64,000 nucleotides of DNA from the IMG/VR virus record IMGVR_UViG_3300009703_000010, positions 1 through 64,000 of that record, one strand, 5' to 3'. Made by a program: the position numbers and the translations under genes. Origin of the DNA: a virus. Positions 1-64,000 of the stretch are shown here, piece after piece; within the stretch, counting starts at the first letter, position 1, and each line of letters opens with the position of its first letter. A model generated the notes under the pieces. The model was not told the origin of the DNA. It searched no databases and saw nothing but the letters and a program-made list of their open reading frames with translations.

Positions 1-119
1 AAGGCGATGATGGCGAAGGCGATGATGGCGAAGGCGATGATGGCGAAGGCGATGATGGCGAAGGCGATGATGGCGAAGGCGATGATGGCGAAGGCGATGA
101 TGGTTCAGATGGAACCAAA
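1..119 (+). repeat. 15-bp tandem repeat AAGGCGATGATGGCG, 7 full units plus a partial unit, cut by the window edge; in frame, encodes (GDDGE)n
   Basis: Direct reading of positions 1-119. The period is 15 nt, a multiple of 3, and the repeat is in the same frame as the ORF starting at 126. Confidence 0.95.
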
Positions 120-1064
120 GCCGACATGAGTGGCACCACCATGAGCGAATCGGACTTCGACAAAATGCTTGAAGACCTCGTTGAAACCGTCGAAGAGGTT
201 ATGGAGACCGAAGAGAAGTTCGAATCAGATCAAGAGGCGCGTGAAGAGCGCGAGACCTCCAGTAGTGGTGCTTACGCAGAAACCAACCTTGCAACCGGTA
301 ACTATCAGGCAGCGGTTAATATGGCTGCGAGAGAAGTGGGTGCAGCCCGAAACAGCAATTCTTACAATGGATGGGCGGCCATGCACAAGGGACAGGTTGG
401 CACCCTCGTCCGCCAAATGAAGCGCCTCATCGAAGCCCGCAAGCCGGGCAAGATCCAGCGCAACAAGCGAAAGGGATACCTCGACGAGCGCAAGTTGTGG
501 GTCAGTGGTAGCGACCGAATCTACAAAACCAAGCAAGCACCCAAGACAGCAAGGGTTGCAGTGCAGATAATTATCGACGCATCCGGAAGCATGGGTGGCA
601 CCCGAGAACTACGAGCGGCGGAGATGGCTACAGTCCTCAGCGAGATGCTTGAGGGACTCGGATGGGATTACGAGGTAGTCGATTTCCAAGGATTTGGTTC
701 AAATGCAAGCATTGCAGTCCGCAAGGGATTCGCCGATGGCCTCAACGAGGTCACCAAGTGTGCAATCGCCCGGAGCCGTCACGGTCAATGCACTCCTGCC
801 GGTGCAGCCGCCCATTGGTGCCGAGAGCGAATGGCCGCACACCCAGCAGAGAAGAAATTGGGAATGATGATCTTCGACGGCCAGCCTGATGACTCAGACA
901 ACCTCCACGATGCAATCAAGACGAGCGATGGTATGGAGTGGCTCGGGATTGGAATCGATGGATGCGATGTCGGTCCTTGGTTCGAGAACAACATCTCCTG
1001 CAATGCAAGCGAACTCGTTGAGGTCGGCATGGGAGTCTTGAAGCGTCTGATGAGGGGGCTTTGA
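1..1064 (+). CDS. von Willebrand factor A (vWA) domain protein, 5' partial, with an acidic GDDGE repeat
   Basis: The frame of ORF 126..1064 stays open back to position 3 through the repeat. It carries the MIDAS-like motif IIIDASGSMGG (DxSxS). Confidence 0.7.
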   Translation, partial: GDDGEGDDGEGDDGEGDDGEGDDGEGDDGEGDDGSDGTKADMSGTTMSESDFDKMLEDLVETVEEVMETEEKFESDQEAREERETSSSGAYAETNLATGNYQAAVNMAAREVGAARNSNSYNGWAAMHKGQVGTLVRQMKRLIEARKPGKIQRNKRKGYLDERKLWVSGSDRIYKTKQAPKTARVAVQIIIDASGSMGGTRELRAAEMATVLSEMLEGLGWDYEVVDFQGFGSNASIAVRKGFADGLNEVTKCAIARSRHGQCTPAGAAAHWCRERMAAHPAEKKLGMMIFDGQPDDSDNLHDAIKTSDGMEWLGIGIDGCDVGPWFENNISCNASELVEVGMGVLKRLMRGL

Positions 1065-1084
1065 GCAGGATGATTCGTTACGCG

Positions 1085-1185
1085 CGATTTAAGCCTGTTT
1101 CCCCCCTCAGTGGGACTCTAACCCCCCCTGACACATTTGCGGCCGTATACGTGCAGTATAGCCCCCCTTACGGGGCATTGCTGAA
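1085..1185 (+). repeat. dispersed intergenic repeat, copy E (core TGACAC at 1129-1134)
   Basis: It shares the blocks GATTTAAGCC, G-rich hairpin-CCCTGACA and GGCCGTATACG with copies at 41563, 30708, 50856, 39931 and 59486. Confidence 0.6.
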
Positions 1186-1191
1186 TCGGGG

Positions 1192-2619
1192 GTGGTTACC
1201 ATGAGCGATTGCTTTGGATCATACGAAGGAAGAACCCTGAGAGAGCGTGACCAACGAACCATCGAAGAGATGCAAGCAGCATCGGCTCCAATCACGGTTG
1301 TAACCCCTGCTGAACAATTCAAAGTAGGTCGTGGGAATCATACCCGCTCGCTCATGAATTGCCCCTCAGTCTTCGGCTACACACCATTCGCTTCTCAATA
1401 TGGATGGCCGGGTGCAGAAACCATCGACCCCTGTTGGCTCGATATTGTAATGGTAACTACAGGCACGGAACTTATCCCTATTGCCTCAGCAGGACTCACT
1501 CTTGATTGGATACATGGGACCGGTTGCTACAAAACCGAAGTCTCAGAGATAGATATCATTCAGAAATTACTCGGCAAGAAAATATGTTCTCATCTCCTTC
1601 GAGTAACCATCACCAACATTTGCGATGCGATCAACGAGGCTATCCGTTATGGTGAGCATATTGAAGTGAACACACGGGGTGCTTCAAGACCGACCAGTTA
1701 CTACAATCGTGTGAGCAACCTGCAACAGCGTCAGGGCGAACAATGGAATGGCGAGCGCATTCAAAACATTGGTATCACCCGCGTTGCACCAGTGTGGATA
1801 CACGAAGGCATACAGAAGCGAGATGGTCAGTATGAGTGGATTCTATTCCCTCGATTTGCTGCTACAATGCGCGACTGTATGAACCTCGTCGGCAATGGAG
1901 CCGCACCATGCCCCCTCATCGATATGAATACAGCAATCCCCACGCCCCGAGTCGGGCTCATTGGTATGCCGATAAAAGGCAAGTGCAGAGCAGGGTTACC
2001 CAACCAAAGTCACCACCCTCAGTTCGATATGAAGAACCAATACGGGTTGCTCATTGATGCGGGTTGCCGGATATTACAGCCCGAACCGGCATCAGCACGA
2101 TTGTCGAATCGAATGCATACGGTTGTCCTGCCAATGGAAAATCCAACCGTTTCTGAGGAGATGAAGAATGCACTTGGTATTACTATTCCACAGGGGACAC
2201 CCGGATTGTGGGCAACAGAAATCGAAGAGGGTTCAGGCTGGATACATTCACCATCTGAGTTCGATGGACTCCAACATCAGATCCAGAGTATCCGGCGGCA
2301 CGCAAATTGGGCGGCTGATTTTGAATCCAATGATTTAGGCATCCCAACCCCTTCAAATACACTGGACGGAGACGGAGATACGTCGGGGCGTGCAGAAGAA
2401 TGGATCGATACTTGGGCCGATACTCGGGGAATCAAGACTGTGGATCTTACGGAGCCCGGTCGACCGGGTTTCTATCACGAGTTCATTCGTTGCGACACCT
2501 GCAATGGCGAAGTCGAAATCCATTCCCCCTTAGATCATATTCCTCCCGAAACCGATTGCCCCCATTGCTCGACGGCTGGCGGCATTCAATGGATGGAGAA
2601 AACCGTGACTGGAGAGTGA
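1192..2619 (+). CDS. hypothetical protein with a C-terminal zinc ribbon (CDTCNG...CPHC)
   Basis: It is a 475-aa ORF with no competing frame and two CxxC pairs in the last 45 aa. Confidence 0.6.
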   Translation: MVTMSDCFGSYEGRTLRERDQRTIEEMQAASAPITVVTPAEQFKVGRGNHTRSLMNCPSVFGYTPFASQYGWPGAETIDPCWLDIVMVTTGTELIPIASAGLTLDWIHGTGCYKTEVSEIDIIQKLLGKKICSHLLRVTITNICDAINEAIRYGEHIEVNTRGASRPTSYYNRVSNLQQRQGEQWNGERIQNIGITRVAPVWIHEGIQKRDGQYEWILFPRFAATMRDCMNLVGNGAAPCPLIDMNTAIPTPRVGLIGMPIKGKCRAGLPNQSHHPQFDMKNQYGLLIDAGCRILQPEPASARLSNRMHTVVLPMENPTVSEEMKNALGITIPQGTPGLWATEIEEGSGWIHSPSEFDGLQHQIQSIRRHANWAADFESNDLGIPTPSNTLDGDGDTSGRAEEWIDTWADTRGIKTVDLTEPGRPGFYHEFIRCDTCNGEVEIHSPLDHIPPETDCPHCSTAGGIQWMEKTVTGE

Positions 2620-2625
2620 CTACAA

Positions 2626-3102
2626 ATGGCGAAAAGAATACCCAATGAACTGAAGAGAAGAATGCTACTCGCCCTGAGTAGAGCAACACACCCGATGCCC
2701 TCATCATACTATGCAGAAGTGTCGCACGCCCTATCCCCATCATGCCATCGTTCACCGGTGCAGATCACCATGATGCTGAAAACCATGCGCAGAGATATTC
2801 CTGAAATTGAATCGGTTGATCTCTCCAAGAACGGGATTTCAGCAACCGGTGCTCAAAGAACTCGCAAAGGTTGGTATGCGCCAGCACTATGTCTCGATGA
2901 TGATATTGATATCATCCTCCCTGACTCAAAGCCTTCGCTGAAAAAGGTCAGCGTGAACCTCCCCCCCGATTGCGTTGAGTGGCTCGAGAACCTCAAAGGC
3001 ACAACCGGTATGTCTCCGGGCAAAGTCTTCATCGACTTCTTGAGAGCCGATATGGAAGCAAATCCACCCTCCGATGAGGGGGGTATCCCGGAAGACGCTT
3101 GA
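2626..3102 (+). CDS. putative DNA-binding regulator with a ribbon-helix-helix-like C-terminal segment
   Basis: It is a 158-aa ORF starting 7 nt after the previous stop. The segment VSVNLPPDCVEWLENLKGTTGMSPGKVFIDFL resembles a CopG-type RHH. Confidence 0.45.
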   Translation: MAKRIPNELKRRMLLALSRATHPMPSSYYAEVSHALSPSCHRSPVQITMMLKTMRRDIPEIESVDLSKNGISATGAQRTRKGWYAPALCLDDDIDIILPDSKPSLKKVSVNLPPDCVEWLENLKGTTGMSPGKVFIDFLRADMEANPPSDEGGIPEDA

Positions 3103-3106
3103 AATA

Positions 3107-3150
3107 GGCCGTTTAAGCCGCCCCTGCTGCGTGGATGGCGTTGGATGGGG
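3107..3150 (+). repeat. dispersed intergenic repeat, partial copy H
   Basis: GGCCGTTTAAGCCGCCCCTGCTGCG matches the left arm of copies A (GCCCGTTTAAGCGGCC) and B (GCCCCCTGCTGCG). Confidence 0.45.
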
Positions 3151-3153
3151 CAA

Positions 3154-4998
3154 TCATAAGGTAACGCCCATTGCGAAGCGCAGCGAACCGATCAACGATG
3201 GTGCAGGGCGACCCACCGTAAGAGACATATCGACACGGCGGGGCATCCAAGTCCACCCCACTGAATAGATGCGTTGCTTGCCGGTTATTCCCGATCCTTC
3301 GAATGCATAGAACACCATCGCATCACCCGGTGCAATGTCAAATCTCTCAGGACGTCCTTGGATCTCATATCGCTCTCCTCCTCTACCCTGTTGCGTGACG
3401 TGCTGTTCGGCAAGGAACTCAGCAATCTCTGTGGTCGTTGCGGCACTATCATCGAAGACACGATGGACCGGAGACGCTGGATATTCAATCGAACCGGATG
3501 TGGGGAATGTTGCGGTGATTGCAAGATCAGAGTTCTTCACCGTCGCCACATTGAATGCCTCAAATGAACCTGAACTAAGAACTATTGAACTCGGCCAAAA
3601 GTCTCGTGTCTTGCCGAGATTCACTACTCCATTGAGAGGCAGGTCACTGCGGCCGCCGATATGGGGATTTGAAACCGACTCTGGATCTTCCATTGTAGTG
3701 AGAGTGACTTGCCCGTGTTGATCACAACCAATTGTTATCTCGCGGGGACTGTTGTTGATGTAATCGAGAACGGTTTGCAGCGCAGCCAGCAAAGTCTTGC
3801 CTGTGAGGTCTACGTCAGCAGGGAATGTGACTCGTGATTTCGAGAGCATGCGGCCGACCGGTATCGGGTAACTTGACTCACCAACCAATTGCCGTATCAC
3901 TTGTGCTGCATCAACCCGGATGTAATTCGGCTGAGTAAGCACGGGTTCAAGGCTGAGGTATCCAAGCGTATCCAAGCAAGTGAGGGTAATGGAGTCGCTC
4001 TCTGAGATGGCTGAAATGAACCCCGTGAAAATGAGTGGGGGATTGGCTGCTGAACGAGGCGAACAATACACCTGAACCGTATCAAATTGTTTGAATGAAC
4101 CTGATCTCTTGCCTCGTGGATTATTGATTTCAATGCTTAATTCAGTAGGCGTATTGAGTTCACGTCTGCAAGTGATACCAACAACACCATTGAGATTCTC
4201 CATGCCGTTAACAACAACCGTTGGTGCTCGTGGGGTTGCGATGGAGGTGCTGACTTGCCCGTAAACATTACGGTGCATCACTTGCCGGGATCGCGCGAAG
4301 AATGCTTTGTGAGCCCATCCATTACGAAGCCCCGTCAATCGCATTCTTCGAGGTCTATTGGAGTATTGAATGCCCTCAGGATTCCAACCACCGTTCGTGT
4401 AGCCCAAGCGACCGAGATTGAAAGTTGGTGTTGCCAATACCGATGTCGGATAGTTCCCTTCGGTCGGTCCGGTGGTCATGGCGAACCCACCACGATTCCC
4501 CCCACCCCTTCGAGTGATGATGTCATATTTGTCCATCCACGCCGATCCATCCCGATACAAATAGCCGAATCCAACCGCAGCGGACGCTGATGTATCGGTT
4601 GCCTGTGGGTCAAATGGTCGAGGGATATTCAGTGAGGTATACGCCCATGTGCGAGTGTAATCAACATGCCAAGTGGCCCACGGCAATTCATCCGCACGGG
4701 GAATCCGACTCAGTCCCCAATACGACGGATACCCCGCCGGCTTGACCCATGTTTCAACCTCTGAGGGCCGTCCAAGTGAATGAACCCAACCATCGGAGTT
4801 GATCTGATCACGCCACTTCGCCTCAATTGCTCGACGGTAATGTGTCGATGCAAGACGACCAACCGCCCTCTTCGGGATCCGCCGGTCATGCCCGTAGCCC
4901 TCATAGAACTCGAGTAACCGCGTCGGCGGGATGATCGCTCCGTCGATTGGGGTTCGAGTGATCAGCATGAACCGCTCGATGCTGTCACGATTGCTCAT
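3154..4998 (-). CDS. tail-tip/baseplate-associated structural protein (last gene of the tail operon)
   Basis: ORF 3154..5055 is trimmed to the Met at 4998, whose ATG overlaps the stop of the upstream gene (ATGA). No catalytic motif was recognised. Confidence 0.6.
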   Translation of the reverse strand: MSNRDSIERFMLITRTPIDGAIIPPTRLLEFYEGYGHDRRIPKRAVGRLASTHYRRAIEAKWRDQINSDGWVHSLGRPSEVETWVKPAGYPSYWGLSRIPRADELPWATWHVDYTRTWAYTSLNIPRPFDPQATDTSASAAVGFGYLYRDGSAWMDKYDIITRRGGGNRGGFAMTTGPTEGNYPTSVLATPTFNLGRLGYTNGGWNPEGIQYSNRPRRMRLTGLRNGWAHKAFFARSRQVMHRNVYGQVSTSIATPRAPTVVVNGMENLNGVVGITCRRELNTPTELSIEINNPRGKRSGSFKQFDTVQVYCSPRSAANPPLIFTGFISAISESDSITLTCLDTLGYLSLEPVLTQPNYIRVDAAQVIRQLVGESSYPIPVGRMLSKSRVTFPADVDLTGKTLLAALQTVLDYINNSPREITIGCDQHGQVTLTTMEDPESVSNPHIGGRSDLPLNGVVNLGKTRDFWPSSIVLSSGSFEAFNVATVKNSDLAITATFPTSGSIEYPASPVHRVFDDSAATTTEIAEFLAEQHVTQQGRGGERYEIQGRPERFDIAPGDAMVFYAFEGSGITGKQRIYSVGWTWMPRRVDMSLTVGRPAPSLIGSLRFAMGVTL

Positions 4999-7859
4999 GG
5001 CCCATCCACCACCGGATAACCCGGAACCCCTCTTCGGTGTTCCGCTGACATCCATCCATCCGTGCCGGGTTCGGCAGGAGTGCCATCAGGATGTCCATGA
5101 GGCCAATACACCCGACTCCCTTCATGAGGAGTGCTAATCCATGAACGCTCATTTGTAATCCATGCGAGATCCAAATATGAAGAATCGTAACCATGAAATC
5201 TCTGCCCTCGTAATTGTGGTGCGGTATGCAAGAAGTCTTCATGCCCGGCGATGGTATCCGATTGCCCGACCGGAACAAAGAATCCTGTGATAGGATTGAA
5301 TGTCATGCCCGGCGAACTCAGCCACCTGAAGTTCATGCTTCGAATCACCCATTCACCTGAACCGGGTGTGCTATATTCATGCGCTGGCCACCACATTTCA
5401 AACAGGTGTGAGATCGCATTTGTGTTGAATGGACCCGACCATCCCGGCCACCCATACACTTCAGCCGCAAGTGTTGATGTATGTTCACCGGACCCGCCTT
5501 CATCCGAATCGGATGTTGCTGCGACCCCCCCTGTGTCTTGATCTCCTGCCTTGACGCCGGGCATCTGCAGTGGATACGGCGCGTGCTCTGTTGTATTTGG
5601 TGCTACATTCCTGAGCGCAGGCGATCCAACCATCATATCCGCACCACCCGTTCCCTGAACAACACTCGTTGCTTGATCATAGCGAGAGCACATCACAACA
5701 TGGATGTTACCCTTGCCGTCGGTAGTGATTGTTGGCGAATGCAATTTAGCATCCAATCCGAGATTCGGGGCTGCAACCCCACCAGCATGAAACAGTGTTG
5801 TTGAAAGCCCAAGACCGGAAGTGGTTGAGTATTGAGAAGTGAGTGATAGTCGGGTATCGAAAGTGGTGATCCGAGTAAGGTATGGCTTCGGTTCACCGAC
5901 ACCATTGATAGTGCCTGAAGTATCCCCTGTTGAGAGATGAACAACCCATGCAATATCACGTTCGTCAATGATCACATCGTAGGCGGCCACACCATCATCG
6001 ATGTGTCCACTCAAAGTCGCTCCTCCGCCAGCAGGAGGTAAACCACCAGCCATGTAAGACCCCTGTTCATCGAAGTAGTAGAGCCCGGTTGTCCCAGCGC
6101 GATTCTTTCCGACGTTGGCATACACAGCAGGCATCCGGCGACTTGCATCACCATTCCATGAATGCGCACCCCTGAAGAACACAACCGGGACATTGTCTCC
6201 ACGTAGCACTAACTTCGGTTTGTCGGCTCCGGGTGTGGGGAATGGTGCGGTTGAATCATTGGTGTCTGTTGACGCATAACTCACCACCTGATAGCGTGGT
6301 GTTGCTCGAACAGAAACCGTTGCATCCCATGCAGCCCAATTCTCATCATCGCGCTTCTGTGTGTAGTAGACGCGGCTTGAGATCCCGCCCGTGTTGTTAT
6401 CATCGGTAGCGATGAATGTGAGATGCAGGGTATCATTAGAGTCGCATATCAGTGACGGTTCACGGAAGTCTTCTCCAAAGGTGATCTCTGTTCCGGTTCC
6501 TGATCCGAGAATCCGAGTTGCTGCTTCAAGATCCCATCGCCAGTCGTAGACGGGTTCAGGATTAGCCGATTGGAGGTCTCGAACTGCTTTGTGGTAGTAG
6601 AGAGAATGACCATCGTTGGTGCTGTCGCATACCTCAATTATCGCATGGATTGTGCCGATTGAATCGGCAGCGAATGCAGCACCATGAATCCTCAATTGAG
6701 GAATGGTTCCTGCAATGATCAATGGTGAGATATCAGGGCCGACTTCATCCTTGCCTGACCACGTTGGAGGTGAGCCGCCGAAGGCGTTGTCTTTATGTTC
6801 TCGAGATGACCAAAACAAATCACCGAAGAGGGGTTTTTTGTGGTGAACCCATGAGGGGTAACAATTGGCACCTTGATTCTGAGTGGCTGAACGCTGGAGC
6901 ACGAACTGATGTAGAGTCCCATCATTGGTTCGAATAATTCTCTGTCCGAGCCCGAGCCCATGACCAGTGTTCACAAATCCACCTGCGGAACTCCAAGGCA
7001 CCCTCTCGGGCGGTGGTTGGTATGCCCCATCACCCTCAGTATAGAATGCCCCCATTTGTGCTTCAATTCTCCCGCCTTGATCGGTGTCACGAAGCCCGAT
7101 GCCAAGAGCAGAAACAATCGACCCACTATCCCACACCGGCTTCACGGCCTTATTGAGATGCACGTCAACCGATGATTGGAGTTGCTCAGAGTTGGCGATC
7201 CAATCCAACGGATGAGTTGTGTCTGCCCGACCGAGATAGACATCACCATAGACGCCGCCGTAGTCATTTCCAATATCTATCGGAACCGCACCTGCATGAA
7301 AGTGATCTGTCGGGTGGTCATCCCACCACCAATACGGTTCCCACCGCTGTGAAGCACCAGTGAAGACACCCTGTTCGACTGCCGGACCATGTAGACCCTT
7401 ATCGCCATCATGGACGTTGCTAATATCATCAACACCGGCAGCAGCGTGTAATGAAGCATCCTTCGACCACAGATTAGAGCGCAAAAACCATTGACCAAGA
7501 ATGTCGCCAGTAGGAGAAGCATCACCGGTGGTTTCGAATCCGAGACCCGCTTGCTCAAGAGACCATTCAATCCCTCTAAGGTGGCTACGATCAGTTCGGT
7601 GAAATGGGGTCTCGAGTTCAATATCAAGCCCCCCTTTCGGTCCAGATCGCGCACGAACATTAACAGAGCCCGGAGCCAATTCATGTAACGGGATATCATA
7701 CCCGAGACCGGCGTGTGTTTGTTTCCATTGACGATCTGTTCTGAATGGGTGGCTCGAAGAAGACATCCCGTAGTGTATCGGCCCCTGATAGGACATCCCG
7801 ATTTGACCGCCATGAAGGGTTGAGGGGACGGCTGAACTGAAGTCTCTTTCTAATGCCAT
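4995..7859 (-). CDS. tail fibre/tip protein, possibly a beta-propeller with BNR/Asp-box-like strings
   Basis: It is 954 aa and Gly/Thr/Trp-rich. Strings such as RTNDGTLHQF and TTDGKGNIHV recur, and it lies inside the tail-tip gene block. Confidence 0.6.
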   Translation of the reverse strand: MALERDFSSAVPSTLHGGQIGMSYQGPIHYGMSSSSHPFRTDRQWKQTHAGLGYDIPLHELAPGSVNVRARSGPKGGLDIELETPFHRTDRSHLRGIEWSLEQAGLGFETTGDASPTGDILGQWFLRSNLWSKDASLHAAAGVDDISNVHDGDKGLHGPAVEQGVFTGASQRWEPYWWWDDHPTDHFHAGAVPIDIGNDYGGVYGDVYLGRADTTHPLDWIANSEQLQSSVDVHLNKAVKPVWDSGSIVSALGIGLRDTDQGGRIEAQMGAFYTEGDGAYQPPPERVPWSSAGGFVNTGHGLGLGQRIIRTNDGTLHQFVLQRSATQNQGANCYPSWVHHKKPLFGDLFWSSREHKDNAFGGSPPTWSGKDEVGPDISPLIIAGTIPQLRIHGAAFAADSIGTIHAIIEVCDSTNDGHSLYYHKAVRDLQSANPEPVYDWRWDLEAATRILGSGTGTEITFGEDFREPSLICDSNDTLHLTFIATDDNNTGGISSRVYYTQKRDDENWAAWDATVSVRATPRYQVVSYASTDTNDSTAPFPTPGADKPKLVLRGDNVPVVFFRGAHSWNGDASRRMPAVYANVGKNRAGTTGLYYFDEQGSYMAGGLPPAGGGATLSGHIDDGVAAYDVIIDERDIAWVVHLSTGDTSGTINGVGEPKPYLTRITTFDTRLSLTSQYSTTSGLGLSTTLFHAGGVAAPNLGLDAKLHSPTITTDGKGNIHVVMCSRYDQATSVVQGTGGADMMVGSPALRNVAPNTTEHAPYPLQMPGVKAGDQDTGGVAATSDSDEGGSGEHTSTLAAEVYGWPGWSGPFNTNAISHLFEMWWPAHEYSTPGSGEWVIRSMNFRWLSSPGMTFNPITGFFVPVGQSDTIAGHEDFLHTAPQLRGQRFHGYDSSYLDLAWITNERSWISTPHEGSRVYWPHGHPDGTPAEPGTDGWMSAEHRRGVPGYPVVDGP

Positions 7860-7863
7860 GCGA

Positions 7864-10800
7864 TCACGGTCCGGGTGGGGTTACGGTGAATCCTTGCGGA
7901 TCCACGAGATTGTTCGGTTGGAGGAAGAATGGCTCGACGATATGACACTCACGATCAATGCCGGATGCGGCACTCATATCGAGAACAATTGAGAGGTTTT
8001 TGTCTATCATAATTCCCGGCGTCAGGGTTGTTGGTATTTGGATTCTCCACCCCTCTACCACATTCGATCCATATGTCAGAAGGTCGAGGAATGGTGATTC
8101 GGGGTTAGTCTGCATCCACGCACTAATCTCCGCGATGCCGCTGATGAGATGTGGAGTCACGGCCACGTAGACATTATCCTTGATGATTCCAATAATCGTC
8201 CCACTCTTTCCGGATGCAACATTCGCAGGCCACCGACAGGATTGTCCAAAGTCATATGTGAGCAAGAGGCTTTGTTGCATATCCACATCGGCCATCGAAA
8301 ACATACCTGTGTTAGGAGACCATGACCATTGCCAGTGCAATCCCATGCTCCCCGACATCCCCGAAAGGATTTGTTGTTCTGCACTCGCTCCTTCAGCAGG
8401 AAAGGCAGTTCCAGCCGTCGACCACATTGGGTCAATCAGATCAGCAGGGAGACTCCATGCAGACCATCCTTTGTGGCCCCAAGGTCGAGCACCGGAGATA
8501 AAATCGGTGAACCCATACACTGTCGGATGCCAATACTGAGTCGCAACCCAATTCTGTTGAATCCCCCACCATGAATTGAGATGTCCGAGATGAGCCGGCC
8601 ACACCGTTTCAGGCACGGTTGTAGTCGCATAGTCCGTGCCCGTATTTGTGTGCAGTCCATAGAGGTGACCCGCCGTATGAACCGCTGACCTATTTGTGGG
8701 TTGAAGGAGCGGCAAGCCATGCTTGAGTTCTCCCGCCGGTGTGATCCACGGCAGTGATCTCGGCAACGTTACATGACTCAAACGGACCTCCGGGTAGACG
8801 CCATAATTGCAGGGAATCGCTCGCTGACCGGATTCGGGATACCAATAGGCAATTTGTGCACCACTCCACCATGTGTCGGGTAAATTGAACACTTGACTCC
8901 AAACCCATCCGCCTGCGTGATCGGATGCCCACTTTCCACTGAAGTCACGCCGCCCCTGTGTTACCTTACCATTCTGCGCCAATGTGTCTGTCCATAGCAG
9001 AACCAACGATCGTGCAGATGACCCGGTCACCAATTTGCTCCAAGTCGGCCATTGTCCGTAAACTGTAGATCCAGTATTGCTCGGTGCACTTGCTGTTGGG
9101 GGAGATACCGGTGTAGCCCATGCAGAGCCACTGATTCCCCACGTAGCGTCTGCGTCCAAATAAGTGCCGGGATCAGGAGCGACGTTTGTAGACGTCATTG
9201 CTACGCACGCTGAACCATCATAGTAGTAACCCGGTGGACATCGGGGATATGCATTATCCGGGTCAAATGGGTAACCGATGGTCCCGTCAGGATATTGATC
9301 TGTGGAGGAGATGGTGTCCCGGTGAACAGCCGCCATAAGCAATTTACCATCCTCCATGATTCGGAGAGCACCGCATGAAATGGTTGGATAGGTTGAAGGC
9401 GATCCTTTGCTATCCGCACCGAGATACCGCATCAATTCAACACGGGGGAATACCCAATCATGTAAGTCCCAAGCACGACCCGAAGTGCTCTCGGTTTTTA
9501 TGTCGGTCTCGGAACGCCAATGAAAGCCCCCACTATGCGATGTATGGCGATCGTTGTGCAGTTGTTGGTCGAAAGCCCCCGAGAGGTAACTCGCTGCGTT
9601 ACCGGCTGTCAAACGGGTGAGTATGGGGTTGTCTGTGGGGGTTGTATGCACCTTGCCGGGATGATCTGGATCTTGCGTGTAATTGTAGCGGAAAACCATC
9701 AGTTCATGGCCCGGTGGAATCTCAGGTGTGGTTATATCATTCCAAGTCTGTCCAAACTTCCAAACATTGCCGAACCATTGCTTCCCGGTTGTTGGATCAA
9801 CAGTCGGAACCCCGCCACCAATATCATCGCTGTAACGGAGATTCGCCGCCACAAAGAGTTCATCGCCGAAGACATCCGCATCCCATAGGTGCTCGATTCC
9901 ACCTCGCTGATACATTCCACCCGGTTCAACAATCCCACTGAAACGAGGAACATTTGTCCACTCTTGATTACGAATTGGACGGAATGGAGTAACCTGATGC
10001 AAACCCCATCCTTGCTGAGACGAATTGGACTTTGCGTAATCATGTCGAGGAACGACTTGATCGTATCCCATTTGCATGAACCATTCTGGATCGGTGAACG
10101 ATGGATTTCCAAAATCACCAGCGACTTCAACGCCATGAACCACTTGATCAAGCGCATCAGGATATATCCGGAAAATGGCGTGCATGATTACAGCATCACG
10201 GCCATTGGTGTTTGTGTCCTGATGGAGTTCAGTATATTCAGGAGCGTTGCGAGTAGACACGTCATCAACGACTTCTCCGGTGATAGTCCCGGTTGCTTCA
10301 CAGAGAGAAACCAAAACATGGTAATCAACAATCGGTCGCTTGACTACAATCGACGAAGCGGCGGCAGGATGAGCCGCATCGGTTTTAGTGTAGCGACCTG
10401 TTTTGTGGGATCCGGGCGCTACCGTTTCTTCTGTGTATCCAATCACTTGAGGGATTACCCGAACCCGTGTTGGCATGTAATCCGCCATCCATCGAGTTCC
10501 GACTCGTTCGGTGCCAACAGTTGCAGATGTCCCGATGTATGTATTGGCCGAACCAAAGGCTGCCGGCAATGCGGCAGTATCGCCGATGATATATTGAGTG
10601 CAATTAGTGCTGATGGTGGTCTCCACATCACCCTCAGGAGTGGTGCAGACTTTGGTTTCATCCGCAGCGATGGTCGCCATCCGATCAAGTCCCGTTCGAC
10701 CAATGAAGAATGTAGTCGCATTCGAATCTCCTCCCCCCGTATCTGCAGTTAATCCAATTGCCCCTGCATGATCTTTCATCGACCCGGTTGTCTTCATGCA

Positions 10801-12210
10801 ATCGGACATCGGGCGGACATATGCTCCATCCGAACCGTAGCGTGTTCCTGTAATCCCCGAACCAGTCCAAGTGTGACTACCTCTACGTGCAGGTGAAGCG
10901 GAGGTGACTTGGATATTCAACCCAGCAAATCTCATCCCATTTGCATACGAGAATGGAGCAACACCACCACCTCTCGCTGCATCTTTGCTTATCGCATAAA
11001 ATGAACTTACAGTAAATACTCCTTCATATCCAATTAACCCGCAAGCATCCATAACAGCATGGTTCCCGAGATTTGCTGGGCCGAGTTCATGCACCACTTC
11101 AGTCCCATCAAGTGGTTCTCTGATAGCGAGAGTATGAGCGGTCTCTTCGGGCTGCATCCAGTTAACGAAGTTCATTCCAAAGTGCTCATATGTATTCCAA
11201 GAACCTGCCGGTGTAATTGTGAGCCCAGCCTTCGCCATTCCCGGCGGTGATGATGGGTTGTCGGCCATGAGTGGACCGGGTATTACATCCAAAGAATCAG
11301 TAGGTTCAGGCGGACGACCAAATTGGTGATGCCCTTGCGCATATACATTCACGGCCCAATGACATGGATCAATAAAGTTTGCCGGGACATTAAACCGAGC
11401 AGCCATCCCTGAATTGAGTGTTCCCTTCGATGAGTGATCAGGATGAACTTGAATACCAAACGCAGATGCACCCAGCGTAACATTGTAGATGGTATCATGT
11501 GCATCACCCCACTGCTTCCCGTTACCACCTGAAGGTAAACATACCTGAGAGGCGAATGCAACACACGCTGCTTCTGAATTGGATTTGATGGAGCGGTGGG
11601 TTCCAATTGCTGTATCATACACAACAGGAATAACGGCTGAAGTCGCACGATCATACATTCGTCCATTGCCACCAATACCATGTGTCCATCCGCTACGTTG
11701 CGGCCACATTGCGGTTGTGATCTGTTCAATCGGGCCGACCTGAAATGAGTGATTGCCCGGCGGACCGGATCCATCCGATAGGGTTTGATTGGCGAAGACG
11801 TATGTGGCGGTGTTCGGGACGTCGGCAAGACTGCCCGAACCACGAGTCCGACCCGGATGAGAATATGTTACGCCCGTCGCCATTCCAAATCCATGAAACG
11901 CATTGGCGGCATCATTTGCTCCCGGTCCGGGTGCCTGACCTGCAATCATTTGGCTCGTGAACAAGTAACCCTTGATGCTGTCTAACACCGAATACCCGGT
12001 TACCCATGTGGCTGAGAATGTATTGGCAACTTGAGTATTCTCGGTCGGGGTTCCCTTTGCCCATAATGAGGTATCGGAGTCGATTTTGTTTGCCCCTGTT
12101 CCTGTAGCAAGGAATGAACCACTTGCTCCGAAGGGGAATGTAAATGGTAAACCCGGTGTAAGACCCAAAGGAGGTCTGAGATCAAGCCGGGTTGGATCAA
12201 TGTTGCTCAC
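7864..12210 (-). CDS. giant tail-tip/fibre protein
   Basis: This is ORF 7864..12249. The GTG at 12210 overlaps the upstream stop (GTGA) and is the preferred start, and no ATG occurs for a long distance downstream. Confidence 0.6.
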   Translation of the reverse strand: MSNIDPTRLDLRPPLGLTPGLPFTFPFGASGSFLATGTGANKIDSDTSLWAKGTPTENTQVANTFSATWVTGYSVLDSIKGYLFTSQMIAGQAPGPGANDAANAFHGFGMATGVTYSHPGRTRGSGSLADVPNTATYVFANQTLSDGSGPPGNHSFQVGPIEQITTAMWPQRSGWTHGIGGNGRMYDRATSAVIPVVYDTAIGTHRSIKSNSEAACVAFASQVCLPSGGNGKQWGDAHDTIYNVTLGASAFGIQVHPDHSSKGTLNSGMAARFNVPANFIDPCHWAVNVYAQGHHQFGRPPEPTDSLDVIPGPLMADNPSSPPGMAKAGLTITPAGSWNTYEHFGMNFVNWMQPEETAHTLAIREPLDGTEVVHELGPANLGNHAVMDACGLIGYEGVFTVSSFYAISKDAARGGGVAPFSYANGMRFAGLNIQVTSASPARRGSHTWTGSGITGTRYGSDGAYVRPMSDCMKTTGSMKDHAGAIGLTADTGGGDSNATTFFIGRTGLDRMATIAADETKVCTTPEGDVETTISTNCTQYIIGDTAALPAAFGSANTYIGTSATVGTERVGTRWMADYMPTRVRVIPQVIGYTEETVAPGSHKTGRYTKTDAAHPAAASSIVVKRPIVDYHVLVSLCEATGTITGEVVDDVSTRNAPEYTELHQDTNTNGRDAVIMHAIFRIYPDALDQVVHGVEVAGDFGNPSFTDPEWFMQMGYDQVVPRHDYAKSNSSQQGWGLHQVTPFRPIRNQEWTNVPRFSGIVEPGGMYQRGGIEHLWDADVFGDELFVAANLRYSDDIGGGVPTVDPTTGKQWFGNVWKFGQTWNDITTPEIPPGHELMVFRYNYTQDPDHPGKVHTTPTDNPILTRLTAGNAASYLSGAFDQQLHNDRHTSHSGGFHWRSETDIKTESTSGRAWDLHDWVFPRVELMRYLGADSKGSPSTYPTISCGALRIMEDGKLLMAAVHRDTISSTDQYPDGTIGYPFDPDNAYPRCPPGYYYDGSACVAMTSTNVAPDPGTYLDADATWGISGSAWATPVSPPTASAPSNTGSTVYGQWPTWSKLVTGSSARSLVLLWTDTLAQNGKVTQGRRDFSGKWASDHAGGWVWSQVFNLPDTWWSGAQIAYWYPESGQRAIPCNYGVYPEVRLSHVTLPRSLPWITPAGELKHGLPLLQPTNRSAVHTAGHLYGLHTNTGTDYATTTVPETVWPAHLGHLNSWWGIQQNWVATQYWHPTVYGFTDFISGARPWGHKGWSAWSLPADLIDPMWSTAGTAFPAEGASAEQQILSGMSGSMGLHWQWSWSPNTGMFSMADVDMQQSLLLTYDFGQSCRWPANVASGKSGTIIGIIKDNVYVAVTPHLISGIAEISAWMQTNPESPFLDLLTYGSNVVEGWRIQIPTTLTPGIMIDKNLSIVLDMSAASGIDRECHIVEPFFLQPNNLVDPQGFTVTPPGP

Positions 12211-15200
12211 TCTCCCACCCCTGCCTCGTGCACCAATGTTGCGGTCCAAGGAGTCATTCCATGCGCCCCGCCTTCACGCTGATAATTGAATGTAGTAATT
12301 CGCCCAGCAAATGTCTTTGAGTCAGGGGTTCCGGAATAATTGACTGCTTGATATTCGAACTCAACCAAGTGCCCGGTCGCCAACAGGTCTTCCATGAATG
12401 CAATATCTGCATCCGCAGTCTCTCTGAGGAATACGCCGGACAGAATGAAGTCGTCCAATCGTTGACCCGTATCGCTGATTTCCGGATAATCAGAATCGAT
12501 GAGAGAGGTTGTTGTGTATTCAGCCGATCTGCTACGCTCAAACGCATTCGGTGCAGTATTCAGAGATAGCGGAACCGTAAGGCGCGCCGGCATCACTTTG
12601 ATCACTGCCTGCGCTGTATTGGAGGTGGATCCAGTTGCGTCTTCACAGGTCATCGAAGCCATGAACTCACCAGCCGCTGCGTATGTATGGGCGATATAAT
12701 TGGTTGGTTGTGGCCCAACAATGGATGATCCGTCTCCGGGCGTGAAATAGAAATTGGTGACCGTCCCTCCGTCTTCAACATCAAATGATTTGGAGCCATC
12801 AAGCCGCACAGCATCACCAGCCCTTGCAACCGACGGTGTGGCTCTCAGGATTGCCACCGGTGGTGCATTGGCTACATTCACGGTGATAGTCGGAGACCAA
12901 TCGGATTCGTTTCCATTGTTGTCTTTGGATTTGGCTCTCACTAAGAGCCCTGCTGCGGCGGTTGCATATGAGTGGTTGATATCGAGATATGCACTAAGTG
13001 CTTCTGAAGTAACAGCGAGCCAATCGGTAACTGTTCCATCACCGTAATCGATTTTGAGATGGGTGATCAAACGCTCAGTATCAGCAGTAGTTCCTGTTAC
13101 ACGATAGGAAACAATGTGTCCGACTCGGGTATCAATTGGAGAAGTCGTATCCCCATTGAAAGTCTCAGCGGTAACAATAAGAGACGCTGTGGGGGTAAGA
13201 TCATAATCAATCACCCACCCTTCAATTTTAGGCATTGAGTTCCAACTGATTGGCATGTAGTCAGTGTCCTCGTTAGTGTAAGTCGACCATTCAAACCGGA
13301 TTGTGAACCCATCGGTATATGCCGCTGCGGGCAAATCAAGAAGGCTGATGATTCCGGTAGATCCAGACCAATCCGGATCAAGCGATTCGAAGTTCGTGTA
13401 AGGTGTGCCGGGTGCCTGTCCAAACTCCGTCCATGTTCCAACCGTTGTGCCGGGTGCACAAATACTGACTCTGACTGTTTGCGTCGACCCCATGCCTCCA
13501 CCGGTGATAATGAGCGTTCGATACTTGATCACATCGGCGATATCGTAAGTGATGGTTTCAGCCGTGAACGGAAGCATTGCCTGTGTTGGAATCTCGCGCA
13601 CTGAAACTGTATCAATAATCGGATCAACGCCTTCTTTGTTGTAGAGATTGCTCCAAATACTTTTGGTAACATCGGTATCGGATGTATGAAATGCACCATG
13701 CTCAAAGGTAAATCCATAGGTCGGTCCTTGAGATGATGTATCAGTGCCTTTTGTATTTCCATTCTCAGAGTGATACATGCCTCCATCATGGAACGCAAAC
13801 CTCAGTGTGTAAAGTCCCTCTTTGAACGTGGTCTCAGATCCGCCCGACCCGATGTGATTCGCCGCAAGGCCCCACCCGCTTCGAATCCCATCGAGCGGTA
13901 ATAGAACATCATCTGCGAGCAGAGCCGCCTTGATATTAGCATTCTCAAATACAGAAGAACCACCCCATGCCCACCACCAAGTTTCAGCGTGAGTATATTC
14001 GTTCGATTTATACCGACGAAGTTTACCATCTACAGTATTCGCTGTTGACGGACCAACCGGATAGTGCCCCCATCCTTCTTCTTCATCGGTGGATGATGAA
14101 TGAGTGATATGAGACCTCCCGTGATGAATGAATGATCGGAGACCTTGCACCCCGCGAGTGATAGACCCTCTCTCAAACCATATTTTGGTAACGCGATCCA
14201 TCTCTGCGGGGATGTATGCCTTGATCTCGATGTCGGCATAGACTGGAGAGGTAGCCCATTCAGTGAGACCATATTCATCGGATGCAATGAATGCAAGTGG
14301 GTCTGTATCGTATGTAAGAAGCGTAGAATCATTGTAAGTCCCCTTCATAGGAATCATAGACGGGACTTCTGTGTTCCAAGTTCCACATCGCTTCCGTCCC
14401 GGCCACGGTCGATTGCGGCCAGCAGGCCAAGTATTCCCACCACTATCCTCCGGCTTGATGTAATCCCAAGCATGCCGACCGGTTGTTTGATCCATTGCAC
14501 TCCACAGTGACATTGTGAGTCCCTTAATGAACCATTGTGATCGGTCAATGTTGGCCCAGTTGGCGTGAGAAAACCGCTCAGTGATTTGTCCCGAATCTCC
14601 AAGTTGTGCAGGGATTCGGATCCCAGTTCCGCCGGTGAGCGTTGGAGTCGGGGCTTTTTCATCCTGAGTTTCCAACGGGTAATCGCTCAATCCAAGACCA
14701 CCAACAACCTGAACCTGTCTACGATAAAGTCCATCACGTGTATCAGTTGAACCAACACCCGCATCATGTTCATTGTAACCATACCCACCGGGGGGTCCCA
14801 ATAAATGTGAGGCGGGATTGATACCCGGTCTCAGATCATCGACTGTCCCCATAAGTGTAGGTGTGAATGATTTATTTCCGGGAACGCTGGAACCAAAACC
14901 CCATGTTCCCGATTCAGCGTCGAGATACTCATTCGTTGAAGCGGGTATGGTTGGCTTTGGGCGTCCGAGATGTAGTTTTGCTGTGCTGGCAAGGGTTGGG
15001 GTTCCTGTATACTTTGCTTCATCAGGGTAAGTAGTAACTGCATCAAACCGAACCCCATTACCTGATGGCGAATCCCCATCGGCACCAACCACGATATTCG
15101 TGACCGGCCACCAACCATTCACATCACTATTGGTTCCGCTATCCCATCCGACCGCACCACTGATTCCTGTTACGTATATCCAACACGGTGCTGTGATCAG

Positions 15201-16700
15201 GTTACCCGATGTATCATCCGCACCATCGGCATAGAATCTCACTACTCCCGAAACAACCTCTACAGCGTATACTGTCGAAGGGAGAACATTGATTCCATGT
15301 TGATTCTCATTTGCGTATTGAGTTCCACCACCAGCGACTGTGAACCCCCCATGAGCCGTGTTACCATACAATCCATTGAGGTAAGAGAACTCATTGAAGT
15401 TCCAACCGTGTGCAGCATGGCTGAATGGTCCTTGAACAAAGTCAACTCCGGGAGATATCATGGCGTGTGCCTGTTTATTGGCATCTCGTGCTTCACCTGA
15501 TCTTGCAGGAGCGGTCCAAGAAGCATAAAGTCCATCGCCGCCGAGATAAGGTCCCCCTTCTGCATGCTGCCCTCGATGACGAATATGATGTTCGCCACCA
15601 ACCTCCCTCTTTGGATCATAGGAATATGGAATTAGTGCGCCACCGCCGGAGATGGTGTAAGTTCCATCCTTGAGGAACATCGCAAGGCACATCCGCATTC
15701 TCCACTTTGGATTCGGTGAAAGCCCATTATCCGCTGTGTCTTGATAGGTTGCTGTCTGATTCGTCACAGACCCGAATCTACGTTCTCCAACGAGATGATC
15801 ACCGAAGTGATTAGCGAATGCAAACTTGACAGCAGCGTCACCCGTTTCCGGATCGGGATTGTAGCGTGTTTGTCCACGCCCATCAGTTGCAACCGCCATC
15901 TCCGCCGAAGTAATCGCTGTGGCAGCCGGGTCGGTATCGCCAAGACCAAGTGTGAGTGCAGTCCGCGCGAGCGTAATGTCTCGTGAGTATTGGTTCATAT
16001 TTTGAGCCATTGGCATGAACACGGTTGCTGCTATTTGTGCATTCACTTCCGCACCGAGATAATTCGAAAGGGTGCCGACAAGCGTATAGTCAGGACCATC
16101 AATCAACCCCGCCACATTTTCCTGAAATGTTGGATGTGGGTTCCATGTTCGTCCCGATGGGGTTTCAGATAACCATACACCAGTGCGACCGGTAAATGAA
16201 TCAAGGATGTCTGCGAGTTCCTGTAGTGTAATTGGTAGAGGAGCGGGTCCCACTGTCTTATCGTGAACCTCCATCTCCTCCAAGCACTCATACCGCGTGC
16301 TCGCCCAAAACTTCCCTGCGTGGGCTTCGCTGAGTAGAGGAATGACTGTGGTGGTTGCATCCGGCCATGTAATAGTCGCTGTTGCATACCACGTCCCGGA
16401 ACCGGCAATGGTGATAGTGCATGTTCCTTCGGTTGATCCAAGAGCGTTCTTGGTTGCGTTCGTCAACAGGTATTCTAATCGGATTCCTGCAATGTCCGCT
16501 TCATTGCCATTCTCTTGCCCTGATGCGAGAAGCATCTCATCGTATGAATGTAATTCGGATCGAAACAGAACGGGGTCGACTGTGAGATGTGAAGAATTAG
16601 TTCCTTGCTTGAGGACCACTGGCCACCATCGTTGATTCTCAAGTAAGTCGTTCTTCAAACGGCTATGAATGCCAGCAATGGTTTTTGTGTATCTACTCAA
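12207..16700 (-). CDS. giant tail-tip protein with PKD-like Ig repeats
   Basis: It is 1497 aa with a TTG start overlapping the tape-measure stop (TTGA). PKD-like strings IDYGDGTVTDW and FTPGDGSSIVGPQPTNYIAHTYAAAGEF lie near the C-terminus. Confidence 0.65.
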   Translation of the reverse strand: MSRYTKTIAGIHSRLKNDLLENQRWWPVVLKQGTNSSHLTVDPVLFRSELHSYDEMLLASGQENGNEADIAGIRLEYLLTNATKNALGSTEGTCTITIAGSGTWYATATITWPDATTTVIPLLSEAHAGKFWASTRYECLEEMEVHDKTVGPAPLPITLQELADILDSFTGRTGVWLSETPSGRTWNPHPTFQENVAGLIDGPDYTLVGTLSNYLGAEVNAQIAATVFMPMAQNMNQYSRDITLARTALTLGLGDTDPAATAITSAEMAVATDGRGQTRYNPDPETGDAAVKFAFANHFGDHLVGERRFGSVTNQTATYQDTADNGLSPNPKWRMRMCLAMFLKDGTYTISGGGALIPYSYDPKREVGGEHHIRHRGQHAEGGPYLGGDGLYASWTAPARSGEARDANKQAHAMISPGVDFVQGPFSHAAHGWNFNEFSYLNGLYGNTAHGGFTVAGGGTQYANENQHGINVLPSTVYAVEVVSGVVRFYADGADDTSGNLITAPCWIYVTGISGAVGWDSGTNSDVNGWWPVTNIVVGADGDSPSGNGVRFDAVTTYPDEAKYTGTPTLASTAKLHLGRPKPTIPASTNEYLDAESGTWGFGSSVPGNKSFTPTLMGTVDDLRPGINPASHLLGPPGGYGYNEHDAGVGSTDTRDGLYRRQVQVVGGLGLSDYPLETQDEKAPTPTLTGGTGIRIPAQLGDSGQITERFSHANWANIDRSQWFIKGLTMSLWSAMDQTTGRHAWDYIKPEDSGGNTWPAGRNRPWPGRKRCGTWNTEVPSMIPMKGTYNDSTLLTYDTDPLAFIASDEYGLTEWATSPVYADIEIKAYIPAEMDRVTKIWFERGSITRGVQGLRSFIHHGRSHITHSSSTDEEEGWGHYPVGPSTANTVDGKLRRYKSNEYTHAETWWWAWGGSSVFENANIKAALLADDVLLPLDGIRSGWGLAANHIGSGGSETTFKEGLYTLRFAFHDGGMYHSENGNTKGTDTSSQGPTYGFTFEHGAFHTSDTDVTKSIWSNLYNKEGVDPIIDTVSVREIPTQAMLPFTAETITYDIADVIKYRTLIITGGGMGSTQTVRVSICAPGTTVGTWTEFGQAPGTPYTNFESLDPDWSGSTGIISLLDLPAAAYTDGFTIRFEWSTYTNEDTDYMPISWNSMPKIEGWVIDYDLTPTASLIVTAETFNGDTTSPIDTRVGHIVSYRVTGTTADTERLITHLKIDYGDGTVTDWLAVTSEALSAYLDINHSYATAAAGLLVRAKSKDNNGNESDWSPTITVNVANAPPVAILRATPSVARAGDAVRLDGSKSFDVEDGGTVTNFYFTPGDGSSIVGPQPTNYIAHTYAAAGEFMASMTCEDATGSTSNTAQAVIKVMPARLTVPLSLNTAPNAFERSRSAEYTTTSLIDSDYPEISDTGQRLDDFILSGVFLRETADADIAFMEDLLATGHLVEFEYQAVNYSGTPDSKTFAGRITTFNYQREGGAHGMTPWTATLVHEAGVGE

Positions 16701-18772
16701 AATGAACCCCTCACATTTGCTGCTAATCCCCTCGACAATGCGGCCGGCAAGAACTTAGTAATGGCGGCTTCTACATCCTTTGAATCCTTCATTCCAGTGA
16801 TAGAGAGATTCTGAATAGTAACTCCGCCGCCGCCGCTGTTGCTACCTTCAGTTCCAACCGCCTGTCTGGATCTTGCAGCATCTCCTGTAATGTCAGCAAA
16901 GAATGCTTCCATCTTTCTCAGCGGGATGATCATTTCAGGTCCTCTTTCACCAACCATTGCCATTGTTGGTTTAGAGACGATGCCGCCTTCTGCGAAGCCC
17001 AAGAAGTCGCCAACATCCGAGAAGGCATTCTTGACTCCACCAATAATTCCACCCTCCATTCCCATCATCTCAACAATGGCGTTGAGGACCCGGTAAACGG
17101 GGTTGATGTAAATGAGGAGGTTTGCAAACGCTTCAGCGATCATTCCGATACCACCCACGAGGTTTCCGCTGGAAATTGCTTCGCCTGCATCGAAGAATAG
17201 AGTAAGAGCCCGAACGAGAGGCTTGATCAACAAAAGCATGAACTTGAGTATCGGGATAAGGATTTTGAACAGAGGGATCAGATCATCACGAAGCATCGGG
17301 ATGATGTCATCCTTCATCATGGGGAGGAACTCCTGTCCAATCGAAATCATCACCTCCGCCCACGCCGACTTCATCTCGAGTAATGCGGTTTCTGTGGTTC
17401 CACCGATTGTATCAGCCATCTCCTGTGCTGCCCCTTCGGAGTTCTCAAGGTCAGTGATAAGTTGCTTGAACCCTTCTGTTTGCCCGGTAAGAGCAAGGAT
17501 TGCACCACCACCTCTGATACCGAATATCTCCATCATCTGTGCTGTAGTCGCACCGGCTTCGCTTAGTTGATTGATCACGTCAACGAGAGATGTGATACCC
17601 ATAATCTGCGAGTTGACTAAATTATTGAGAGAGGTGAACTCGCTTGACAATGCGGATTCGCTCTCTTTGAGTTTATCTGATTCAATCGACGCTTCGGTTT
17701 TCTTGATAGATGATTCAGCCATCGAAATATCGAGATCCTTATTCTTAGATTCAAGTCGCGTAATCGCCTCTATCTCATCACCAGTAAGAGAACGGCCTTC
17801 TTTCTCCGCCCTTCGACGGATCTTCATGATTGCCAAGTTGTTGCGTTGTTGATCAAGGCTCATTCCCCGCATGGCGTTGGTGACCGCCTTCAGTTCTGCT
17901 GTTACCGATGCACCGGCTCTCTTTGTCCGATCCAGATCAGCAATAACCGATGTGAGTGCAGTATTCGCTGCCTCACCAGCAGGAGTCAATCGGTAAACAT
18001 CGAGTCCAAGATCACCGATGACCCTGCGAGCCGCTTCGGATGGCTTGATTAGTTTCATCAATGCCCCGCGCAATTGAGTGCCCGCAAGCGATCCTTGCAA
18101 ACCAGCATTGCCAAGAATACCAATCGCTGCAGACAGTTCGACTATCTCAAGTCCCGCTGCCGCTGCTGTTGGCGCGACATACTTGAGACCCTCACCAAGT
18201 TGGGTCAGGGTAACATTGGTTGAAGTAAGAGTAACGGCCAATACATCGTTCACCATTTCCAGTTGGTTCATTTCCAACCGGAAACCACGAATTGCCGCTA
18301 CAGCAATCCCAGCGGCGGTCGGAACATCAACACCACCAACCAATGCCAATTGAAGCATTGATTCGAGTGCCTTATCAGACACCATCTCATCAATTGAGAT
18401 ACCAGCAATCGCCATGATCTGTGCAGCATTAGCGACTTCTGTAGCAGTGAATCGAGTAGTGGCACCGAGATCACGAACCTCTTTTTCTAAGACAGTCATA
18501 TCCTTCGCGCTTGCTTTGGTTACTGCTTGAGTTCGAACCATGACGTCTTCGAATCCGACAGCAAGATCAATGGCGTCTTTGATGAACTTCGCAGCCAAGA
18601 CGAATGCTGCAACCGCTGCTGTGACCACAATGAGAGGTCCCGATGCCGCTGCCGCCGCCGCTCCCATCGTGGCAAGGCCACCGGCGGCACCGCGAGCCGC
18701 CACACCAGTTCCAACCAATGCCCCCTGAGTGGCCTTTGCACCCGGCGCACTGAGGCGAAGACGGAGTGCCAT
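16697..18772 (-). CDS. tail tape measure protein
   Basis: It is 691 aa and follows the chaperone pair. It has an Ala/Gly-rich hydrophobic N-terminus, a long coiled-coil middle and hydrophobic C-terminal segments. Confidence 0.85.
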   Translation of the reverse strand: MALRLRLSAPGAKATQGALVGTGVAARGAAGGLATMGAAAAAASGPLIVVTAAVAAFVLAAKFIKDAIDLAVGFEDVMVRTQAVTKASAKDMTVLEKEVRDLGATTRFTATEVANAAQIMAIAGISIDEMVSDKALESMLQLALVGGVDVPTAAGIAVAAIRGFRLEMNQLEMVNDVLAVTLTSTNVTLTQLGEGLKYVAPTAAAAGLEIVELSAAIGILGNAGLQGSLAGTQLRGALMKLIKPSEAARRVIGDLGLDVYRLTPAGEAANTALTSVIADLDRTKRAGASVTAELKAVTNAMRGMSLDQQRNNLAIMKIRRRAEKEGRSLTGDEIEAITRLESKNKDLDISMAESSIKKTEASIESDKLKESESALSSEFTSLNNLVNSQIMGITSLVDVINQLSEAGATTAQMMEIFGIRGGGAILALTGQTEGFKQLITDLENSEGAAQEMADTIGGTTETALLEMKSAWAEVMISIGQEFLPMMKDDIIPMLRDDLIPLFKILIPILKFMLLLIKPLVRALTLFFDAGEAISSGNLVGGIGMIAEAFANLLIYINPVYRVLNAIVEMMGMEGGIIGGVKNAFSDVGDFLGFAEGGIVSKPTMAMVGERGPEMIIPLRKMEAFFADITGDAARSRQAVGTEGSNSGGGGVTIQNLSITGMKDSKDVEAAITKFLPAALSRGLAANVRGSF

Positions 18773-18791
18773 ATCCTTCAGGGCTATTTAC

Positions 18792-18971
18792 TCACCTCCG
18801 AGTGTTCGCCTGTTTTATTGCTTGATCTTGCTTCCGGTATCTCTCGGCGATGGCTGTCCACCACCATAACTGCTGTCGTGGGTCTAAGGAGTGCCATTGC
18901 TCGATGGACATCCCGGTGTCGAGTAAAATAGTGAGAAGGGATTGACCTTCGTCCGATTTGGCCTCTGCCAT
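18792..18971 (-). CDS. tail assembly chaperone T-frame ORF (59 aa, below the ORF-track cutoff); likely also made as a G-T fusion by -1 frameshift
   Basis: Hand translation gives MAEAKSDEGQSLLTILLDTGMSIEQWHSLDPRQQLWWWTAIAERYRKQDQAIKQANTRR. Its ATG overlaps the chaperone stop (TGATG) and it ends 19 nt before the TMP ATG. Confidence 0.6.
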   Translation of the reverse strand: MAEAKSDEGQSLLTILLDTGMSIEQWHSLDPRQQLWWWTAIAERYRKQDQAIKQANTRR

Positions 18972-19339
18972 CAGAGCCCCAAAGGGTCTTCATCCCCCTC
19001 ACCTCCCTCACCACGCGTTGCGGTGAGGATCGCTGTCGAGAGATCATTCAGCAACGTCAAAGGCAGTTGCTTGAAGGTAGTCCAGTTCAGGGTTACATCG
19101 CACTTTGACATCATTTCGAATGTCACGAGCAGCCCGAGCATCTCTGTTCGGTCCTCCCCATTCTTCAGGTTGCGAATATCGGGGTGCGATTTCAACACTT
19201 GATATTCAGCAGCCGATAGCGGGAGAACCTGAATCTGTTCCAAGAGCCCGGCACCATGCTTGATCCCAAGATCCAAGACATCGACATCGATGGGCTCGCC
19301 GGATTGTGCTAAGGCTGAATCTAACCAATTGTCTGACAT
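18971..19339 (-). CDS. tail assembly chaperone (G-like)
   Basis: It is 122 aa and acidic, lies between the tube and tape-measure genes, and has a slippery site near its 3' end. Confidence 0.7.
   Translation of the reverse strand: MSDNWLDSALAQSGEPIDVDVLDLGIKHGAGLLEQIQVLPLSAAEYQVLKSHPDIRNLKNGEDRTEMLGLLVTFEMMSKCDVTLNWTTFKQLPLTLLNDLSTAILTATRGEGGEGDEDPLGL
18980..18986 (-). promoter_or_regulatory. -1 programmed ribosomal frameshift heptamer C CCT TTG
   Basis: The minus strand reads GAC CCT TTG GGG CTC TGA. The heptamer fits X XXY YYZ, lies after the last -1-frame stop, and the -1 frame is open from there to 18792. Confidence 0.6.
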
Positions 19340-19358
19340 TCAATTTCACCCCCTCAAA

Positions 19359-19808
19359 TCAATCTCTCGACCAAGAGAGACCTTCAAAGGAAAGGTTGAT
19401 CATCAGTGCTCCTTCAGAACCCGCTTCAAGTCCTTCGATGCTGAGTTCCGTGATAACACAGTTTGATGCAGTGTATGTATGCGCACCTGTCGCACCATCA
19501 TTATCGAATAGGATTTCAAACTCGGTGTCGCCAGTGAATAGAGTATGCAAAGCATCATCGGAAACACCCCACGCCTTCTTCAGTGTCCCTGAAACGGACT
19601 GAAGTCCGCGTGTGTGTGCTGTTGCTGTATTCGAGTTAAGTATGGTGTATTTTCCAGTCGCCGTGCTAAATGTTACATCGCCGGAAACAAATCCAACAAC
19701 CGTAGTATTCGCCGTGATCTTTCCTGTCACACCTGTGAATGAGTGCACTGCCATATTCTTCGCCTGAATAATCTTAGAGAGAACCGGTAGATGAAAGGCT
19801 CCTTTCAT
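19359..19808 (-). CDS. major tail (tube) protein
   Basis: ORF 19359..20060 is trimmed to MKGAFHL at 19808. The product is about 150 aa, Thr/Ser/Gly-rich and beta-type, directly upstream of the chaperones. The N-terminal 84 aa of the ORF is Pro/Cys/His/Arg-rich and looks non-coding. Confidence 0.65.
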   Translation of the reverse strand: MKGAFHLPVLSKIIQAKNMAVHSFTGVTGKITANTTVVGFVSGDVTFSTATGKYTILNSNTATAHTRGLQSVSGTLKKAWGVSDDALHTLFTGDTEFEILFDNDGATGAHTYTASNCVITELSIEGLEAGSEGALMINLSFEGLSWSRD

Positions 19809-20072
19809 AGTGGATCCCCCTATGGGGGCGGTTCGGACACGGGGGGGTCTGGATCGGACACCCCCTAAGTCCGATACGTGGATGTAATGTGCCGGGTCTC
19901 GGCTGATCAGGTTATGGAGATGACAGTCAAAGTCACGGACGCCATCGCAACAATCGAGCGGCGGGTAATCAATGGGCGGATCACAGGAATGAAACGGCAC
20001 GAAGGATGCCGGGTTACCATAATAGTTCACCCACCTGATCCGATGTGAGGGTGGGGGCATCTACCATGATTC

Positions 20073-20645
20073 ATGAAGGGTCAACTATCCCATAGGGTCA
20101 TGGTTAATGCTGAGGTAGGAGATTTGGTGGTCTTCGGACGGGGTTCCGGCGGTCAACAAACACCCGGTATCGTTGTCGGGAAGACACAGCGTAAACTGAG
20201 AGTGGCACCATTAACCGCGAGAGGACGACCACCGAAACCCATAGGCCGGCCGTGGACAATGCCCGCTTCGATTGTCGCAAGAAATCTCGGACCGGCTTCG
20301 GAAAGTGGGCCGGTTTGCAAGTTAAGTCTTGGCGGCCGAAACCCCACAATGATGGATCTCCTTAGTGCATCAGCGGTTGTGATCGAGATTCAAAGGCAAA
20401 TCAAAGCCGATAAGACCGCATGGAAAGCGAACCTCACAATTGTGAAGGGTGATATGTTCACTGTAACGGGTATCAATTCGAAAGTGGTGTATCGGTTGGT
20501 GCGTATCAATCAGAGAACCTGTTCTGTTATCTCCTATCTTAAGAATGAGATGGGTGGGTTCAATGAAGGTTGGCCGACCAAGATCCCCGGCACGACAGCA
20601 TGCCGTGCGGTGATTTACGATGGCGAAGACCCTGAAGAATCCTGA
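20073..20645 (+). CDS. hypothetical protein with two SH3/KOW-like repeats
   Basis: It is a 190-aa ORF on the opposite strand inside the structural module. It contains an internal repeat (EVGDLVVFGRG...RKLRV and VKGDMFTVTG...YRLVRI). Confidence 0.55.
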   Translation: MKGQLSHRVMVNAEVGDLVVFGRGSGGQQTPGIVVGKTQRKLRVAPLTARGRPPKPIGRPWTMPASIVARNLGPASESGPVCKLSLGGRNPTMMDLLSASAVVIEIQRQIKADKTAWKANLTIVKGDMFTVTGINSKVVYRLVRINQRTCSVISYLKNEMGGFNEGWPTKIPGTTACRAVIYDGEDPEES

Positions 20646-20660
20646 AAGGGCGGTATCAAA

Positions 20661-20681
20661 AGGACACTTCCTGTCCTTTTT
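20661..20681 (+). terminator. hairpin plus T-run terminator
   Basis: AGGACA-CTTCC-TGTCCT is followed by TTTT, 16 nt after the stop at 20645. Confidence 0.55.
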
Positions 20682-20767
20682 CTGTCACTTTGACGGATAC
20701 GTAGCAATATCCCAATCTGCGAATATGGCTCCTAAACGCAGACTACGAGCCTGACAGAAAACATCAG

Positions 20768-20776
20768 TTCATATAG
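20768..20776 (+). promoter_or_regulatory. TATA-like box TTCATATAG, 21 nt upstream of the ATG at 20797
   Basis: The identical 9-mer occurs at identical spacing at 58858-58866 before the ATG at 58887. Confidence 0.5.
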
Positions 20777-20796
20777 TAACACGAGGTGGGATAATC

Positions 20797-21642
20797 ATGG
20801 CCGAGAACCATTCCGCGAAAACCGCGAGCACGATTGAACTGATGAAGACTAACCCGGAAGCATGGGGGATTGCCCCCATGACCGTCCGCAAGGAGACCCG
20901 CGACCTTCGGCTCCCGGTCAAATGCCCGGTTTGTCGAGGCAACAAATATGTTTACGGTGCAGGGCACAAAGACGGGCAGCAGTATGACCTCAGCACAGTC
21001 CACCGAGAACTCGTGGAGTCGGGCGAGACCGACTGCGATAATTACAACGACTTCGTCCGCTCCCACCGCAAGTTCACCGGATACGATGAAGACGGCAAGC
21101 CAATGGTCGAGAGCCGACCAGCAGGATGCGAGCAATTCGGATACACCCTATACGGGCATAGTGTTGAGTGCTGGAACTGCACCGGCCAGCGTGGTCGACC
21201 AACAGGCAAGGTAGTCATCCTTCACAAAGACCACCCATGCAACATTCACACCCCAGCATGGCCGGCCGGAACCGAGTTCACCAGCCGATTCAATCGCTGC
21301 GACTGCGAGGCTTGCGGCAAGAACAACATCAAGTCCGGTTGCATCCCGGTCATGGCACGAACCACAGAAGGGGGCACAGTTGGAATGTTTGTCGGCAACG
21401 CCTGCGTGAAGAGATTCGGACTCCAGCAATTCAAGACAGCAGATCAGCAGGCAAGCCGATGGATAGGCAAGGGTCTTTCATCCGGCGAGATGGTATTGGA
21501 TATTTACGAGCGCAGTTACGAAGTCCGCGAGAGCATTTCAATCACCACAGTCAGCGGCGGGGAGTTCCCTTGCCCTCACTGCGACAAAGTCTACAAATCC
21601 CGAGCCGGGCGATACAACCACTTGAAGAACTACCATCAGTGA
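20797..21642 (+). CDS. multi-zinc-binding protein with a C-terminal C2H2 finger
   Basis: It contains CPVCRGNK, ECWNCTG and CDCEACGKN...GNACVKRF modules and ends in CPHCDKVYKSRAGRYNHLKNYH. Confidence 0.65.
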   Translation: MAENHSAKTASTIELMKTNPEAWGIAPMTVRKETRDLRLPVKCPVCRGNKYVYGAGHKDGQQYDLSTVHRELVESGETDCDNYNDFVRSHRKFTGYDEDGKPMVESRPAGCEQFGYTLYGHSVECWNCTGQRGRPTGKVVILHKDHPCNIHTPAWPAGTEFTSRFNRCDCEACGKNNIKSGCIPVMARTTEGGTVGMFVGNACVKRFGLQQFKTADQQASRWIGKGLSSGEMVLDIYERSYEVRESISITTVSGGEFPCPHCDKVYKSRAGRYNHLKNYHQ

Positions 21643-21647
21643 TTATC

Positions 21648-21965
21648 ATGACTTACTATCACACCGTCACCACTTTCTCCGGTTCCCTTGATCCGGTCAA
21701 AGTTACTCACTACACCAATGCGGCGCAAGAAGCATATGTAATCACACTCCCAGCCGATGCGGTGGTTCACTACGCCGGGACATCGGCCGGAGATATGCGT
21801 AGTGCCTTCAATGCGGCCCGCAATGCCCCAACCCCCACAGGACAGGACATTCAGGATTCAATCGCGGCTACGGCCGCTCTACGGGCCATCCAACGGGTTT
21901 GTGAGTCCGACGAGATCCATACCCGTGCGCAAATCCAAGCGATAGTCGATTTTGCTGCGATATAA
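21648..21965 (+). CDS. hypothetical protein
   Basis: ORF 21168..21965 is trimmed to the ATG at 21648 (MTYYHTVTT), 6 nt after the upstream stop. The upstream part overlaps the previous gene in another frame. Confidence 0.5.
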   Translation: MTYYHTVTTFSGSLDPVKVTHYTNAAQEAYVITLPADAVVHYAGTSAGDMRSAFNAARNAPTPTGQDIQDSIAATAALRAIQRVCESDEIHTRAQIQAIVDFAAI

Positions 21966-22048
21966 GCCCCGTTCTCATTAGAGGGGGGGTAATCAGCCAC
22001 CGGAGCCAAGCACGCCCGTAGGGGCGCGTTATACAGGCCGTAACCGGC
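21963..22048 (-). repeat. dispersed intergenic repeat, copy G (inverted orientation, degenerate core)
   Basis: The reverse complement GTATAACGCGCCCCTACGGGCG..GGCTCCGGTGGCTGATTACCCCCCCTCTAATGAGAACGGGGCTTA aligns with copy C. Confidence 0.55.
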
Positions 22049-22051
22049 AAT

Positions 22052-22396
22052 CTATGCCTGTGATTCGAATAGGGCCTTGACTTCAGCAATGGTCATACCG
22101 CCGCAAGCGACCTCATGTGTGAGCCGTTCCCATTGGTCTGGATCGGGATGTCCGCCACCATGAGTCTGTTTCCATGCCATTTTGATTTGCTGTCGGATAC
22201 TTGATTTTGGTAAATCGACTTCAACCACTTCCACGACCTCTTCTTCAACGACCGTATCATCAACCACTTCTTCGTGTGGTTCATGATCAGTAAGGTGCTC
22301 GTCGAGTCGGCTCGCCAACGTTGCCTTCGTTCCTTCGGTATCTAATTCATGCTCTTCGCACAATGCGATCAATTCTTTCTTAGTTAGTTCACTCAT
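22052..22396 (-). CDS. SAP/HeH-domain protein
   Basis: It is trimmed to MSELTKKELIALCEEHELDTEGTKATLASRL, whose ATG overlaps the upstream stop (ATGA). The N-terminus is a helix-extended-helix motif. Confidence 0.55.
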   Translation of the reverse strand: MSELTKKELIALCEEHELDTEGTKATLASRLDEHLTDHEPHEEVVDDTVVEEEVVEVVEVDLPKSSIRQQIKMAWKQTHGGGHPDPDQWERLTHEVACGGMTIAEVKALFESQA

Positions 22397-22875
22397 TCTT
22401 GCCACCTTACTTGGACCGTGATATGCACTCGCCATCCCTTACAATTGGATTCGTCTGCTCCGGGTCCGCATTCTTCATCGACCCATCTCACATCAATACC
22501 ACCGAGACCCGAGACATAAACGGATTGGTAGTCGGATGATTCGATTCCCGTGTAGCCTGAACCGTCCTGTGGAGTGGTCAAGGCTACATTATTCAGCACG
22601 GTTTTGATGTTTTTGTATAGAGTCCAACGAGATGATCTCGTCGGGGCATACAATACAATGTCGAAGAATGCACGAGAGGTGCGCTGATTGGAATCAAGAG
22701 TGGATGCGTCATCCATGTGTAATGTCGGCTGAAGGGATATCTGATACGTCTTCATTTTCTTATGCTCAAGCCATCCTTCATTCACAATAGGAGTCCACAC
22801 CCCATCAGGAGAAACCGTATTGTTTTCCAATAGGTCTTTGATTGCGGTATACGGATCAGTCAATGGAACAGCCAT
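22393..22875 (-). CDS. head-tail joining / tail completion protein
   Basis: It is 160 aa and lies between the connector gene and the tail genes. The call rests on size and position only. Confidence 0.4.
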   Translation of the reverse strand: MAVPLTDPYTAIKDLLENNTVSPDGVWTPIVNEGWLEHKKMKTYQISLQPTLHMDDASTLDSNQRTSRAFFDIVLYAPTRSSRWTLYKNIKTVLNNVALTTPQDGSGYTGIESSDYQSVYVSGLGGIDVRWVDEECGPGADESNCKGWRVHITVQVRWQE

Positions 22876-22879
22876 TCAT

Positions 22880-23497
22880 TCACCCCAATACCCCGACCGC
22901 GATATTACGGTCATTTGTGATCGCTTGCAAAGCGGCTTCTGCTTCGGGTTTCATAGTTTTCAAGGTCTCGCCGTATACTTGCCGGACGCGTTCGCTACAA
23001 TTCTCATCAACCATTTTGGCTCGAAGCACCCTGACACATGCCATCATGATAGCAGCACGTCGAGCATCATCCGGGATTGTGGCGGATCCATAAGAGTAGG
23101 TCACTTTGAGATAGTCTCGGATGTTAACATCCCATTTGTTATGAAACCGAATTATCCCGGAAGCATCGTTTTGCAACCAATAATCATCCGTCCCATCACG
23201 GGCTCGGCCTTGATCAAGGGTCTTATCTGTATTCCCATCAGATCCAATGGTTACAATTGAGGTGATCGCGGTTACAGGTCGCTTTGAAAGCACGATAGTA
23301 TCCAGCCCTTTACGAGCATCGAAGTATTCTTCATGCCCGGATGTGACACCGGATACGGTGAGGCGGGCGTAATTGTCAATCGTGCGGGAGACATCGGTAA
23401 GGATAGTAGCCAGTTGTGTTGAAGTGGGAACCGACGAAGCATCGAAAGTAGTTCCGAGATAAGTCTCGATATCCGTTTCCACACAGTAGTCTACCAT
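22880..23497 (-). CDS. head-tail connector (gp6-like) protein
   Basis: The N-terminus MVDYCVETDIETYLG...STQLATILTDVSRTIDNYA resembles gp6-like connector/adaptor proteins. It lies directly downstream of the capsid gene. Confidence 0.5.
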   Translation of the reverse strand: MVDYCVETDIETYLGTTFDASSVPTSTQLATILTDVSRTIDNYARLTVSGVTSGHEEYFDARKGLDTIVLSKRPVTAITSIVTIGSDGNTDKTLDQGRARDGTDDYWLQNDASGIIRFHNKWDVNIRDYLKVTYSYGSATIPDDARRAAIMMACVRVLRAKMVDENCSERVRQVYGETLKTMKPEAEAALQAITNDRNIAVGVLG

Positions 23498-23552
23498 CTC
23501 GCTTCACCCCCGTAACAGGGATTCCGAAGACGAGTCCCTGTCAGCATCCTGC

Positions 23553-24608
23553 TTAAGCGAGGATGTTTCTGATTCGCACAATCGCAGCAGTGTGTCGCAC
23601 ATTGAACGCAAGGTCTTGACGAGGGATCAGCACGAAGCGATCACTCTTCGGTTCGTCTTCGAATCCAATACTGAATCGGCGGGCAGCCATTGCGGGATTG
23701 CCAATTACCGGTGAACGGGTGTTTACAAGAAGGGCAACACTGAGGGTCCCCAACCCATCTCCCGGATTGGTTCCGGCGGCGACCAAGTCTCCATCAGGTA
23801 GTGCGCTCGTAGCGACGACGCTGACTCCGTAGACTTTGCCGATCTCGCCTGTGAGGATTGTTGCGTTGGTTCCATACTTGTCCAATGTTTGGAGTTCGTC
23901 GAAGCCCAGCATTGTGACCTCTTGGCTGCGGTTGACAATCAAAAGGAGTTCATCGCGGTTCTGTGCATACACTCCCATGTTCGCAATCGCGGTTCGGATG
24001 TCGGCAATAGCCAAAGCATCTCCACCGGCGTCGACTGCTGTCCCTGTTCCCAGCATCCGCAATCCGTTGAACTGCAAGAGGTGAGTGTTGTTGCTTGCAT
24101 TAACTCCACCGGGGTTATTGACCGCGTGATATGCTCCGTTGATGTTGTCTGCGTAGGCGCTTCCGGTCTCGGTGTCGCCATTCAGGATCATTTGTTCCTC
24201 GTTGAAAGCAAGTCTCAGCGCGATATCATCTCGGATCGCAGGCATGATTCCCTGCACTCCGTATGCAATCAGACGGTTACCAATGGGGACATTTGCAATC
24301 AGCGTCTTCATCTCAAGGGTAACATCTGCGGTGGCGTGGCGGGACTCCGTTCCTGCGGTTCCTGCTTCAACCGATGCAAGAGTGTGACCCTCAAAGGTAA
24401 CGCTTCCAGTGATCTTCGGTAGTTTCAGTGTATCACGGCTCATGCTGACATTCGGAAATGCCTGCCTTGCCCATGATCGCTCGTATACCATTCCGATGAT
24501 CTCTTCTGCGGTCTCATCAGGGAGGAACTCTGTGCCTGTAGTGCTTGCTGCACCGGCAAGAGCCGCCTTGAGATAACTTACTCCGTCTTTCAATTCTTCT
24601 GCTGTCAT
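23553..24608 (-). CDS. major capsid protein, HK97 fold
   Basis: It is 351 aa and follows the protease. Its sequence pattern is typical of HK97-like MCPs, and it is very acidic and Lys-poor. Confidence 0.85.
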   Translation of the reverse strand: MTAEELKDGVSYLKAALAGAASTTGTEFLPDETAEEIIGMVYERSWARQAFPNVSMSRDTLKLPKITGSVTFEGHTLASVEAGTAGTESRHATADVTLEMKTLIANVPIGNRLIAYGVQGIMPAIRDDIALRLAFNEEQMILNGDTETGSAYADNINGAYHAVNNPGGVNASNNTHLLQFNGLRMLGTGTAVDAGGDALAIADIRTAIANMGVYAQNRDELLLIVNRSQEVTMLGFDELQTLDKYGTNATILTGEIGKVYGVSVVATSALPDGDLVAAGTNPGDGLGTLSVALLVNTRSPVIGNPAMAARRFSIGFEDEPKSDRFVLIPRQDLAFNVRHTAAIVRIRNILA

Positions 24609-24630
24609 ATTTTCTAACTCCTTTTGTATC

Positions 24631-24639
24631 CTATATTAT
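24631..24639 (-). promoter_or_regulatory. TATA-like box (minus strand ATAATATAG), 23 nt upstream of the capsid ATG
   Basis: The minus strand reads CCATAATATAGGATACAAAAGGAGTTAGAAAATATG. Confidence 0.45.
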
Positions 24640-24648
24640 GGATTCTGA

Positions 24649-26049
24649 TTACTGATTGTTGCTGCCACGACCTCCAATCATGGATGCAAGCCACGCTTCG
24701 CCTTTGATGGTGCCAACGCTTGTGCCCCGCTCTTCAGCAAGGGCTTCGAATACATCTCTTCCAATTTCCGGTTCGGTGTTTACCATTGTCTTGCGCTCGG
24801 GGACCCGTGCTGTATCATTACCCAGCGCAGCCTGAACTCGTGAATCGACTTCGGCTTGAATAAATGCTTCTTGCTCTGCAGCGGCTTTCTCCGCTCGCAG
24901 GGCTGTGACTTCGGCAAGTAGTTCGTTGTCTTCCACTTCTTCCACTTCCACTTCCGCGTCCTTTGTAAAGTGATCAATGATTGCATCGAACTTCTCTTCG
25001 AGTGCATTCATTCGATCGGAGACATCGGGCACAGTGACTTCCACCTCAACCTCTTCGGTCTCCTCTGAATCAGATTGTTCGATGCTCTTAATCTCCACGT
25101 CCGGTGCCATTGGCTCCTCAACAATAGGGACTTCTTCGAGGACTACCTCGTCTTGTTCTGTCATTTCTTGGTCGGCGTCAGTCATACTCGTCTCACCTGT
25201 TCTGAATACCCACATCGAGAACGGGTTATTGAAGGAGTCAGGTGCCGCCGACTTTGTCCGCACCCTGTAACAATCCTTGACTACATCGAATAATGCCATT
25301 GGATTCGAGGGGATATCGACTACGCTGGTCTCCACCCAATCGATTTTCGTAAACCGGTGAATGACGTTCCCGTCTTCATCCGTTACCTTTTCAATCCCGC
25401 CAGCCTTTGCAATGAAGCCGATAGAAAATGCCCGGATGATTCCTTTACGCACTTTGCTAACAATGGACTTTTCTTCGCCATCGATCAATGCTCGGCCGAT
25501 GGGGACTTTGTGATCCAAACCCGGCCATTCTCCCATGCGGACATCAATCATACGACCGATCCCACCGCGTTGATGATTATGGAGAACAATTGGATTCTTC
25601 TGATATGTCGCCCACGCATCCATCACTGCCTTCGGCTCAACAATATCCCCGTCCCTATCCATTACGCCGGATGAAACCGGACCCTCGATTACTACACCGG
25701 TTCCAATTTCTTCCTCTGTAAGTGCTGGCTCGGGTTCGGCCTTTTGGGCGAGAACAACATCACCCCCCTTTACTATACTATCCGTATGGGGGGATTTCTT
25801 ATCATCCTCGTCATGTGCACTTTGTTCTTCAACCGCAGTTTCCCATTCTGCATGTGATCCGCAAGGCATGAAAAGCAATTCACCACCATCTCCGGTAAAT
25901 CCATGCACCCCTTCACAGGTCGCGCCGGTCTCAGCAATCTCACCGGAACGCGCTAATGCTTCATCAGCGGTTGTGTAGACGTCGCCACCGTGTGGTTCTT
26001 TCACAATTCGGAACGGGACGTTCAGAAGAAGAAGGGTGTTACTTGCCAT
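24649..26049 (-). CDS. prohead protease fused to a scaffold-like acidic coiled coil
   Basis: The central block DRDGDIVEPKAV...LHNHQ...AFSIGF resembles HK97-family prohead proteases. The C-terminal half is E/D-rich coiled coil. Confidence 0.75.
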   Translation of the reverse strand: MASNTLLLLNVPFRIVKEPHGGDVYTTADEALARSGEIAETGATCEGVHGFTGDGGELLFMPCGSHAEWETAVEEQSAHDEDDKKSPHTDSIVKGGDVVLAQKAEPEPALTEEEIGTGVVIEGPVSSGVMDRDGDIVEPKAVMDAWATYQKNPIVLHNHQRGGIGRMIDVRMGEWPGLDHKVPIGRALIDGEEKSIVSKVRKGIIRAFSIGFIAKAGGIEKVTDEDGNVIHRFTKIDWVETSVVDIPSNPMALFDVVKDCYRVRTKSAAPDSFNNPFSMWVFRTGETSMTDADQEMTEQDEVVLEEVPIVEEPMAPDVEIKSIEQSDSEETEEVEVEVTVPDVSDRMNALEEKFDAIIDHFTKDAEVEVEEVEDNELLAEVTALRAEKAAAEQEAFIQAEVDSRVQAALGNDTARVPERKTMVNTEPEIGRDVFEALAEERGTSVGTIKGEAWLASMIGGRGSNNQ

Positions 26050-26082
26050 TGATGGAGCCTATTCGAGAACCGGCAGTTAAAA

Positions 26083-26580
26083 TCAGACCCTGAATGCACG
26101 GCGATTCCAAGAGCGAGAGAACTCTACCTTTGTAAGGGCCGGAAGTAGATTACGGTGCTTCATCATAGCCGGCCGTAGGTATGGTGTAGGTCGAACCCCA
26201 CGCGCTGCAATGGCTCGAGCAATAACGAAGGCATTGGCGGCACTACCGGTTGCCCTTGCAGCCCATGTGAACATCTCACCCGGCGGCGGCATTCGACCCG
26301 GCGCTCTACCATATTCAACAAATGGAGCATAGTCAACACCGGTGCCCTTGCCGCCGAAGACAACAGAAACCTCATCCCCATCAATCTCGATGCGTCCTGA
26401 TCTGCGAAGTGCGCCTGTGCGGTGCGGTGCATATTCCTTCGCCGATCTCAGAATGAGTGTGGCGACCTTTTTCACCGCATTCTTCCTATCTCCGGGCAGG
26501 TCACCCGAGAATGCGAATAATGCCATACCCGCTCTAACCAACACCCCGCCGCCGCCAAATGCAAGAAGGGGGATTGCCAT
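26083..26580 (-). CDS. HK97 gp10-like head-tail component
   Basis: It is trimmed to MAIPLLAF at 26580, 3 nt after the portal stop. The strings APHRTGALRRSG and VDYAPFVEYG fit the gp10 family pattern. Confidence 0.6.
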   Translation of the reverse strand: MAIPLLAFGGGGVLVRAGMALFAFSGDLPGDRKNAVKKVATLILRSAKEYAPHRTGALRRSGRIEIDGDEVSVVFGGKGTGVDYAPFVEYGRAPGRMPPPGEMFTWAARATGSAANAFVIARAIAARGVRPTPYLRPAMMKHRNLLPALTKVEFSRSWNRRAFRV

Positions 26581-26582
26581 TT

Positions 26583-28880
26583 TCACCCCACCGGCAAGAG
26601 GAGTTCTGGATCTCCCGGCTTCGGGGACGCCATGATCGGAGTCATCGCACAGCGACAATTTGGATGTGCTGGAAGTGTTCCTCTTGCCTCAACGGCATCA
26701 TACACATAGTCTTCATACGGGCCACAGAGTTCTTTGTCGGTGGTTTCATCGATCACAACGATTCGCTGGAACTTGGTGAATCCCATTTTGGCGTATGCAG
26801 ACAGGTGACCATTTTCAACAACCCGCTGCATCTCGGTTCGGGCGATCCGCTCATAGTAATATCGTGGATACATATCGCCGGCGGGGTTAATTCGCCGACC
26901 CATTTCATTCTCAATCCATTTCCAGTTACGCCCATTTGCAACGGCGTCTTCGAAGACTTGAATCACCGCCGCCCGATGCACACCAATTGTCCGGTTTAAT
27001 GCTGGAGCAACCCATACATTCTCGAAGTATCCAATCGCTGCAATATCATCGGGGTTCAGTGACAAAGCAAGATCAAGGTCATTCGCTACGAACTCCAGTG
27101 TGTCTTCGTATCCGGATGTAATCAATCCGCGTGCAACCACCCTCTGTTGTCTGAGAGCGAACTGCACTTCTTGATCAAGAGCGTTCATTGCATCAAGGGT
27201 TTCCTGCGCTGTGACCTGCTTTGTATATCGGGCATGCCCACTCTTGAGAAATGGTGCGACCGCCTTGATCGCTCCATCAGCAAAGTCCCGTTGCACTTCG
27301 GTGAGACCATTATACATCCTGCGAGTCAACCGATCCCGGAGGATTGCTTTACGCGCTTCCCATGCTTGGTCACCTGTCCGTTTGGAAATGATGTCCATAA
27401 ACAGTGACGGGTCTACATCAGCAGCAACCTCAAGTGGTGGAGGATTAGGGGGTTGAGTGTCCTCGTCATCTCCTTCATCTCCTTCATCTCCTGAGGTGTC
27501 CCCACCGCCCGAACCCGAAGACGGGGGGGTGTCCTCAGATGGCCTGTTGATGTTCAGGACGGGGGAGACAAAGAACGGGTCATCGGCTTGAACCTCCGTG
27601 AGGGATTCGAGATCAAGCATTCGGCGTGCTTCATTGATACTGATTGCGCCCTCTTGGCGCAGGGTTGAGATTGCTTTGGATTGCTTTGCAAGAATGTCAG
27701 CGCGCTCTCCGTCTCGTGCCGGGCGGATAGGCTTGAATCGACATCTCCAATCGGTAACACCCAACAGAGGCAAAATACGGCCGTTGATTACACTCTCCAA
27801 TTTACGGTGAAACGAATCAATCACATCATACCACGCTTCGAGTTGCTGCTCAGGATTCGCAAGTTTACCGGTCTGCACCCACCCGAGTTTCATCGGCGGG
27901 ATACCAAATACCGCACAAATCTCCTCTCGGTAGTAGTAAAGTTGATCCAGAAACTGTCCTTCAGCCGGGCTGTCAATCAGTTTGTGAATGTTGAATCCAG
28001 TTCCACCATTAACTGTAATCAGCCCATACGGCGATTCACCACCCGATACCTGTTGCTCAATCAAAGCAAGCATGGCATTCATCTCCTTAGTGCTAATATC
28101 GCCCACATTCACGAGAGTCTTCGGAAGCATCCCACTGAACAGGCGACCGATGTAATCAGTCAGATTTAGTTGCCCTGACACGATTTTGAGAAGCGAGAGA
28201 AGTGGTGAAGTCCCGTATGCGCGTCCTTGCCGGAGTTTACCAATGTGAATGATCTTCTCGGATGTATACCGGCGACTGACGTCGCCGATAACTTGAACGT
28301 ATGCCGGCTTCGGCGGATCCGGTAACTTGCCTGTTGGATGCTCAGGAAGTATTCGCATTGAATCGGCTGCTGCATGCCAAATCCCCTGCAAGGTTCCAGC
28401 GTATCCCCATGTCCCCTTCTTGAGTTCCTGATCGGCGGACCCATCAAGTTCGATGTAAGCGTCGCCAAATAATTGCAGGTCGTAGATCGCCGATTCAAGC
28501 CATTCATCGCCACTGTCATCAGCATTAGGTAATCGGAAAAAGTCAACCGCCTTCTTGCGTTGCTCGGGACTTCCTTCGGTCAGATCATCGGCCAACACAA
28601 ACTCATATCCATTCCCCAAGACGTCATCGACTGTTCGGCGGAGGATTGCATCTATCACTTCTGATTTGCGAGCCACCTGTCGAATAACGCGATAGTCAAT
28701 ATCCGTTGCAAGTCCTTCTGATTCGGTGGCTTCTGAGTATTGTCCACGACGAGTAGTCTCAGCAATGCGTGCAGCAGTAGTTAGCGATTTGTAGTGATCA
28801 ATGTCCGGGTCCGTTTGTGTCAGGATGCTCTTTGCTTGACGCTTTCTACGCCACGGAAAGGACCACCTCCGGTCAGCCAT
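26583..28880 (-). CDS. portal protein fused to a MuF/SPP1 gp7-like head morphogenesis domain
   Basis: ORF 26583..28979 is trimmed to MADRRWS. The N-terminal two thirds is portal-like, and the C-terminus LPAHPNCRCAMTPI matches the MuF-type motif. Confidence 0.8.
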   Translation of the reverse strand: MADRRWSFPWRRKRQAKSILTQTDPDIDHYKSLTTAARIAETTRRGQYSEATESEGLATDIDYRVIRQVARKSEVIDAILRRTVDDVLGNGYEFVLADDLTEGSPEQRKKAVDFFRLPNADDSGDEWLESAIYDLQLFGDAYIELDGSADQELKKGTWGYAGTLQGIWHAAADSMRILPEHPTGKLPDPPKPAYVQVIGDVSRRYTSEKIIHIGKLRQGRAYGTSPLLSLLKIVSGQLNLTDYIGRLFSGMLPKTLVNVGDISTKEMNAMLALIEQQVSGGESPYGLITVNGGTGFNIHKLIDSPAEGQFLDQLYYYREEICAVFGIPPMKLGWVQTGKLANPEQQLEAWYDVIDSFHRKLESVINGRILPLLGVTDWRCRFKPIRPARDGERADILAKQSKAISTLRQEGAISINEARRMLDLESLTEVQADDPFFVSPVLNINRPSEDTPPSSGSGGGDTSGDEGDEGDDEDTQPPNPPPLEVAADVDPSLFMDIISKRTGDQAWEARKAILRDRLTRRMYNGLTEVQRDFADGAIKAVAPFLKSGHARYTKQVTAQETLDAMNALDQEVQFALRQQRVVARGLITSGYEDTLEFVANDLDLALSLNPDDIAAIGYFENVWVAPALNRTIGVHRAAVIQVFEDAVANGRNWKWIENEMGRRINPAGDMYPRYYYERIARTEMQRVVENGHLSAYAKMGFTKFQRIVVIDETTDKELCGPYEDYVYDAVEARGTLPAHPNCRCAMTPIMASPKPGDPELLLPVG

Positions 28881-28912
28881 GTAGATTTCGAGAAGAGAAC
28901 CGGCGGAAGAAC

Positions 28913-29143
28913 TCAGAGGATGGTGCTTGCAATGATCTCGCCTGTCAGAACTGCAAACAGTGCCATCGGGATTAGCCACTTGGTCATCCGGCTTAGCACG
29001 ACTTGAGCGAGTCCCATTTTCGTTTCAACACTGGTCAGCCGTTGCGCTATCTCATTGATATCGGCTTGAATGTGGGGGAGGTGGTTGTCCCGTATGGATC
29101 TGAGATCCTCATGTATCTCTCGAATAGCGTCTTTTTGTGTCAT
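28913..29143 (-). CDS. small membrane-anchored protein
   Basis: It is 76 aa with a C-terminal hydrophobic helix (WLIPMALFAVLTGEIIASTIL). It overlaps the terminase stop by 4 nt. Confidence 0.5.
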   Translation of the reverse strand: MTQKDAIREIHEDLRSIRDNHLPHIQADINEIAQRLTSVETKMGLAQVVLSRMTKWLIPMALFAVLTGEIIASTIL

Positions 29144-30705
29144 GCTCCGAACGTCCTCATAATTGGTAACTCTCCTTCTGAACCGATAGATTGTGCGAGA
29201 AATGCATAGAGCAGCGCATGGAATGCGTGATCATCATCGTCTCGGCCATAGCGAGTGCGTGGTGTGCTGGATAAGCCGCGAGTGGTTGATTCGTCGTGCT
29301 CGCGGGTGGAGTTCAGAGCACAACACTCATCTATCACCCATTGCAGTTCATCCGTTTTCCAAGGTATCCTGACTTCATGCCTCTCAAATCTATCCATCAT
29401 TTCCTCCATGTAGGTAGTCCGATCAACGGTGACCATGTGAATGAGATTGCGCTTCGAATCGCGCTTGCTGTATTCGAACGGGGTCTTTGGTCGTGACGCA
29501 TAGTAGCAAGACCGGACGCGGTCGCCGAACTCCTCTTGAAGTTCCTTGATCTGACGTGCTCCATATCCCAAATCGGCAATGACCTGAACACAATTGTAAC
29601 GCAATATCAATCGATTGATCACAGCAACTTCATCCTCACTGCGAGTGTCTATTTTCACTGCATTCAACATAGTCCCGTCATTGTCAATAATAACCACGGA
29701 GGTTTCAGAACCCCAATCGATTCCCATGAAAGTCTCGGTTGGTGGAGTAACATGCCCGACTCGTTCCAAATCTCGATCACAACATGCCATTACAGTATCC
29801 ATCGTCAAGGGCTTGAGCCCGCCTGCATAGAACTCCCCCAAACATTCGTTCACGAACTTCCGTGTGCCGTAGGACTCCTTCTTGAACGCGAGATCGGCTT
29901 CAGTGATATCAGGGTGCATTCGCTGATCCATATGAAATCCCATCACCGAACCATCGCAGTCAAAGTTCTTTCTCTCCCATTCTTGAGTCTCCTCATTCCA
30001 GTGATTCTGTGTTGACTTATTCCATAGTTTCCAAAACGGCGACCCTTCTTCACGCGCTGTCCCGGAGACGAGCACCCATTTCCATTCACTCTGAGTGACA
30101 ATTTCCTGTATCATCTCAAGCGAACCCATTGCCATGTCTTGATACTCATCAATGCACACGAAGTCGGCATCAAGCCCCAGCAACGAATGTGCATCGCCCC
30201 ATCCTGAGTAAGCGTAGAGGTGGTTAAACCGATCAAGCCCAACATCGAAAGTCATATGGGTCACTGAATCCTTTACCAAGAACTGACTCAGACATCCTTT
30301 ATCGATGCTTGAATGGATCGCACCCTTGAATCGCTCTTCGACAAATCTACTCACTGTCGGCTGGCGGGGTGCGGTGTAAACCGCTTTGAAGTAAGGCATG
30401 TTGATCATTGAGTAAAGTAACAGGTTCAGGATGGTCTCGGTCTTCTCCACCTTGCGGCTACACTTGAGAACAACAATGCGTGGCGCTTTGCTCTCGCCTC
30501 CTTCGGGGCTAAACAAACGATAGATGGCTCGGAGGTATGGACGTTCCTCTAATGAGAAGGGGAATCCATCGAGAGTGCGATAATACGAAGCCCACCGATC
30601 CGGGAACACCGCGATATCCCGAGCATCCTTTGCTGACAGTTGAGCCTGTCCGATGGCCATGGTATGTTGGACCCGAGAACAGGTGGACAAAGGTATTTGC
30701 TGCAT
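29140..30705 (-). CDS. terL: terminase large subunit
   Basis: It is 521 aa with a Walker-B-like FVCIDEYQD and a nuclease-domain pattern (IDWGSE...). It lies upstream of the portal; the start is uncertain (alternative MAIGQAQ). Confidence 0.85.
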   Translation of the reverse strand: MQQIPLSTCSRVQHTMAIGQAQLSAKDARDIAVFPDRWASYYRTLDGFPFSLEERPYLRAIYRLFSPEGGESKAPRIVVLKCSRKVEKTETILNLLLYSMINMPYFKAVYTAPRQPTVSRFVEERFKGAIHSSIDKGCLSQFLVKDSVTHMTFDVGLDRFNHLYAYSGWGDAHSLLGLDADFVCIDEYQDMAMGSLEMIQEIVTQSEWKWVLVSGTAREEGSPFWKLWNKSTQNHWNEETQEWERKNFDCDGSVMGFHMDQRMHPDITEADLAFKKESYGTRKFVNECLGEFYAGGLKPLTMDTVMACCDRDLERVGHVTPPTETFMGIDWGSETSVVIIDNDGTMLNAVKIDTRSEDEVAVINRLILRYNCVQVIADLGYGARQIKELQEEFGDRVRSCYYASRPKTPFEYSKRDSKRNLIHMVTVDRTTYMEEMMDRFERHEVRIPWKTDELQWVIDECCALNSTREHDESTTRGLSSTPRTRYGRDDDDHAFHALLYAFLAQSIGSEGELPIMRTFGA

Positions 30706-30707
30706 AC

Positions 30708-30793
30708 GGGCTATTTAGCGCCCCGTAGGCGCGAGAGAATGGGTCAGATGGGGATTTACCCCATCTCTGATAGAAACGGGCTTAGAATGCGGG
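30708..30793 (+). repeat. dispersed intergenic repeat, copy D (core TGATAG at 30768-30773)
   Basis: Hairpin GCGCC-CCGTA-GGCGC, then GAGAGAATGG, hairpin GATGGGG-ATTTA-CCCCATC, then TCTGATAGAAAC. It is collinear with copy A. Confidence 0.7.
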
Positions 30794-30943
30794 TATTTGT
30801 CAGAGGGTGCTGCTCCTTTGAAATAGGGTCGCCAAAAACGCCGCGAGAACCATTTACTCAGTGACAGGAAGTTGTGGCCGGATCCAGTGGTGCAGTAGAC
30901 CCAGCCGGAGAGAGAAAGTTACCCTGCACGGCATAGAGTAGTA

Positions 30944-31207
30944 TCATTCAATAGTGACAACGGTGAAGCACTTGATCAGTTCATCCATATTCTCGGCGTA
31001 TGTCCCGAACTCGTTGTGTTGTGCGGTGAGATGGTGAACAGCATGCAGGTCCAGCATGCATTCAAATCCCATCGCATCAATCTCCGTGAATGTGAAAAAG
31101 TCGCCCTTGCGCCATCGCAAATGACGGTGGTCAGGATGACGGGGTGAATTGCACTTGGCTCTGAGCCTTGATCCAATCGGGAGATGGGGGCGGGGGATCG
31201 AAGTCAT
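30944..31207 (-). CDS. hypothetical protein
   Basis: It is an 87-aa ORF whose start abuts the stop of the upstream gene at 31208. Confidence 0.45.
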   Translation of the reverse strand: MTSIPRPHLPIGSRLRAKCNSPRHPDHRHLRWRKGDFFTFTEIDAMGFECMLDLHAVHHLTAQHNEFGTYAENMDELIKCFTVVTIE

Positions 31208-32830
31208 TCAAACCGCCTCCGTCTTGCCGCATCCATCCATCTCCTTCTTGAGGTGGTTGTAGCGCCCCGTAGGGCTGCGATACACCTTGCCACAGGTGCA
31301 ATCCCATGTTCGCTCTCCATTGCCCGTAGGGGCTGTGATAACGCGCTTAACTTCGACCGCTTTGATTCCAGTGATATTCTCCATGCTGCGTGCAAGGAAC
31401 TCGGTGGTGTTGACTACAAATCGTGCATCACACTTCTCGTCGGTGGTGGTGAAGTAGGGACCATGACCATCGCAGCCATTGTTGCAAGCCCATGTATGAA
31501 TCTCTTCATCGCGGTTGGACTCACGCTCGTAGTCGATTGGGTGAAGGGCGAACTTGCCGCAACCCCCACAGGTGATTGTCTCGGTGCTGTGGATGAGTTC
31601 ATCCTGTCCGTCGCGGATGCTGCGAACTGCTTGCATTTTGGTCACCCGTAGGGCGAGGCGCTGTCGGTAGGTCTCTTGGCTCCAAGGCAAGTTGTAATGC
31701 TTTGCGCAAATCGGACCGTAGCCAACCGCTGTGGATCGGTGGTCGTGGAGACCAATGCGGCAAAAACAGCACGCTCCAGTGAGGAATCCATTCTCGACTG
31801 CGGCCGCCTCTGGATCTTCTGCGACCTTGCGGGTGAACAGAACAACCCAATCCGGGCAAAGACCATTGTAGGTGAAGTCGCCTGAGGTGATGTCGATGAT
31901 TCCAAATACATGCCCGCCCTTGCGATGGGTGTTCTTGACCTCGATGATATTCGGGGTGTGTGCATCGCAGCGGAAAGTGAGTTCTGAGACTCTATCAGAG
32001 TCATCAACGGTGTGCTCGACGGTGAAGGTAACTGCCGGGCGCTTCAGCCCGGATTCCAATGCTCCCTTCATCAGTTCAGCCACGCGCTCGAATCCACTCT
32101 CGGTGGTGATAGTCTCCATGAGTGCCTGTCGCTCTGCCGCCTTCGCTCGTGCGGCTGCGTTCGCAACCATGCGCTCGGGTATATTGAGGACAATCGCTCG
32201 CTGCCTTTCAGACATGCCTGCCGCAGACATGCTGCGGGTGCAACGGTTCTTCTGATCTCGAATGAATGACTTCTCCCATGCTGTAAGATCATCGCTCTCG
32301 AGGTCGGTCTCCCATAGTATTTTGAGTGCTTCATCGGACTCCCACCAATTCGAACCATCATCTGCGGGTGCGGCCTTCTCGACCTTCGCCATGATTTTGT
32401 CCACGATGCGCTGTTGTGCGGGTGATAGGGAACGACCACGGCGGATGATATCGCCCATGAATCCCTTCTCCCAATCATTCATCACACCTGATTGTTCAGC
32501 AGTCTCTTGCAAATCCTTGAGGACTTGCTTGGTTGCCTTCGCAGCACCTGCGGTGTTCTTCTTCTCTTCAATAGTAAGGTCTCCCTTCTGTCCCTTCTTC
32601 ACCTTCAGAAGAATGCGGTCTCTGAGTGATGCTTGCTTGAAGGTTAGGTTACCTCGTCCGCGTCGGATTATATCATCAACGAAGTTTTGCTCCCACTCGG
32701 ACAGTAGGTCGCGGTGTTCGGGGATTCCACCCCCGTATCCGATCACCTTTGCGCAAGTGCGCAGCGTCGGTGTCTCCTCTTTCCAGTCGGTATCAGTCTC
32801 AGTGCTCGGGTCAGTATCTCTCTCTGCCAT
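31208..32830 (-). CDS. multidomain zinc-binding protein with three WExxF...IIRRGR repeats, a DUF6011-like CxxC...GxGxxC block and a C-terminal C2H2-like finger
   Basis: Repeats WEQNFVDDIIRRGRG, WEKGFMGDIIRRGRS and WEKSFIRDQKNRC; CCFCRIGLHDHRSTAVGYGPICAKH; terminal CTCGKVYRSPTGRYNHLKK. Confidence 0.6.
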   Translation of the reverse strand: MAERDTDPSTETDTDWKEETPTLRTCAKVIGYGGGIPEHRDLLSEWEQNFVDDIIRRGRGNLTFKQASLRDRILLKVKKGQKGDLTIEEKKNTAGAAKATKQVLKDLQETAEQSGVMNDWEKGFMGDIIRRGRSLSPAQQRIVDKIMAKVEKAAPADDGSNWWESDEALKILWETDLESDDLTAWEKSFIRDQKNRCTRSMSAAGMSERQRAIVLNIPERMVANAAARAKAAERQALMETITTESGFERVAELMKGALESGLKRPAVTFTVEHTVDDSDRVSELTFRCDAHTPNIIEVKNTHRKGGHVFGIIDITSGDFTYNGLCPDWVVLFTRKVAEDPEAAAVENGFLTGACCFCRIGLHDHRSTAVGYGPICAKHYNLPWSQETYRQRLALRVTKMQAVRSIRDGQDELIHSTETITCGGCGKFALHPIDYERESNRDEEIHTWACNNGCDGHGPYFTTTDEKCDARFVVNTTEFLARSMENITGIKAVEVKRVITAPTGNGERTWDCTCGKVYRSPTGRYNHLKKEMDGCGKTEAV

Positions 32831-32852
32831 GTAATCCTCGACCCCTTGACAG

Positions 32853-32860
32853 ATAATAAA
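32853..32860 (-). promoter_or_regulatory. TATA-like box (minus strand TTTATTAT), 23 nt upstream of the ATG at 32830
   Basis: The minus strand reads TTTATTATCTGTCAAGGGGTCGAGGATTACATG, the same architecture as at 37860. Confidence 0.55.
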
Positions 32861-32987
32861 GGGTCTGCATCCATGCCCTCGAATAAAGCCGGTTCAGTGA
32901 CGGAAGTAGGTGGGGGGTGGTGGAGAATGAATGGGATGTCCATGACTGAGAGAAAGTCGTTGAACCACCACCGCCCCGTGAATATGA

Positions 32988-33377
32988 TTACTCCTCTTCT
33001 TCCGCTGATTGGTTATCAGAACCAAGCGATGCCTTGACCGCCAAAACCGCCAAACCGAGATTCGGGTCTTCTTCATCTGCAATATCCACTGCGACTTGCC
33101 AGCCACGTCCATATGTGCTGACATCGCGAATATCCACGACTTCAGGTAAGTGTGTTCCAGCATCGGTCTTGATCCAGAGTGACTGTCCACCCTTCGACCC
33201 AAAGATCGCGGCGCAATTGGAGGTATCTCCCTTCAATCGGATTGCAATGTATGATGCTTTCGTGATCGGCTCGAATCCCGAACCAAAGTTATGCAGGATC
33301 TCCTCTCGTATCGCTTGTTTCAGTTCTTTGCTCGTTCGCTTCTTCGGGGTCAGGGTCTCGTTGTCTGCCATGACCAA
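32988..33377 (-). CDS. hypothetical protein
   Basis: It is a 129-aa ORF, acidic at the C-terminus. Confidence 0.45.
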   Translation of the reverse strand: MVMADNETLTPKKRTSKELKQAIREEILHNFGSGFEPITKASYIAIRLKGDTSNCAAIFGSKGGQSLWIKTDAGTHLPEVVDIRDVSTYGRGWQVAVDIADEEDPNLGLAVLAVKASLGSDNQSAEEEE

Positions 33378-33942
33378 AACGAGTCCTCCCCACGTATTTC
33401 AAGGCAAAGGAAGAGTCATGACGCCCCCGTCCATACGCCATACAACACAATTTACACGCTGTCCCTTGAGGAAGCATCCTGTCAGTCTTGATCTCAATAC
33501 TGCATTCGGGGCATTTGTAGATATGAACAATTGTCCTATCCACCGCCAACCGCTCGGATTCATCTCGGAACACCCGGAGACAATCCCTGAAATCAAGCAA
33601 GTGTTCCCACCCCGATTCATATTCTTCAAATGTGGAATCATGACCGTGCTCGGGGATCAGGAGATGCACCATTTCATGGTTGATAATTCCCTCAAGGATG
33701 AATACCCAGCCCTCTTCGAAGGCGACAGGATTGATCGCTATCACCAATCCGTGCTTCGTTTTTTGTGCTTCACCATAGCATCGCCAGCGATCCAGCGGCA
33801 AGTATCGCCACTTGACCCATAATGGGTTCTCAGGTAAGTCGGCAAGGAAAGGATTCTGTCTGCGTAGGCCGCCGTATAACGTGCAGGCAAGTGCAAGGTG
33901 TTCTCTATTGAGGCTCATCCGGTGTTGGCTCATTCTCTTCAA
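33289..33942 (-). CDS. SprT-like zinc metalloprotease with a C-terminal zinc ribbon
   Basis: It has the HExxH motif INHEMVHLLIPEHGHD followed by CPECS...CKLC. Confidence 0.6.
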   Translation of the reverse strand: MKRMSQHRMSLNREHLALACTLYGGLRRQNPFLADLPENPLWVKWRYLPLDRWRCYGEAQKTKHGLVIAINPVAFEEGWVFILEGIINHEMVHLLIPEHGHDSTFEEYESGWEHLLDFRDCLRVFRDESERLAVDRTIVHIYKCPECSIEIKTDRMLPQGTACKLCCMAYGRGRHDSSFALKYVGRTRFGHGRQRDPDPEEANEQRTETSDTRGDPA

Positions 33943-34081
33943 CCTCCCATATTGTGATCATTTCGCTGTCTCGCCGGATAGCAAATGTTTTGTTCGGGTT
34001 AGTCATGAGAAGGGTGGCAATCTCAATGCCAAGTGTTCTCGGGGAAGTTAAGGCAGCAATGGTCTTCACTGGTTTGGGCAT
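33905..34081 (-). CDS. small hypothetical protein (58 aa)
   Basis: ORF 33905..34222 is trimmed to MPKPVKT, because the upstream part is replaced by the better-coupled ORF at 34125..34304. Confidence 0.35.
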   Translation of the reverse strand: MPKPVKTIAALTSPRTLGIEIATLLMTNPNKTFAIRRDSEMITIWEVEENEPTPDEPQ

Positions 34082-34124
34082 GATAATCGGTAGTGACCCC
34101 ACGTTGAAAGGGAGTCGGAGACTA

Positions 34125-34304
34125 TCAGGACTCGCTAACTTCGACGTGATTCCATCTGCGTGTCGATGTAACCTGCGCCCAAAGGGTGCCGTCGCTATTC
34201 TCGAATCTCGCTGTGATCTCAAGTGTATCCGGATTTTGTGAAGCGTAAACGAGAGGGAGAACGGTGCCTGATGGATGTTTGTATTCCATATATGGAGGTA
34301 TCAT
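34125..34304 (-). CDS. small hypothetical protein (59 aa, not in the ORF track)
   Basis: Hand translation gives MIPPYMEYKHPSGTVLPLVYASQNPDTLEITARFENSDGTLWAQVTSTRRWNHVEVSES. Its ATG overlaps the upstream stop (ATGA). Confidence 0.45.
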   Translation of the reverse strand: MIPPYMEYKHPSGTVLPLVYASQNPDTLEITARFENSDGTLWAQVTSTRRWNHVEVSES

Positions 34305-34438
34305 TCGTGAGCACCCCCACAGTCACGATGTTCTTCGCACAATCCGGATGGATCGTTGGTCATCACACCACAGGTGGTAATGATCATGCCAAAGGCTTGC
34401 ACAAATCGGCACTTCTGAGGTCCGAGTGGAGATGACAT
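34301..34438 (-). CDS. small Cys-rich protein (45 aa, not in the ORF track)
   Basis: Hand translation gives MSSPLGPQKCRFVQAFGMIITTCGVMTNDPSGLCEEHRDCGGAHE. Its ATG directly follows the stop of 34439..34723. Confidence 0.4.
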   Translation of the reverse strand: MSSPLGPQKCRFVQAFGMIITTCGVMTNDPSGLCEEHRDCGGAHE

Positions 34439-34723
34439 TCAGTCACCTCTCACGGGCTCAACGCCTGCGGTGCGCTTGCAGTAGCGGTAGCGTCCCTGTC
34501 GGGTCAAGAAGCGGCGGCCATCGGTGCAAATCCATACTGCACCCTGCTCAATGTTCGGATGCTCCTTGAACACGCGCCAAGTCGAGCGCACCCTATTCCG
34601 CTTCGGCAATGCCTTCACGGTCGGGTCGGTCTTCATTGCGGCGTGTGCCTTATCTGCGGGGAGATCCCCGAAGAGGCGGAACAACCGCTTCATCTCATTT
34701 TGGCTGGTTTCTTTTTCGGCCAT
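34439..34723 (-). CDS. hypothetical basic protein
   Basis: It is a 94-aa ORF. Confidence 0.45.
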   Translation of the reverse strand: MAEKETSQNEMKRLFRLFGDLPADKAHAAMKTDPTVKALPKRNRVRSTWRVFKEHPNIEQGAVWICTDGRRFLTRQGRYRYCKRTAGVEPVRGD

Positions 34724-34756
34724 GATTTACCGTGCGGCACCCTCTGACATATAGGG

Positions 34757-35125
34757 TCAAGGGATGCCCCCACTATTGTCACCACGTCCAAGAATTGCAC
34801 TGAGGTATTCTTGAACTGCACAGGAAGTATGCATCGAAAGAATGCGCTGGGTTACCGGATCAACGAAGGAGAGAAATAATTCAGTCTCAGGGAGAGGATT
34901 GGGTGGGCGGTCATGCGGATCTCCACAAATATGACAATCCTCAGCGGTGATATCATATGACCAACCACAACCCGAACACAACCAAAGCCCGAGACTGTGT
35001 TGGTATGAGGGTTTACACGGACAATCATGCCCTCGATGCTTCTGAGGGCACGGGTAACCATCGTCAATTGATCCCATGCTAAGGGCTTCATCCACGATAA
35101 TACATCGGCGGAGCCGGTAAATCAC
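34757..35125 (-). CDS. Cys/His-rich zinc-binding protein
   Basis: It is 122 aa with CPQKHRGHDCPC, CSGCG and CHICG clusters. The start is uncertain. Confidence 0.45.
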   Translation of the reverse strand: MIYRLRRCIIVDEALSMGSIDDGYPCPQKHRGHDCPCKPSYQHSLGLWLCSGCGWSYDITAEDCHICGDPHDRPPNPLPETELFLSFVDPVTQRILSMHTSCAVQEYLSAILGRGDNSGGIP

Positions 35126-35142
35126 ATGAGGGTCTTAATGCT

Positions 35143-35493
35143 TCAAACCAAAAGCATCTCAGGAATCGATTGGTCTTCCATCCTCTTGCGGCATTCGCGG
35201 CATCTACGGGCGAGTTCCTTGAGGTTCGCAGCAGAATCCACGGATCCAACGGGGCCTGCAATCGTCTTTATTTTCGGGAGGGGGGATTTGTGGTTGTATC
35301 CTCTCTCCAACATTTCAGCAACCAATTGTCTATGCCGATCTTCAATGAATTCGAGATTGACCAATCCATTATCGATATATCCCTGCATTGAGATTCCCTT
35401 GTTAATTGATCCAGCCAACATATGCATTTCAACATGCTCTCCGAGCAAGTGCTTTCGACACATTAGCATGGGGGGTATCATCCACATTCTCAT
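35143..35493 (-). CDS. pyrimidine-dimer DNA glycosylase-like (DenV/Pyr_excise family) protein
   Basis: The N-terminus MRMWMIPPMLMCRKHLLGEHVEMH and the block RHRQLVAEMLERGYNHKSPL resemble the family signature. Confidence 0.5.
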   Translation of the reverse strand: MRMWMIPPMLMCRKHLLGEHVEMHMLAGSINKGISMQGYIDNGLVNLEFIEDRHRQLVAEMLERGYNHKSPLPKIKTIAGPVGSVDSAANLKELARRCRECRKRMEDQSIPEMLLV

Positions 35494-35750
35494 TCTTTCA
35501 TCTCCTTCGATGGGCCATTTCGCCCACTCCTTTTTGGTCTTTTGGATTCAGGTCGAATCGACCATCGCCGACCGCATGTATCACAGTCGGTGAACATTTT
35601 CATTTGTCCTTGATCACCGCCAGCCGGTGCTTCGGCAACGAACTCAAGGTCGGTCTCATGTGCAAATCCCAAATGAGCCATACAACAAAGGTCGATGTTC
35701 GTCCACGTTTTTCTTTTGGGCATTTCAAACAACCTCCGGCGGATCCTCAT
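35490..35750 (-). CDS. hypothetical protein
   Basis: It is an 86-aa ORF with a 4-nt overlap with the downstream gene. Confidence 0.4.
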   Translation of the reverse strand: MRIRRRLFEMPKRKTWTNIDLCCMAHLGFAHETDLEFVAEAPAGGDQGQMKMFTDCDTCGRRWSIRPESKRPKRSGRNGPSKEMKE

Positions 35751-36150
35751 CGAAGCATGATAGGCACTCAGGCGCTTCTTCGCTTCCTGTGAGCATATTT
35801 TCAGAGATTATCTCATCGCATACATGGCACAAACCGCAGGTCTTCCGGTAGAGCAATGCTTTGGGGAGACCTGAAACATAACCATCCGACAAATCGTTCA
35901 TGAGCACCCGATGAATTGGTGCAGCCCGTCCGACCGATTCCACCAACCCATCATTTTCCATTACCCTCATTTCTTGCCTGACCCGATGTATATCGGGTGG
36001 AGATTTGCGGCGTGGTTTCAAAGTATCAAACCAACCCACCACTTCATGAGCGGTGAATAATTCGAGGGGGATGCTTACGATAGCGTTGCGAATGGCCTTT
36101 CTTAATCGAGGTCGACGGTTCCAAGTATTGCTGGTTGGTGACGGCATCAT
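35725..36150 (-). CDS. winged-helix-like DNA-binding protein with C-terminal Cys pairs
   Basis: It is 141 aa. ELFTAHEVVGWF...VMENDGLVESVG is a wHTH-like pattern, followed by CGLCHVC...CLSC. Confidence 0.45.
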   Translation of the reverse strand: MMPSPTSNTWNRRPRLRKAIRNAIVSIPLELFTAHEVVGWFDTLKPRRKSPPDIHRVRQEMRVMENDGLVESVGRAAPIHRVLMNDLSDGYVSGLPKALLYRKTCGLCHVCDEIISENMLTGSEEAPECLSCFDEDPPEVV

Positions 36151-36413
36151 GGATCAACTCCAAACGCAGCCGTGAAGCAGGAGGTGCAGAAGAACTGAAT
36201 GCCGGTAAGTTCGCCGGTGTCTGGATCAGCATCACAAACGACGTTGAGTGCTTCTTGATCATCGGTCTTGACAATGATTGCGTCGCCGCAGACGTGGCAC
36301 TTTCCAATATCGACTTCTGTAGGTGGTTCAACCATATATTCCATCTCCGTGATATTATTCGCTGATCTCTCCATCCAATTCAACCTGCGCTGATGCTCCC
36401 ACCTGATATTCAT
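36147..36413 (-). CDS. small zinc-ribbon protein (start probably internal, MEYMVEPP at 36344)
   Basis: It contains CHVCG...CTSC. The first 23 codons overlap the end of the upstream gene. Confidence 0.45.
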   Translation of the reverse strand: MNIRWEHQRRLNWMERSANNITEMEYMVEPPTEVDIGKCHVCGDAIIVKTDDQEALNVVCDADPDTGELTGIQFFCTSCFTAAFGVDP

Positions 36414-37293
36414 CCTTCGGTGATTCAGCCATCTGTCTGATCAAGGCCTTGCTGTCCACAATCAGGTCTTTGGTGAATGCAGCGATGTTGGTTCGGGCGG
36501 TTGGAGTGTGATCAAAGTAAGCAGGCTCTTCGCTGTCGAGATCCGGTCTCAAACACACAGTGAAGAATCCTTCGGGCCCGGCTCTCATCGCGACCTTGCC
36601 CGGTGCAACCGATTTCGGTTCAATCAATTCAATGTTTGAGAGGTAATCATGAGCAACAAACTGCTGCCAAGGTATCAGCGCCCATTGAGCAGGGACGATA
36701 TTGTGATGAGGACGGGCGAATTGTCCAAAGGTAGCATCGAGAACCCAAGACCACCCGCTTCTATCCCCTATACGGACTACAACATGACCATCATAACCAT
36801 CGCCCTCGACAACCTGTTCGTGATCAATGCCGATGAACTTCGGCTGGATCAAATTGAGTTCTCTGCGCCTGCGGGATTTCAAATTGGCTCTTTCCACCCA
36901 TTCATCCAAGAGTTCGGGATTCTTCATGAGTTGTTCAGCATCAGCGTTCCATGCATAGACATCACAAAGGATTGCTTCAGCCCGTAGCCCGTGCTCTCTG
37001 CAGGCACCTGCGATGGCCTCACTGACCATGTAGCAGCATTCGGCGACTTTACCCCCTGAGACTTGCGCTATGGCGAGATTGAACACCACCTCAGCGGCAT
37101 GGGGGATATCCCCATTGAATGAAATATAATTGTGAGGCTCTCCAGTAGCGGGTCTGAAGCGAACACCCGAGAGGTCAAGTTGATTCGGACTTAATGCTCG
37201 GGGCTTCTTCTTGCCCCTGCGTGGTTTTACAACCTTACGTTGAGGGTGCTTCCCACGTTTCCATGAATCAGACATTCTCGGCACCCTCCTCAA
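36355..37293 (-). CDS. putative transglutaminase/papain-like Cys-His-Asp fold protein
   Basis: It is 312 aa. CYMVSEAIAGAC, DGHVVVRIGD and VLDATFGQ appear in the order Cys, His, Asp. Confidence 0.4.
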   Translation of the reverse strand: MRRVPRMSDSWKRGKHPQRKVVKPRRGKKKPRALSPNQLDLSGVRFRPATGEPHNYISFNGDIPHAAEVVFNLAIAQVSGGKVAECCYMVSEAIAGACREHGLRAEAILCDVYAWNADAEQLMKNPELLDEWVERANLKSRRRRELNLIQPKFIGIDHEQVVEGDGYDGHVVVRIGDRSGWSWVLDATFGQFARPHHNIVPAQWALIPWQQFVAHDYLSNIELIEPKSVAPGKVAMRAGPEGFFTVCLRPDLDSEEPAYFDHTPTARTNIAAFTKDLIVDSKALIRQMAESPKDEYQVGASAQVELDGEISE

Positions 37294-37837
37294 TGTAGTA
37301 ATCGCCTCTCTTGTAAAGCCAAGGCCATGAAACGTGTCTGCGCTTCTGATGACTCAAAGCCCAATACGCAGCGATCTTCTCAGCAGCGATCTTCTCATAC
37401 GCGGCCCATACAATATCAGGCTCTTCACCCGTTGCCTGTGCAATCCAATCCGGATGGTCATATGGTCGGTGCTTGCGGGCTCTTGCGATAACCAATTGCA
37501 CCGAGTAGTAAGGTAGTTGAGACTTAGGACGACCGAGCCACATGAAGTCATCATTGATTTGAGACATATCCCACAGAATGTCGGGGGTTGGTAGTGAGTC
37601 CTTCGTATTTCTCTCGGTGCGAATCTCCCATTCACCACCATCTCTCTCGATGGCGATCTTATAGTTGGGGAAGTGCTCGTTGTGATAGTAGTATCCATCC
37701 TTCTTCCATCCGCCGTGCTTCAAAGCCTTGACTTTCTTTATCTCGATTCGGACGGACTCCATGAAACGCTGCGAGCGTTCAGGCTTGATCCCCCAAACAA
37801 AGTATCTCGGGTCAAACATCAAATCTGGTTTCGCCAT
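37268..37837 (-). CDS. hypothetical protein
   Basis: ORF 37268..37927 is trimmed to MAKPDLMF at 37837, because a TATA-like box lies inside the longer ORF at the same 23-nt spacing seen elsewhere. Confidence 0.5.
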   Translation of the reverse strand: MAKPDLMFDPRYFVWGIKPERSQRFMESVRIEIKKVKALKHGGWKKDGYYYHNEHFPNYKIAIERDGGEWEIRTERNTKDSLPTPDILWDMSQINDDFMWLGRPKSQLPYYSVQLVIARARKHRPYDHPDWIAQATGEEPDIVWAAYEKIAAEKIAAYWALSHQKRRHVSWPWLYKRGDYYIEEGAENV

Positions 37838-37859
37838 GATTGCTCCGACCCCTTGACAC

Positions 37860-37867
37860 TTAATAAA
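37860..37867 (-). promoter_or_regulatory. TATA-like box (minus strand TTTATTAA), 23 nt upstream of the ATG at 37837
   Basis: The minus strand reads TTTATTAAGTGTCAAGGGGTCGGAGCAATCATG. Confidence 0.55.
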
Positions 37868-37878
37868 CTCTCTGACAT

Positions 37879-38172
37879 TTATTGCTGCGTTCGATTGTAT
37901 TCTTGAGCGCAACCCATGTGCACCCATTGGCGATACTTCTTACCGCACGGTGTCTCCTTATCCAAAACAAAGGACAGGCGACTCTGCGTATGCGGATCTG
38001 CCAGCCGAGAATCGTATTCACAAAATGGACACTCTATGATCTCGGGCAACGGGACTTCATCATCGGGGACTTCATCATCAGTCATGGTTCGACCCCCTGT
38101 GCAATTTGCAGTAGCCTGACTTATGCGAAGTGCGTTGCTTACAGCGAACCCTAAATCCATACCCCGCTCCAC
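37879..38172 (-). CDS. small zinc-ribbon protein
   Basis: It is a 97-aa ORF with CPFCEY...CGKKY. The start may be the internal MTDDEVP. Confidence 0.4.
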   Translation of the reverse strand: MERGMDLGFAVSNALRISQATANCTGGRTMTDDEVPDDEVPLPEIIECPFCEYDSRLADPHTQSRLSFVLDKETPCGKKYRQWVHMGCAQEYNRTQQ

Positions 38173-38372
38173 GCCGAGAGCATGGTGAGAACTTCTCTTG
38201 CTTACACCGCTTCTTATGGGTCATATCGGTCGCCTCCCAAACGACATTCGCAATTCTGTATCTCCCGTTCGATGCGGAGACCGACCGCGACGGAAGTAAA
38301 CCAATTCATCGACATATATCCATCCATCTTCAATGATGGTAGTGAGAATGAAATAATTGTAAATAGATCTTG

Positions 38373-38528
38373 TCACACGCTCGCCTCCCATAGCAACAGG
38401 GCATTAGCGACCCCGATGCAAATCAATGCAGCCGAGATACGCCAATTACGGGTCTCGAGGAAAGTGATTATACCCGCGAGCACGAATAGCAGGCAGGCGA
38501 GAACCATGATCCACTCACTCGGAGTCAT
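38373..38528 (-). CDS. small two-TM membrane protein (51 aa, not in the ORF track)
   Basis: Hand translation gives MTPSEWIMVLACLLFVLAGIITFLETRNWRISAALICIGVANALLLWEASV. Its ATG overlaps the upstream stop (ATGA). Confidence 0.5.
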   Translation of the reverse strand: MTPSEWIMVLACLLFVLAGIITFLETRNWRISAALICIGVANALLLWEASV

Positions 38529-38665
38529 GCCCGCATTCTCCCAGCAACGCAAGTCTTGCAGTAGTCCGGATCACAAATGCTCTGCGGGGCGGTTCCCTTC
38601 ACATTCCCATCTCGACTGAGCGGACGGTTGCACCCTCGACACAATTTGCTATCAAATAGACTCAT
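38525..38665 (-). CDS. small zinc-ribbon protein (46 aa, not in the ORF track)
   Basis: Hand translation gives MSLFDSKLCRGCNRPLSRDGNVKGTAPQSICDPDYCKTCVAGRMRA. It has ATGA overlaps at both ends. Confidence 0.45.
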   Translation of the reverse strand: MSLFDSKLCRGCNRPLSRDGNVKGTAPQSICDPDYCKTCVAGRMRA

Positions 38666-38985
38666 ACAGTAAAGCCTCCTTCGTCTTCTTCCGTATGTTC
38701 TCGAATCTGATCAACCCACGATTGAGTCGCCTGCATTAACTCTTGCAAATGCCCAATGCGAGCAAGGAAACCTCCAATCTCATGAGCCGGCCCCACAACG
38801 AGGTGATCGGGTCCATGTCCAAGAGTGGCGACAACAATGGTGTCCGGCACGATAGTTCCATATTGGAGACGGATGTAAATCTCTCTCCCAATGTCTTCGG
38901 TTCTCCACCCACCTTCAGGAATTGGCGTTGGTTCAGGCACTATCCATTCAGGGTCTATGTTGTTCTTATCATTTACTTCGGTCAT
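38662..38985 (-). CDS. hypothetical acidic protein
   Basis: It is a 107-aa ORF and the first gene after the long non-coding block. Confidence 0.5.
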   Translation of the reverse strand: MTEVNDKNNIDPEWIVPEPTPIPEGGWRTEDIGREIYIRLQYGTIVPDTIVVATLGHGPDHLVVGPAHEIGGFLARIGHLQELMQATQSWVDQIREHTEEDEGGFTV

Positions 38986-38989
38986 GTTT

Positions 38990-40700
38990 GACGGTCTCAG
39001 TGACTATCTATGAACCCGCCGTGATGCCCCCAAGTAAACGCCGATGCTAAATCCATCGAGCGCATTCGCGGACAGTCCTTCGTGGATATCCAAACGTCAT
39101 GAAGACTCGGGGACTCGCTTCGAAGAATGAATTGAGGTTAGGGCACCGGTGCCGATCCCCCATGTTACCTCAAAGGGGTGTCCCCCTTACCGGTATGTTG
39201 TTGTGAAATAATTGGTAATGTAATAGAAGAAGGACTCGATATCAAACGGGGACCGGAGACGGGGTGCTGCGCTTGCGGACTCGATGTGAATATCCATTTT
39301 CTGTCAGACGGCATACAAAAAAACGAGACTCAGATTTTGAGGATAGTGGATGGCGGCGGCGGCGCGCCGATGGTGCTGGCTCGACACGGCGGGGGGTCCC
39401 CACCCTCTCGGACTCTCCATGATACCGAACAATTTTCTTTACTCCCCCAGCACCGTGCTGCACATGATCACGAACTCTCTCGCGCCCCTCTGATGTGTCC
39501 ATACAAACGACCCCCCCGTGCTTGCTTTGCAGCCCAGCCCAGCAGCCATGTCAATTCTTCCTTGATTATCCCACTCGCTTGAGATCAGACGGAAATATGT
39601 GCAGAAAAAAGGATTGTCTAAACGCTATACTGCTCGCACGTTTTTTGTGGGCCAATCCTGACAACTCTGTGAAACTCGAGGGGGGTGATATCCCCACTCC
39701 CCCATCCCCCCCCTCCCTCGTGCTGCACGTTGTTGTGAGGACTCGCTAAAATCAGCCAAAATCGCATATCACGTAAACAACGTATCGACACGTAGCCGAC
39801 GTTGTTGTGTAGACTTTGTGATGCGCCCCTATTATTGGAACCACGTAAACATCGTCGACTACGTGCTGGTCCGTTGTTGTGATCGTTTACGACCCAGCCC
39901 AGCAGCCCAGCCCAGCCCAGCCATACAGTAGCCGTAGACGCCCCCTGCTGCGATTGTTCAGCACTGGTGGGTTAATCCCCCCCCTCTGACAGAAACCGCC
40001 CTTAGATGCGCTCTATTCCATCCTGTTCCCGAGTTGCCTGATCGCCGTGATGGATCGCGTCAGACGTCAATATCGGACCCGGCCGTTTTGTCATTGACAA
40101 ACGCTGCACTGCTCGCTCGGACCCGCTTATCGTCGCTTGATCGTTGGTCCACAATCACCCGGCCAAAATGTCATTCACGCATCGCTGGATCCCCGGCCTA
40201 AACGCTGCACTGCGGCCTCGTCACATTTCCGATTTATGTATCCGATAGTCGCAACCTCATGCAAACCATCACAACCATCGACAACCTCGTGCGCACGTGG
40301 ACCAACGAGGCCATCGAGATTTGAGTCAGCGACTCATAGGAGCGGAGCCCCTGTTGGGGCGGGCGCCGGGACCTGTATCCACCATTTCTGTCATATGGGA
40401 TTTGCCGATTTCTGCGAATGCTATGGTTACCGCTCAGATTCATTGTCAGACACACCATAGTCTTCGGGTTATCAGCACAATGCCTCGTAACGCCTCCTAT
40501 ACCGTCCGTATACGCTCTGAATTGCATTGGATGGACTCCAACCCCACTTCCTGATGAATCGCCGTAAATCGCAGCAAATACACCGGCTCTGAAACGTGCA
40601 TATCCGACTTTACTCAATGGCCTACTTTTTGACCATAGGTTGTGGCCGTGTTTTCATGGCAACCTTGCCATCAAATCGGGCTCACAAATTATGAGAGAGC
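38990..40700. other. 1.7-kb repeat-rich non-coding block (candidate replication origin, packaging site or regulatory hub)
   Basis: It holds no convincing ORF. CGTTGTTGTGA occurs 4 times, TAAACGCTRYACTGC 3 times and CCCAGCCCAGCAGCC twice. CACGTAAACA repeats are present, there is a direct repeat of about 45 bp at 40078 and 40158, and C/G homopolymer runs are frequent. Confidence 0.6.
39931..40013 (+). repeat. dispersed intergenic repeat, copy B (core TGACAG at 39987-39992)
   Basis: GCCCCCTGCTGCG...CTGGTGGGTTAATCCCCCCCCTCTGACAGAAACCGCCCTTAGATGCGC aligns with copies C, A and D. Confidence 0.65.
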
Positions 40701-40703
40701 GGT

Positions 40704-41393
40704 TTACTCGGTTCCCGGAGACCATAGAATATCTGATATCGGGCAATTGTCCATCCAATGATCGGTGTCCGGTATGAGTGCGCTTGCAAACATGATTGCT
40801 GTCTCGTGGGGTTGTCCGTTATCGAGACTCTTTTGGATATCATCCCATGCTCTCGACTTGGTGATGATTGAGTTCAGGTCTTCGAATGTTAGATCATAAG
40901 TCTCAAGCAAACCGGACAGGCAGTCCAATGCGAGAATAGCCGGGTGCCGGTTGTTGCTGTCCTTCTCAACGACAATTGCTGCCTTCTGAAAGTCTCCCTT
41001 CTCCCACCGCTCATCGATTTGTGCTTGGTGACTTTCGTATCCATCCGCTTCGGCCTGTGCTTGCAGGGTTGCAGCCATCTCTGCGAACTTAACATCCATC
41101 TCCTTGCGCTGTTCATCCATCTCCTTGCGCTGTTGCTTCTCTTCAGGGGTTCTCTCGGCTTCTCGCTCCGCCTGTCTCTCAGGGCTATTCCAATCGGGGT
41201 CTCTCTCGGCGTGCTCTCGCATCATCTTAGTAAGGGCACGGTCTCGCTTCTTGCTCCCTTGATTCTCGATGAAGTGTATCGCCCCGCAAGTCGTGCAGAC
41301 TCGGTGGGTGATCCGCTCGGTTCGGCCATCTCTCTCTTTTATCGCTCGCAGGTGGGTGCCTTCGCATCGCCTGCACTGGTATACTTTCATCAT
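40704..41393 (-). CDS. zinc-ribbon plus coiled-coil protein
   Basis: It is 229 aa with an N-terminal CRRCEG...CTTCG and an E/K/R/Q-rich coiled-coil middle. Confidence 0.5.
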   Translation of the reverse strand: MMKVYQCRRCEGTHLRAIKERDGRTERITHRVCTTCGAIHFIENQGSKKRDRALTKMMREHAERDPDWNSPERQAEREAERTPEEKQQRKEMDEQRKEMDVKFAEMAATLQAQAEADGYESHQAQIDERWEKGDFQKAAIVVEKDSNNRHPAILALDCLSGLLETYDLTFEDLNSIITKSRAWDDIQKSLDNGQPHETAIMFASALIPDTDHWMDNCPISDILWSPGTE

Positions 41394-41562
41394 CTCTCAT
41401 TCCTCATTGGTGGTGTCTGATCTAACATCGGATTTGAAGTCGCCTTGACTCCCCATATCGCCCCACATTTCGCCAGCACCTACAGTATGTCTGAAAGCGG
41501 TGACACTTATGAACCCACCCGAATCGGCATCCTTGCTCGTGGGGATTAGCGTTCAGTGACAG

Positions 41563-41652
41563 TTAACGCCCGTTTAAGCGGCCATAGCCGCGAGAGAATG
41601 GATTGGGGGTGTAAATCCCCCACCTGACAGAAAGCACCCGCTATGCGCAGGC
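41563..41652 (+). repeat. dispersed intergenic repeat, copy A (core TGACAG at 41625-41630)
   Basis: TTAACGCCCGTTTAAG, then hairpin GCGGC-CATA-GCCGC, GAGAGAATGG, hairpin GGGGG-TGTAAAT-CCCCC, then ACCTGACAGAAAGC. Confidence 0.7.
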
Positions 41653-41664
41653 TATTGGGGCATT

Positions 41665-41790
41665 TCACGCCTTATGGTGGATCCGCCATTCCTTCGCTCG
41701 GCGGACGTGTTTGTAAAGACCCTGACGAGTCCGGAATCCTTTGCCGCAAATGCAATAGTGAAGGTCTGAATCATGTTGTGGTGGACTCAT
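41665..41790 (-). CDS. stand-alone C2H2 zinc-finger mini-protein (41 aa, not in the ORF track)
   Basis: Hand translation gives MSPPQHDSDLHYCICGKGFRTRQGLYKHVRRAKEWRIHHKA. Its ATG overlaps the upstream stop (ATGA). Confidence 0.5.
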   Translation of the reverse strand: MSPPQHDSDLHYCICGKGFRTRQGLYKHVRRAKEWRIHHKA

Positions 41791-42059
41791 TGTTTCATCT
41801 CCTTATCTTGCTGGCGCATTTGGTGCGGGTGAATCCAATAAACGACCCACTTCCACGAAGGGGTGCGTGAGCCTCCCCTACATCGCACTTTGAAGCACTT
41901 GACTATCGCTTCGGGATATCGCACAGCATAGTGAGCGCAGACACTTAGGGTAAGTTCCTTCGATGAATTGACGGTGCCACTAATCTGCTGAAGCCAATAA
42001 TCCCCAACCTTGCGGAACCGGCGGCATCCATGAACCCTGTCTGTTTTGTATCCCTTCAT
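41787..42059 (-). CDS. hypothetical basic protein
   Basis: It is a 90-aa ORF. Confidence 0.45.
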   Translation of the reverse strand: MKGYKTDRVHGCRRFRKVGDYWLQQISGTVNSSKELTLSVCAHYAVRYPEAIVKCFKVRCRGGSRTPSWKWVVYWIHPHQMRQQDKEMKQ

Positions 42060-42072
42060 CTGTATCTCTCCT

Positions 42073-42855
42073 TCATTGGTGGTTCTTCTTCATGTGATTG
42101 TATCGGCCCTGTCGGCTGCCGTATTCCTTGCCGCAATGCTCGCAGACGAACTTGCCTGCTGTGGGCTTGCTGATTGTAACGACCTTCTTCGGGGTGTGGG
42201 TGCCTGCAATCATTGACTGTGCTGTCTCCATTGTCTGCTTGCTCATCTCCCATGCTTCCTGCTCCCACGGCCAGTTTCGGTAAGTCTCCCATGTGTGGGT
42301 TTTGTTCTTGATTGTTACCTCGTCTGTGTAAGATCGGTGACCATCAGTTCCATCCCACTCGCCGGAGAAAGTGTAAACCCACTTCTGTCCGTTGTAGCGG
42401 GTGTGGCATCGGCCGCTGCTGAATTGGTCGACATGAATCATCTCGTGCGCAAGTGTCTCTCTCCACTGCGCCTGCTCCCGTGCTATTTTGTTCTCTTCGC
42501 CCTGAACTCCTGCTCGCCAATCACCGTATGCTTTTGCTCGGTTCTGTGCGTCCTTGATTCGAACCCAAAAGTTGCGGTTGAGGGCAACCCAATGGTCGGC
42601 GCCATCGCCTCTCCATTGATTCTTGATTTGTCGGTGGGTGCCGCGTGTTCGGCGACCGGGTCCGAAGCAACCCATGTTGGTCGCTTCCTTACCACCGAGA
42701 TAGAAATTGATACGAATACCGGCGGGCAAATCGAGGAGTTCTGTGAGGACTTTGACCTGTTCCATGACCTCTTTTCGGGCTACTGCTCCCACGTGTGACT
42801 GCACTTTGAGGACCTGTCCCTTGCTGGTGATATGTGTTTCCGCTGTTTTCGCCAT
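42073..42855 (-). CDS. SprT-like metalloprotease with a C-terminal C2H2 zinc finger
   Basis: It has the HExxH motif LAHEMIHVDQF and ends in CEHCGKEYGSRQGRYNHMKKNH. Confidence 0.6.
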   Translation of the reverse strand: MAKTAETHITSKGQVLKVQSHVGAVARKEVMEQVKVLTELLDLPAGIRINFYLGGKEATNMGCFGPGRRTRGTHRQIKNQWRGDGADHWVALNRNFWVRIKDAQNRAKAYGDWRAGVQGEENKIAREQAQWRETLAHEMIHVDQFSSGRCHTRYNGQKWVYTFSGEWDGTDGHRSYTDEVTIKNKTHTWETYRNWPWEQEAWEMSKQTMETAQSMIAGTHTPKKVVTISKPTAGKFVCEHCGKEYGSRQGRYNHMKKNHQ

Positions 42856-42916
42856 GACCCTACGAGGGGTCTGTCCTATATGAACTGTAGTTAAGTGTCA
42901 GTCTCGTAGTCGCCTG

Positions 42917-43777
42917 TTAGGAGCCATCCTTCAATTTGCCCCTTTCGTGCCGGAAATATCCCTCATTCTCTGTTTTCATGGGTAAATCATCGAAAATACG
43001 TCCCCATGCCCGATCCTGAATTGGTGTTGCTTCCCTTTCGAGTGAAAGAGGTTCAGTTTTCATAATGGACTTCCAATGCTCCATAGCACCGGGCGCAATA
43101 TCATTCATCACAGCCAACCGTCCAATACTTCGTGCCACCTCATATACAGTTCCGGATCCGGCCATGAGGTCACCTACCACATCTCCCTCATTGGTTGATG
43201 CAACAATACAACGTCGAACCAATTCAACAGGTAATTGATTTGCCCATTCCCTGAAACCCACTGATACGTTTTTTCGCATATTGATCTCCCACCAATCATA
43301 CGAGTTCCGACCCGAAGACCCGTTGCCGATTCTCTTGAGAATGCGCTTACAATCTGCATTCTTGTAGTCCTCCTTTATTCTGTCCACAAAGAACTCTGCA
43401 TCGCCACGAACGAGCCAAAGCACTGCCCGTGTTGCTGTCGTGAACCGGGCCTCGGTAATTCCAATGTTGGATGGGTATACCCATGATATCCACTGGTGGA
43501 ATGTCCATCCTGCCCGTTCAAGGGCGGGAAGCAATCTCGCGGTTTGCTCAGGATAGTTAATCATGAACAAAGAACCATCGGGGGTGCTTTCCGCCATCTT
43601 TCGTGCACACGCCTCCATCTGCTCTTCATACTCTTCGAATGAAAGGGAATCAGTGATGGTCTCATATCCAACATAGCCAATGTTGTAAGGCGGATCGAAA
43701 ATCCACGTTTTCACATTGTGCTCACATTTGAACTCAAGTGCGTCGCCAATAACTGCCTGCAAGAGTTCTGTGTTCAT
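42917..43777 (-). CDS. DNA methyltransferase (N6-adenine or N4-cytosine, beta class)
   Basis: DPPYNIGY (motif IV) lies near the N-terminus and MAGSGTVYEVA (motif I) near the C-terminus. Confidence 0.8.
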   Translation of the reverse strand: MNTELLQAVIGDALEFKCEHNVKTWIFDPPYNIGYVGYETITDSLSFEEYEEQMEACARKMAESTPDGSLFMINYPEQTARLLPALERAGWTFHQWISWVYPSNIGITEARFTTATRAVLWLVRGDAEFFVDRIKEDYKNADCKRILKRIGNGSSGRNSYDWWEINMRKNVSVGFREWANQLPVELVRRCIVASTNEGDVVGDLMAGSGTVYEVARSIGRLAVMNDIAPGAMEHWKSIMKTEPLSLEREATPIQDRAWGRIFDDLPMKTENEGYFRHERGKLKDGS

Positions 43778-43895
43778 TCTTCTTCCTCGACAATAGGCTC
43801 ACCGGCGGTTAATGGCTCACCACCCATGATACAAACTGCACACTTCCTAAATCCCCTGCGTGCCATACGATGGCATTTCCTGACAACGCATAGCC

Positions 43896-44606
43896 TCATT
43901 CTTCTTCATCCCCAAAGCCCTCATCCGCGATAACCTCGACATCGATTACTTCTTGCCCCTTTCGGACTTCTTCTTGGACAACCCTGCGCATTTGCTCAAG
44001 GGGGTCATATGTAACATGAGCAACCACAGACACAGGAGGTGCCTTGGAGCCTGTAAATGAATCCATCTGATCTTGAACTTTCGAAAGTCCTGCAAGCATG
44101 AACGAGACCTGATTGAGTTGCGATACCGTCTGCGCCTCATCCATTGCTGTCGAGCATACTATTTCCATCATATCAATCACTCGCTTTCTCCGCATGTATG
44201 AATCGAGTCTCAACCATGCCTGATCCGTGAGTTCGGCTTTAGCCTTCACAATATGTTTCAGATCACCCCGTGCCGCAAGGGCTCGAGAACAAATGGTTCG
44301 GATTCGGTCTTCACTCATACTTTTTGTGATCAGGCGGTCTGAAAGTAAACGCTCTCGAATCTCCTTGACGGTCATTCCATCAAGTGAAAGGAGAGCAACC
44401 CATCGAACAACAGCATCGTCTTGCATTTCAGCATCGACCCGTTGAGCCAAAGCCGCTTCGGCTTCTTCTTGGTCATGGCTGCTCATGACCGCCATCCCCG
44501 CCATCCCCGCCTTCAAATCGTTCCTCAAGCACCCTGACACGCTCGCATAAATCCTCAAAGTCTGTTTCATGGGCATCGATAGCCCGAGAGAGGTTAGAGA
44601 GGTCAA
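43896..44606 (-). CDS. hypothetical HTH-containing protein (start uncertain, probably near 44486-44504)
   Basis: It is a 236-aa ORF. GMTVKEIRERLLSD is HTH-like. The first roughly 35 codons overlap the preceding small gene. Confidence 0.45.
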   Translation of the reverse strand: MTSLTSLGLSMPMKQTLRIYASVSGCLRNDLKAGMAGMAVMSSHDQEEAEAALAQRVDAEMQDDAVVRWVALLSLDGMTVKEIRERLLSDRLITKSMSEDRIRTICSRALAARGDLKHIVKAKAELTDQAWLRLDSYMRRKRVIDMMEIVCSTAMDEAQTVSQLNQVSFMLAGLSKVQDQMDSFTGSKAPPVSVVAHVTYDPLEQMRRVVQEEVRKGQEVIDVEVIADEGFGDEEE

Positions 44607-44667
44607 ACATCATGCCGGGCGCATTATCCATTGCGCGGGCAATATCATTGAATGCCTCATCCAACAT
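44473..44667 (-). CDS. small acidic coiled-coil protein
   Basis: ORF 44473..44844 is trimmed to MLDEAFNDIARAM. The upstream part overlaps 44687..45265 in another frame. Confidence 0.4.
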   Translation of the reverse strand: MLDEAFNDIARAMDNAPGMMFDLSNLSRAIDAHETDFEDLCERVRVLEERFEGGDGGDGGHEQP

Positions 44668-44686
44668 GGTCTTCAATTTCTGTAAG

Positions 44687-45265
44687 TTACTCTTCACTAT
44701 CGTCCCCCCCAACGAAGTCATCCAATGTGGGTTGTGGGGGCGCTTCATGTTGCATCGACATTGGACTGACGATTGCATTGGGTGCTTTACTATGCGATTC
44801 CTTCGCATCGGTATACTCTTGTCGCCATTGGTTGAGATTCGCAAGTGCGGCGTCGTATTGCTCGAGAACTTGAGGTCCCTGCACCATCAGCATAGATAGT
44901 GCTTCGTGCTCGCCCATGAGGGCGTTAAGGTAGTTGACTTCGGCCATACGCATACGCGCTTCGGGTAAGGATATTAGTTCGTCCTTCTGTCTCTCCATCG
45001 ATTCCTGAAAGCGGATGAATGGTTCGGCGGATGCCCGTTCTGATCTGATAGTCTCATACTTCACGCGGGCAGCCGAACCGGCATCTCTCAACCGGATGAA
45101 CTCCACCACCGCTGGATCGCCAGCCGGCAAGGTCTCCCGAATTGTTGGTTCCATGCCCGCAATGTATGTGGACAATTCATTCATGGCTGCCTGCGCTTCT
45201 TGCAGTGCAGCCTGTTCTAATGGTTTCATTCTGTTGATATCTGCTTGGGTTGGCATGGTTGTCAT
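44687..45265 (-). CDS. coiled-coil protein
   Basis: ORF 44687..45304 is trimmed to MTTMPTQ, whose ATG overlaps the upstream stop (ATGA). Confidence 0.5.
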   Translation of the reverse strand: MTTMPTQADINRMKPLEQAALQEAQAAMNELSTYIAGMEPTIRETLPAGDPAVVEFIRLRDAGSAARVKYETIRSERASAEPFIRFQESMERQKDELISLPEARMRMAEVNYLNALMGEHEALSMLMVQGPQVLEQYDAALANLNQWRQEYTDAKESHSKAPNAIVSPMSMQHEAPPQPTLDDFVGGDDSEE

Positions 45266-45501
45266 GGTTTCACGTCCTCGAGAATGGATTGAGCCTGCTT
45301 GCACTCATCACATTCCACATGGGTCGCTTCGACCTCCACCCTCTTGAAGTGGGTGGTATTCCCGGAGATGCCTTTTGCTACCAATCCGCACCGGGTTGCT
45401 ATTCGGTTTCCTTGACGGGTCGCTAAATGGAATGTCTCACCGTGCTTGATTACAATCTCCTCAATATCATCTCGTATCCGCAATAAGAACCCCCCCTTCA
45501 T
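45262..45501 (-). CDS. hypothetical protein
   Basis: It is a 79-aa ORF ending in CDECKQ. Confidence 0.4.
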   Translation of the reverse strand: MKGGFLLRIRDDIEEIVIKHGETFHLATRQGNRIATRCGLVAKGISGNTTHFKRVEVEATHVECDECKQAQSILEDVKP

Positions 45502-45754
45502 CGAAGTCGCATTCCCGATCTGCGTGAACCCATGTCATCATTTCATACCCAGCGCGACTGAGCATCCCACTGACCTGCGTATGACCGAACTGAATAAACT
45601 CGGGGCGTTTGGATAAGACATTGCTAAGTTGGTGCATTGTGGAACCATGACGCATTCGTGTGTTTACATGGTCAAGGATTTGTCGGGTGGTGAGAGGGCA
45701 ATCTGTCTCCTTCAAGTGGGTTGAGATTACACCTGCAAGGCGCACTGTCTTCAT
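45467..45754 (-). CDS. winged-helix DNA-binding protein (paralogue of 58412..58750)
   Basis: TTRQILDHV...MHQLSNVLSKRPEFIQFG compares with TTEGIHAAT...MQQLSNHLSKKPQFTRIG in the other copy. Confidence 0.5.
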   Translation of the reverse strand: MKTVRLAGVISTHLKETDCPLTTRQILDHVNTRMRHGSTMHQLSNVLSKRPEFIQFGHTQVSGMLSRAGYEMMTWVHADRECDFDEGGVLIADTR

Positions 45755-45799
45755 AGTTTCTCGAGGGGGAGGTATGGTAGATAAACGGAAGTGATGCTC

Positions 45800-46003
45800 T
45801 CAATGCTTACGGTTGCGCTTACGGTTGCGCTTACGGTTGCGCTCGTTTCTACTCCACCAATGTTTGAGTCCCGCCCAACCACCCATGAAGAGAATAATGT
45901 AGAACAGACATTCAACCGCAAGAGCAGCAAATAACAAATCGCCGCTTGCGCACGTTTCCGATTCCCCGAACTTAATACATAGTGGATCTGTTATATTCGG
46001 CAA
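45800..46003 (-). CDS. small membrane protein with a basic (RNRK)n tail
   Basis: It is 67 aa with a hydrophobic core (LLFAALAVECLFYIILFMGGWAGL) and the C-terminal tail RNRKRNRKRNRKH. Confidence 0.5.
   Translation of the reverse strand: MPNITDPLCIKFGESETCASGDLLFAALAVECLFYIILFMGGWAGLKHWWSRNERNRKRNRKRNRKH
45805..45840. repeat. 12-bp tandem repeat GCTTACGGTTGC x3
   Basis: Direct reading. It encodes the RNRK repeats of 45800..46003. Confidence 0.9.
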
Positions 46004-46016
46004 GTGTATCCCTCAG

Positions 46017-47027
46017 TTAGTCATCCTCCGATGCCATGAGTTCGATGTCCATCCACTTCCTTTCGAGATAGGCTCCATCATCTCCCCATAAGACGTAAAG
46101 AAACAAATCATATGAACCGTTGGTGAAGTTGCTTAGGGATAGAGTATATTCATCCCATTCTTCATTCTGAATCACATAGGACTCCGATGTCCAATTTGCT
46201 GGGCCTTCTGTATTCGAATGATTAGTGCCGTTTGTCCATGCTAACCACTGAATGCTAATGTTCTCTGAGACACCCGCGTTGGTGCAATCGATATCGAATG
46301 AAACGGACACAGTGGTGTTGTTGTTGTTTGTATATGGATACGCGCTGTATATCACCGGGTCACATGGCTCAGATGGTGGATATTCGCAAGTCCCATCATC
46401 CTCATCAGCAGTTGAATTGTAATTCTCTGCTTCTGGATCGGTGCAACCTGTGGTCGGCTCGGGCTCGGGTTCCGGTTCGGGTTCCGGTTCGGGCTCGCAG
46501 GAACCATCATCCGAATCTGCATTTTCGTCGAAGTTCGTGGCTTCTGGATCTGTGCAGCCCCATACAGGGTAGTAACCGCCGCTGCCGTTATCATCATCCC
46601 AAACCGAATCGCCACCCCAATCGGTTATGTCTACTATCCCGAGACCCTCAAGGCCGGATGCGCCAAGCAACGCCAATATCGGCGCAAGCGTAATGAGTAA
46701 AGTCTTGATCTTCTGTGCTTTGGTTATCGCCGAATCAATTGCGCGATCAACTATATCCCCCTCAAGGGTGGTCTCTACACAAACGTCGGTTTTATTTTCT
46801 CCACCATTCAGAACGGTGTTATCCTTGATATCCTTGCTGATGTCTTGGACGGTTGCGATAAGTGCCGCCGCCTCTTTCAGTTGATCCGCGAGATTGCCTT
46901 TTGTTGAATCATTTAGAAGACCATCATCATTGAGGTCAGCACGAATGTCTTCTTCAGAGCGGCCTGTTGCTTCCATTAGAAGTCGGATTCTTTTATCCAA
47001 TTCAGCCGAGTCAGTCTTCTCCGGCAT
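46017..47027 (-). CDS. single-pass membrane protein with duplicated CTDPEA-x-N(F/Y)...DDG(S/T)C modules separated by an (EP)7 linker
   Basis: It is 336 aa. The TM helix LLITLAPILALLGASGL is followed by GCTDPEATNFDENADSDDGSCE, PEPEPEPEPEPEPE and GCTDPEAENYNSTADEDDGTCEY. Confidence 0.6.
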   Translation of the reverse strand: MPEKTDSAELDKRIRLLMEATGRSEEDIRADLNDDGLLNDSTKGNLADQLKEAAALIATVQDISKDIKDNTVLNGGENKTDVCVETTLEGDIVDRAIDSAITKAQKIKTLLITLAPILALLGASGLEGLGIVDITDWGGDSVWDDDNGSGGYYPVWGCTDPEATNFDENADSDDGSCEPEPEPEPEPEPEPTTGCTDPEAENYNSTADEDDGTCEYPPSEPCDPVIYSAYPYTNNNNTTVSVSFDIDCTNAGVSENISIQWLAWTNGTNHSNTEGPANWTSESYVIQNEEWDEYTLSLSNFTNGSYDLFLYVLWGDDGAYLERKWMDIELMASEDD

Positions 47028-47325
47028 CCATATCCCTCACTTCATCGATTGTCTCCGCCGCGTCGGCTACAACATCCGTGCCATCCTTAACCGCATCAAC
47101 AACCTCCTCGAGAGTAACCTTGCCATCCGCCATGATAGCCTGATAACGCTGTAGACCCCACATCAGAACACCACCGATCGCAAGTCCAATTCCAATAGCA
47201 ACACCGGTGTCCATGATTATTGATTTGGAGAACCGGCAAATGAATTGAAGGCACTCATATGGGACATGATCCACCACACGATAGCCTCGTGTATCCCCCT
47301 TAGCGTGTATGAGTTGTGTATTCAT
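47011..47325 (-). CDS. small membrane protein
   Basis: It is 104 aa with the hydrophobic segment GVAIGIGLAIGGVLMWGL. Confidence 0.5.
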   Translation of the reverse strand: MNTQLIHAKGDTRGYRVVDHVPYECLQFICRFSKSIIMDTGVAIGIGLAIGGVLMWGLQRYQAIMADGKVTLEEVVDAVKDGTDVVADAAETIDEVRDMDAGED

Positions 47326-47333
47326 AACCTAAC

Positions 47334-47367
47334 AGGTTGGAGTCTCTCCTATGGAGAGACCTCCAAC
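47334..47367. promoter_or_regulatory. 15-bp inverted repeat hairpin (one bulge) 9 nt upstream of the minus-strand ATG at 47325
   Basis: GGTTGGAGTCTCTCC-TAT-GGAGAGACCTCCAACC lies in a divergent intergenic region. Confidence 0.6.
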
Positions 47368-47480
47368 CTGCCTATTCTCAAATGAGCCTGACCGATCACG
47401 ATTGTCGGACTATTGCGTCACGGGACGCCCCCACTCTTGAGACATTTGATCCAGTGAACTCATGATTTCAGGCGTTTGGG

Positions 47481-47507
47481 TTTTATATCTACACGTGACA
47501 GTTGTCA
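47481..47507 (+). promoter_or_regulatory. TATA-like box TTTTATAT followed by the palindrome GTGACAGTTGTCAC
   Basis: Direct reading, upstream of the helicase gene. The palindrome half-site carries the TGACA/TGTCA motif seen at other promoters. Confidence 0.45.
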
Positions 47508-47579
47508 CTGACAATTGGTTTGGTATCCCAGCGATGCCTTCACCTGAAGTTGATGATGGTGGGGAGTGGAACACAAATC

Positions 47580-49316
47580 ATGCCAGTGGTGAAAATCAAC
47601 ATTCCATCGCAAGTCCCTCTCCCCGACCTATGGGATCAAGTAAAACCCCTGTTTCCTATGGCAGAGCCACGCCCACTTCAAGGTGAAGCCCTGTCTGTGA
47701 TCAAATGGGCGATGGATAATGATAAAGAGGGATTCGACAACATTGTGATTCAGGCACCAACCGGGATTGGTAAATCGCCCATCGCGATTACCATTCAAGC
47801 AATGCACAGCGATGCATACTTGATCACGCCATCACTTGGCCTTACAGATCAATACCGTTCTGATTATGGAACGCGGCTGGTTGAAGTTCGTGGACGAGGG
47901 AACTTCGAATGTTGGGCTCGGGATGGAACCGCCACAGGTGCACCCTGCTATCAGGGCAAGCGCCGATGCAAACATACCGAAGAGGCTGACCCCTGTCCAT
48001 ATTATGCACAGAAGTTCCGGGCAAGAGGTCATCGATTAGCGTTGTCCAATCCATCATATCTATTTCGTGTGGTGCAAGGGGATGATATGTTCGAGCGCCG
48101 CTCATTACTGATAGTGGACGAAGCACATAAATTGGAATCCTTCTTCATGGATATGTTGGAGGTATCCATTACTCTCGATGATTGGATGTTGGCCTTCGGT
48201 GGTAATATCCACATGCCTCACCATTACCACACAGCGGATTGGGTGCCTGAAATTGATGCGATGCATGTTGCTTGCGCTCGTGGACTCGATGCACTTGATC
48301 CAGAAGACCCGGTGTATGATGATGAGCGTGAAGCATGGGATAGGCTTCTTCGCAAGGTATCGATGCTTCGAACCCTTTTGCAAGACCCGACTAATGTAGT
48401 GAGCGAGATCAAGGCTGATGTTGCTACTTTCAAACCGGTTCGGGTTGGTCCTTGGGTTCCGAATTACCTTGCTCGTTGTGGTAAGCAGCGCCTGTTCATG
48501 TCGGCTACGATATTGGACATTGACACATTCCTCGACTCACTTGGTCTCGCTGATCAGCGCACTCTGTATGTCAACATCACCGAATCACCATTCCCAAAAG
48601 AGAACACCAAAATCCACTACGCACCATGCGGCCCAATGTCTTGGGGCAAGCGGAAGCATACTATCCCGAAGCAAGTAAAGGCCATCGCCCGAATCATGAA
48701 GCACTTCAGCGAAGAGCGTGGTGTGATACTGCCTCATTCACACGCAATCAGGAAAGAGATAGTGCAAGGTCTCGAAGCCGCAGGGTTTGGAGATAGGATA
48801 CTTACGCATGGCTCATCCAAAGCAGAGAGACAACCAATTCTGGATAGGTTCATGACCGACTTCAGCAAGCCGTATGTTCTGATCTCAACATATGTGAATG
48901 AGGGTTTCGACTTTCATGGCCGGTTGGCTGAGTGGTTGGTCTTGGTCAAAATCCCATATCTCTACACACCGGATCCTCAAATTGCAACCCGCATGGAAAC
49001 GGATGAACATCGATGGCGAGCAAAGTATGAAGGGACTCCTGAATGTCCATACGAGCCATCTACACAATACAGTGGAAAGTTGTGCGGATCTTGGACTTGC
49101 CCGAAGCCGTGCCAATCATGGTTCAATACACAGACCGCTTTGAAATTGGTGCAGATGGCCGGGCGCATTGTAAGAACCTCCGAAGACGTGGGCGCGGTTT
49201 TCATTCTTGATCGTGGATGGGATCGGTTCCTGAAAAGCAACGGGCATTTGTTACCTTCATGGTTCAAGGACTCGCTCTCGCCCCCCCCTTCTTGGCTACG
49301 GAGGTCACTACCATGA
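47580..49316 (+). CDS. XPD/DinG-like (Rad3 family) Fe-S DNA helicase
   Basis: It has Walker A APTGIGKSP and DEAH box VDEAHKL. Four Cys lie between them (CWARDG..APCYQGKRRC..PCPYY). The start is trimmed to the first ATG (MPVVKIN). Confidence 0.75.
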   Translation: MPVVKINIPSQVPLPDLWDQVKPLFPMAEPRPLQGEALSVIKWAMDNDKEGFDNIVIQAPTGIGKSPIAITIQAMHSDAYLITPSLGLTDQYRSDYGTRLVEVRGRGNFECWARDGTATGAPCYQGKRRCKHTEEADPCPYYAQKFRARGHRLALSNPSYLFRVVQGDDMFERRSLLIVDEAHKLESFFMDMLEVSITLDDWMLAFGGNIHMPHHYHTADWVPEIDAMHVACARGLDALDPEDPVYDDEREAWDRLLRKVSMLRTLLQDPTNVVSEIKADVATFKPVRVGPWVPNYLARCGKQRLFMSATILDIDTFLDSLGLADQRTLYVNITESPFPKENTKIHYAPCGPMSWGKRKHTIPKQVKAIARIMKHFSEERGVILPHSHAIRKEIVQGLEAAGFGDRILTHGSSKAERQPILDRFMTDFSKPYVLISTYVNEGFDFHGRLAEWLVLVKIPYLYTPDPQIATRMETDEHRWRAKYEGTPECPYEPSTQYSGKLCGSWTCPKPCQSWFNTQTALKLVQMAGRIVRTSEDVGAVFILDRGWDRFLKSNGHLLPSWFKDSLSPPPSWLRRSLP

Positions 49317-49747
49317 AAGTATACCTATGCGGGCCGTTGGATTTGGCGCTTCTTGATCACTGTGTGAAGTGGCGTGAGTTCGCGAGATTAGAATTGGATG
49401 ATATGGACTGTATTGGTATTGACCCGGTTCGTGGAGACAACCATCCTTCGCCTAATGATACCGGAGACTTATCAACAATACCAACCCAACCGAAGCCGCT
49501 CGTTGCTCGTGATATGCGGGATGTTAGTAGATGCGATATCGTTTTGTGTTATTGGCCAGCGGATGCAACAAAGAGGGGCATTGGAACTTTGATGGAGATC
49601 GCTCTCGCTATGCTTTGGCACAAACCTGTGTTACTCATTGATCCGGGCAAGCAAATTACACATCATCCTTGGATAGAGGTTGCTGTGACAGAACACCACG
49701 ATACCCTCTTATCAGCCCTCAATTCAATTGATACCTATTGGAGATGA
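49313..49747 (+). CDS. nucleoside 2-deoxyribosyltransferase-like protein
   Basis: It is trimmed to MKVYLCGPLD, whose ATG overlaps the helicase stop (ATGA). The patterns VARDMRDV..CDIVL and GTLMEIALA..KPVLLI fit the fold. Confidence 0.55.
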   Translation: MKVYLCGPLDLALLDHCVKWREFARLELDDMDCIGIDPVRGDNHPSPNDTGDLSTIPTQPKPLVARDMRDVSRCDIVLCYWPADATKRGIGTLMEIALAMLWHKPVLLIDPGKQITHHPWIEVAVTEHHDTLLSALNSIDTYWR

Positions 49748-49751
49748 AAAC

Positions 49752-50840
49752 ATGCCTGAATTATTAACTGGAGACCTGAAACTGATTGCAGAGGATTGGA
49801 GGCGTCAGGGAGCGCATGGTGACATGCCTGCCGCGCTCTTTGAAAGCATTACTTCGGGTGCTCGGGGTTGGGAGAAGCGTGTGGTGAAGAATATCGCATT
49901 CAAATCGGTTCTCTTCATGCCTGACGGCACCGTCAAGAATTGGAAACAAATTGTCTCTGATTGGAAATACGTCAATTCAGTCTATGGCAAGAAGACATTT
50001 TGCTACGCTTGTGGTAAGAACCCCATTGTGGAGAATTGCATTATCCGCAACCGCGAGACCCTTGAGGAAGTGATCATCGGCAATCTATGTGTGATACGCT
50101 ATCTCGAGATTGAGGTTGATGGGGTGTTGCTCACTGAAGCAGAGAAGCGCGAGTTTCTAACCGGGCAAATGACCGAAGCACGCAAAGAGTATCTCCGGCA
50201 ACAATTCATGGAGAAGTGTCCGTCTGTATGGGATGATCTCACAAAGTTCGAGGATACTTTACTCGCGATTGAACCGTCACTACACAAATCCATGATTCGC
50301 CGGTTACGATCTCATGGGTTTCCGGGCAAGGTATTGGAACTTCGTTGGCTCAAGTTCTTATCGAAGGCTGATGGCTTGAAGCAGGCGCAGGAGTTTGCGA
50401 CACAGAAACGCCGTGAGCGAGAAAGTCAAGTGCGTGAAACGATGCGATCTCGAGCAGCAAATCGGTCGGCACGGATGGAACTCGTGCGAGCCCAAAGACG
50501 GGAGAAGGCAGCACAAATCGTTGAGATGTTGGATGAACCTGACTTCTATGCAACCGCTGCCGAGAGACAACGGTTAGTATCCCTGTCCAAACGAATGGAG
50601 CAGGGTGGTATCATGGAACAGACTGATCATTCTTTACTTGCCACGCTTGAGTGCAGGCATGAGAATATCGAAGCCGGGCCACAACCGGATGATGATCCTG
50701 ATATTGCTTTCCTGTGGACGCTGGATACAGAACCATTGACTGATGCCGAGCGCACTTTCAGGTGGATTGTGATAGGCAAAGGGTTGATTGAACAGGGCGA
50801 TAGGTCCCAAGTGAACCGGATGAAAATCCGTTACGGCTGA
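49752..50840 (+). CDS. hypothetical protein with a CxxCGKN...GNxCVxRY zinc module
   Basis: It is trimmed to MPELLTG. FCYACGKNPIVENCIIRNRETLEEVIIGNLCVIRYL parallels the module in 20797..21642. Confidence 0.55.
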   Translation: MPELLTGDLKLIAEDWRRQGAHGDMPAALFESITSGARGWEKRVVKNIAFKSVLFMPDGTVKNWKQIVSDWKYVNSVYGKKTFCYACGKNPIVENCIIRNRETLEEVIIGNLCVIRYLEIEVDGVLLTEAEKREFLTGQMTEARKEYLRQQFMEKCPSVWDDLTKFEDTLLAIEPSLHKSMIRRLRSHGFPGKVLELRWLKFLSKADGLKQAQEFATQKRRERESQVRETMRSRAANRSARMELVRAQRREKAAQIVEMLDEPDFYATAAERQRLVSLSKRMEQGGIMEQTDHSLLATLECRHENIEAGPQPDDDPDIAFLWTLDTEPLTDAERTFRWIVIGKGLIEQGDRSQVNRMKIRYG

Positions 50841-50855
50841 TACTTGCTATGTATG

Positions 50856-50930
50856 CCGCTCGTATACGCGCGTTAGCGGCTCCGGTGGGTAAATCATCCA
50901 CCTCTGACAGGAAACGCCCTTAAACGGGCT
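50856..50930 (+). repeat. dispersed intergenic repeat, copy C (core TGACAG at 50905-50910), between convergent gene ends
   Basis: It reads CGTATACGCGCGTTAGCGGCTCCGGTGGGTAAATCATCCACCTCTGACAGGAAACGCCCTTAAACGGGC. Confidence 0.7.
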
Positions 50931-50938
50931 GTATTTAC

Positions 50939-51400
50939 TCAATTATGGAACGGCTTTGTTTCGCGGTATGCGGGTGCAAGGCTGGCCCAGTCCGGCTGTC
51001 CCCAAAACAAAGAACCATCTCTGCGGTTCTTGCGAAGGGTCATCGGCTGCCCTCTACTATCAAGTTCAACGCTTGGTGACAGAAGAAGGAGATCACGGAT
51101 TCGGCTACGCAGACGGTCTTGGATTGCATCCACCCCGCCGACACGGTTGATTCTCTTGGTGTGGCTGATGATATGATCTGCACCCGCCCACTTGGCGAGC
51201 GCAAGCACCTTAACAGCATCCTTACCAACGGATCTGCTTTGCCGCCCTTCGATGCTTGAATAGACCCGGATGAAGTGCCGGTAATTGTAGCGGTATTCGT
51301 AGACTCGCTCTTTGACTCCAGTTATCACAACCGGGACAAAGCCAAGTGGTGTCAGGGTGTCTTCGATTTCATCAACAGTGATTGGTGTGTATGTTGCCAT
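50939..51400 (-). CDS. hypothetical protein
   Basis: It is a 153-aa ORF and the last gene of a short minus-strand operon. Confidence 0.5.
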   Translation of the reverse strand: MATYTPITVDEIEDTLTPLGFVPVVITGVKERVYEYRYNYRHFIRVYSSIEGRQSRSVGKDAVKVLALAKWAGADHIISHTKRINRVGGVDAIQDRLRSRIRDLLLLSPSVELDSRGQPMTLRKNRRDGSLFWGQPDWASLAPAYRETKPFHN

Positions 51401-51406
51401 TCTTAA

Positions 51407-51661
51407 TCACCACTTCCTGATCCCGTAATGTTTTGGAATATGAGCATACACGTAGATTGGGATATTCTTCCTCTTGGACATTACCTTCACCTCGTTGATA
51501 GTTCGATTGCGAAGCCAAAGGGTAGCAGGGATGATTGTTAAGACAGCAAAGAACCCGAGAGGGATTACCAAAAACATAAGTGGACATCTCGTCACAACGC
51601 TGTATACAATGCTCCAGTCGGTCAGGTATCGGTCGGCTCTCAACAGGTAGTTCAAGAACAT
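51407..51661 (-). CDS. small membrane protein
   Basis: ORF 51407..51787 is trimmed to MFLNYLL, whose ATG overlaps the upstream stop (TGATG). It has two hydrophobic segments. Confidence 0.45.
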   Translation of the reverse strand: MFLNYLLRADRYLTDWSIVYSVVTRCPLMFLVIPLGFFAVLTIIPATLWLRNRTINEVKVMSKRKNIPIYVYAHIPKHYGIRKW

Positions 51662-51894
51662 CAGACCACACCATCCGAGCAACACTCTAACTGACAATAC
51701 ATTGAGGCTTTGACTCCTCTCTGCTCCTTGATTCCTTTTAGTTTGTGAAAGTAGATAGTGCGAGCGTCGAGATAACAATTGTAGCACACCAAATCGTGCT
51801 TGATTTCAGACACCCACTCAACATCACGGCTCCTGTAATTGCCAACATTGAACCCTTTTCGGCCGCAATTTCCACATTGTTTATTCTCCATCAT
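51661..51894 (-). CDS. small zinc-ribbon protein
   Basis: The ORF-track start at 51927 is a GTG directly abutting a TATA-like box, so the ORF is trimmed to ATGATG at 51894. It contains CGNCG...CYNC. Confidence 0.45.
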   Translation of the reverse strand: MMENKQCGNCGRKGFNVGNYRSRDVEWVSEIKHDLVCYNCYLDARTIYFHKLKGIKEQRGVKASMYCQLECCSDGVV

Positions 51895-51927
51895 TCTCTC
51901 TCTCCAATACTTCGCACCCCCTGACAC

Positions 51928-51935
51928 TTAATAAA
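51928..51935. promoter_or_regulatory. TATA-like box TTAATAAA in a divergent intergenic region
   Basis: The minus strand reads TTTATTAAGTGTCAGGGGGTGCG, the same box plus TGTCA(A/G)GGGG as at 37860 and 32853. Confidence 0.45.
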
Positions 51936-51994
51936 GAATCTGTCAGAACGCCCTCACTCCAGTCCTTTTCATGGTGGGGGAATAAGGTAGCAAC

Positions 51995-54076
51995 ATGGAT
52001 GAGGACTCGGCGGCAATTGAGGTGATACAATCTCCCGACAGCACAATACGATACACAGCGATTGTTGAAGAGCGAGAAGCAAGTCTCGTCTTCGTTTCCG
52101 CCGCCAAAGGCCGCATGGATTTCAGTATTGCATTGGATGGCACTCCTCACGGAAAGTTCAATCTCCTCTCTCAGCACTCAATCCAACGGCTCCTGAAGGC
52201 CGCTGGCATCCCCTTAGATGAGCAAAAGGATTCGGCGACGGGGTTCTTGACTGTTGGAGAGTTGTTGCGGGATGGCAATTATACACCGGCTCCCGCACCA
52301 ACAGCAGCAACACCCACGTATACAGGTAAGGCATCCAGTTTTGGGCCCATTGACGATACTGTGATTGGAGATTTTCTCACTTCTCTGGATCTACTTGACC
52401 GAGTAAATGATATTCTACACCATTCCCGGTTGATCCCCTTTCGGGGCGATGATGCTGGATTGGTCATGAACTTCTTGGTTATCCTTTCATGTAAGTCGGG
52501 GACTCCACTCAATCTCGAATTGATCGGTCCATCAGCAGCAGGAAAAACCCATCTCGCTTTGACTGCCCGCAATGGGTTCCCGAAGAATATGGTAATGGTC
52601 TTGGCCGGCGCGAGCCGTGAGGCTCTCAAGTATGACTACGATGAGGTTGATGGTCAGGGTAATTATCTCGTCCATGTTGGAGGAAAGTGTATCATCGTGC
52701 TGGAGAAGGATGAGTCTTCAGCGTTTGTTCAACGGCTCAAGCCCTTGATGTCCGGCGATGATGATGAGTTAGTGTTCAAGACCCCGATCAAGAATGAGGT
52801 CACCGGTGAAATCGAGACTCGGGATTTCAAGATCATCGGACAACCATCATTTGTTACGCTCACAACCCGCAACCCGAAGGAGTGGGAACAGGTGACTCGG
52901 CAATTGTTGATGACGCCGGACTCATCGCCGAAGAAGGTAAGGGGTGTTGTTGATGGTATTCTCACCGCGAAGGCTCGACCCGAAGACCTATCGCTGCACC
53001 TTGATTTGGATCTCATGCAGGCTGCGATGGGTTCAATCCCCCTGCGCGAAGTCCGCAACATATGGGCTCCGCTCATGACATCCTTCTTTCCGAACACCAA
53101 TGCTTCTCACCAACGCAATGTCACAAAGGTAGTGGGAATAGTGGATGCACTAACCGTGCTTCACCATGAGCAACGTCCGACCCAAACCATCGGCGACCGA
53201 TCATTCGTGATGTCTACAATCGAAGACAATATCATCGGGTTGATTCTCGCTGACAAAGTGATGCGAGCAAGTCTCAGCGGGGTGCCCGATGATACATGGA
53301 CGGTATTCTTGCACATGGCGGATTTGGAGGATACAGGCAAGGCACTCACTGAAGACACCGTCCTGCAATACCTACATCTCCACTCCGTGCAAATGAGTCG
53401 CAAGGCATTACGTGAAAAGCACATCGATACTTTGATGGAATCGGGGTTGTTAGAGGTGGCTCGACGAGGCGGCGGTCGTGGCGGACAGCGCAAGGCGTTC
53501 CGGACGGTTCGAACACAACAGCATCTAATGGAACAGCACGCGCTGACGCCCCTATTCCTCGATGCAGTTCGAGATCAATTGGAAACCACTCTCACCGAGT
53601 TCATGGATATTATCGAATTGTCGGATCCGCCAATTTCACCCCGCCAGCCAACCCGAAGCGAGCGTGACTTGCTTGATAGTTTGCTTGGATCTGCTGCGAC
53701 GCCGGAACTCAAGAAGGTGCTCGGGACATTGGTGCTCCCCCAATACACTCGCAGATCAAACAAACACAATGTGGTTTGGATGATGATGGATGATACACCA
53801 TCCCGAAAACACCTCTTCGGCAATCGTTGTGCTTGGCTACCCGGTTCTAAGACAATGGGGGCAACAAAGGAGCATGAGAAGCGCAAGGCGGGCATTGCAG
53901 CAGCACGCAATGCTATCGCGGTTAATACAGGCTCAGAAGCATTACCGGATGATCTATTGGAGACAATGGCGACCGGGCACCTTGAAGCATTACAGGCAGG
54001 ACCGGGCACCAGTGATACGGGACGTCGTCGGAAACGAAAGCGGACCAAGAAGAAGGAGAAGGGCAATACTGAATGA
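51995..54076 (+). CDS. P-loop NTPase, putative replication initiator/helicase (SF3-like)
   Basis: It is 693 aa with Walker A GPSAAGKTH, Walker B IIVLEKDE and a basic C-terminal tail. It is the first gene of the replication block. Confidence 0.45.
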   Translation: MDEDSAAIEVIQSPDSTIRYTAIVEEREASLVFVSAAKGRMDFSIALDGTPHGKFNLLSQHSIQRLLKAAGIPLDEQKDSATGFLTVGELLRDGNYTPAPAPTAATPTYTGKASSFGPIDDTVIGDFLTSLDLLDRVNDILHHSRLIPFRGDDAGLVMNFLVILSCKSGTPLNLELIGPSAAGKTHLALTARNGFPKNMVMVLAGASREALKYDYDEVDGQGNYLVHVGGKCIIVLEKDESSAFVQRLKPLMSGDDDELVFKTPIKNEVTGEIETRDFKIIGQPSFVTLTTRNPKEWEQVTRQLLMTPDSSPKKVRGVVDGILTAKARPEDLSLHLDLDLMQAAMGSIPLREVRNIWAPLMTSFFPNTNASHQRNVTKVVGIVDALTVLHHEQRPTQTIGDRSFVMSTIEDNIIGLILADKVMRASLSGVPDDTWTVFLHMADLEDTGKALTEDTVLQYLHLHSVQMSRKALREKHIDTLMESGLLEVARRGGGRGGQRKAFRTVRTQQHLMEQHALTPLFLDAVRDQLETTLTEFMDIIELSDPPISPRQPTRSERDLLDSLLGSAATPELKKVLGTLVLPQYTRRSNKHNVVWMMMDDTPSRKHLFGNRCAWLPGSKTMGATKEHEKRKAGIAAARNAIAVNTGSEALPDDLLETMATGHLEALQAGPGTSDTGRRRKRKRTKKKEKGNTE

Positions 54077-54165
54077 TTGTGAATCAATAGCCTCTCCACT
54101 TTTGCTGCTTTTCCTCACAGCATGCGACCTCAAGCGGCTTTCCGGAGTTGGCGGTTACCGTCATG

Positions 54166-54317
54166 TGAGGCCGGTGGGATTTGCGCCCACTAAGACCAAA
54201 GAATGTGAAATGAGGAATAGGATAAGGTGATTCTGAGGGGTGGCCGCCGGGAGTTGGAACCCGGAGATGCTTACTGTTGGATCATGATACACCGTTTTTC
54301 AGGACTCGCACCGGCCT
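54166..54317 (-). ncRNA. tRNA-like element 1 (about 150 nt): 7-bp acceptor-like stem plus T-arm-like hairpin, non-canonical interior
   Basis: On the minus strand, GGCCGGT (54310-16) pairs with ACCGGCC (54169-75). The T-arm-like hairpin is GTGGG-CGCAAAT-CCCAC (54174-90), and an internal hairpin CCGGG-TTCCAACT-CCCGG lies at 54247-64. No D or anticodon arm was found by eye. Confidence 0.35.
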
Positions 54318-54394
54318 AATTCACAGGCGGGTTGCATGCCCGTTAACCCTGCTTCAAGCCACCCATGCCGGACATACCGGACATAGAGATTGAT

Positions 54395-54498
54395 TCGGGG
54401 ATGGGACTCGCACCCACTCGCTGCATCGCCTTCTACCAATACTCGGGACCCTCACCTTGCGGCGGTCACCCCTTCGAGATGCTTCATTGATTCCCCGC
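54395..54498 (-). ncRNA. tRNA-like element 2 (about 104 nt): acceptor-like stem, D-loop-like string and T-arm-like hairpin
   Basis: On the minus strand, CGGGGA pairs with TCCCCG. It also carries GAGTATTGGTAGAAGGCG (D-loop-like) and GTGGG-TGCGAGT-CCCAT (54401-17). No anticodon arm lies at the canonical distance. Confidence 0.35.
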
Positions 54499-54531
54499 TA
54501 AGGTTCACTCTACATCCATCTACCCCCCTCG

Positions 54532-54599
54532 AGGGGCGGTGGGATTTGAACCCACTCTTCCGATACACTCTCTGAATACTGATTAGGACTCGCGCCCCA
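54532..54599 (-). ncRNA. tRNA-like element 3 (about 68 nt): 6-bp acceptor-like stem plus a perfect T-arm
   Basis: On the minus strand, GGGGCG pairs with CGCCCC. The T-arm GTGGG-TTCAAAT-CCCAC lies at 54539-55. The interior is about 5 nt too short and has no anticodon stem. Confidence 0.4.
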
Positions 54600-54622
54600 T
54601 CAGGTCTCCCTTTGAAATAATT

Positions 54623-54700
54623 GATTGTGGTTTAGTAAACCCTGAGAATTGGAACTCGTTACCGCCTGTTGGTGCTATCAGGATAGGCGACCCCACAATC
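54623..54700. other. 78-nt segment closed by an 8-bp stem (GATTGTGG/CCACAATC), a structured-RNA candidate
   Basis: Direct reading. Internal hairpins GGTTT-AGT-AAACC and GAG-AATTGGAA-CTC are present, but it does not fold as a cloverleaf in either orientation. Confidence 0.3.
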
Positions 54701-54937
54701 CAAGACAGTTATTCTGATCCGGTAATCTGGATCCTCCGATTTTCAACGCGCCTGCTCTTGGACTATGAGGTTCAGTTCCCCACGTTCAAATGTTGCCCGC
54801 CGGTTAAACCGACACCTCGAGCCACGCTCGGGTAATTTGTCCGACCCCATGTGTCCTCATATACTTTCTGTCAGGAAGAGTATCCCCGCATAGTGAATTA
54901 CACCGTCTTCATAGGGGTGGGGGTAGAAGGCACTGTT

Positions 54938-56317
54938 ATGGCGAAGAAAAAGACTACGACCGGCTTGCCCAAAATTGCGGCACAAAGACTTGCACCCTAC
55001 ATCGAACGTGGAAAACAGAAAGGGCTGTGGAATGATGATTCCACTGTTCTTGACCTTTTCAATGAAAAGGCGGGGGATCAAACCCTGAAGTCCACCGTTG
55101 AAGAACTCGGCGGACTCAAGAGCGATATTGCGGTTCAATTTATCGCTGACGCCGTCTTGGTTGATCTGACCGACATCCTCCGCCGCACCCCCTATGATAC
55201 ACAAATTGAGGTGTGGGAGGTTAGCCACACTATCATTCCATCCACAGGGAGACCTGCTTGCTTTGTTTCCGGTGCAGCCACTGTATCGGATGAACAGGGC
55301 ACAATGGAACCCGCCATGTTCACAATGTCGCTGTGGGATAACGACGCTGCGCTCGGAGATGATCTTGAGAGGGATGGCGTGTATGGAGTAAACCTAACCT
55401 GCAAAGATCTGGACCGGGATGTTCTGATTCTTGAACCCATCAGTGGCCTCACCAAGTTCGAGCGCGGATCCGGAAAGTTCGGCAACCGTGCCGATCTCTT
55501 GCGTGAGTCCTTCGACATCACACCGATTGCCGAACTCGAGGACAACATCTCGAGAGGGCTGTTCGATTTCAGACTCGTCGAAGCAACCGTTGTCTTCGCT
55601 GGCGTCCAGCCCACAAAGGCCGGCGGACAATTCGGCCGCATTATGCTCAGAGATGATTCGGGGCTCGCCAATATCGAAGAAGAAGAAGGCGAATTGGTTC
55701 TTACAGGCATTACCTCCACCGATATCGCAACCCGCTTCGGCAAGTATTCGAAAATCCTTGCGCTCATGACTTGCCAAGAGAGTGCCAAGTATGGATTGAA
55801 TTGCAATGTGAAGGCTGCTGAAGCAGTTATTCTCGTTGCGCCGGCCACCGCCACCAAAGCCGCTGCAAGTGGAGATGATGATGGAGATGATGCTTCCAAT
55901 TACTTCGCAGGCGATGATGAAGAGATTCCTGAAGTCAGCCTCGAAGACGAGGAAGAAGACGAGGAAGAAGAAATTGACACCGATGCAGACCCCGAAGGGG
56001 TTGTTGAAGAAGTCGAGGATGAAGAAGAACCGGATGATACACCTCTAACCGATACCGCCGATGATGATGATGATTGGGTGGATGATGATGATGGTTGGGA
56101 TGATGATGACGATAAGGCCGCGGACGAACCTAAAGAGGCAAGCCACCCGGACGAATCCGATTCACCCCCGACCATGACTATCGCAGAAGCAAAGAAAATG
56201 TCGGTTGCGAACCTCCGTGCATACTGCCGCGAGAATAAAGTGGAAGTCGATGATCTCGGCCATGCTCGCAAGGGCGAGATTCTTGACGCACTTGATGATG
56301 CGAACCTTTTGGAGTGA
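54938..56317 (+). CDS. putative ssDNA-binding (OB-fold) protein with a long acidic tail and a C-terminal SAP/HeH motif
   Basis: It is trimmed to MAKKKTTTG. It has a D/E-rich segment of about 80 aa followed by MTIAEAKKMSVANLRAYCRENKVEVDDLGHARKGEILDAL. It precedes the recombinase-like ATPase. Confidence 0.4.
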   Translation: MAKKKTTTGLPKIAAQRLAPYIERGKQKGLWNDDSTVLDLFNEKAGDQTLKSTVEELGGLKSDIAVQFIADAVLVDLTDILRRTPYDTQIEVWEVSHTIIPSTGRPACFVSGAATVSDEQGTMEPAMFTMSLWDNDAALGDDLERDGVYGVNLTCKDLDRDVLILEPISGLTKFERGSGKFGNRADLLRESFDITPIAELEDNISRGLFDFRLVEATVVFAGVQPTKAGGQFGRIMLRDDSGLANIEEEEGELVLTGITSTDIATRFGKYSKILALMTCQESAKYGLNCNVKAAEAVILVAPATATKAAASGDDDGDDASNYFAGDDEEIPEVSLEDEEEDEEEEIDTDADPEGVVEEVEDEEEPDDTPLTDTADDDDDWVDDDDGWDDDDDKAADEPKEASHPDESDSPPTMTIAEAKKMSVANLRAYCRENKVEVDDLGHARKGEILDALDDANLLE

Positions 56318-56323
56318 TCATGA

Positions 56324-57220
56324 ATGTCGGCAGCACGCAAGTCCAAGAAGAAGGGTGCCGCTCGTTTTGATGCCCTGATTGCGGGCTGTGAGAATGGGGG
56401 GGAGATGGAACCCCCTGCACGATCAATCAAGGCTCGTGGTTTCAGCGGCGGTGGTAAGACCCACTTCGCACTCACTTACTTTGCGCATGAAGCGAAGGGT
56501 AAAGATCCGGAAGCGTGCCTGATGGCGATCATCGATTGTGACTTCGAGGGACAACAGGAATTGATTCTTCGAGACACCATCATCCCGCCTGAATATAGGT
56601 CATCTATTATTCGCAAGGTCTGCACACAACCCGAAGACGTGGGTGAATATGCTCGAGCCTTCATCTATGCAATGCGAGAGCATGCAAAGAAGTATCCCGA
56701 TGGCACCCGTATTATTCTCATGGAAAATGAGGGCTCTTACTATCTGCAATGCAGGGATAAATATAGCCTCGAAGTTCATGGTATGACCGAAGGCGAACTT
56801 CTTCTGGATCGGCAAAAGGCCGCAATCTCACAGGGCAAGAAAACGCTACCCACATACGAAGAAGGACAAATGCACGCTTACAAAGTAATCAACAAAATGT
56901 TCTCAGACCCATTCTACCGGCTGAAGTTGGCCTGCAACGAGGTCGGCTTCGATTTCATTTCAACAGTTCTTCTTCGGGAGTTCACCGAGAACTATGGGAC
57001 ACCACAGGCGAAGAAAGAAGTCAAGGCGCAAGGCCGACCCGACCTCACAGATCCACTCTTCGATTGGATTGTTGATTTTGAGGTTCGACAGCGGACGCGA
57101 AGTGGCAACCTACAGACCCAGCATTTATGTGTGGTCAGGAAAAGTCGTGAATGCAAACCATTCCGACTCCCTAACCCATCGCAGGAACGCTTTTGGGCCG
57201 CCGTTAAGAAGCAGGGTTGA
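56324..57220 (+). CDS. RecA-fold AAA ATPase, Sak4-like recombination protein
   Basis: It has Walker A FSGGGKTHF, is about 300 aa, and lies between an SSB-like gene and a Cas4-like nuclease gene. Confidence 0.55.
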   Translation: MSAARKSKKKGAARFDALIAGCENGGEMEPPARSIKARGFSGGGKTHFALTYFAHEAKGKDPEACLMAIIDCDFEGQQELILRDTIIPPEYRSSIIRKVCTQPEDVGEYARAFIYAMREHAKKYPDGTRIILMENEGSYYLQCRDKYSLEVHGMTEGELLLDRQKAAISQGKKTLPTYEEGQMHAYKVINKMFSDPFYRLKLACNEVGFDFISTVLLREFTENYGTPQAKKEVKAQGRPDLTDPLFDWIVDFEVRQRTRSGNLQTQHLCVVRKSRECKPFRLPNPSQERFWAAVKKQG

Positions 57221-57230
57221 GGATGATTAA

Positions 57231-58415
57231 ATGCGGGTTCCATATCTCAGTGCAACACGCCTGAAAATGATAAGCAATTGCACGCTTGCCTATCAAATGC
57301 AGTATGATCCGCCTTCACAAGAAGCACGGGCACTCAAAGAAGTCGCCAATCATCCCGGTAATATGGCGGCGGCATTTCTCGGAACCAATCTCCACAATGC
57401 CCTCGAAGAATGGCGGCGACCCGATCCTGAAACCGGGCGTGCCCCGAAGCCCCGTCTCAAGCGTCTCCTTGAACTTTACAAAGAGGAGAGCGCCAAGAAT
57501 GTCATCCCTGCCAATATGTATGATGATGGCCTTCGAATGTTGAAGCGATGGTTTGACCGGCGGGGTAAAGATCCTGTCCGGGTATTACAGGTGGAGCAAG
57601 CATTTGGATCACACCGAGCACCCTACAAAACCAAAAACGGCACACCCGTCTTTGGGTTCATCGATTTGGTATTGGAGCACAAAGACGGGACGATTGAACT
57701 TCTTGATTACAAATCACAACGCGCACCCATCACACAGGCCGAAGCAGATCATGATGTTCAAGCAGGCATGTATCTCGCTGTGGCTCGTGAGATATGGCCT
57801 GACCGCCCTCTTATTTTCACATTCGATTTGCTGCGGTATGGAACCGTGTCGACTGTATGGCCTGAAGATCGCATTGAGTCATTCTCCGATTGGTTGGATG
57901 TGCAATACACATACATCACTTCACTTAAAACGGGGGTTGCCACAATAGGATCGTCCTGCCAATACTGCGCATACCAAGGCATCTGTCCCCGCGTGGATGA
58001 ACTCAAGAGCGAAGACCTATGGGATACGGTGCTGAGTGCCTCGTGGGTGGATGATAATCAAATGCTCGGCGAACTTCAAACCATCAAGCATTCACAGGCA
58101 ATTCTCAACAAAGCCCGAACCAAAATCGAGGACGAGATCAAGTCTCGTCTTGCTGGGGTTGATCCGGACGAAGCGGGTATCGAAACCGATGATTGGATAC
58201 TCAAATGGGGAACCAATGAACGGCGCGAGTATGTCCCGCATGAACTTCAAAGGCATGTGCCACCTACAGTCTTCGGACAGGTGGTGACTGTCAGCAAGTC
58301 AAAGTTAGACCGGGCGAAGGAAGTTCTCGATGAACAGACGGTGCGGGATATTGAAGACTCGGCGGTGGTTAAATACGGCCGGCGGCTCTCTATACGCAAG
58401 AGGCCGGATGTATGA
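57231..58415 (+). CDS. PD-(D/E)xK exonuclease, Cas4/RecB-like, with an Fe-S Cys cluster
   Basis: FIDLVLEHKDGTIELLDYK is the D...ExK motif. The C-terminal cluster is SSCQYCAYQGICP. Confidence 0.75.
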   Translation: MRVPYLSATRLKMISNCTLAYQMQYDPPSQEARALKEVANHPGNMAAAFLGTNLHNALEEWRRPDPETGRAPKPRLKRLLELYKEESAKNVIPANMYDDGLRMLKRWFDRRGKDPVRVLQVEQAFGSHRAPYKTKNGTPVFGFIDLVLEHKDGTIELLDYKSQRAPITQAEADHDVQAGMYLAVAREIWPDRPLIFTFDLLRYGTVSTVWPEDRIESFSDWLDVQYTYITSLKTGVATIGSSCQYCAYQGICPRVDELKSEDLWDTVLSASWVDDNQMLGELQTIKHSQAILNKARTKIEDEIKSRLAGVDPDEAGIETDDWILKWGTNERREYVPHELQRHVPPTVFGQVVTVSKSKLDRAKEVLDEQTVRDIEDSAVVKYGRRLSIRKRPDV

Positions 58416-58750
58416 GTAAGGATGAGACTCGTAAACGTGCCCGGAGACTTGGTAACCAGCGAGTCAAAAAAGTGTGGGAAGCAATGATTGAATATGGTGC
58501 TGTTCTCCCTGACGGAGACCCAATGACGACCGAAGGAATCCATGCAGCAACGGGTAAAATGTTCTCGATGCAACAATTATCGAATCACCTATCCAAGAAG
58601 CCACAATTCACACGAATTGGAACCAAGCGAATACCTGAACAATTCGGATCACAGACTTATCCGGTTGCACTTTGGCTTGCTGATCCAGACGCATACGACC
58701 CCCCTGCGGCTTCGAAACAGAGCGATGAAGAATACGTCGACCCTGAATAA
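58412..58750 (+). CDS. winged-helix DNA-binding protein (paralogue of 45467..45754)
   Basis: It shares the motif MQQLSNHLSKKPQFTRIG with its paralogue and overlaps the upstream gene by 4 nt. Confidence 0.5.
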   Translation: MSKDETRKRARRLGNQRVKKVWEAMIEYGAVLPDGDPMTTEGIHAATGKMFSMQQLSNHLSKKPQFTRIGTKRIPEQFGSQTYPVALWLADPDAYDPPAASKQSDEEYVDPE

Positions 58751-58857
58751 TAGGGGCGACCTTTCCCGGACGGGGCATGACATTCGGCAGGCAAGCACCC
58801 ACGTCTCCACCTACTTTTTCTCTAATCCCCCTACGGGGGGTTGACACTAAACTACCG

Positions 58858-58866
58858 TTCATATAG
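58858..58866 (+). promoter_or_regulatory. TATA-like box TTCATATAG, 21 nt upstream of the ATG at 58887
   Basis: It is the same 9-mer at the same spacing as at 20768, followed by GTGTCAGGG. Confidence 0.5.
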
Positions 58867-58886
58867 AACAATAGTGTCAGGGATTC

Positions 58887-59351
58887 ATGGTCGAAAGCCA
58901 CCCCACCAGCGCATCCGGCCCAATGAGTGGAATATATGACGAATTGAAAAGGCAATCGCGGATTCGCGGAGAGCGAGATGATTGCTCCGTTATCACCGCC
59001 GCCGTTTTGTGTGGAGTGTCTTATGATGAGGCGCATGATGCCTTGAAAGAATGCGGTCGTTCATTTGGAAAGTGTGTTGATGATGACACTCTCGTCCGTG
59101 CGCTTTATTTGTTAGACTATATCGCACTCCGTATTCCCACCCGTCAAGTATCATGGGCGACTTCGGATGATTTGCGATTGTATGATGAAAAAACAACCAG
59201 CGGCTTGAGCGGCAAATTACCCACAAACGAAATGTATTTCATCAGAACCACAAGCCACTTCGCACCAGCAAAGAACGGCATCATTGATGATTGGTCGGCA
59301 ACTCGTAAATTGAGAATCAATCACATATACAAATTGTTTAAGCGAGAATGA
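58887..59351 (+). CDS. putative papain-like cysteine peptidase
   Basis: It is 154 aa with DDCSVITAAVLCG (candidate Cys) and TTSHFAPAKNGIIDDW (candidate His/Asp). Confidence 0.35.
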   Translation: MVESHPTSASGPMSGIYDELKRQSRIRGERDDCSVITAAVLCGVSYDEAHDALKECGRSFGKCVDDDTLVRALYLLDYIALRIPTRQVSWATSDDLRLYDEKTTSGLSGKLPTNEMYFIRTTSHFAPAKNGIIDDWSATRKLRINHIYKLFKRE

Positions 59352-59485
59352 AAGGGTGAGATCCATTACTAAAGAAACCTATACAATCGACGGGCAGGAT
59401 TATTCCTGTATTGATGCTGAATGGGCTATGCGCACTTCAGCGGGACTACCAATCATACTTCTTCGCCCTGCTGATGGATATTAGT

Positions 59486-59600
59486 GTTTAACGCCCGTTA
59501 ACGCCCCATAGGCCGCGTCTAACCTCCTTTGCCCCCCCAATCCCCACGAGGGTGCCAAATGGCCGTATACGCGCGGCATAGGCTCCGCACTCTAATCTAC
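59486..59600 (+). repeat. dispersed intergenic repeat, copy F (rearranged)
   Basis: GTTTAACGCCCGTTAACGCCCCATAGGCCGCG aligns with the start of copy A. GGCCGTATACGCGCGGCATAGGCTCCGC aligns with copies C and E. Confidence 0.55.
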
Positions 59601-60155
59601 CGGTTCTGTGTTGTAACAATCGTGCCGATCAAGGATAGGAAGAAGAGGCAAGCATATCAAAAGCGGTATCAGAAGACCTACTACGAGAAGAATAGAGCCG
59701 CACGGATGAAGCAGATCAACGAGCGCAAGAAGGCCATACGTAAATGGTTCGCTGAACTGAAAGAGGATATGTGTTGCCACATCTGCGGGTATTCGGGCAA
59801 GGGTCGGCCGTGGTCGATTGAACTTGATCACCGAGAACCCTACAAGAAGACTGAGATGGTCTCATACTTGGTTTCCTGTGGATACAGCAAGAAGCGTATA
59901 CTCGCCGAGACATTGAAGTGTGATCCGATATGTGCGAATTGTCACCGGGAGAAGCACTACGCAGAGCACGCATCAGATCCAGAGAACTCGCTTTGGGCGG
60001 TTTCCGGTCGTATCGGTCGACACCCCGATATGCCGCTTGATGGGAACAAACTCCACAAATCGAATCGTAACCGTAAACGCAGAGCGCAAATAAAGAGAAC
60101 CCGAGCCGGGCGGGATGATGATAGTGTGCCCGGACCAAATCCAAAAGAGAAGTGA
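59529..60155 (+). CDS. HNH endonuclease (true start probably the GTG at 59622)
   Basis: It contains CCHICGYS...ELDHREP...CANCHREKH. The first 31 codons lie inside the intergenic repeat. Confidence 0.75.
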   Translation: MPPQSPRGCQMAVYARHRLRTLIYRFCVVTIVPIKDRKKRQAYQKRYQKTYYEKNRAARMKQINERKKAIRKWFAELKEDMCCHICGYSGKGRPWSIELDHREPYKKTEMVSYLVSCGYSKKRILAETLKCDPICANCHREKHYAEHASDPENSLWAVSGRIGRHPDMPLDGNKLHKSNRNRKRRAQIKRTRAGRDDDSVPGPNPKEK

Positions 60156-61003
60156 TGACACCCCCTTCATATTGGTGGGGGTGCGAGTGGGATTACATGG
60201 GCGACACACCAAATACGCTAACGAGCATGAATGTTGAATTGACCGTGAAGGCAAAGAGTCTGCGTGACCTGCTGGATCATGTAAACGTCAATGGGATGAT
60301 TGATCCTGTGAAAGTAATGTTTACAGTCAAGGGGGCAACCGTATGGGCGCATGATGCCAATAAGACACTACAGGTGTTTGTGAATGATCATCCACTTGAA
60401 GACTACGATCTGAAGTCAGAGCCCGGTTGTCTGATCATGGAAACCAAGCGAGTCAGCGAGATGATCGCAAGCAAGTTCGGTTCTGAAATCATCACCGTCA
60501 GGGCGAAGTCGGGGGAGGCTGTAACCCTCAAATGCGGTGGCGCAACACTCACTTACTATCCTCCGGCCGAAGACGAATGCTTTGTTGTGCCGGATCATTG
60601 GGTCATGCCGATGGGTAATGATGGATCGTTGCTGTATCCAATGTTGGAAAACGCGAAGGCAACCCTGCGCTGTGCGATGCACCCTGATGAATTGAAGAAG
60701 GCATTGGTTGATATGCGTGTAGCGGGTGCGACCTACGCTTGCATCAAGTTCGGCAAGAAGGATTCGGTTTCAGAGGCCGGGCATTGGACAGCCAAAACCA
60801 ATACCAGCCTGACCCCAATCGATGCGAAAGTGATTGAAGGCACCGGCACCGTAACATTTCCTGAAGTCCTCTCGGCGGTGGTTGAGAGGCTGAATGGCGA
60901 TACTGTTGAGATTCATAAGCATGATGATACTCCGTTCTTTGTGTTAATATCGGGCCCAACACGAATCCTCGTTACTGAAGCGCAGAGGGCTGACAATGAC
61001 TAA
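60152..61003 (+). CDS. putative sliding clamp (PCNA-like); start uncertain (60197 or 60227)
   Basis: It is about 255-283 aa, acidic and beta-rich, and lies within the replication block. The call is by size and context only. Confidence 0.3.
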   Translation: MMTPPSYWWGCEWDYMGDTPNTLTSMNVELTVKAKSLRDLLDHVNVNGMIDPVKVMFTVKGATVWAHDANKTLQVFVNDHPLEDYDLKSEPGCLIMETKRVSEMIASKFGSEIITVRAKSGEAVTLKCGGATLTYYPPAEDECFVVPDHWVMPMGNDGSLLYPMLENAKATLRCAMHPDELKKALVDMRVAGATYACIKFGKKDSVSEAGHWTAKTNTSLTPIDAKVIEGTGTVTFPEVLSAVVERLNGDTVEIHKHDDTPFFVLISGPTRILVTEAQRADND

Positions 61004-61244
61004 TGGCGACCTATATGATCCAAAGGCCGGTAAATTAGATGTCCCCGGAGCCGAAGAAGCACTTGGTATTGACGAATCAAGCCGCGAATATCTCCGGCAT
61101 GTTGCACTGATACGAATCATACAGCAGCGACTTGATATCACCGAAGCAGAAGTTGACCAACAATATGAGGAAGAACTCAAGCAACAGTTACGGGACGCGC
61201 GAGACTCCATTGAATCCCTCGTGAGGGGGGGTTTGGATGAGTGA
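60996..61244 (+). CDS. hypothetical acidic helical protein
   Basis: It is an 82-aa ORF that overlaps both neighbours by 8 nt. Confidence 0.45.
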   Translation: MTNGDLYDPKAGKLDVPGAEEALGIDESSREYLRHVALIRIIQQRLDITEAEVDQQYEEELKQQLRDARDSIESLVRGGLDE

Positions 61245-61707
61245 TACGAGAAAGCGATACGTCACTTGGACAGAATTATTTAACCGGTGCAGGTTGCTTG
61301 CAGAGCAAATCCACGAGAATGGTGAGCCCGTTCATCTCACAGCGATTGCACGAGGCGGCTGGGTTCCTGCACGGTTGATCGGTGGGTATCTCGAGGCACA
61401 GGGAATCCGCGTCAGTTACAGCACTATCCACGTTCATTCATATGATGATTCAAACCAACAGAAGGCGGTGACCATCACTGAACCTCAAATCTATGAGCCA
61501 CCACATAGTGAACAGTGGTGGCTCATAGATGATTTGGTTGATAGTGGAAATACCGTTGAAGCACTTCTGACAGAAATATACAGAACCCCTCGTCTTGCTG
61601 TTGTGTTCTACAAAACCGAATCATCAGTTACTCCTGAATTGTATGCTGAAATGACCGCCGCTGATGAGTGGATTGTATTCCCCTATGAGACGGAGGCACG
61701 TGAATGA
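61237..61707 (+). CDS. gpt: xanthine-guanine phosphoribosyltransferase-like protein
   Basis: YVTWTEL..., IARGGWVPARL, SYD..NQQ and the PRPP-binding motif WLIDDLVDSGNT are collinear with E. coli Gpt as I recall it. Confidence 0.7.
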   Translation: MSDTRKRYVTWTELFNRCRLLAEQIHENGEPVHLTAIARGGWVPARLIGGYLEAQGIRVSYSTIHVHSYDDSNQQKAVTITEPQIYEPPHSEQWWLIDDLVDSGNTVEALLTEIYRTPRLAVVFYKTESSVTPELYAEMTAADEWIVFPYETEARE

Positions 61708-62165
61708 GACTGAGCCCTAATTTCTTTTCAACCAAGACCTACGGTCATGAAAGGGGTTTATCCTGCGCATTCAGACAATGGAAAGCGGATAGCCACTGCA
61801 ATCTACTACACGGCTATTCCCTCTCATTCTCATTCACCTTTGGTGGATATGTTCTCGATGAAACGAATTGGGTTGTCGACTTTGGTGACCTGAAGCCGTT
61901 GGAGCAATGGTTGAGAGATAACTTCGACCATACAACAGCAGTCGCATACACTGACCCGCACTACGGCATGTTCACCGAGATGTCTGAAAAGGGACTCATC
62001 GATATGGTTCCTGTCGCGGCAACCGGGTGCGAGATGTTTGCATTGATGGCATTCGACTTCGCCACCGATTTGATCGCTAAGAAGTATGGTGAGCGATGCT
62101 GGGTCGAGAGTGTTGAAGTTCGTGAGCACGGCGCAAATAGTGCCATCGTCAAGAGGTTGGACTGA
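61704..62165 (+). CDS. queD: 6-carboxytetrahydropterin synthase (QueD/PTPS family)
   Basis: It contains TYGHERGLSCAFRQW..SHCNLLHGYSL..VVDFGDLK..FDHT. Note HGY where the E. coli enzyme has HGH. Confidence 0.7.
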   Translation: MRLSPNFFSTKTYGHERGLSCAFRQWKADSHCNLLHGYSLSFSFTFGGYVLDETNWVVDFGDLKPLEQWLRDNFDHTTAVAYTDPHYGMFTEMSEKGLIDMVPVAATGCEMFALMAFDFATDLIAKKYGERCWVESVEVREHGANSAIVKRLD

Positions 62166-62166
62166 G

Positions 62167-62910
62167 ATGGTTAATTATTACTCATCCTACTATCAGCATA
62201 TGAGTTACCCTCGTATCATTGCCACAATGGATTCGTTCCGCATGGTCGAGACCGGTGAGGTCAACCCCGGCTCAAGTGGATCTACCGTTCAATCACTAAT
62301 CATCGATTCGGGGATACTAACCGAGAAGACCGATGCGGATGTTACCCGGCTCATCGGGATCCAGAAAAAGCACGCTGACATTTGCGTCCCCCCTGATGAG
62401 TTTGAGGATGTGGAAGCAACCGTTGAGAATACAATTGATTGGCTTGACCGATCAGGATTCACCCCCGATGAAGTCATATTCCCCCTGCAAGGCAAGACCC
62501 CCGAAGACTATCTGCGATGCCTTGATATGTTGATTGCTGAAGGGGTGGAGCCTCAGTATGTGGGACTTGGTGGATTGATAGTCAAGACGGTTGCGCAATG
62601 CAGGCCCATTATCAATCTCACACCCACTCTACGCAAACGGGGACTCGACGTGCACCTCTTTGGTCTTGGCATCAATTGGATCAATGATATTCGCAGACTG
62701 CAACCGACTTCATGGGATAGTTCACACTCTGTCCGATTGGCAATCGATGGGATAATGTTGAATCGAGATCTCAGCAAACGCCCCGACATGAGGGGCATTG
62801 GTGCATGGGAGAGGCTTGCGATTGCCTATTGGAACAACCATCAAATTGAGAAGTATATTGCTGCACCATGGACCGCGACACGTATGGGGGACTTTGGAAA
62901 TGGATCATGA
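62167..62910 (+). CDS. dpdA: DpdA-like DNA 7-deazaguanine transglycosylase (TGT superfamily)
   Basis: ORF 62086..62910 is trimmed to MVNYYSS at 62167, just after the QueD stop. IIDSGILT, VGLGGL, HLFGLG and WDSS strings appear in TGT/DpdA-like order. Confidence 0.55.
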   Translation: MVNYYSSYYQHMSYPRIIATMDSFRMVETGEVNPGSSGSTVQSLIIDSGILTEKTDADVTRLIGIQKKHADICVPPDEFEDVEATVENTIDWLDRSGFTPDEVIFPLQGKTPEDYLRCLDMLIAEGVEPQYVGLGGLIVKTVAQCRPIINLTPTLRKRGLDVHLFGLGINWINDIRRLQPTSWDSSHSVRLAIDGIMLNRDLSKRPDMRGIGAWERLAIAYWNNHQIEKYIAAPWTATRMGDFGNGS

Positions 62911-63139
62911 TACCATTCGAACCGCCTTCATGTTAACCGTCTCCGGCACGGATGAGGAATTACAGGAGACGCTGATCGGTCGACAAATCCACGCAGGCAT
63001 GATATGTCCGAAGGGATTTAGTGAAGGCGAATGGGCGGTGTCCGTGGTTCCGATTGGTATTGTCGAGTCTTATGAACGGATGCAGGGTATGTTGAAAGTC
63101 ACGGTGGCCTTGCTTCATGGTGAGGTGGACAAAGTATGA
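62900..63139 (+). CDS. hypothetical protein
   Basis: ORF 62798..63139 is trimmed to MDHDTIRT, which overlaps the DpdA stop. Confidence 0.4.
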   Translation: MDHDTIRTAFMLTVSGTDEELQETLIGRQIHAGMICPKGFSEGEWAVSVVPIGIVESYERMQGMLKVTVALLHGEVDKV

Positions 63140-63339
63140 GTTACGTTATCGCCAAGCGTTCAGACAATACCGATTCGCTCGACTACCATCTATGGAGAGA
63201 GGGGGCGAAAGTGGTTCGCTTCGAGACACAATTCGACGCCATCGCCTACTTCTCTGAATTGGTATTGCGCTTCGGATCTGACAACTTACTCTTATTGAAG
63301 GAGATTTCAGTCTCAGTGGACGTGCAGGTGGAACAATGA
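63136..63339 (+). CDS. hypothetical protein
   Basis: It is a 67-aa ORF with 4-nt overlaps at both ends. Confidence 0.45.
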   Translation: MSYVIAKRSDNTDSLDYHLWREGAKVVRFETQFDAIAYFSELVLRFGSDNLLLLKEISVSVDVQVEQ

Positions 63340-63917
63340 CGGTTACAGATAACTTCAGAGAGATGTTCAATCTCCCGGATGAGCAACAAATGGAAACTTG
63401 GAATGGTCTCCTTACCTTGATGGATGAAGGGGGTGCTATCCTATGCGCTGCGGTTCCTGATATCGATTGGCTTTCGAAGACAATGCCACGTCTTGCGCTT
63501 GAGCATTTGAAGGCCGGTGTTGTCGAAGGCAATTGGACACAATGGGCGATCAATGGTCTCACTAAGAAGCCGGTGAATTACCAACAGGTTGACCTGTCTC
63601 AAATGGTGAAACGCATCAACCGATGGGGTAAAGAACAGGGGACCCGGCGATTGTGTGCTGGAGATTTTATTTGTCTACCAAACGGTTCAACCCGCTTCTC
63701 GTGGGGGTATGAGGTTGGAGTGATGACCGATGTTGCTACCCATGTATTCGATGAAGATCCGATTGTGTGGATCCCAAATCTCCCTCTCCCCGCCGCCATA
63801 CTATCGCAAGACCGGAAGCATGCGGTATTCTTCGCACCAATGATCGGTGAGGGTGAAGAGACACCCCTCATTACTCAGGTCAAGGCTACGGCATCCTTCG
63901 AGGGGTTCTTCTCTTGA
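63336..63917 (+). CDS. hypothetical protein
   Basis: It is a 193-aa ORF. Confidence 0.5.
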   Translation: MTVTDNFREMFNLPDEQQMETWNGLLTLMDEGGAILCAAVPDIDWLSKTMPRLALEHLKAGVVEGNWTQWAINGLTKKPVNYQQVDLSQMVKRINRWGKEQGTRRLCAGDFICLPNGSTRFSWGYEVGVMTDVATHVFDEDPIVWIPNLPLPAAILSQDRKHAVFFAPMIGEGEETPLITQVKATASFEGFFS

Positions 63918-63926
63918 GGGTATGCC

Positions 63927-64000
63927 ATGGACCATAGTCAGTTCAGGCGGTTGATCCGCCGTGTTGGTTTGGGTTGTGAACAGCCTCGTGTTGTTGGTTG
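63927..64000 (+). CDS. hypothetical protein, 3' partial
   Basis: The frame from the ATG at 63927 stays open to the window edge. Confidence 0.3.
   Translation, partial: MDHSQFRRLIRRVGLGCEQPRVVG

Follow-up and report, generated by a model that had tools for sequence, protein, structure and literature searches.

A Composite Repeat at Gene Ends of an Uncultured Tailed Phage: A Candidate Boundary Element of Transcription Units

Genomic Setting of the Locus

Between two minus-strand genes of a metagenomic phage, at positions 41563-41652, lies a hairpin-bearing intergenic sequence that recurs elsewhere in the same genome, which raises the question of what such a repeat does at these sites. The original prediction described it as a dispersed family of about 85 bp with two covarying hairpins and proposed either that it punctuates transcripts, as a terminator or an RNA-processing site possibly recognized as tRNA-like, or that it is a recombination hot spot allowing module exchange. 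We assessed the repeat in the 64,000-nucleotide stretch of DNA analyzed here (the window), which represents most of an uncultured tailed phage's 81-kb genome (51% G+C), and in related phage genomes.

The late module of the phage is lambda-like and is encoded on the minus strand, running from the terminase large subunit (29140-30660) through portal, protease, capsid, tape measure, and tail genes down to position 3154, with an interruption by a plus-strand island at 20100-21965. The region from 31 to 64 kb contains early and replication genes (helicase, PD-(D/E)XK nuclease, HNH), and the right flank beyond the window carries 7-deazaguanine genes and a family-B DNA polymerase. Near-identical DNA was not found among cultured phages, and the nearest cultured terminase, from Bacillus phages, is 30% identical, too distant to indicate a host. 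The relatives of the phage come from metagenomes only, many of them marine. Approximately 25 of the approximately 35 scanned proteins had no family match; family searches among the proteins flanking the repeat found no regulator, sigma factor, antiterminator, or transposase, and the phage yielded neither a repressor nor an integrase nor any other sign of lysogeny.

Identification of the Repeat Family

The copies were linked in a mechanical repeat search by the pairwise repeats D3, D6, and D13 (e.g., 39961-40017 vs 50879-50935, 57 nt at 79%). The core CTGACAGAAA with at most one mismatch occurs 13 times compared to 3.9 expected occurrences, a number reached by none of 100 shuffles. Using a covariance model and profile HMMs, we delimited five full copies of approximately 105 nt each, in which both ends of the unit are A/T boxes. 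All five were recovered in leave-one-out nhmmer searches (E 4e-6 to 1.4e-12), and a model built from the copies of three relatives alone matched four window copies (E 8e-8 to 5.5e-6). No reading frame is open across all copies, as every frame has stops in some copy, and the alignment contains indels of 1-2 nt; a conserved small ORF, which the original prediction had named as a refuting explanation of the similarity, is thus excluded. We conclude that the repeat is a genuine dispersed family of about seven copies and that it is non-coding. The family was correctly recognized at the outset, whereas its length of about 85 bp has to be extended to the ~105 nt between the A/T boxes. The copies are as follows:

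41557-41664, plus strand: full copy at the locus in question, between minus-strand genes (leave-one-out E 4e-6)
30698-30805, plus strand: full copy (E 8e-11), ~40 nt upstream of the terminase large-subunit ATG (30660, minus strand); hairpin 1 at 30718-30732, hairpin 2 inside an extended palindrome at 30744-30770, core CTGATAGAAA at 30767-30776, box C at 30778-30793, TATTTG at 30794-30799
39919-40025, plus strand: full copy (E 5.9e-10) within a 1.7-kb non-coding repeat-rich region (38986-40703); non-hairpin variant GACGCCCCCTGCTGCG at the hairpin-1 position, hairpin 2 GGTGGG-TTAAT-CCCCCC with one T-C mismatch
50845-50943, plus strand: full copy (E 1.4e-12) filling the convergent junction of genes 49752-50840 (plus) and 50939-51400 (minus); hairpin 2 at 50884-50902, third hairpin GCCC-TTAAAC-GGGC at 50916-50929 with flanks GGAAAC and TGTATTTA
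21942-22049, minus strand: full copy, inverted (E 1.3e-7), filling the convergent junction where the plus-strand island, which ends at 21965, meets the head-gene operon (22052-22396, minus); hairpin 1 CGCCC-CTAC-GGGCG at 22013-22026, hairpin 2 poorly formed
1078-1158, minus strand: diverged copy (E 3.4e-4) between two plus-strand genes
3101-3156, plus strand: partial copy (E 0.004) with box A and the hairpin-1 variant GCCGTTTAAGCCGCCCCTGCTGCG at 3108-3131
59466-59600, plus strand: degenerate copy with rearranged parts, located ahead of the HNH endonuclease gene, alone not significant
40483-40581, plus strand: weak candidate degenerate copy (E 0.065-0.09) in the large non-coding region

Several of the individual assignments required revision. 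The copy placed at 1085 is real, but it reads forward on the minus strand, at 1078-1158; the plus strand there reads CCCCCCCTGACACATTTG (1122-1139), which is the terminase-sense form of the relatives. The copy at 3107 was rightly called partial, consisting of the 5' arm alone, and takes up the convergent junction 3102/3154, where the tail-gene operon ends. The copy at 59486 does not reach significance by itself (E 0.6-9) but is a plausible degenerate copy, because the counterpart at the same locus in the relative L048 (14213-14302) is detectable with E 1e-4; its 5' flank and box A are common to 41531-41571 (repeat D15), and the HNH locus of L047 also has a copy at 18119-18150. The supposed bare core at 20752 turned out to belong to another, promoter-like family, (C/T)TGACA-N15-TATAG, in which it forms the -35-like hexamer and which is found at 20751, 42900 (minus strand), and 58842. 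Further weak pieces lie at 21856-21886 (minus strand) and 33868-33888, and the 10 kb that follow the window on its right side contained no further full copy.

Anatomy of the Repeat

Read in the orientation of the original prediction, the unit starts with a GC-clamped A/T box (GTTTAAGC, TATTTAGC, or GTATAC), which is followed by hairpin 1 or, instead of it, by the fixed string CGCYCCCTGCYGCG. The sequence GCGA-N3-AATGG separates this position from hairpin 2, which is composed of a G-rich arm, an A/T loop, and a C-rich arm and is followed by (CT)CTGACAGAAAC. The 3' part contains a second GC-clamped A/T box (TTAAAT, TTAGAT), sometimes in a 3-4 bp stem, and then TATTTG. The hairpin sequences quoted in the original prediction are all present as written. 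In the copy at 41557-41664 the elements are arranged as follows:

41572-41579: box A, GTTTAAGC
41578-41591: hairpin 1, GCGGC-CATA-GCCGC
41592-41601: block GAGAGAATGG
41604-41622: hairpin 2, TGGGGG-TGTAAAT-CCCCCA
41624-41633: core CTGACAGAAA
41636-41652: third hairpin
41653-41658: TATTGG

Hairpin 2 is in several copies the center of a longer palindrome, AATGnGTCAGGTGGGG...CCCCACCTGACnCATT, and the unit is therefore roughly symmetric, with two similarly designed arms. In the 'A' arm, a CATTC block is accompanied by either a small all-GC hairpin or the fixed motif CGCYCCCTGCYGCG and by a GC-clamped TTTAA/TATAC box, and the 'C' arm comprises CTGACAGAAA, a GC-clamped TTAAAT box that in some copies forms a hairpin of 3-4 bp, and TATTTG. 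At orthologous loci one arm can stand in for the other: the junction of head genes and island has the form A-H2-C in the window and A-H2-A' in L036, and the helicase-operon junction has the form C'-half H2-C in L047 and L048. One outer half-site of the palindrome is missing from about half of the copies.

Position Relative to Genes

On a simple gene map of the window, the repeat occupies three of the five convergent junctions, none of the five divergent ones, and four of the 58 co-directional ones (hypergeometric P = 0.006). At a fourth convergent junction (33823-33904), an A-arm box stands alone. Five of the seven copies overlap the stop codon of the upstream gene or begin no more than ~13 nt from it. 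In the co-directional contexts at 1078, 30698, 39919, and 41557, one and the same form is found on the sense strand, namely the reverse complement of the consensus originally given; the degenerate copy at ~59486 and its L048 counterpart are the exception, with the opposite polarity. The polarity in co-directional contexts is 4 to 1. The junction counts bear out the original claim that the element lies at boundaries of transcription units or modules and is not simply a promoter, and the other sites named with it were also correct, as the repeat precedes the terminase gene, bounds the right end of the plus-strand island, and has a degenerate copy before the HNH gene.

Conservation in Related Phages

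The repeat is found upstream of the terminase gene in L002, L030, L032, and L036, whose terminases are 73-80% identical, so that the locus of the 30698-30805 copy is kept in these relatives; a more diverged version occupies the same position in L001, L033, and L038. Close relatives also keep the repeat at the two convergent junctions examined (head/island and helicase-operon), and in L002 one more copy is located ~9.8 kb upstream of the terminase gene. All relatives share the same order of genes around the copies. Retention of the locus across a terminase divergence of 20-27% argues for selection. The repeat is absent from the distant relatives L040 and L042 (terminase 55-58% identical). An IMG/VR scan with the pattern CTGACAGRAR...TTARA...TATT gave 25 matches, approximately the chance number, none of which is a copy by the model, and a GTDB scan with one strict terminase-upstream variant gave a single chance match inside a Bacteroidales coding region. 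As judged from these scans and comparisons, the repeat family is restricted to this lineage.

Copies within one genome resemble each other. Two L002 paralogues are 65% identical compared to 46-62% across genomes, the L002 and L030 copies share CCCTGCYGCGATGGAATG and CGTTAAATCGC, and two window copies share GCGAGAGAATGG.

Structure versus Sequence

Hairpin 2 is more stable than in shuffled sequences in 6-7 of nine copies, with a free energy of -7 to -15 kcal/mol, and is weak or absent in 21942-22049 and in L032. Hairpin 1 exceeds the shuffles in four of nine copies, and the short third hairpin does so in three of nine. Folding of the whole element gave z values of -1 to -3 in three window copies and of approximately 0 in the other copies and the relatives. 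The mean z was alike on both strands, G-U pairs revealed no asymmetry that would tell which strand folds as RNA, and hairpin 1 showed no consistent fit to UNCG or GNRA tetraloops.

The claim of two covarying hairpins was not supported by the model-fitted alignment, a small sample of 12 distinct rows, in which 83.5% of the cells pair compared to 81.8% in shuffles (193 of 500 shuffles pair as well) and in which the covariation score was matched by 133 of 500 shuffles. Pairing is no better than in column shuffles because the stems consist mostly of invariant G-C pairs. Isolated compensatory swaps do occur in hairpin 1 (GCGGC/GCCGC, GCGCC/GGCGC, CGCCC/GGGCG). The related statement that structure is conserved more than sequence likewise fails, since the sequence blocks and the extended palindrome dominate and only the central GC hairpin is usually present.

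The proposed tRNA-like recognition also fails, as ARAGORN predicted no genes in the window, Rfam reported nothing at gathering thresholds, and the hairpin-2 loops (TGTAAAT, ATTTA, GTAAATCAT) do not match the T-loop consensus. The likeness to the block at 54.1-54.6 kb is limited to a GGTGGG...CCCAC hairpin that both contain (nhmmer E 2.5). This block itself contains T-arm- and acceptor-like pieces on the minus strand, is matched by ARAGORN only at 80% of the normal threshold and by Rfam only with E ~5, and is absent from L047, which has a 42-nt gap there.

Termination Signals in and around the Repeat

Taken together with its flanks, the small hairpin qualifies as an intrinsic terminator (thresholds: -5 kcal/mol or better for the hairpin, -3.4 or better for the tail score) in 41557-41664, in 50845-50943, and in the L030 copy, in the last two in both directions; 50845-50943 is the most terminator-like copy, in both directions. 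The terminator scan also marks 41652-41636 on the minus strand. The intergenic DNA of the window has just two matches to canonical terminators, one of them inside the repeat, and this near-absence leaves the convergent junctions without any other candidate.

However, a stem with a U-rich tail passes these thresholds in only three of nine copies, and the tails after hairpin 2 are pyrimidine-rich, with no U-runs. The repeat thus has the 3'-end position of an intrinsic terminator, but not the U-tract that should follow the stem immediately. In L002 and L030 the upstream gene is separated from the repeat by a strong canonical terminator with a 12-13 bp stem and a U-run, and a canonical hairpin with an A8/U8 flank adjoins the repeat in L047, so that the repeat is not needed for termination in these genomes. 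On both counts, a plain intrinsic terminator does not fit the repeat. A simple terminator also leaves the conserved non-stem blocks GAATG, CTGACAG, TTAAAT, and TATTTG unexplained.

Zinc-Finger Tails near the Copies

A C2H2-type motif, CxxCGKxYxSRxGRYNH(L/M)KK, forms the C-terminal end of five ORFs in the window, with Pfam zinc-finger matches below the cut-off:

41665-41790, minus strand: 41-aa ORF with the C2H2 zinc-finger-like C-terminal motif CGKGFRTRQGLYKHVRR, stopping 1 nt from the copy 41557-41664
31229-31306, minus strand: zinc-finger tail
42076-42150, minus strand: zinc-finger tail
21565-21639, plus strand: zinc-finger tail
34472-34534, minus strand: zinc-finger tail

The end of a zinc-finger ORF lies within 450 nt upstream on the sense strand in three of the five full copies, an association with a chance of ~1e-4 by a rough estimate, and the same tails are frequent in the relatives. 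The link may reflect a trans-acting partner or a duplicated gene end that was carried together with its downstream sequence.

Interpretation and Alternative Explanations

We tentatively interpret the repeat as a lineage-specific composite boundary element of transcription units, a terminator or insulator that is possibly protein-aided, and regard this as a reading with a reasonable chance that nevertheless falls short of an even one. Owing to the position at unit boundaries, transcript punctuation is kept as the best general reading from the original prediction, although a plain intrinsic terminator does not fit and the tRNA-like recognition fails. The repeat would most likely stop or insulate transcription coming from the upstream unit, and it would act right after stop codons, at convergent gene ends, and ahead of the late (terminase) operon. 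On the usual sense strand the conserved core reads UUUCUGUCAG and forms a U-rich tail after the small hairpin, and the pyrimidine-rich tract CCAUUCUCUC follows the central hairpin. A phage or host factor probably recognizes the conserved blocks, because these are better conserved than the stems. The existence of the family, its construction, where it lies, and its retention by close relatives are observations, whereas we infer both the ending or insulation of transcripts and the involvement of a factor.

The same conservation pattern suits a rather unlikely but serious alternative, in which the repeat would be a cluster of binding sites for a sequence-specific protein, possibly the C2H2 zinc-finger proteins of the phage, acting as a roadblock, silencer, or regulator at unit boundaries, in the manner of the stoperators of Cluster A mycobacteriophages. 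Its center is an extended imperfect palindrome with modular arms that are arranged differently at orthologous loci, variants are common to the copies of one genome, and CTGACA/TGTCAG is the second most intergenic-enriched hexamer and occurs also in palindromic sites at promoter regions. The proximity of zinc-finger tails to three of the full copies, one at a distance of 1 nt, would name a candidate protein, but the matches are below the Pfam cut-offs, two tails have no repeat nearby, four copies have no such ORF nearby, and the palindrome lacks an outer half-site in about half of the copies; shared ancestry of a duplicated gene end and its downstream sequence could also give the association with no functional link. 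The bolder proposal that repeat and C2H2 tails form one system, either roadblocks on the CTGACAG/GTCAGGTGGGG palindrome and the GC-clamped TTAAAT boxes that would set unit boundaries throughout the genome or a zinc-finger-tail-plus-repeat cassette spreading to gene ends, appears unlikely on the sequence evidence. Processing or stabilization of RNA, with the hairpins protecting the 3' end of the upstream message or being cut by a host RNase, as at T7 RNase III sites or REP elements (in the original version, through tRNA-like recognition by RNase P or tRNase Z), would agree with the location at 3' ends, the mostly constant polarity, and the usual presence of the central GC hairpin. RNase III substrates are far longer than the 5-8 bp stems of the repeat, and the absence of tRNA-like features, of strand asymmetry in folding, and of significant covariation, together with the change of arm orientation between orthologous loci, makes this explanation quite improbable.

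We consider it equally doubtful that the repeat is a recombinogenic or mobile mosaic of the REP/BIME kind, marking module exchange with no dedicated role in transcription. Such a mosaic would account for the construction from few modules, with solitary ones at 3101-3156, 21856-21886, and 33868-33888, for the solitary GTCAGGTGGGGG hairpins of the relatives, for arm swaps and inversions that differ between orthologous loci, and for an indel beside the terminase copy, where the window has an 87-aa ORF and the relatives have a terminator. Against it stand the conserved gene order around the copies and the locus kept despite terminase divergence; in addition, inspection revealed no terminal inverted repeats or target duplications, a scan of ~30 proteins detected no transposase-like protein and no Pfam match for one, and no copy appeared in the strict GTDB scan or among the 25 IMG/VR matches. 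A very improbable explanation is that of an activator-dependent (late) promoter region, with the central palindrome as an activator site ~50 bp upstream of the start and a terminal A/T box (TAAATA, TTTAAT, TTAAAC) as the -10 element. All close relatives keep the repeat ~40 nt ahead of the terminase start, and the strong terminator preceding it in L002 and L030 implies that the late operon must be served by a promoter no more than ~240 nt beyond this terminator; the copy 1078-1158 also lies 43 nt upstream of the next gene, and A/T boxes occur ~38 bp on either side of the dyad center. Nevertheless, three copies lie at convergent gene ends, where a promoter would fire antisense, none lies in the five divergent regions, the spacing from CTGACN to the A/T box is 21-24 nt with no -35/-10 pair at 16-18 nt, and the promoter-like family of the phage itself looks different. 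A scan with the sigma-70 consensus found no match in any copy, and inspection by eye for sigma-70, sigma-54, ECF, and Bacteroidetes-type promoters revealed no consistent spacing. A cos site for a lambda-type terminase was likewise rejected, as 5-7 dispersed copies would be cut.

Comparison with Known Systems

In uncultured phages, where almost all proteins are unknown, few regulatory signals can be read, and intergenic repeats specific to a lineage belong to them. If the transcript-boundary reading is true, the repeat would show how the 81-kb genome of a marine phage with no cultured host is divided into transcription units, and its sequence would serve as a tag by which relatives can be found. 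If the repeat is read by a zinc-finger protein, it would represent a new kind of phage transcription insulator, and if repeat and tails form one system, it would amount to stoperator-like insulation in a lytic marine phage by a zinc finger of eukaryotic type. At present, the repeat appears from its sequence to be a well-defined feature of an ordinary type.

Bidirectional intrinsic terminators at convergent gene ends are a general feature of bacteria and phages. The repeat resembles them in lying between convergent genes directly after the stops, in its GC-rich stem-loop, and, in three copies, in an A-rich tract before and a U-rich tract after the small hairpin. In contrast, most copies have no proper U-tract or adjoining stable stem, the repeat has ~100 nt of conserved flanks, and canonical terminators adjoin it in relatives. 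The REP/BIME elements of enterobacteria are chromosomal, are present in hundreds of copies mobilized by RAYT transposases, and have been linked to mRNA stabilization and termination. Like these, the repeat is a mosaic of imperfect palindromes and linkers in variable order and orientation, located at 3' ends and between convergent genes; unlike them, it resides in a phage genome in ~7 copies, with no RAYT-like enzyme found and no bacterial copies in a limited GTDB test. The lambda nut and HK022 put antitermination sites have one orientation and lie downstream of promoters. With these and with the RNase III sites of T7 the repeat shares the character of a repeated intergenic hairpin-containing signal on phage transcripts, whereas it differs in its presence at convergent ends, in arms that flip between relatives, and in having no Rfam match.

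The stoperators of Cluster A mycobacteriophages are 13-bp asymmetric repressor sites that are distributed across intergenic DNA and stop elongation (PMC9283540, PMC6550527). The repeat is similarly lineage-specific, dispersed, and intergenic, has a mostly constant polarity relative to transcription, and holds in its motif a -35-like hexamer (TGTCAG/CTGACA) beside a G-rich run; for the orientation of the C-rich-CTGACA motif as in stoperators, the clean sites are few. However, it is a ~105-bp composite in comparison with 13 bp, is present in ~7 copies in comparison with 24-30 or more, and is partly palindromic, in a phage with no repressor or lysogeny genes detected. Cluster O phages carry 17-bp palindromes (TGTTCGGNNNCCGAACA), one-third of them inside genes, and Cluster K phages carry start-associated sequences with extended inverted repeats at translation starts, and the literature assigns no function to either (PMC4351075, PMC3203893). 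The window repeat is much longer than these, is located at gene ends, and has no sequence similarity to them, but it shares with them the character of lineage-restricted dispersed repeats with inverted repeats that accompany the same genes in related phages. Comparable lineage-specific repeats are already known in mycobacteriophages, in the form of stoperators, Cluster O palindromes, and Cluster K start-associated sequences.

Terminators and hairpins in relatives

Canonical intrinsic terminators directly adjoin the repeat element in relatives of the window phage (L002 9800-9880, L030 9770-9830 and L047 11185-11215), and they take the form of either a 12-13 bp stem with a U-run or a hairpin flanked by A8. 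The intergenic DNA of the window phage is almost without canonical intrinsic terminators. Solitary perfect hairpins, GTCAGGTGGGGG-CAT-CCCCTGAC, were found immediately 3' of a gene end in relatives (L002 5997-6021, L030 5983-6001 and L032 2985-3003); these are armless and similar to the centre of the repeat element.

Terminase start

The terminase gene most likely starts at ATG 30660 rather than at 30705, where the longest ORF would begin. Comparison over window 30660-30705 revealed that alignment with the terminases of relatives begins only at the downstream ATG, and a Shine-Dalgarno sequence at the terminase start is present in none of the relatives compared.

Zinc-finger tails

The C2H2-type zinc-finger motif CxxCGKxYxSRxGRYNH(L/M)KK is a repeated C-terminal tail on otherwise unrelated proteins and also occurs as tiny free-standing ORFs, often with the repeat element directly downstream.

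Sites of the zinc-finger motif
21565-21639, plus strand
31229-31306, minus strand
34472-34534, minus strand
41698-41748, minus strand
42076-42150, minus strand
L044 17608-17676
several more in L002, L030, L033, L036 and L038

Promoter-like and operator-like motifs

Separate from the repeat element, a promoter-like family, (C/T)TGACA-N15-TATAG(T/G/A), lies 20-25 nt 5' of gene starts, and two of its copies have a longer upstream block in common (52 nt, 81%).

Copies of the promoter-like family
20751-20776, plus strand
42876-42927, minus strand
58842-58870, plus strand

The palindromic motif CCCC(T/C)TGACAC-TTAATAAAG-N4-TGTCAG adjoins gene starts and is also found within a divergent region (window 32841-32870, 37848-37877 and 51916-51945; L047 12138-12253; L044 ~14850). 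It is kept in a relative and has the appearance of an operator overlapping a promoter.

Non-coding blocks and the window edge

The 1.7-kb stretch at 38986-40703, which is without a convincing gene, carries several short repeat families (CGTTGTTGTGA, three to four copies; CACGTAAACAACGT, GCAGCCCAGCCCAGC and AAACGCTGCACTGC, three copies each). A gene-free stretch of ~2 kb occupies the matching locus in the relatives L038 and L039. The window stretch may be an origin or control region.

The 861-nt non-coding block at 54077-54937 has minus-strand segments resembling a T-arm and an acceptor (GTGGGTTCAAATCCCAC), together with a GGACTCGC(A/G)CC repeat (n=3). Only at 80% of its threshold does ARAGORN report two tRNA-like genes in the block, c54238-54329 and c54531-54612. 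The block looks like an insertion, since the relative L047 lacks it and has a 42-nt gap in its place.

The window opens with the 15-nt unit AAGGCGATGATGGCG repeated seven times in tandem (1-105), and this array is probably an assembly break point. Genes for 7-deazaguanine (queuosine-precursor) synthesis, encoding a phosphoribosyltransferase, PTPS/QueD, GTP cyclohydrolase I, the radical SAM protein QueE, and QueC, span window 61237-62165 and the right flank (L044 11808-14674); the presence of this gene set suggests that the phage DNA contains modified guanine.

What the first reader, a model, noticed from the sequence alone, without database searches (positions are those of the whole stretch)
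54100..54850. 750-bp ORF-free block with three antisense tRNA-like T-arm/acceptor modules that do not fold as canonical tRNAs
The block lies between two plus-strand replication genes and only short, implausible ORFs are called in it. On the minus strand I see three modules, each with a GC-rich acceptor-like stem abutting a T-arm-like hairpin:
- GTGGG-CGCAAAT-CCCAC (54174-90) is closed by GGCCGGT/ACCGGCC about 150 nt apart.
- GTGGG-TGCGAGT-CCCAT (54401-17) is closed by CGGGGA/TCCCCG about 104 nt apart, with a D-loop-like GAGTATTGGTAGA.
- A perfect GTGGG-TTCAAAT-CCCAC (54539-55) is closed by GGGGCG/CGCCCC about 68 nt apart.

None of the three has a D arm and an anticodon arm at canonical spacing.

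Additional pieces are present:
- T-loop-like GGYGCGAGTCC strings at 54302 and 54586.
- 8-nt-loop hairpins CCGGG-TTCCAACT-CCCGG (54247-64) and GAG-TTCCAATT-CTC (about 54644-57).
- An anticodon-arm-like hairpin that pairs best on the plus strand, GCGGG-TTGCATG-CCCGT (54327-43).
- A tandem CCGGACATA x2 at 54368.
- A 78-nt segment closed by an 8-bp stem (54623-54700).

Several explanations are possible: intron-containing or otherwise non-canonical archaeal-type tRNAs, degenerate tRNA pseudogenes, tRNA 3'-half mimics such as attP-like sites or decoys, or a novel structured RNA. The modules resemble hairpin 2 of the dispersed intergenic repeats.
Basis: seen in the sequence. Interest (0 to 1): 0.75.

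Follow-up and report, generated by a model that had tools for sequence, protein, structure and literature searches.

The report
Phage cassettes of tRNA-mimicking small RNAs
The gene-free block is real and holds no working tRNA genes; it is a lineage-specific insert of conserved, folded RNAs built from tRNA parts on the minus strand, the best-defined of which has the rearranged tRNA-like layout known from bacterial Y RNAs.

Summary
The T-arm-like motifs are significantly clustered and all lie on the minus strand. ARAGORN and Rfam find no tRNA, tmRNA or known RNA family.

The 861-nt block (54077-54937) is an insertion in an accessory-gene hot spot. About 65 relatives with both flanking genes in view have those genes adjacent, and others carry Dam, a Mom-family gene or a small ORF there. 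Only the closest lineage (77-82% amino-acid identity) has a comparable RNA block.

Parts of that block are 74-86% identical to the window, while four-fold degenerate sites in the flanking genes are saturated (37-39%). These parts are therefore under selection.

One cassette (54084-54194, minus) also occurs in an otherwise unrelated phage contig. Its fold has strong covariation: 26 pairs, all paired, 11 changed on both sides. It reads T arm, abutting long acceptor-like hairpin, 2-nt linker, D-arm-like hairpin. That is the order in YrlA bacterial Y RNAs, but the Ro60-binding motif and a Ro60 gene are absent.

The cassette order differs between lineages. Best reading: a cluster of tRNA-derived mimic RNAs, function unproven. 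Decayed tRNA pseudogenes and canonical or intron-bearing tRNAs are disfavoured.

The parts
54077..54937 (.). ORF-free block between the 693-aa gene (51995-54076, +) and the 459-aa gene (54938-56317, +). It is a lineage-specific insertion in an accessory-gene hot spot.
   Evidence: The longest ORF is 61 aa. About 65 of the ~50%-identity relatives have both genes in view, and there the genes are adjacent, 30-200 bp apart. Closer relatives carry Dam plus an RNA block, a Mom-family gene, a small ORF or nothing.
54084..54194 (-). Module 1, a tRNA-mimic cassette. It consists of T arm, acceptor-like long hairpin, 2-nt linker, D-arm-like hairpin and a conserved AAAAGTG..GGC tail.
   Evidence: It aligns without gaps to L095/L096 and to L102, which comes from an otherwise unrelated phage contig. 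Of 26 pairs, 100% are paired and 11 changed on both sides. No shuffle out of 500 reached this, and slid controls pair 34-52%. Model R1 scores it at 127 bits.
54174..54190 (-). T arm of module 1, GTGGG-CGCAAAT-CCCAC.
   Evidence: It is identical in three lineages. The same 17-mer is the T arm of bona fide phage tRNAs in L104, L108, L110 and L111.
54125..54173 (-). Acceptor-like (AS) extended hairpin of module 1. It has an 8-bp stem directly abutting the T arm, an internal loop, a 4-bp stem, a 3-bp stem and a 7-nt loop CYAACYC.
   Evidence: These are helices 2-4. Eight of their 15 pairs changed on both sides and all cells are paired.
54103..54122 (-). D-arm-like hairpin of module 1, with a 6-bp stem and an 8-nt loop GAGGAAAA containing GG.
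   Evidence: This is helix 5. Three of its 6 pairs changed on both sides, and the closing U.G pair is invariant.
54351..54611 (-). Conserved core cassette, holding hairpin d, T arm 3, AS3, the central conserved stretch, the tetraloop hairpin and T arm 2.
   Evidence: 54555-54351 is 78% identical to L075/L122, and 54611-54570 is 86% identical to L096. Four-fold sites in the flanking genes are 37-39% identical. tblastx shows no frame preference and the indels break any reading frame.
54579..54603 (-). Hairpin d, with stem CTGAT/ATCAG and a 15-nt loop carrying the T-loop-like GGGGCGCGAGTCC.
   Evidence: It is conserved in L096.
54539..54555 (-). T arm 3, GTGGG-TTCAAAT-CCCAC.
   Evidence: It is conserved in the relative with a single A-to-G change that keeps the pair as U.G. 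R1 matches 54483-54559 at 16 bits, E=0.014.
54523..54537 (-). AS3, a GC hairpin one nucleotide after T arm 3 (GCCCC-TCGA-GGGGG).
   Evidence: The relative has ACCCCCG-CCAA-CGGGGGT. The stem is kept and lengthened and the loop is replaced.
54447..54467 (-). Hairpin GACCGCC-GCAA-GGTGAGGGTC.
   Evidence: The GNRA tetraloop GCAA is replaced by the UUCG tetraloop in the relative, on an unchanged stem. Both loops read as stable tetraloops only on the minus strand.
54401..54417 (-). T arm 2, GTGGG-TGCGAGT-CCCAT.
   Evidence: It is conserved (ATGGG-TGCGAAT-CCCAT in the relative). Its 3' strand can also pair with a conserved downstream ATGGG at 54356-54360.
54247..54264 (-). 8-nt-loop hairpin CCGGG-TTCCAACT-CCCGG.
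   Evidence: The relative has GTGGG-TTCCGACT-CCCAC. Two pairs changed on both sides and the loop is kept.
54623..54700 (-). A 78-nt cloverleaf-shaped segment specific to the window, with a closing stem, three arms and a T-like loop TTCCAATT.
   Evidence: It can be read directly from the sequence. Its folding z-score is -2.05. No homologue was found, and module 1 lies just 5' of the core in the relative.
54816..54832 (.). Conserved hairpin at the edge of the block. It may be a plus-strand terminator-like site.
   Evidence: It matches the terminator pattern on the plus strand. The loop-closing pair is C-G here and U-A in L095.
54837..54937 (+). Promoter-like site and 5' leader of the 459-aa gene. 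It is not part of the RNA cassettes.
   Evidence: It contains a sigma-70-like site at 54837-54865. It is a copy of the phage's repeated promoter-like motif (family D2). It is 72% identical to L095/L096.

Best explanation
The block is a cluster of exchangeable cassettes on the minus strand, encoding small structured RNAs assembled from tRNA parts. They are tRNA mimics, not decoding tRNAs. The cluster was inserted into an accessory-gene hot spot of an ~81-kb tailed phage.

**The best-defined cassette (54084-54194)**
- It folds as a T arm stacked directly on a long acceptor-like hairpin, then a 2-nt linker, then a D-arm-like hairpin with a GG loop.
- The strands on either side can close the junction.
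- This is a tRNA opened at the anticodon stem and closed at the acceptor end, the same topology as the tRNA-like domain of bacterial YrlA Y RNAs.

**Shown**
- The motifs exist and are clustered.
- Canonical tRNAs are absent.
- The block is an insertion.
- The conserved cassettes are under purifying selection.
- Module 1 has a covarying minus-strand RNA fold.
- Module 1 occurs in an otherwise unrelated phage contig.
- The cassette order differs between lineages.

**Inferred**
- The RNAs are transcribed from the minus strand.
- Their T-loop/D-loop 'elbow' and acceptor/T minihelix are recognised by host tRNA-handling factors such as RNase P, which cuts M. smegmatis YrlA at the equivalent site, and by modification enzymes.
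- They act as decoys or tethers that help the phage. A counter-defence role is possible, because relatives carry the DNA-modification genes Dam and Mom in the same slot.
For: **No canonical tRNA.**
- ARAGORN finds none and Rfam has no match at gathering threshold.

**Motif clustering.**
- Exact T-arm-like matches are confined to the block and to the minus strand.

**Insertion.**
- The two flanking genes abut in about 65 relatives with both genes in view.
- The hot spot carries Dam, a Mom-family gene or a small ORF in closer relatives.

**Selection.**
- Cassettes are 74-86% identical, against 37-39% at four-fold sites and 70-72% overall in the flanking genes.

**Module 1.**
- Three lineages align without gaps.
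- All cells of 26 pairs are paired and 11 pairs changed on both sides.
- No shuffle out of 500 reached this, and slid controls pair 34-52%.
- Two U.G pairs are invariant.

**Core.**
- The GCAA tetraloop is swapped for UUCG.
- The AS3 stem is kept while its loop is replaced.
- The 8-nt-loop hairpin has two double changes.
- One pair runs G-C, G.U, A-U across three variants.

**Modularity.**
- Module 1 is at the 3' end of the block here.
- It is 5' of the core in the relative.
- It stands alone in L102, whose phage shares nothing else with the window over 6 kb.

**Topology.**
- The order T arm, acceptor-like stem-loop, D arm is that described for YrlA.
- M. smegmatis YrlA is cut by RNase P and receives CCA (PMC4201824, read).
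Against: - There is no expression data. No convincing minus-strand promoter or terminator was found.
- Folding energies are not unusual. The z-score is +0.6 for the core and -1.0 for module 1. The better minus-strand energy is a composition effect, because shuffles show it too.
- The core is known from only two lineages, and its predicted fold changes with the alignment used.
- The T loops are non-canonical: G instead of U at position 55 in four of five. The D-like stem is 6 bp.
- The family is rare. Pattern scans of viral, metagenome and genome collections added only one further lineage.
- No phage protein partner is evident.
- The proposed decoy or tether function rests on analogy and on neighbourhood only.
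Confidence: 0.6

Rival explanations
1. The block is one large, multi-domain structured RNA of about 750 nt on the minus strand, rather than several small RNAs. The T-loop-like hairpins would serve as tertiary-contact modules, as T-loops do in RNase P RNA or riboswitches.
For: - The cassettes are contiguous, with no recognisable internal promoters or terminators.
- The order hairpin d, T3, AS3, core, T2 is the same in both lineages.
- The total length is nearly the same in both, 861 against about 851 nt.
- Long-range helices are predicted, for example 54561-54567 with 54422-54428.
Against: - Module 1 sits at opposite ends of the core in the two lineages and occurs alone in L102.
- Large parts are lineage-specific (54612-54812 and 54206-54350).
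- The whole-block z-score is only -1.4.
- No match was found to GOLLD, ROOL or any other Rfam family.
Confidence: 0.15
2. The block is a decaying remnant of a phage tRNA gene cluster. The fragments are no longer functional, and the similarity to the relative reflects recent shared ancestry or transfer.
For: - The T arm of module 1 is identical to T arms of real phage tRNAs.
- In L095/L096 the same T arm closes a cloverleaf that ARAGORN calls tRNA-Gly(GCC) at -ps90. The window has lost that 5' half.
- Phage tRNA clusters turn over quickly (my own knowledge).
Against: - Synonymous sites between the two lineages are saturated at 37-39%, yet the cassettes are 74-86% identical.
- Covariation includes helices that no tRNA has, namely the extended AS hairpin.
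- The tetraloop swap points to selection on RNA structure.
- Module 1 is kept in an otherwise unrelated phage contig.
- Even the relative's 'tRNA-Gly' lacks U33 and a GG D loop, and it does not appear among Rfam matches at E<=10.
Confidence: 0.1
3. The block acts at the DNA level. It would be a replication origin, a single-strand initiation site, or a set of attachment or recombination sites that copy tRNA 3' halves.
For: - It lies in the replication/recombination module, near a helicase and a PD-(D/E)XK nuclease.
- It holds repeated 12- and 23-nt motifs.
- The site is a recombination hot spot.
Against: - It is absent from about 65 relatives in which both flanking genes are in view, and an origin would be conserved.
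- The pairing pattern tolerates G.U but not A.C, which indicates RNA on one strand.
- No integrase family was found among the ORFs scanned. The two ORFs of about 1,460 and 1,500 aa and a few short ones were not scanned.
- No match was found in representative bacterial genomes with the module-1 pattern.
Confidence: 0.05
4. The modules are true but unconventional tRNAs, either circularly permuted or carrying introns, that are matured into decoding tRNAs.
For: - Module 1 has the gene order of a permuted tRNA: T arm, acceptor 3' strand, linker, acceptor 5' strand, D arm.
- ARAGORN in intron mode calls tRNA-Thr(GGT) at 54531-54753.
Against: - No conserved anticodon arm follows the D-like hairpin in any lineage.
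- The ARAGORN intron call has mispaired arms and a 24-nt unstructured variable region.
- The T loops lack U55.
- No RtcB-type ligase was found in the phage, and I know of no splicing-endonuclease pathway in bacteria (my own knowledge).
- No group I intron match was found.
Confidence: 0.05

Closest known systems
YrlA-type bacterial Y RNAs (tRNA-like domain; Chen et al. 2014, PMC4201824)
   Same: - The order of elements is the same: T stem-loop, then an acceptor-like stem-loop closed by a loop, then a D stem-loop. The outer strands form the stem that replaces the anticodon arm.
- Both occur in phages as well as bacteria.
- An acceptor-like stem of 7-8 bp is the feature that lets RNase P cut M. 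smegmatis YrlA.
   Different: - No GNCGAAN0-1G Ro60-binding motif is present in the block.
- No TROVE/Ro60 gene was found in 74 of the 81 kb.
- T and D loops are not the near-invariant canonical ones: CGCAAAU instead of UUCGAAU, and a 6-bp D-like stem.
- The acceptor-like arm is a 49-nt conserved hairpin.
- No Y RNA family appeared among Rfam matches. I did not verify that Rfam holds a YrlA model.
Phage tRNA gene clusters and the small stable RNAs embedded in them (for example T4 species 1 and 2 RNAs; from my own knowledge)
   Same: - Both are arrays of short RNA genes with tRNA-like features in a variable region of a phage genome.
- Turnover between relatives is modular.
- The T arm is identical to T arms of real phage tRNAs.
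   Different: - No member passes tRNA detection.
- Anticodon arms are missing.
- The arms are in permuted order.
tmRNA, including two-piece (permuted) tmRNA
   Same: Both have a T arm followed by the acceptor 3' strand, then later an acceptor 5' strand and a D-loop analogue, which is the permuted gene order.
   Different: - No tag reading frame and no pseudoknot series are present.
- The unit is about 105 nt.
- ARAGORN finds no tmRNA, permuted forms included, and no tmRNA family of Rfam matches.
tRNA-like processing modules (mascRNA/MALAT1, MHV68 TMERs; from my own knowledge)
   Same: Both are tRNA-shaped elements used as substrates for RNase P or RNase Z rather than for decoding.
   Different: These are eukaryotic or herpesviral systems in canonical arm order. 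Processing has not been tested here.

Membership tests
Canonical tRNA | A cloverleaf with a 7-bp acceptor stem, D arm, 5-bp anticodon stem with a 7-nt loop (U33) and T arm at standard spacing, detectable by ARAGORN or Rfam RF00005. | tested here: not met
   ARAGORN finds 0 genes. Rfam finds nothing at gathering threshold, and the best match is tRNA-Sec at 16 bits, E=5.3. There is no enrichment of calls at relaxed thresholds.
Intron-containing tRNA | Exons that form a good cloverleaf once an intron is removed from the anticodon loop, the intron being group I in bacteria. | tested here: not met
   ARAGORN -i gives one call (54531-54753) with mispaired arms. No group I intron family matched. Bulge-helix-bulge motifs were not searched.
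tmRNA (one-piece or permuted) | A tRNA-like domain plus a tag reading frame and pseudoknots. | tested here: not met
   ARAGORN tmRNA search finds none. No tmRNA family of Rfam matched.
YrlA / bacterial Y RNA | The order T stem-loop, acceptor-like stem-loop, D stem-loop inside a closing stem. | tested here: met
   This holds for module 1 only, with covarying helices. Closing helices are possible in each lineage but are not homologous to one another.
YrlA / bacterial Y RNA | A GNCGAAN0-1G motif near the 5' end, the presumed Ro60/Rsr contact. | tested here: not met
   There is no occurrence on either strand of 54077-54937.
YrlA / bacterial Y RNA | Encoded within about 4 kb of a Ro60 (TROVE) gene on the same strand. 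| tested here: not met
   No TROVE family appeared among the window ORFs scanned or in the precomputed Pfam hits up to contig position 73.9 kb. The two ORFs of about 1,460 and 1,500 aa, a few short ORFs and the last ~7 kb of the contig were not scanned.
YrlA / bacterial Y RNA | Binding to Ro60, and tRNA-type modifications (pseudouridine 55, dihydrouridine). | not testable with these tools
   This needs immunoprecipitation and modification mapping.
Phage attP copying a tRNA 3' half | An adjacent integrase, and identity of the T arm plus acceptor 3' strand to a host tRNA gene. | tested here: inconclusive
   No integrase or recombinase family was found among the ORFs scanned. The host is unknown. 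The one genome-collection scan used a module-1 internal pattern and gave only chance hits. The 3' halves themselves were not searched against host tRNAs.
Known large or small structured RNAs in Rfam 15 (GOLLD, ROOL, ribozymes, riboswitches and others) | A match to the family's covariance model. | tested here: not met
   Nothing reached gathering threshold in the window or in the relatives. Matches at E<=10 are scattered chance hits. A remembered resemblance of AAAAGTGGAG to the twister ribozyme was not borne out.

The most novel reading that the evidence does not exclude
Module 1 and its neighbours are a previously undescribed class of Ro60-independent, circularly permuted tRNA mimics that move as cassettes between phage genomes. 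They have a built-in switch. In several modules the strand after the T arm can pair either upstream, giving a cloverleaf-like fold, or downstream, giving the T-AS-D fold. Examples:
- L096: CGGGTGC ... GCACCCG ... CGGGTGT.
- Window module 3: GGGGCG ... CGCCCC ... GGGGGG.

The RNAs would sit in an anti-restriction hot spot as counter-defence decoys against tRNA-directed host systems, or as hijackers of RNase P or other tRNA enzymes.
Probability: 0.3. Interest if true: 0.8.

Novelty: new variant of a known kind. Interest (0 to 1): 0.62.

Why it matters
Phage non-coding RNAs are poorly charted. tRNA mimicry is a recurring way of engaging host tRNA-handling machinery. Here a tRNA-shaped fold with the YrlA arm order appears without Ro60. 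It lies in a slot where related phages keep DNA-modification genes.

If expressed, these cassettes would be a new RNA family, with no Rfam match. They would be candidate RNase P substrates or decoys, and a handle on how phages recycle tRNA genes into regulatory or counter-defence RNAs. The case also shows that blocks rich in T-arm motifs can pass tRNA finders unannotated.

Tried and rejected
**Standard finders**
- ARAGORN default, tmRNA, intron and relaxed modes gave nothing credible in the window. Calls at relaxed thresholds are at background rate.
- Rfam at gathering and E<=10 thresholds, on the window, the sub-regions and the relatives, gave no family.

**Searches for relatives**
- DNA and protein searches of 50,697 GenBank phage records found no match.
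- Pattern scans gave the following:
  - The 18-mer GAGTGAACCTTAGCGGGG gave only chance coding hits.
  - The core patterns gave nothing.
  - Module-1 patterns found only L102/L112 and the known relative.
  - The genome-collection scan gave 5 chance hits.

**Ideas tested and dropped**
- Twister ribozyme: I recalled AAAAGTGGAG and UAAC..GCC..AA as twister-like. The P2 pairing is not conserved and no Rfam family matched.
- YrlA membership: the topology matches, but the Ro60-binding motif and a Ro60 gene are missing.
- Dimeric-tRNA artefact for the T-AS-D signal: the 33-nt 'spacer' has its own covarying helices, and no anticodon arm follows.
- Hidden protein gene: tblastx scores are equal in several frames and the indels break any frame.
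- Long-range pairing 54236-54256 with 54453-54473 (pair I1): it is not conserved in the relative.

**Evidence that turned out uninformative**
- Thermodynamic stability is not informative. The z-scores run from -2.05 to +0.7, and the minus/plus energy difference is compositional.
Full report
**1. Observation**

The block 54077-54937 lies between a 693-aa gene (51995-54076, +) and a 459-aa gene (54938-56317, +). Its longest ORF in any frame is 61 aa.

The repeat finder recovers the three T-arm modules as a 23-nt family and the GGACTCGCRCC strings as a 12-nt family.

The clustering is not chance. The pattern GGGYKCRARTCCC has three exact matches in 64 kb, all in the block and all on the minus strand. 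With one mismatch allowed there are 8 matches, 4 of them in the block, against 1.24 expected. No shuffle out of 100 reached 8.

**2. Standard tools**

- ARAGORN finds no tRNA or tmRNA in the window or in 72 related loci.
- Rfam 15 has no match at gathering threshold. At E<=10 the only tRNA-clan match is tRNA-Sec at 16 bits on module 3.
- ARAGORN's intron mode calls one 'tRNA-Thr(GGT)' at 54531-54753 with a 130-nt intron. Its D arm has two real pairs and its variable region is 24 unstructured nt.
- At -ps80 the block has 2 of 45 window calls, which is background rate.

**3. Context**

The window is most of an ~81-kb tailed-phage contig found in two assemblies. It encodes an HK97-type capsid, portal, terminase and tape-measure protein. 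It also encodes a helicase and a PD-(D/E)XK nuclease, family B DNA polymerase, and a full preQ0 pathway. No cultured relative was found.

The 693-aa protein has more than 100 metagenomic homologues. Occupancy of the slot between the two genes varies with relatedness:

| Relative | Identity of the 693-aa protein to the window | What sits in the slot |
|---|---|---|
| About 65 of 72 viral loci (both genes in view) | ~50% | nothing; genes 30-200 bp apart |
| P0002 lineage | 77% | Dam plus ~540 nt non-coding |
| P0003 | 73% | nothing |
| P0004 | 69% | nothing |
| P0005 | 68% | nothing |
| P0006 | 69% | a small minus-strand ORF |
| P0007 | 60% | nothing |
| P0010 | 59% | nothing |
| Locus L097 (reached through the 459-aa protein) | not measured | a Mom-family gene |

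The block is therefore an insertion in an accessory hot spot, and that hot spot elsewhere holds DNA-modification genes.

**4. Selection**

The P0002 lineage carries a comparable block. It was reconstructed from L096 plus L122, which come from the same sample. The join is only a 3-nt overlap and so is putative. The reconstruction is about 851 nt.

Segments shared with the window:

| Window segment | Identity |
|---|---|
| 54930-54813 | 72% |
| 54611-54570 | 86% |
| 54555-54351 | 78% |
| 54190-54090 | 74% |

Between the same two lineages, four-fold degenerate sites of the flanking genes are 37-39% identical, and overall coding identity is 70-72%. Neutral sequence is therefore saturated, and the conserved cassettes are under purifying selection or were exchanged recently.

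They are not coding. tblastx scores are equal in several frames, and the indels are not multiples of three.

**5. Module 1 (54084-54194, minus)**

The T arm GTGGGCGCAAATCCCAC plus about 85 nt downstream align without gaps to L095/L096 and to L102 (=L112). L102/L112 is a phage contig that shares nothing else with the window over 6 kb.

The fold, 5' to 3', is:
- T arm.
- An 8-bp stem that starts at the next nucleotide. The three versions are CGGCCUCA/UGAGGUCG, GCACCCGA/UCGGGUGU and CGAGCCGA/UCGGUUCG.
- That stem continues through two internal loops into 4-bp and 3-bp stems and a CYAACYC loop.
- The linker 'CA'.
- A 6-bp hairpin with loop GRGGAWAR.
- The tail AAAAGUG..GGC.

On the alignment all 104 cells of 26 pairs are standard pairs, and 11 pairs changed on both sides. 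No shuffle out of 500 reached this, and slid registers pair only 34-52%. Two U.G pairs are invariant and three more G.U pairs occur. These would be A.C mismatches on the other strand, so the RNA is on the window's minus strand.

The order is that of a tRNA opened at the anticodon stem: T arm, acceptor-like arm closed by a loop, two nucleotides, D-arm-like hairpin. Strands flanking the unit can form a closing helix in each lineage. It is 9 bp in L095/L096, where a CU/UC difference between the two contigs is absorbed by G.U/G-C exchange. These closing helices are not homologous to one another.

**6. The core (54351-54611, minus)**

Only two lineages are available, so the fold is uncertain. The predicted structure changes with the alignment used, and the two-sequence covariation test is weak, with 4 double changes and 25 of 500 shuffles reaching the score.

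Individual signals are nevertheless those of an RNA:
- CGCC-GCAA-GGUG becomes CGCC-UUCG-GGUG, a swap of a GNRA tetraloop for a UUCG tetraloop.
- The GC hairpin after T arm 3 keeps its stem while the loop changes (CCCC-UCGA-GGGG against CCCCCG-CCAA-CGGGGG).
- T arm 3 changes U-A to U.G.
- The 8-nt-loop hairpin CCGGG-UUCCAACU-CCCGG is GUGGG-UUCCGACU-CCCAC in the relative.
- One pair of a long-range helix is G-C in the window, G.U in L122 and A-U in L075.

Model R1 also matches T arm 3 plus its hairpin at 16 bits, E=0.014.

**7. Modularity and tRNA ancestry**

Module 1 is the last cassette in the window. In the relative it lies 5' of the core, close to where the window has the unique 54612-54812 stretch with its 78-nt cloverleaf-shaped segment. 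In L102 it stands alone.

The module-1 T arm is identical to T arms of real phage tRNAs in other contigs: Cys, Arg and Met by ARAGORN, and one by Rfam.

In L095/L096 the same T arm and 3' strand also close an upstream cloverleaf. ARAGORN calls it tRNA-Gly(GCC) only at -ps90. It has a perfect 7-bp acceptor stem. Its D arm is a small hairpin without GG, and its anticodon loop is GGGCCAA without U33. It is absent from the Rfam matches at E<=10. The window has lost that 5' half.

Several modules have three strands that could form the 'acceptor' helix in two mutually exclusive ways:
- L096: CGGGTGC ... GCACCCG ... CGGGTGT.
- Window module 3: GGGGCG ... CGCCCC ... GGGGGG.
- L075 3' end: GTCGGGT, CCCGA ... 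GCCCGAT.

I cannot tell whether this is a switch or a footprint of how the cassettes arose.

**8. Comparison with known systems**

The T, acceptor-like stem-loop, D order is the one described for the tRNA-like domain of YrlA bacterial Y RNAs. Those occur next to Ro60 genes in bacteria and mycobacteriophages. M. smegmatis YrlA, with a 7-bp acceptor-like stem, is cut by RNase P and receives CCA (PMC4201824).

Membership in that family fails on three counts:
- There is no GNCGAAN0-1G motif.
- There is no TROVE gene in the ORFs scanned over 74 of the 81 kb.
- The loops are non-canonical.

Module 1 therefore works like, or at least is shaped like, a YrlA tRNA-like domain without being a YrlA. tmRNA, canonical or intron-bearing tRNAs and Rfam families are excluded as above. 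A literature search found no description of such phage cassettes.

**9. Mechanism**

My best account, with about 0.6 confidence in its structural part and much less in its functional part, runs as follows.
- Minus-strand transcripts fold into tRNA-mimicking modules.
- The stacked T arm and acceptor-like helix and the T-loop/GG-loop elbow are the features that RNase P, modification enzymes and other tRNA-binding proteins read.
- The phage may use them as decoys, tethers or processing signals.
- The neighbourhood, a slot used by relatives for Dam and Mom, hints at a counter-defence role.

Transcription, processing and any partner are inferred, not shown.

**10. Limits**

- There is no expression evidence, and no clear minus-strand promoter or terminator.
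- Folding energies are unremarkable, and the strand difference in energy is compositional.
- The family is small: three lineages for module 1 and two for the core.
- All collection scans needed exact patterns and may have missed diverged members.
- The L096+L122 join is putative.
- L075's first ~30 nt differ from L122, which may be a variant or an assembly artefact.

Noticed in passing
window 30718-30777, 41563-41634, 59488-59517 (+): A dispersed intergenic repeat family: TTAACGCCCGTT..CCATAGCCGCGAGAGAATGG followed by a GC hairpin. One hairpin, TGGGGG-TGTAAAT-CCCCCA, is T-arm-like. Model R1 scores it at only 9.7 bits, so it is not the same family as module 1.
   Followed up: partly
window 32841, 37848, 51916, 54844 (+): A repeated promoter-like motif, ACCCCTTGACAnnTAATAAAnnnnnCTGnCA, lies upstream of plus-strand genes. 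One copy sits just before the 459-aa gene at the edge of the block.
   Followed up: no
window 51995-54076 / 54938-56317 junction; L075, L076, L122, L123, L097, L080, L081: The junction between these two conserved genes is an accessory-gene hot spot. Relatives carry a Dam methyltransferase, a Mom-family protein, a small minus-strand ORF or nothing there.
   Followed up: yes
window 61237-62165 and contig beyond the window (L119 11808-14674): The phage carries a complete preQ0 pathway (FolE, QueD/PTPS, QueE, QueC) plus a phosphoribosyltransferase-family gene. This suggests 7-deazaguanine modification of its DNA.
   Followed up: no
window 54919-54931 versus 54516-54527 and 54428-54437: On the plus strand, two sites inside the block are complementary to the GGGGGTAGAAGGC stretch just upstream of the 459-aa gene's start codon. 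If the block is read through on the plus strand they could mask that ribosome-binding region.
   Followed up: no
L100 5395-5468, L101 8330-8429, L099 5861-5961, L106 105-121: Other viral contigs carry the identical T arm GTGGGCGCAAATCCCAC inside stretches that are neither tRNAs nor Rfam families. L101 has a hairpin after the T arm and a GAGGGGAA-loop hairpin followed by AAGTGG, reminiscent of module 1.
   Followed up: partly
L102 449-515 and 724-790; L112 (several copies): In the otherwise unrelated phage contig, module 1 is flanked on both sides by a ~45-nt repeated motif, CTCCACTGGAGCATGGGGTGTACCAGTATATGAACACTCGCACTA. The motif recurs at least four times in that contig and may be a phage promoter.
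   Followed up: no
window 1-105: Seven tandem copies of the 15-nt unit AAGGCGATGATGGCG lie at the start of the window. They are probably a coding repeat running off the window edge.
   Followed up: no
L075 7786-7815 versus L122 2700-2729: The last ~30 nt of contig L075 differ from L122/L123 although the rest is identical. This is either a strain variant or an assembly artefact. It changes one helix pair from G.U to A-U.
   Followed up: partly
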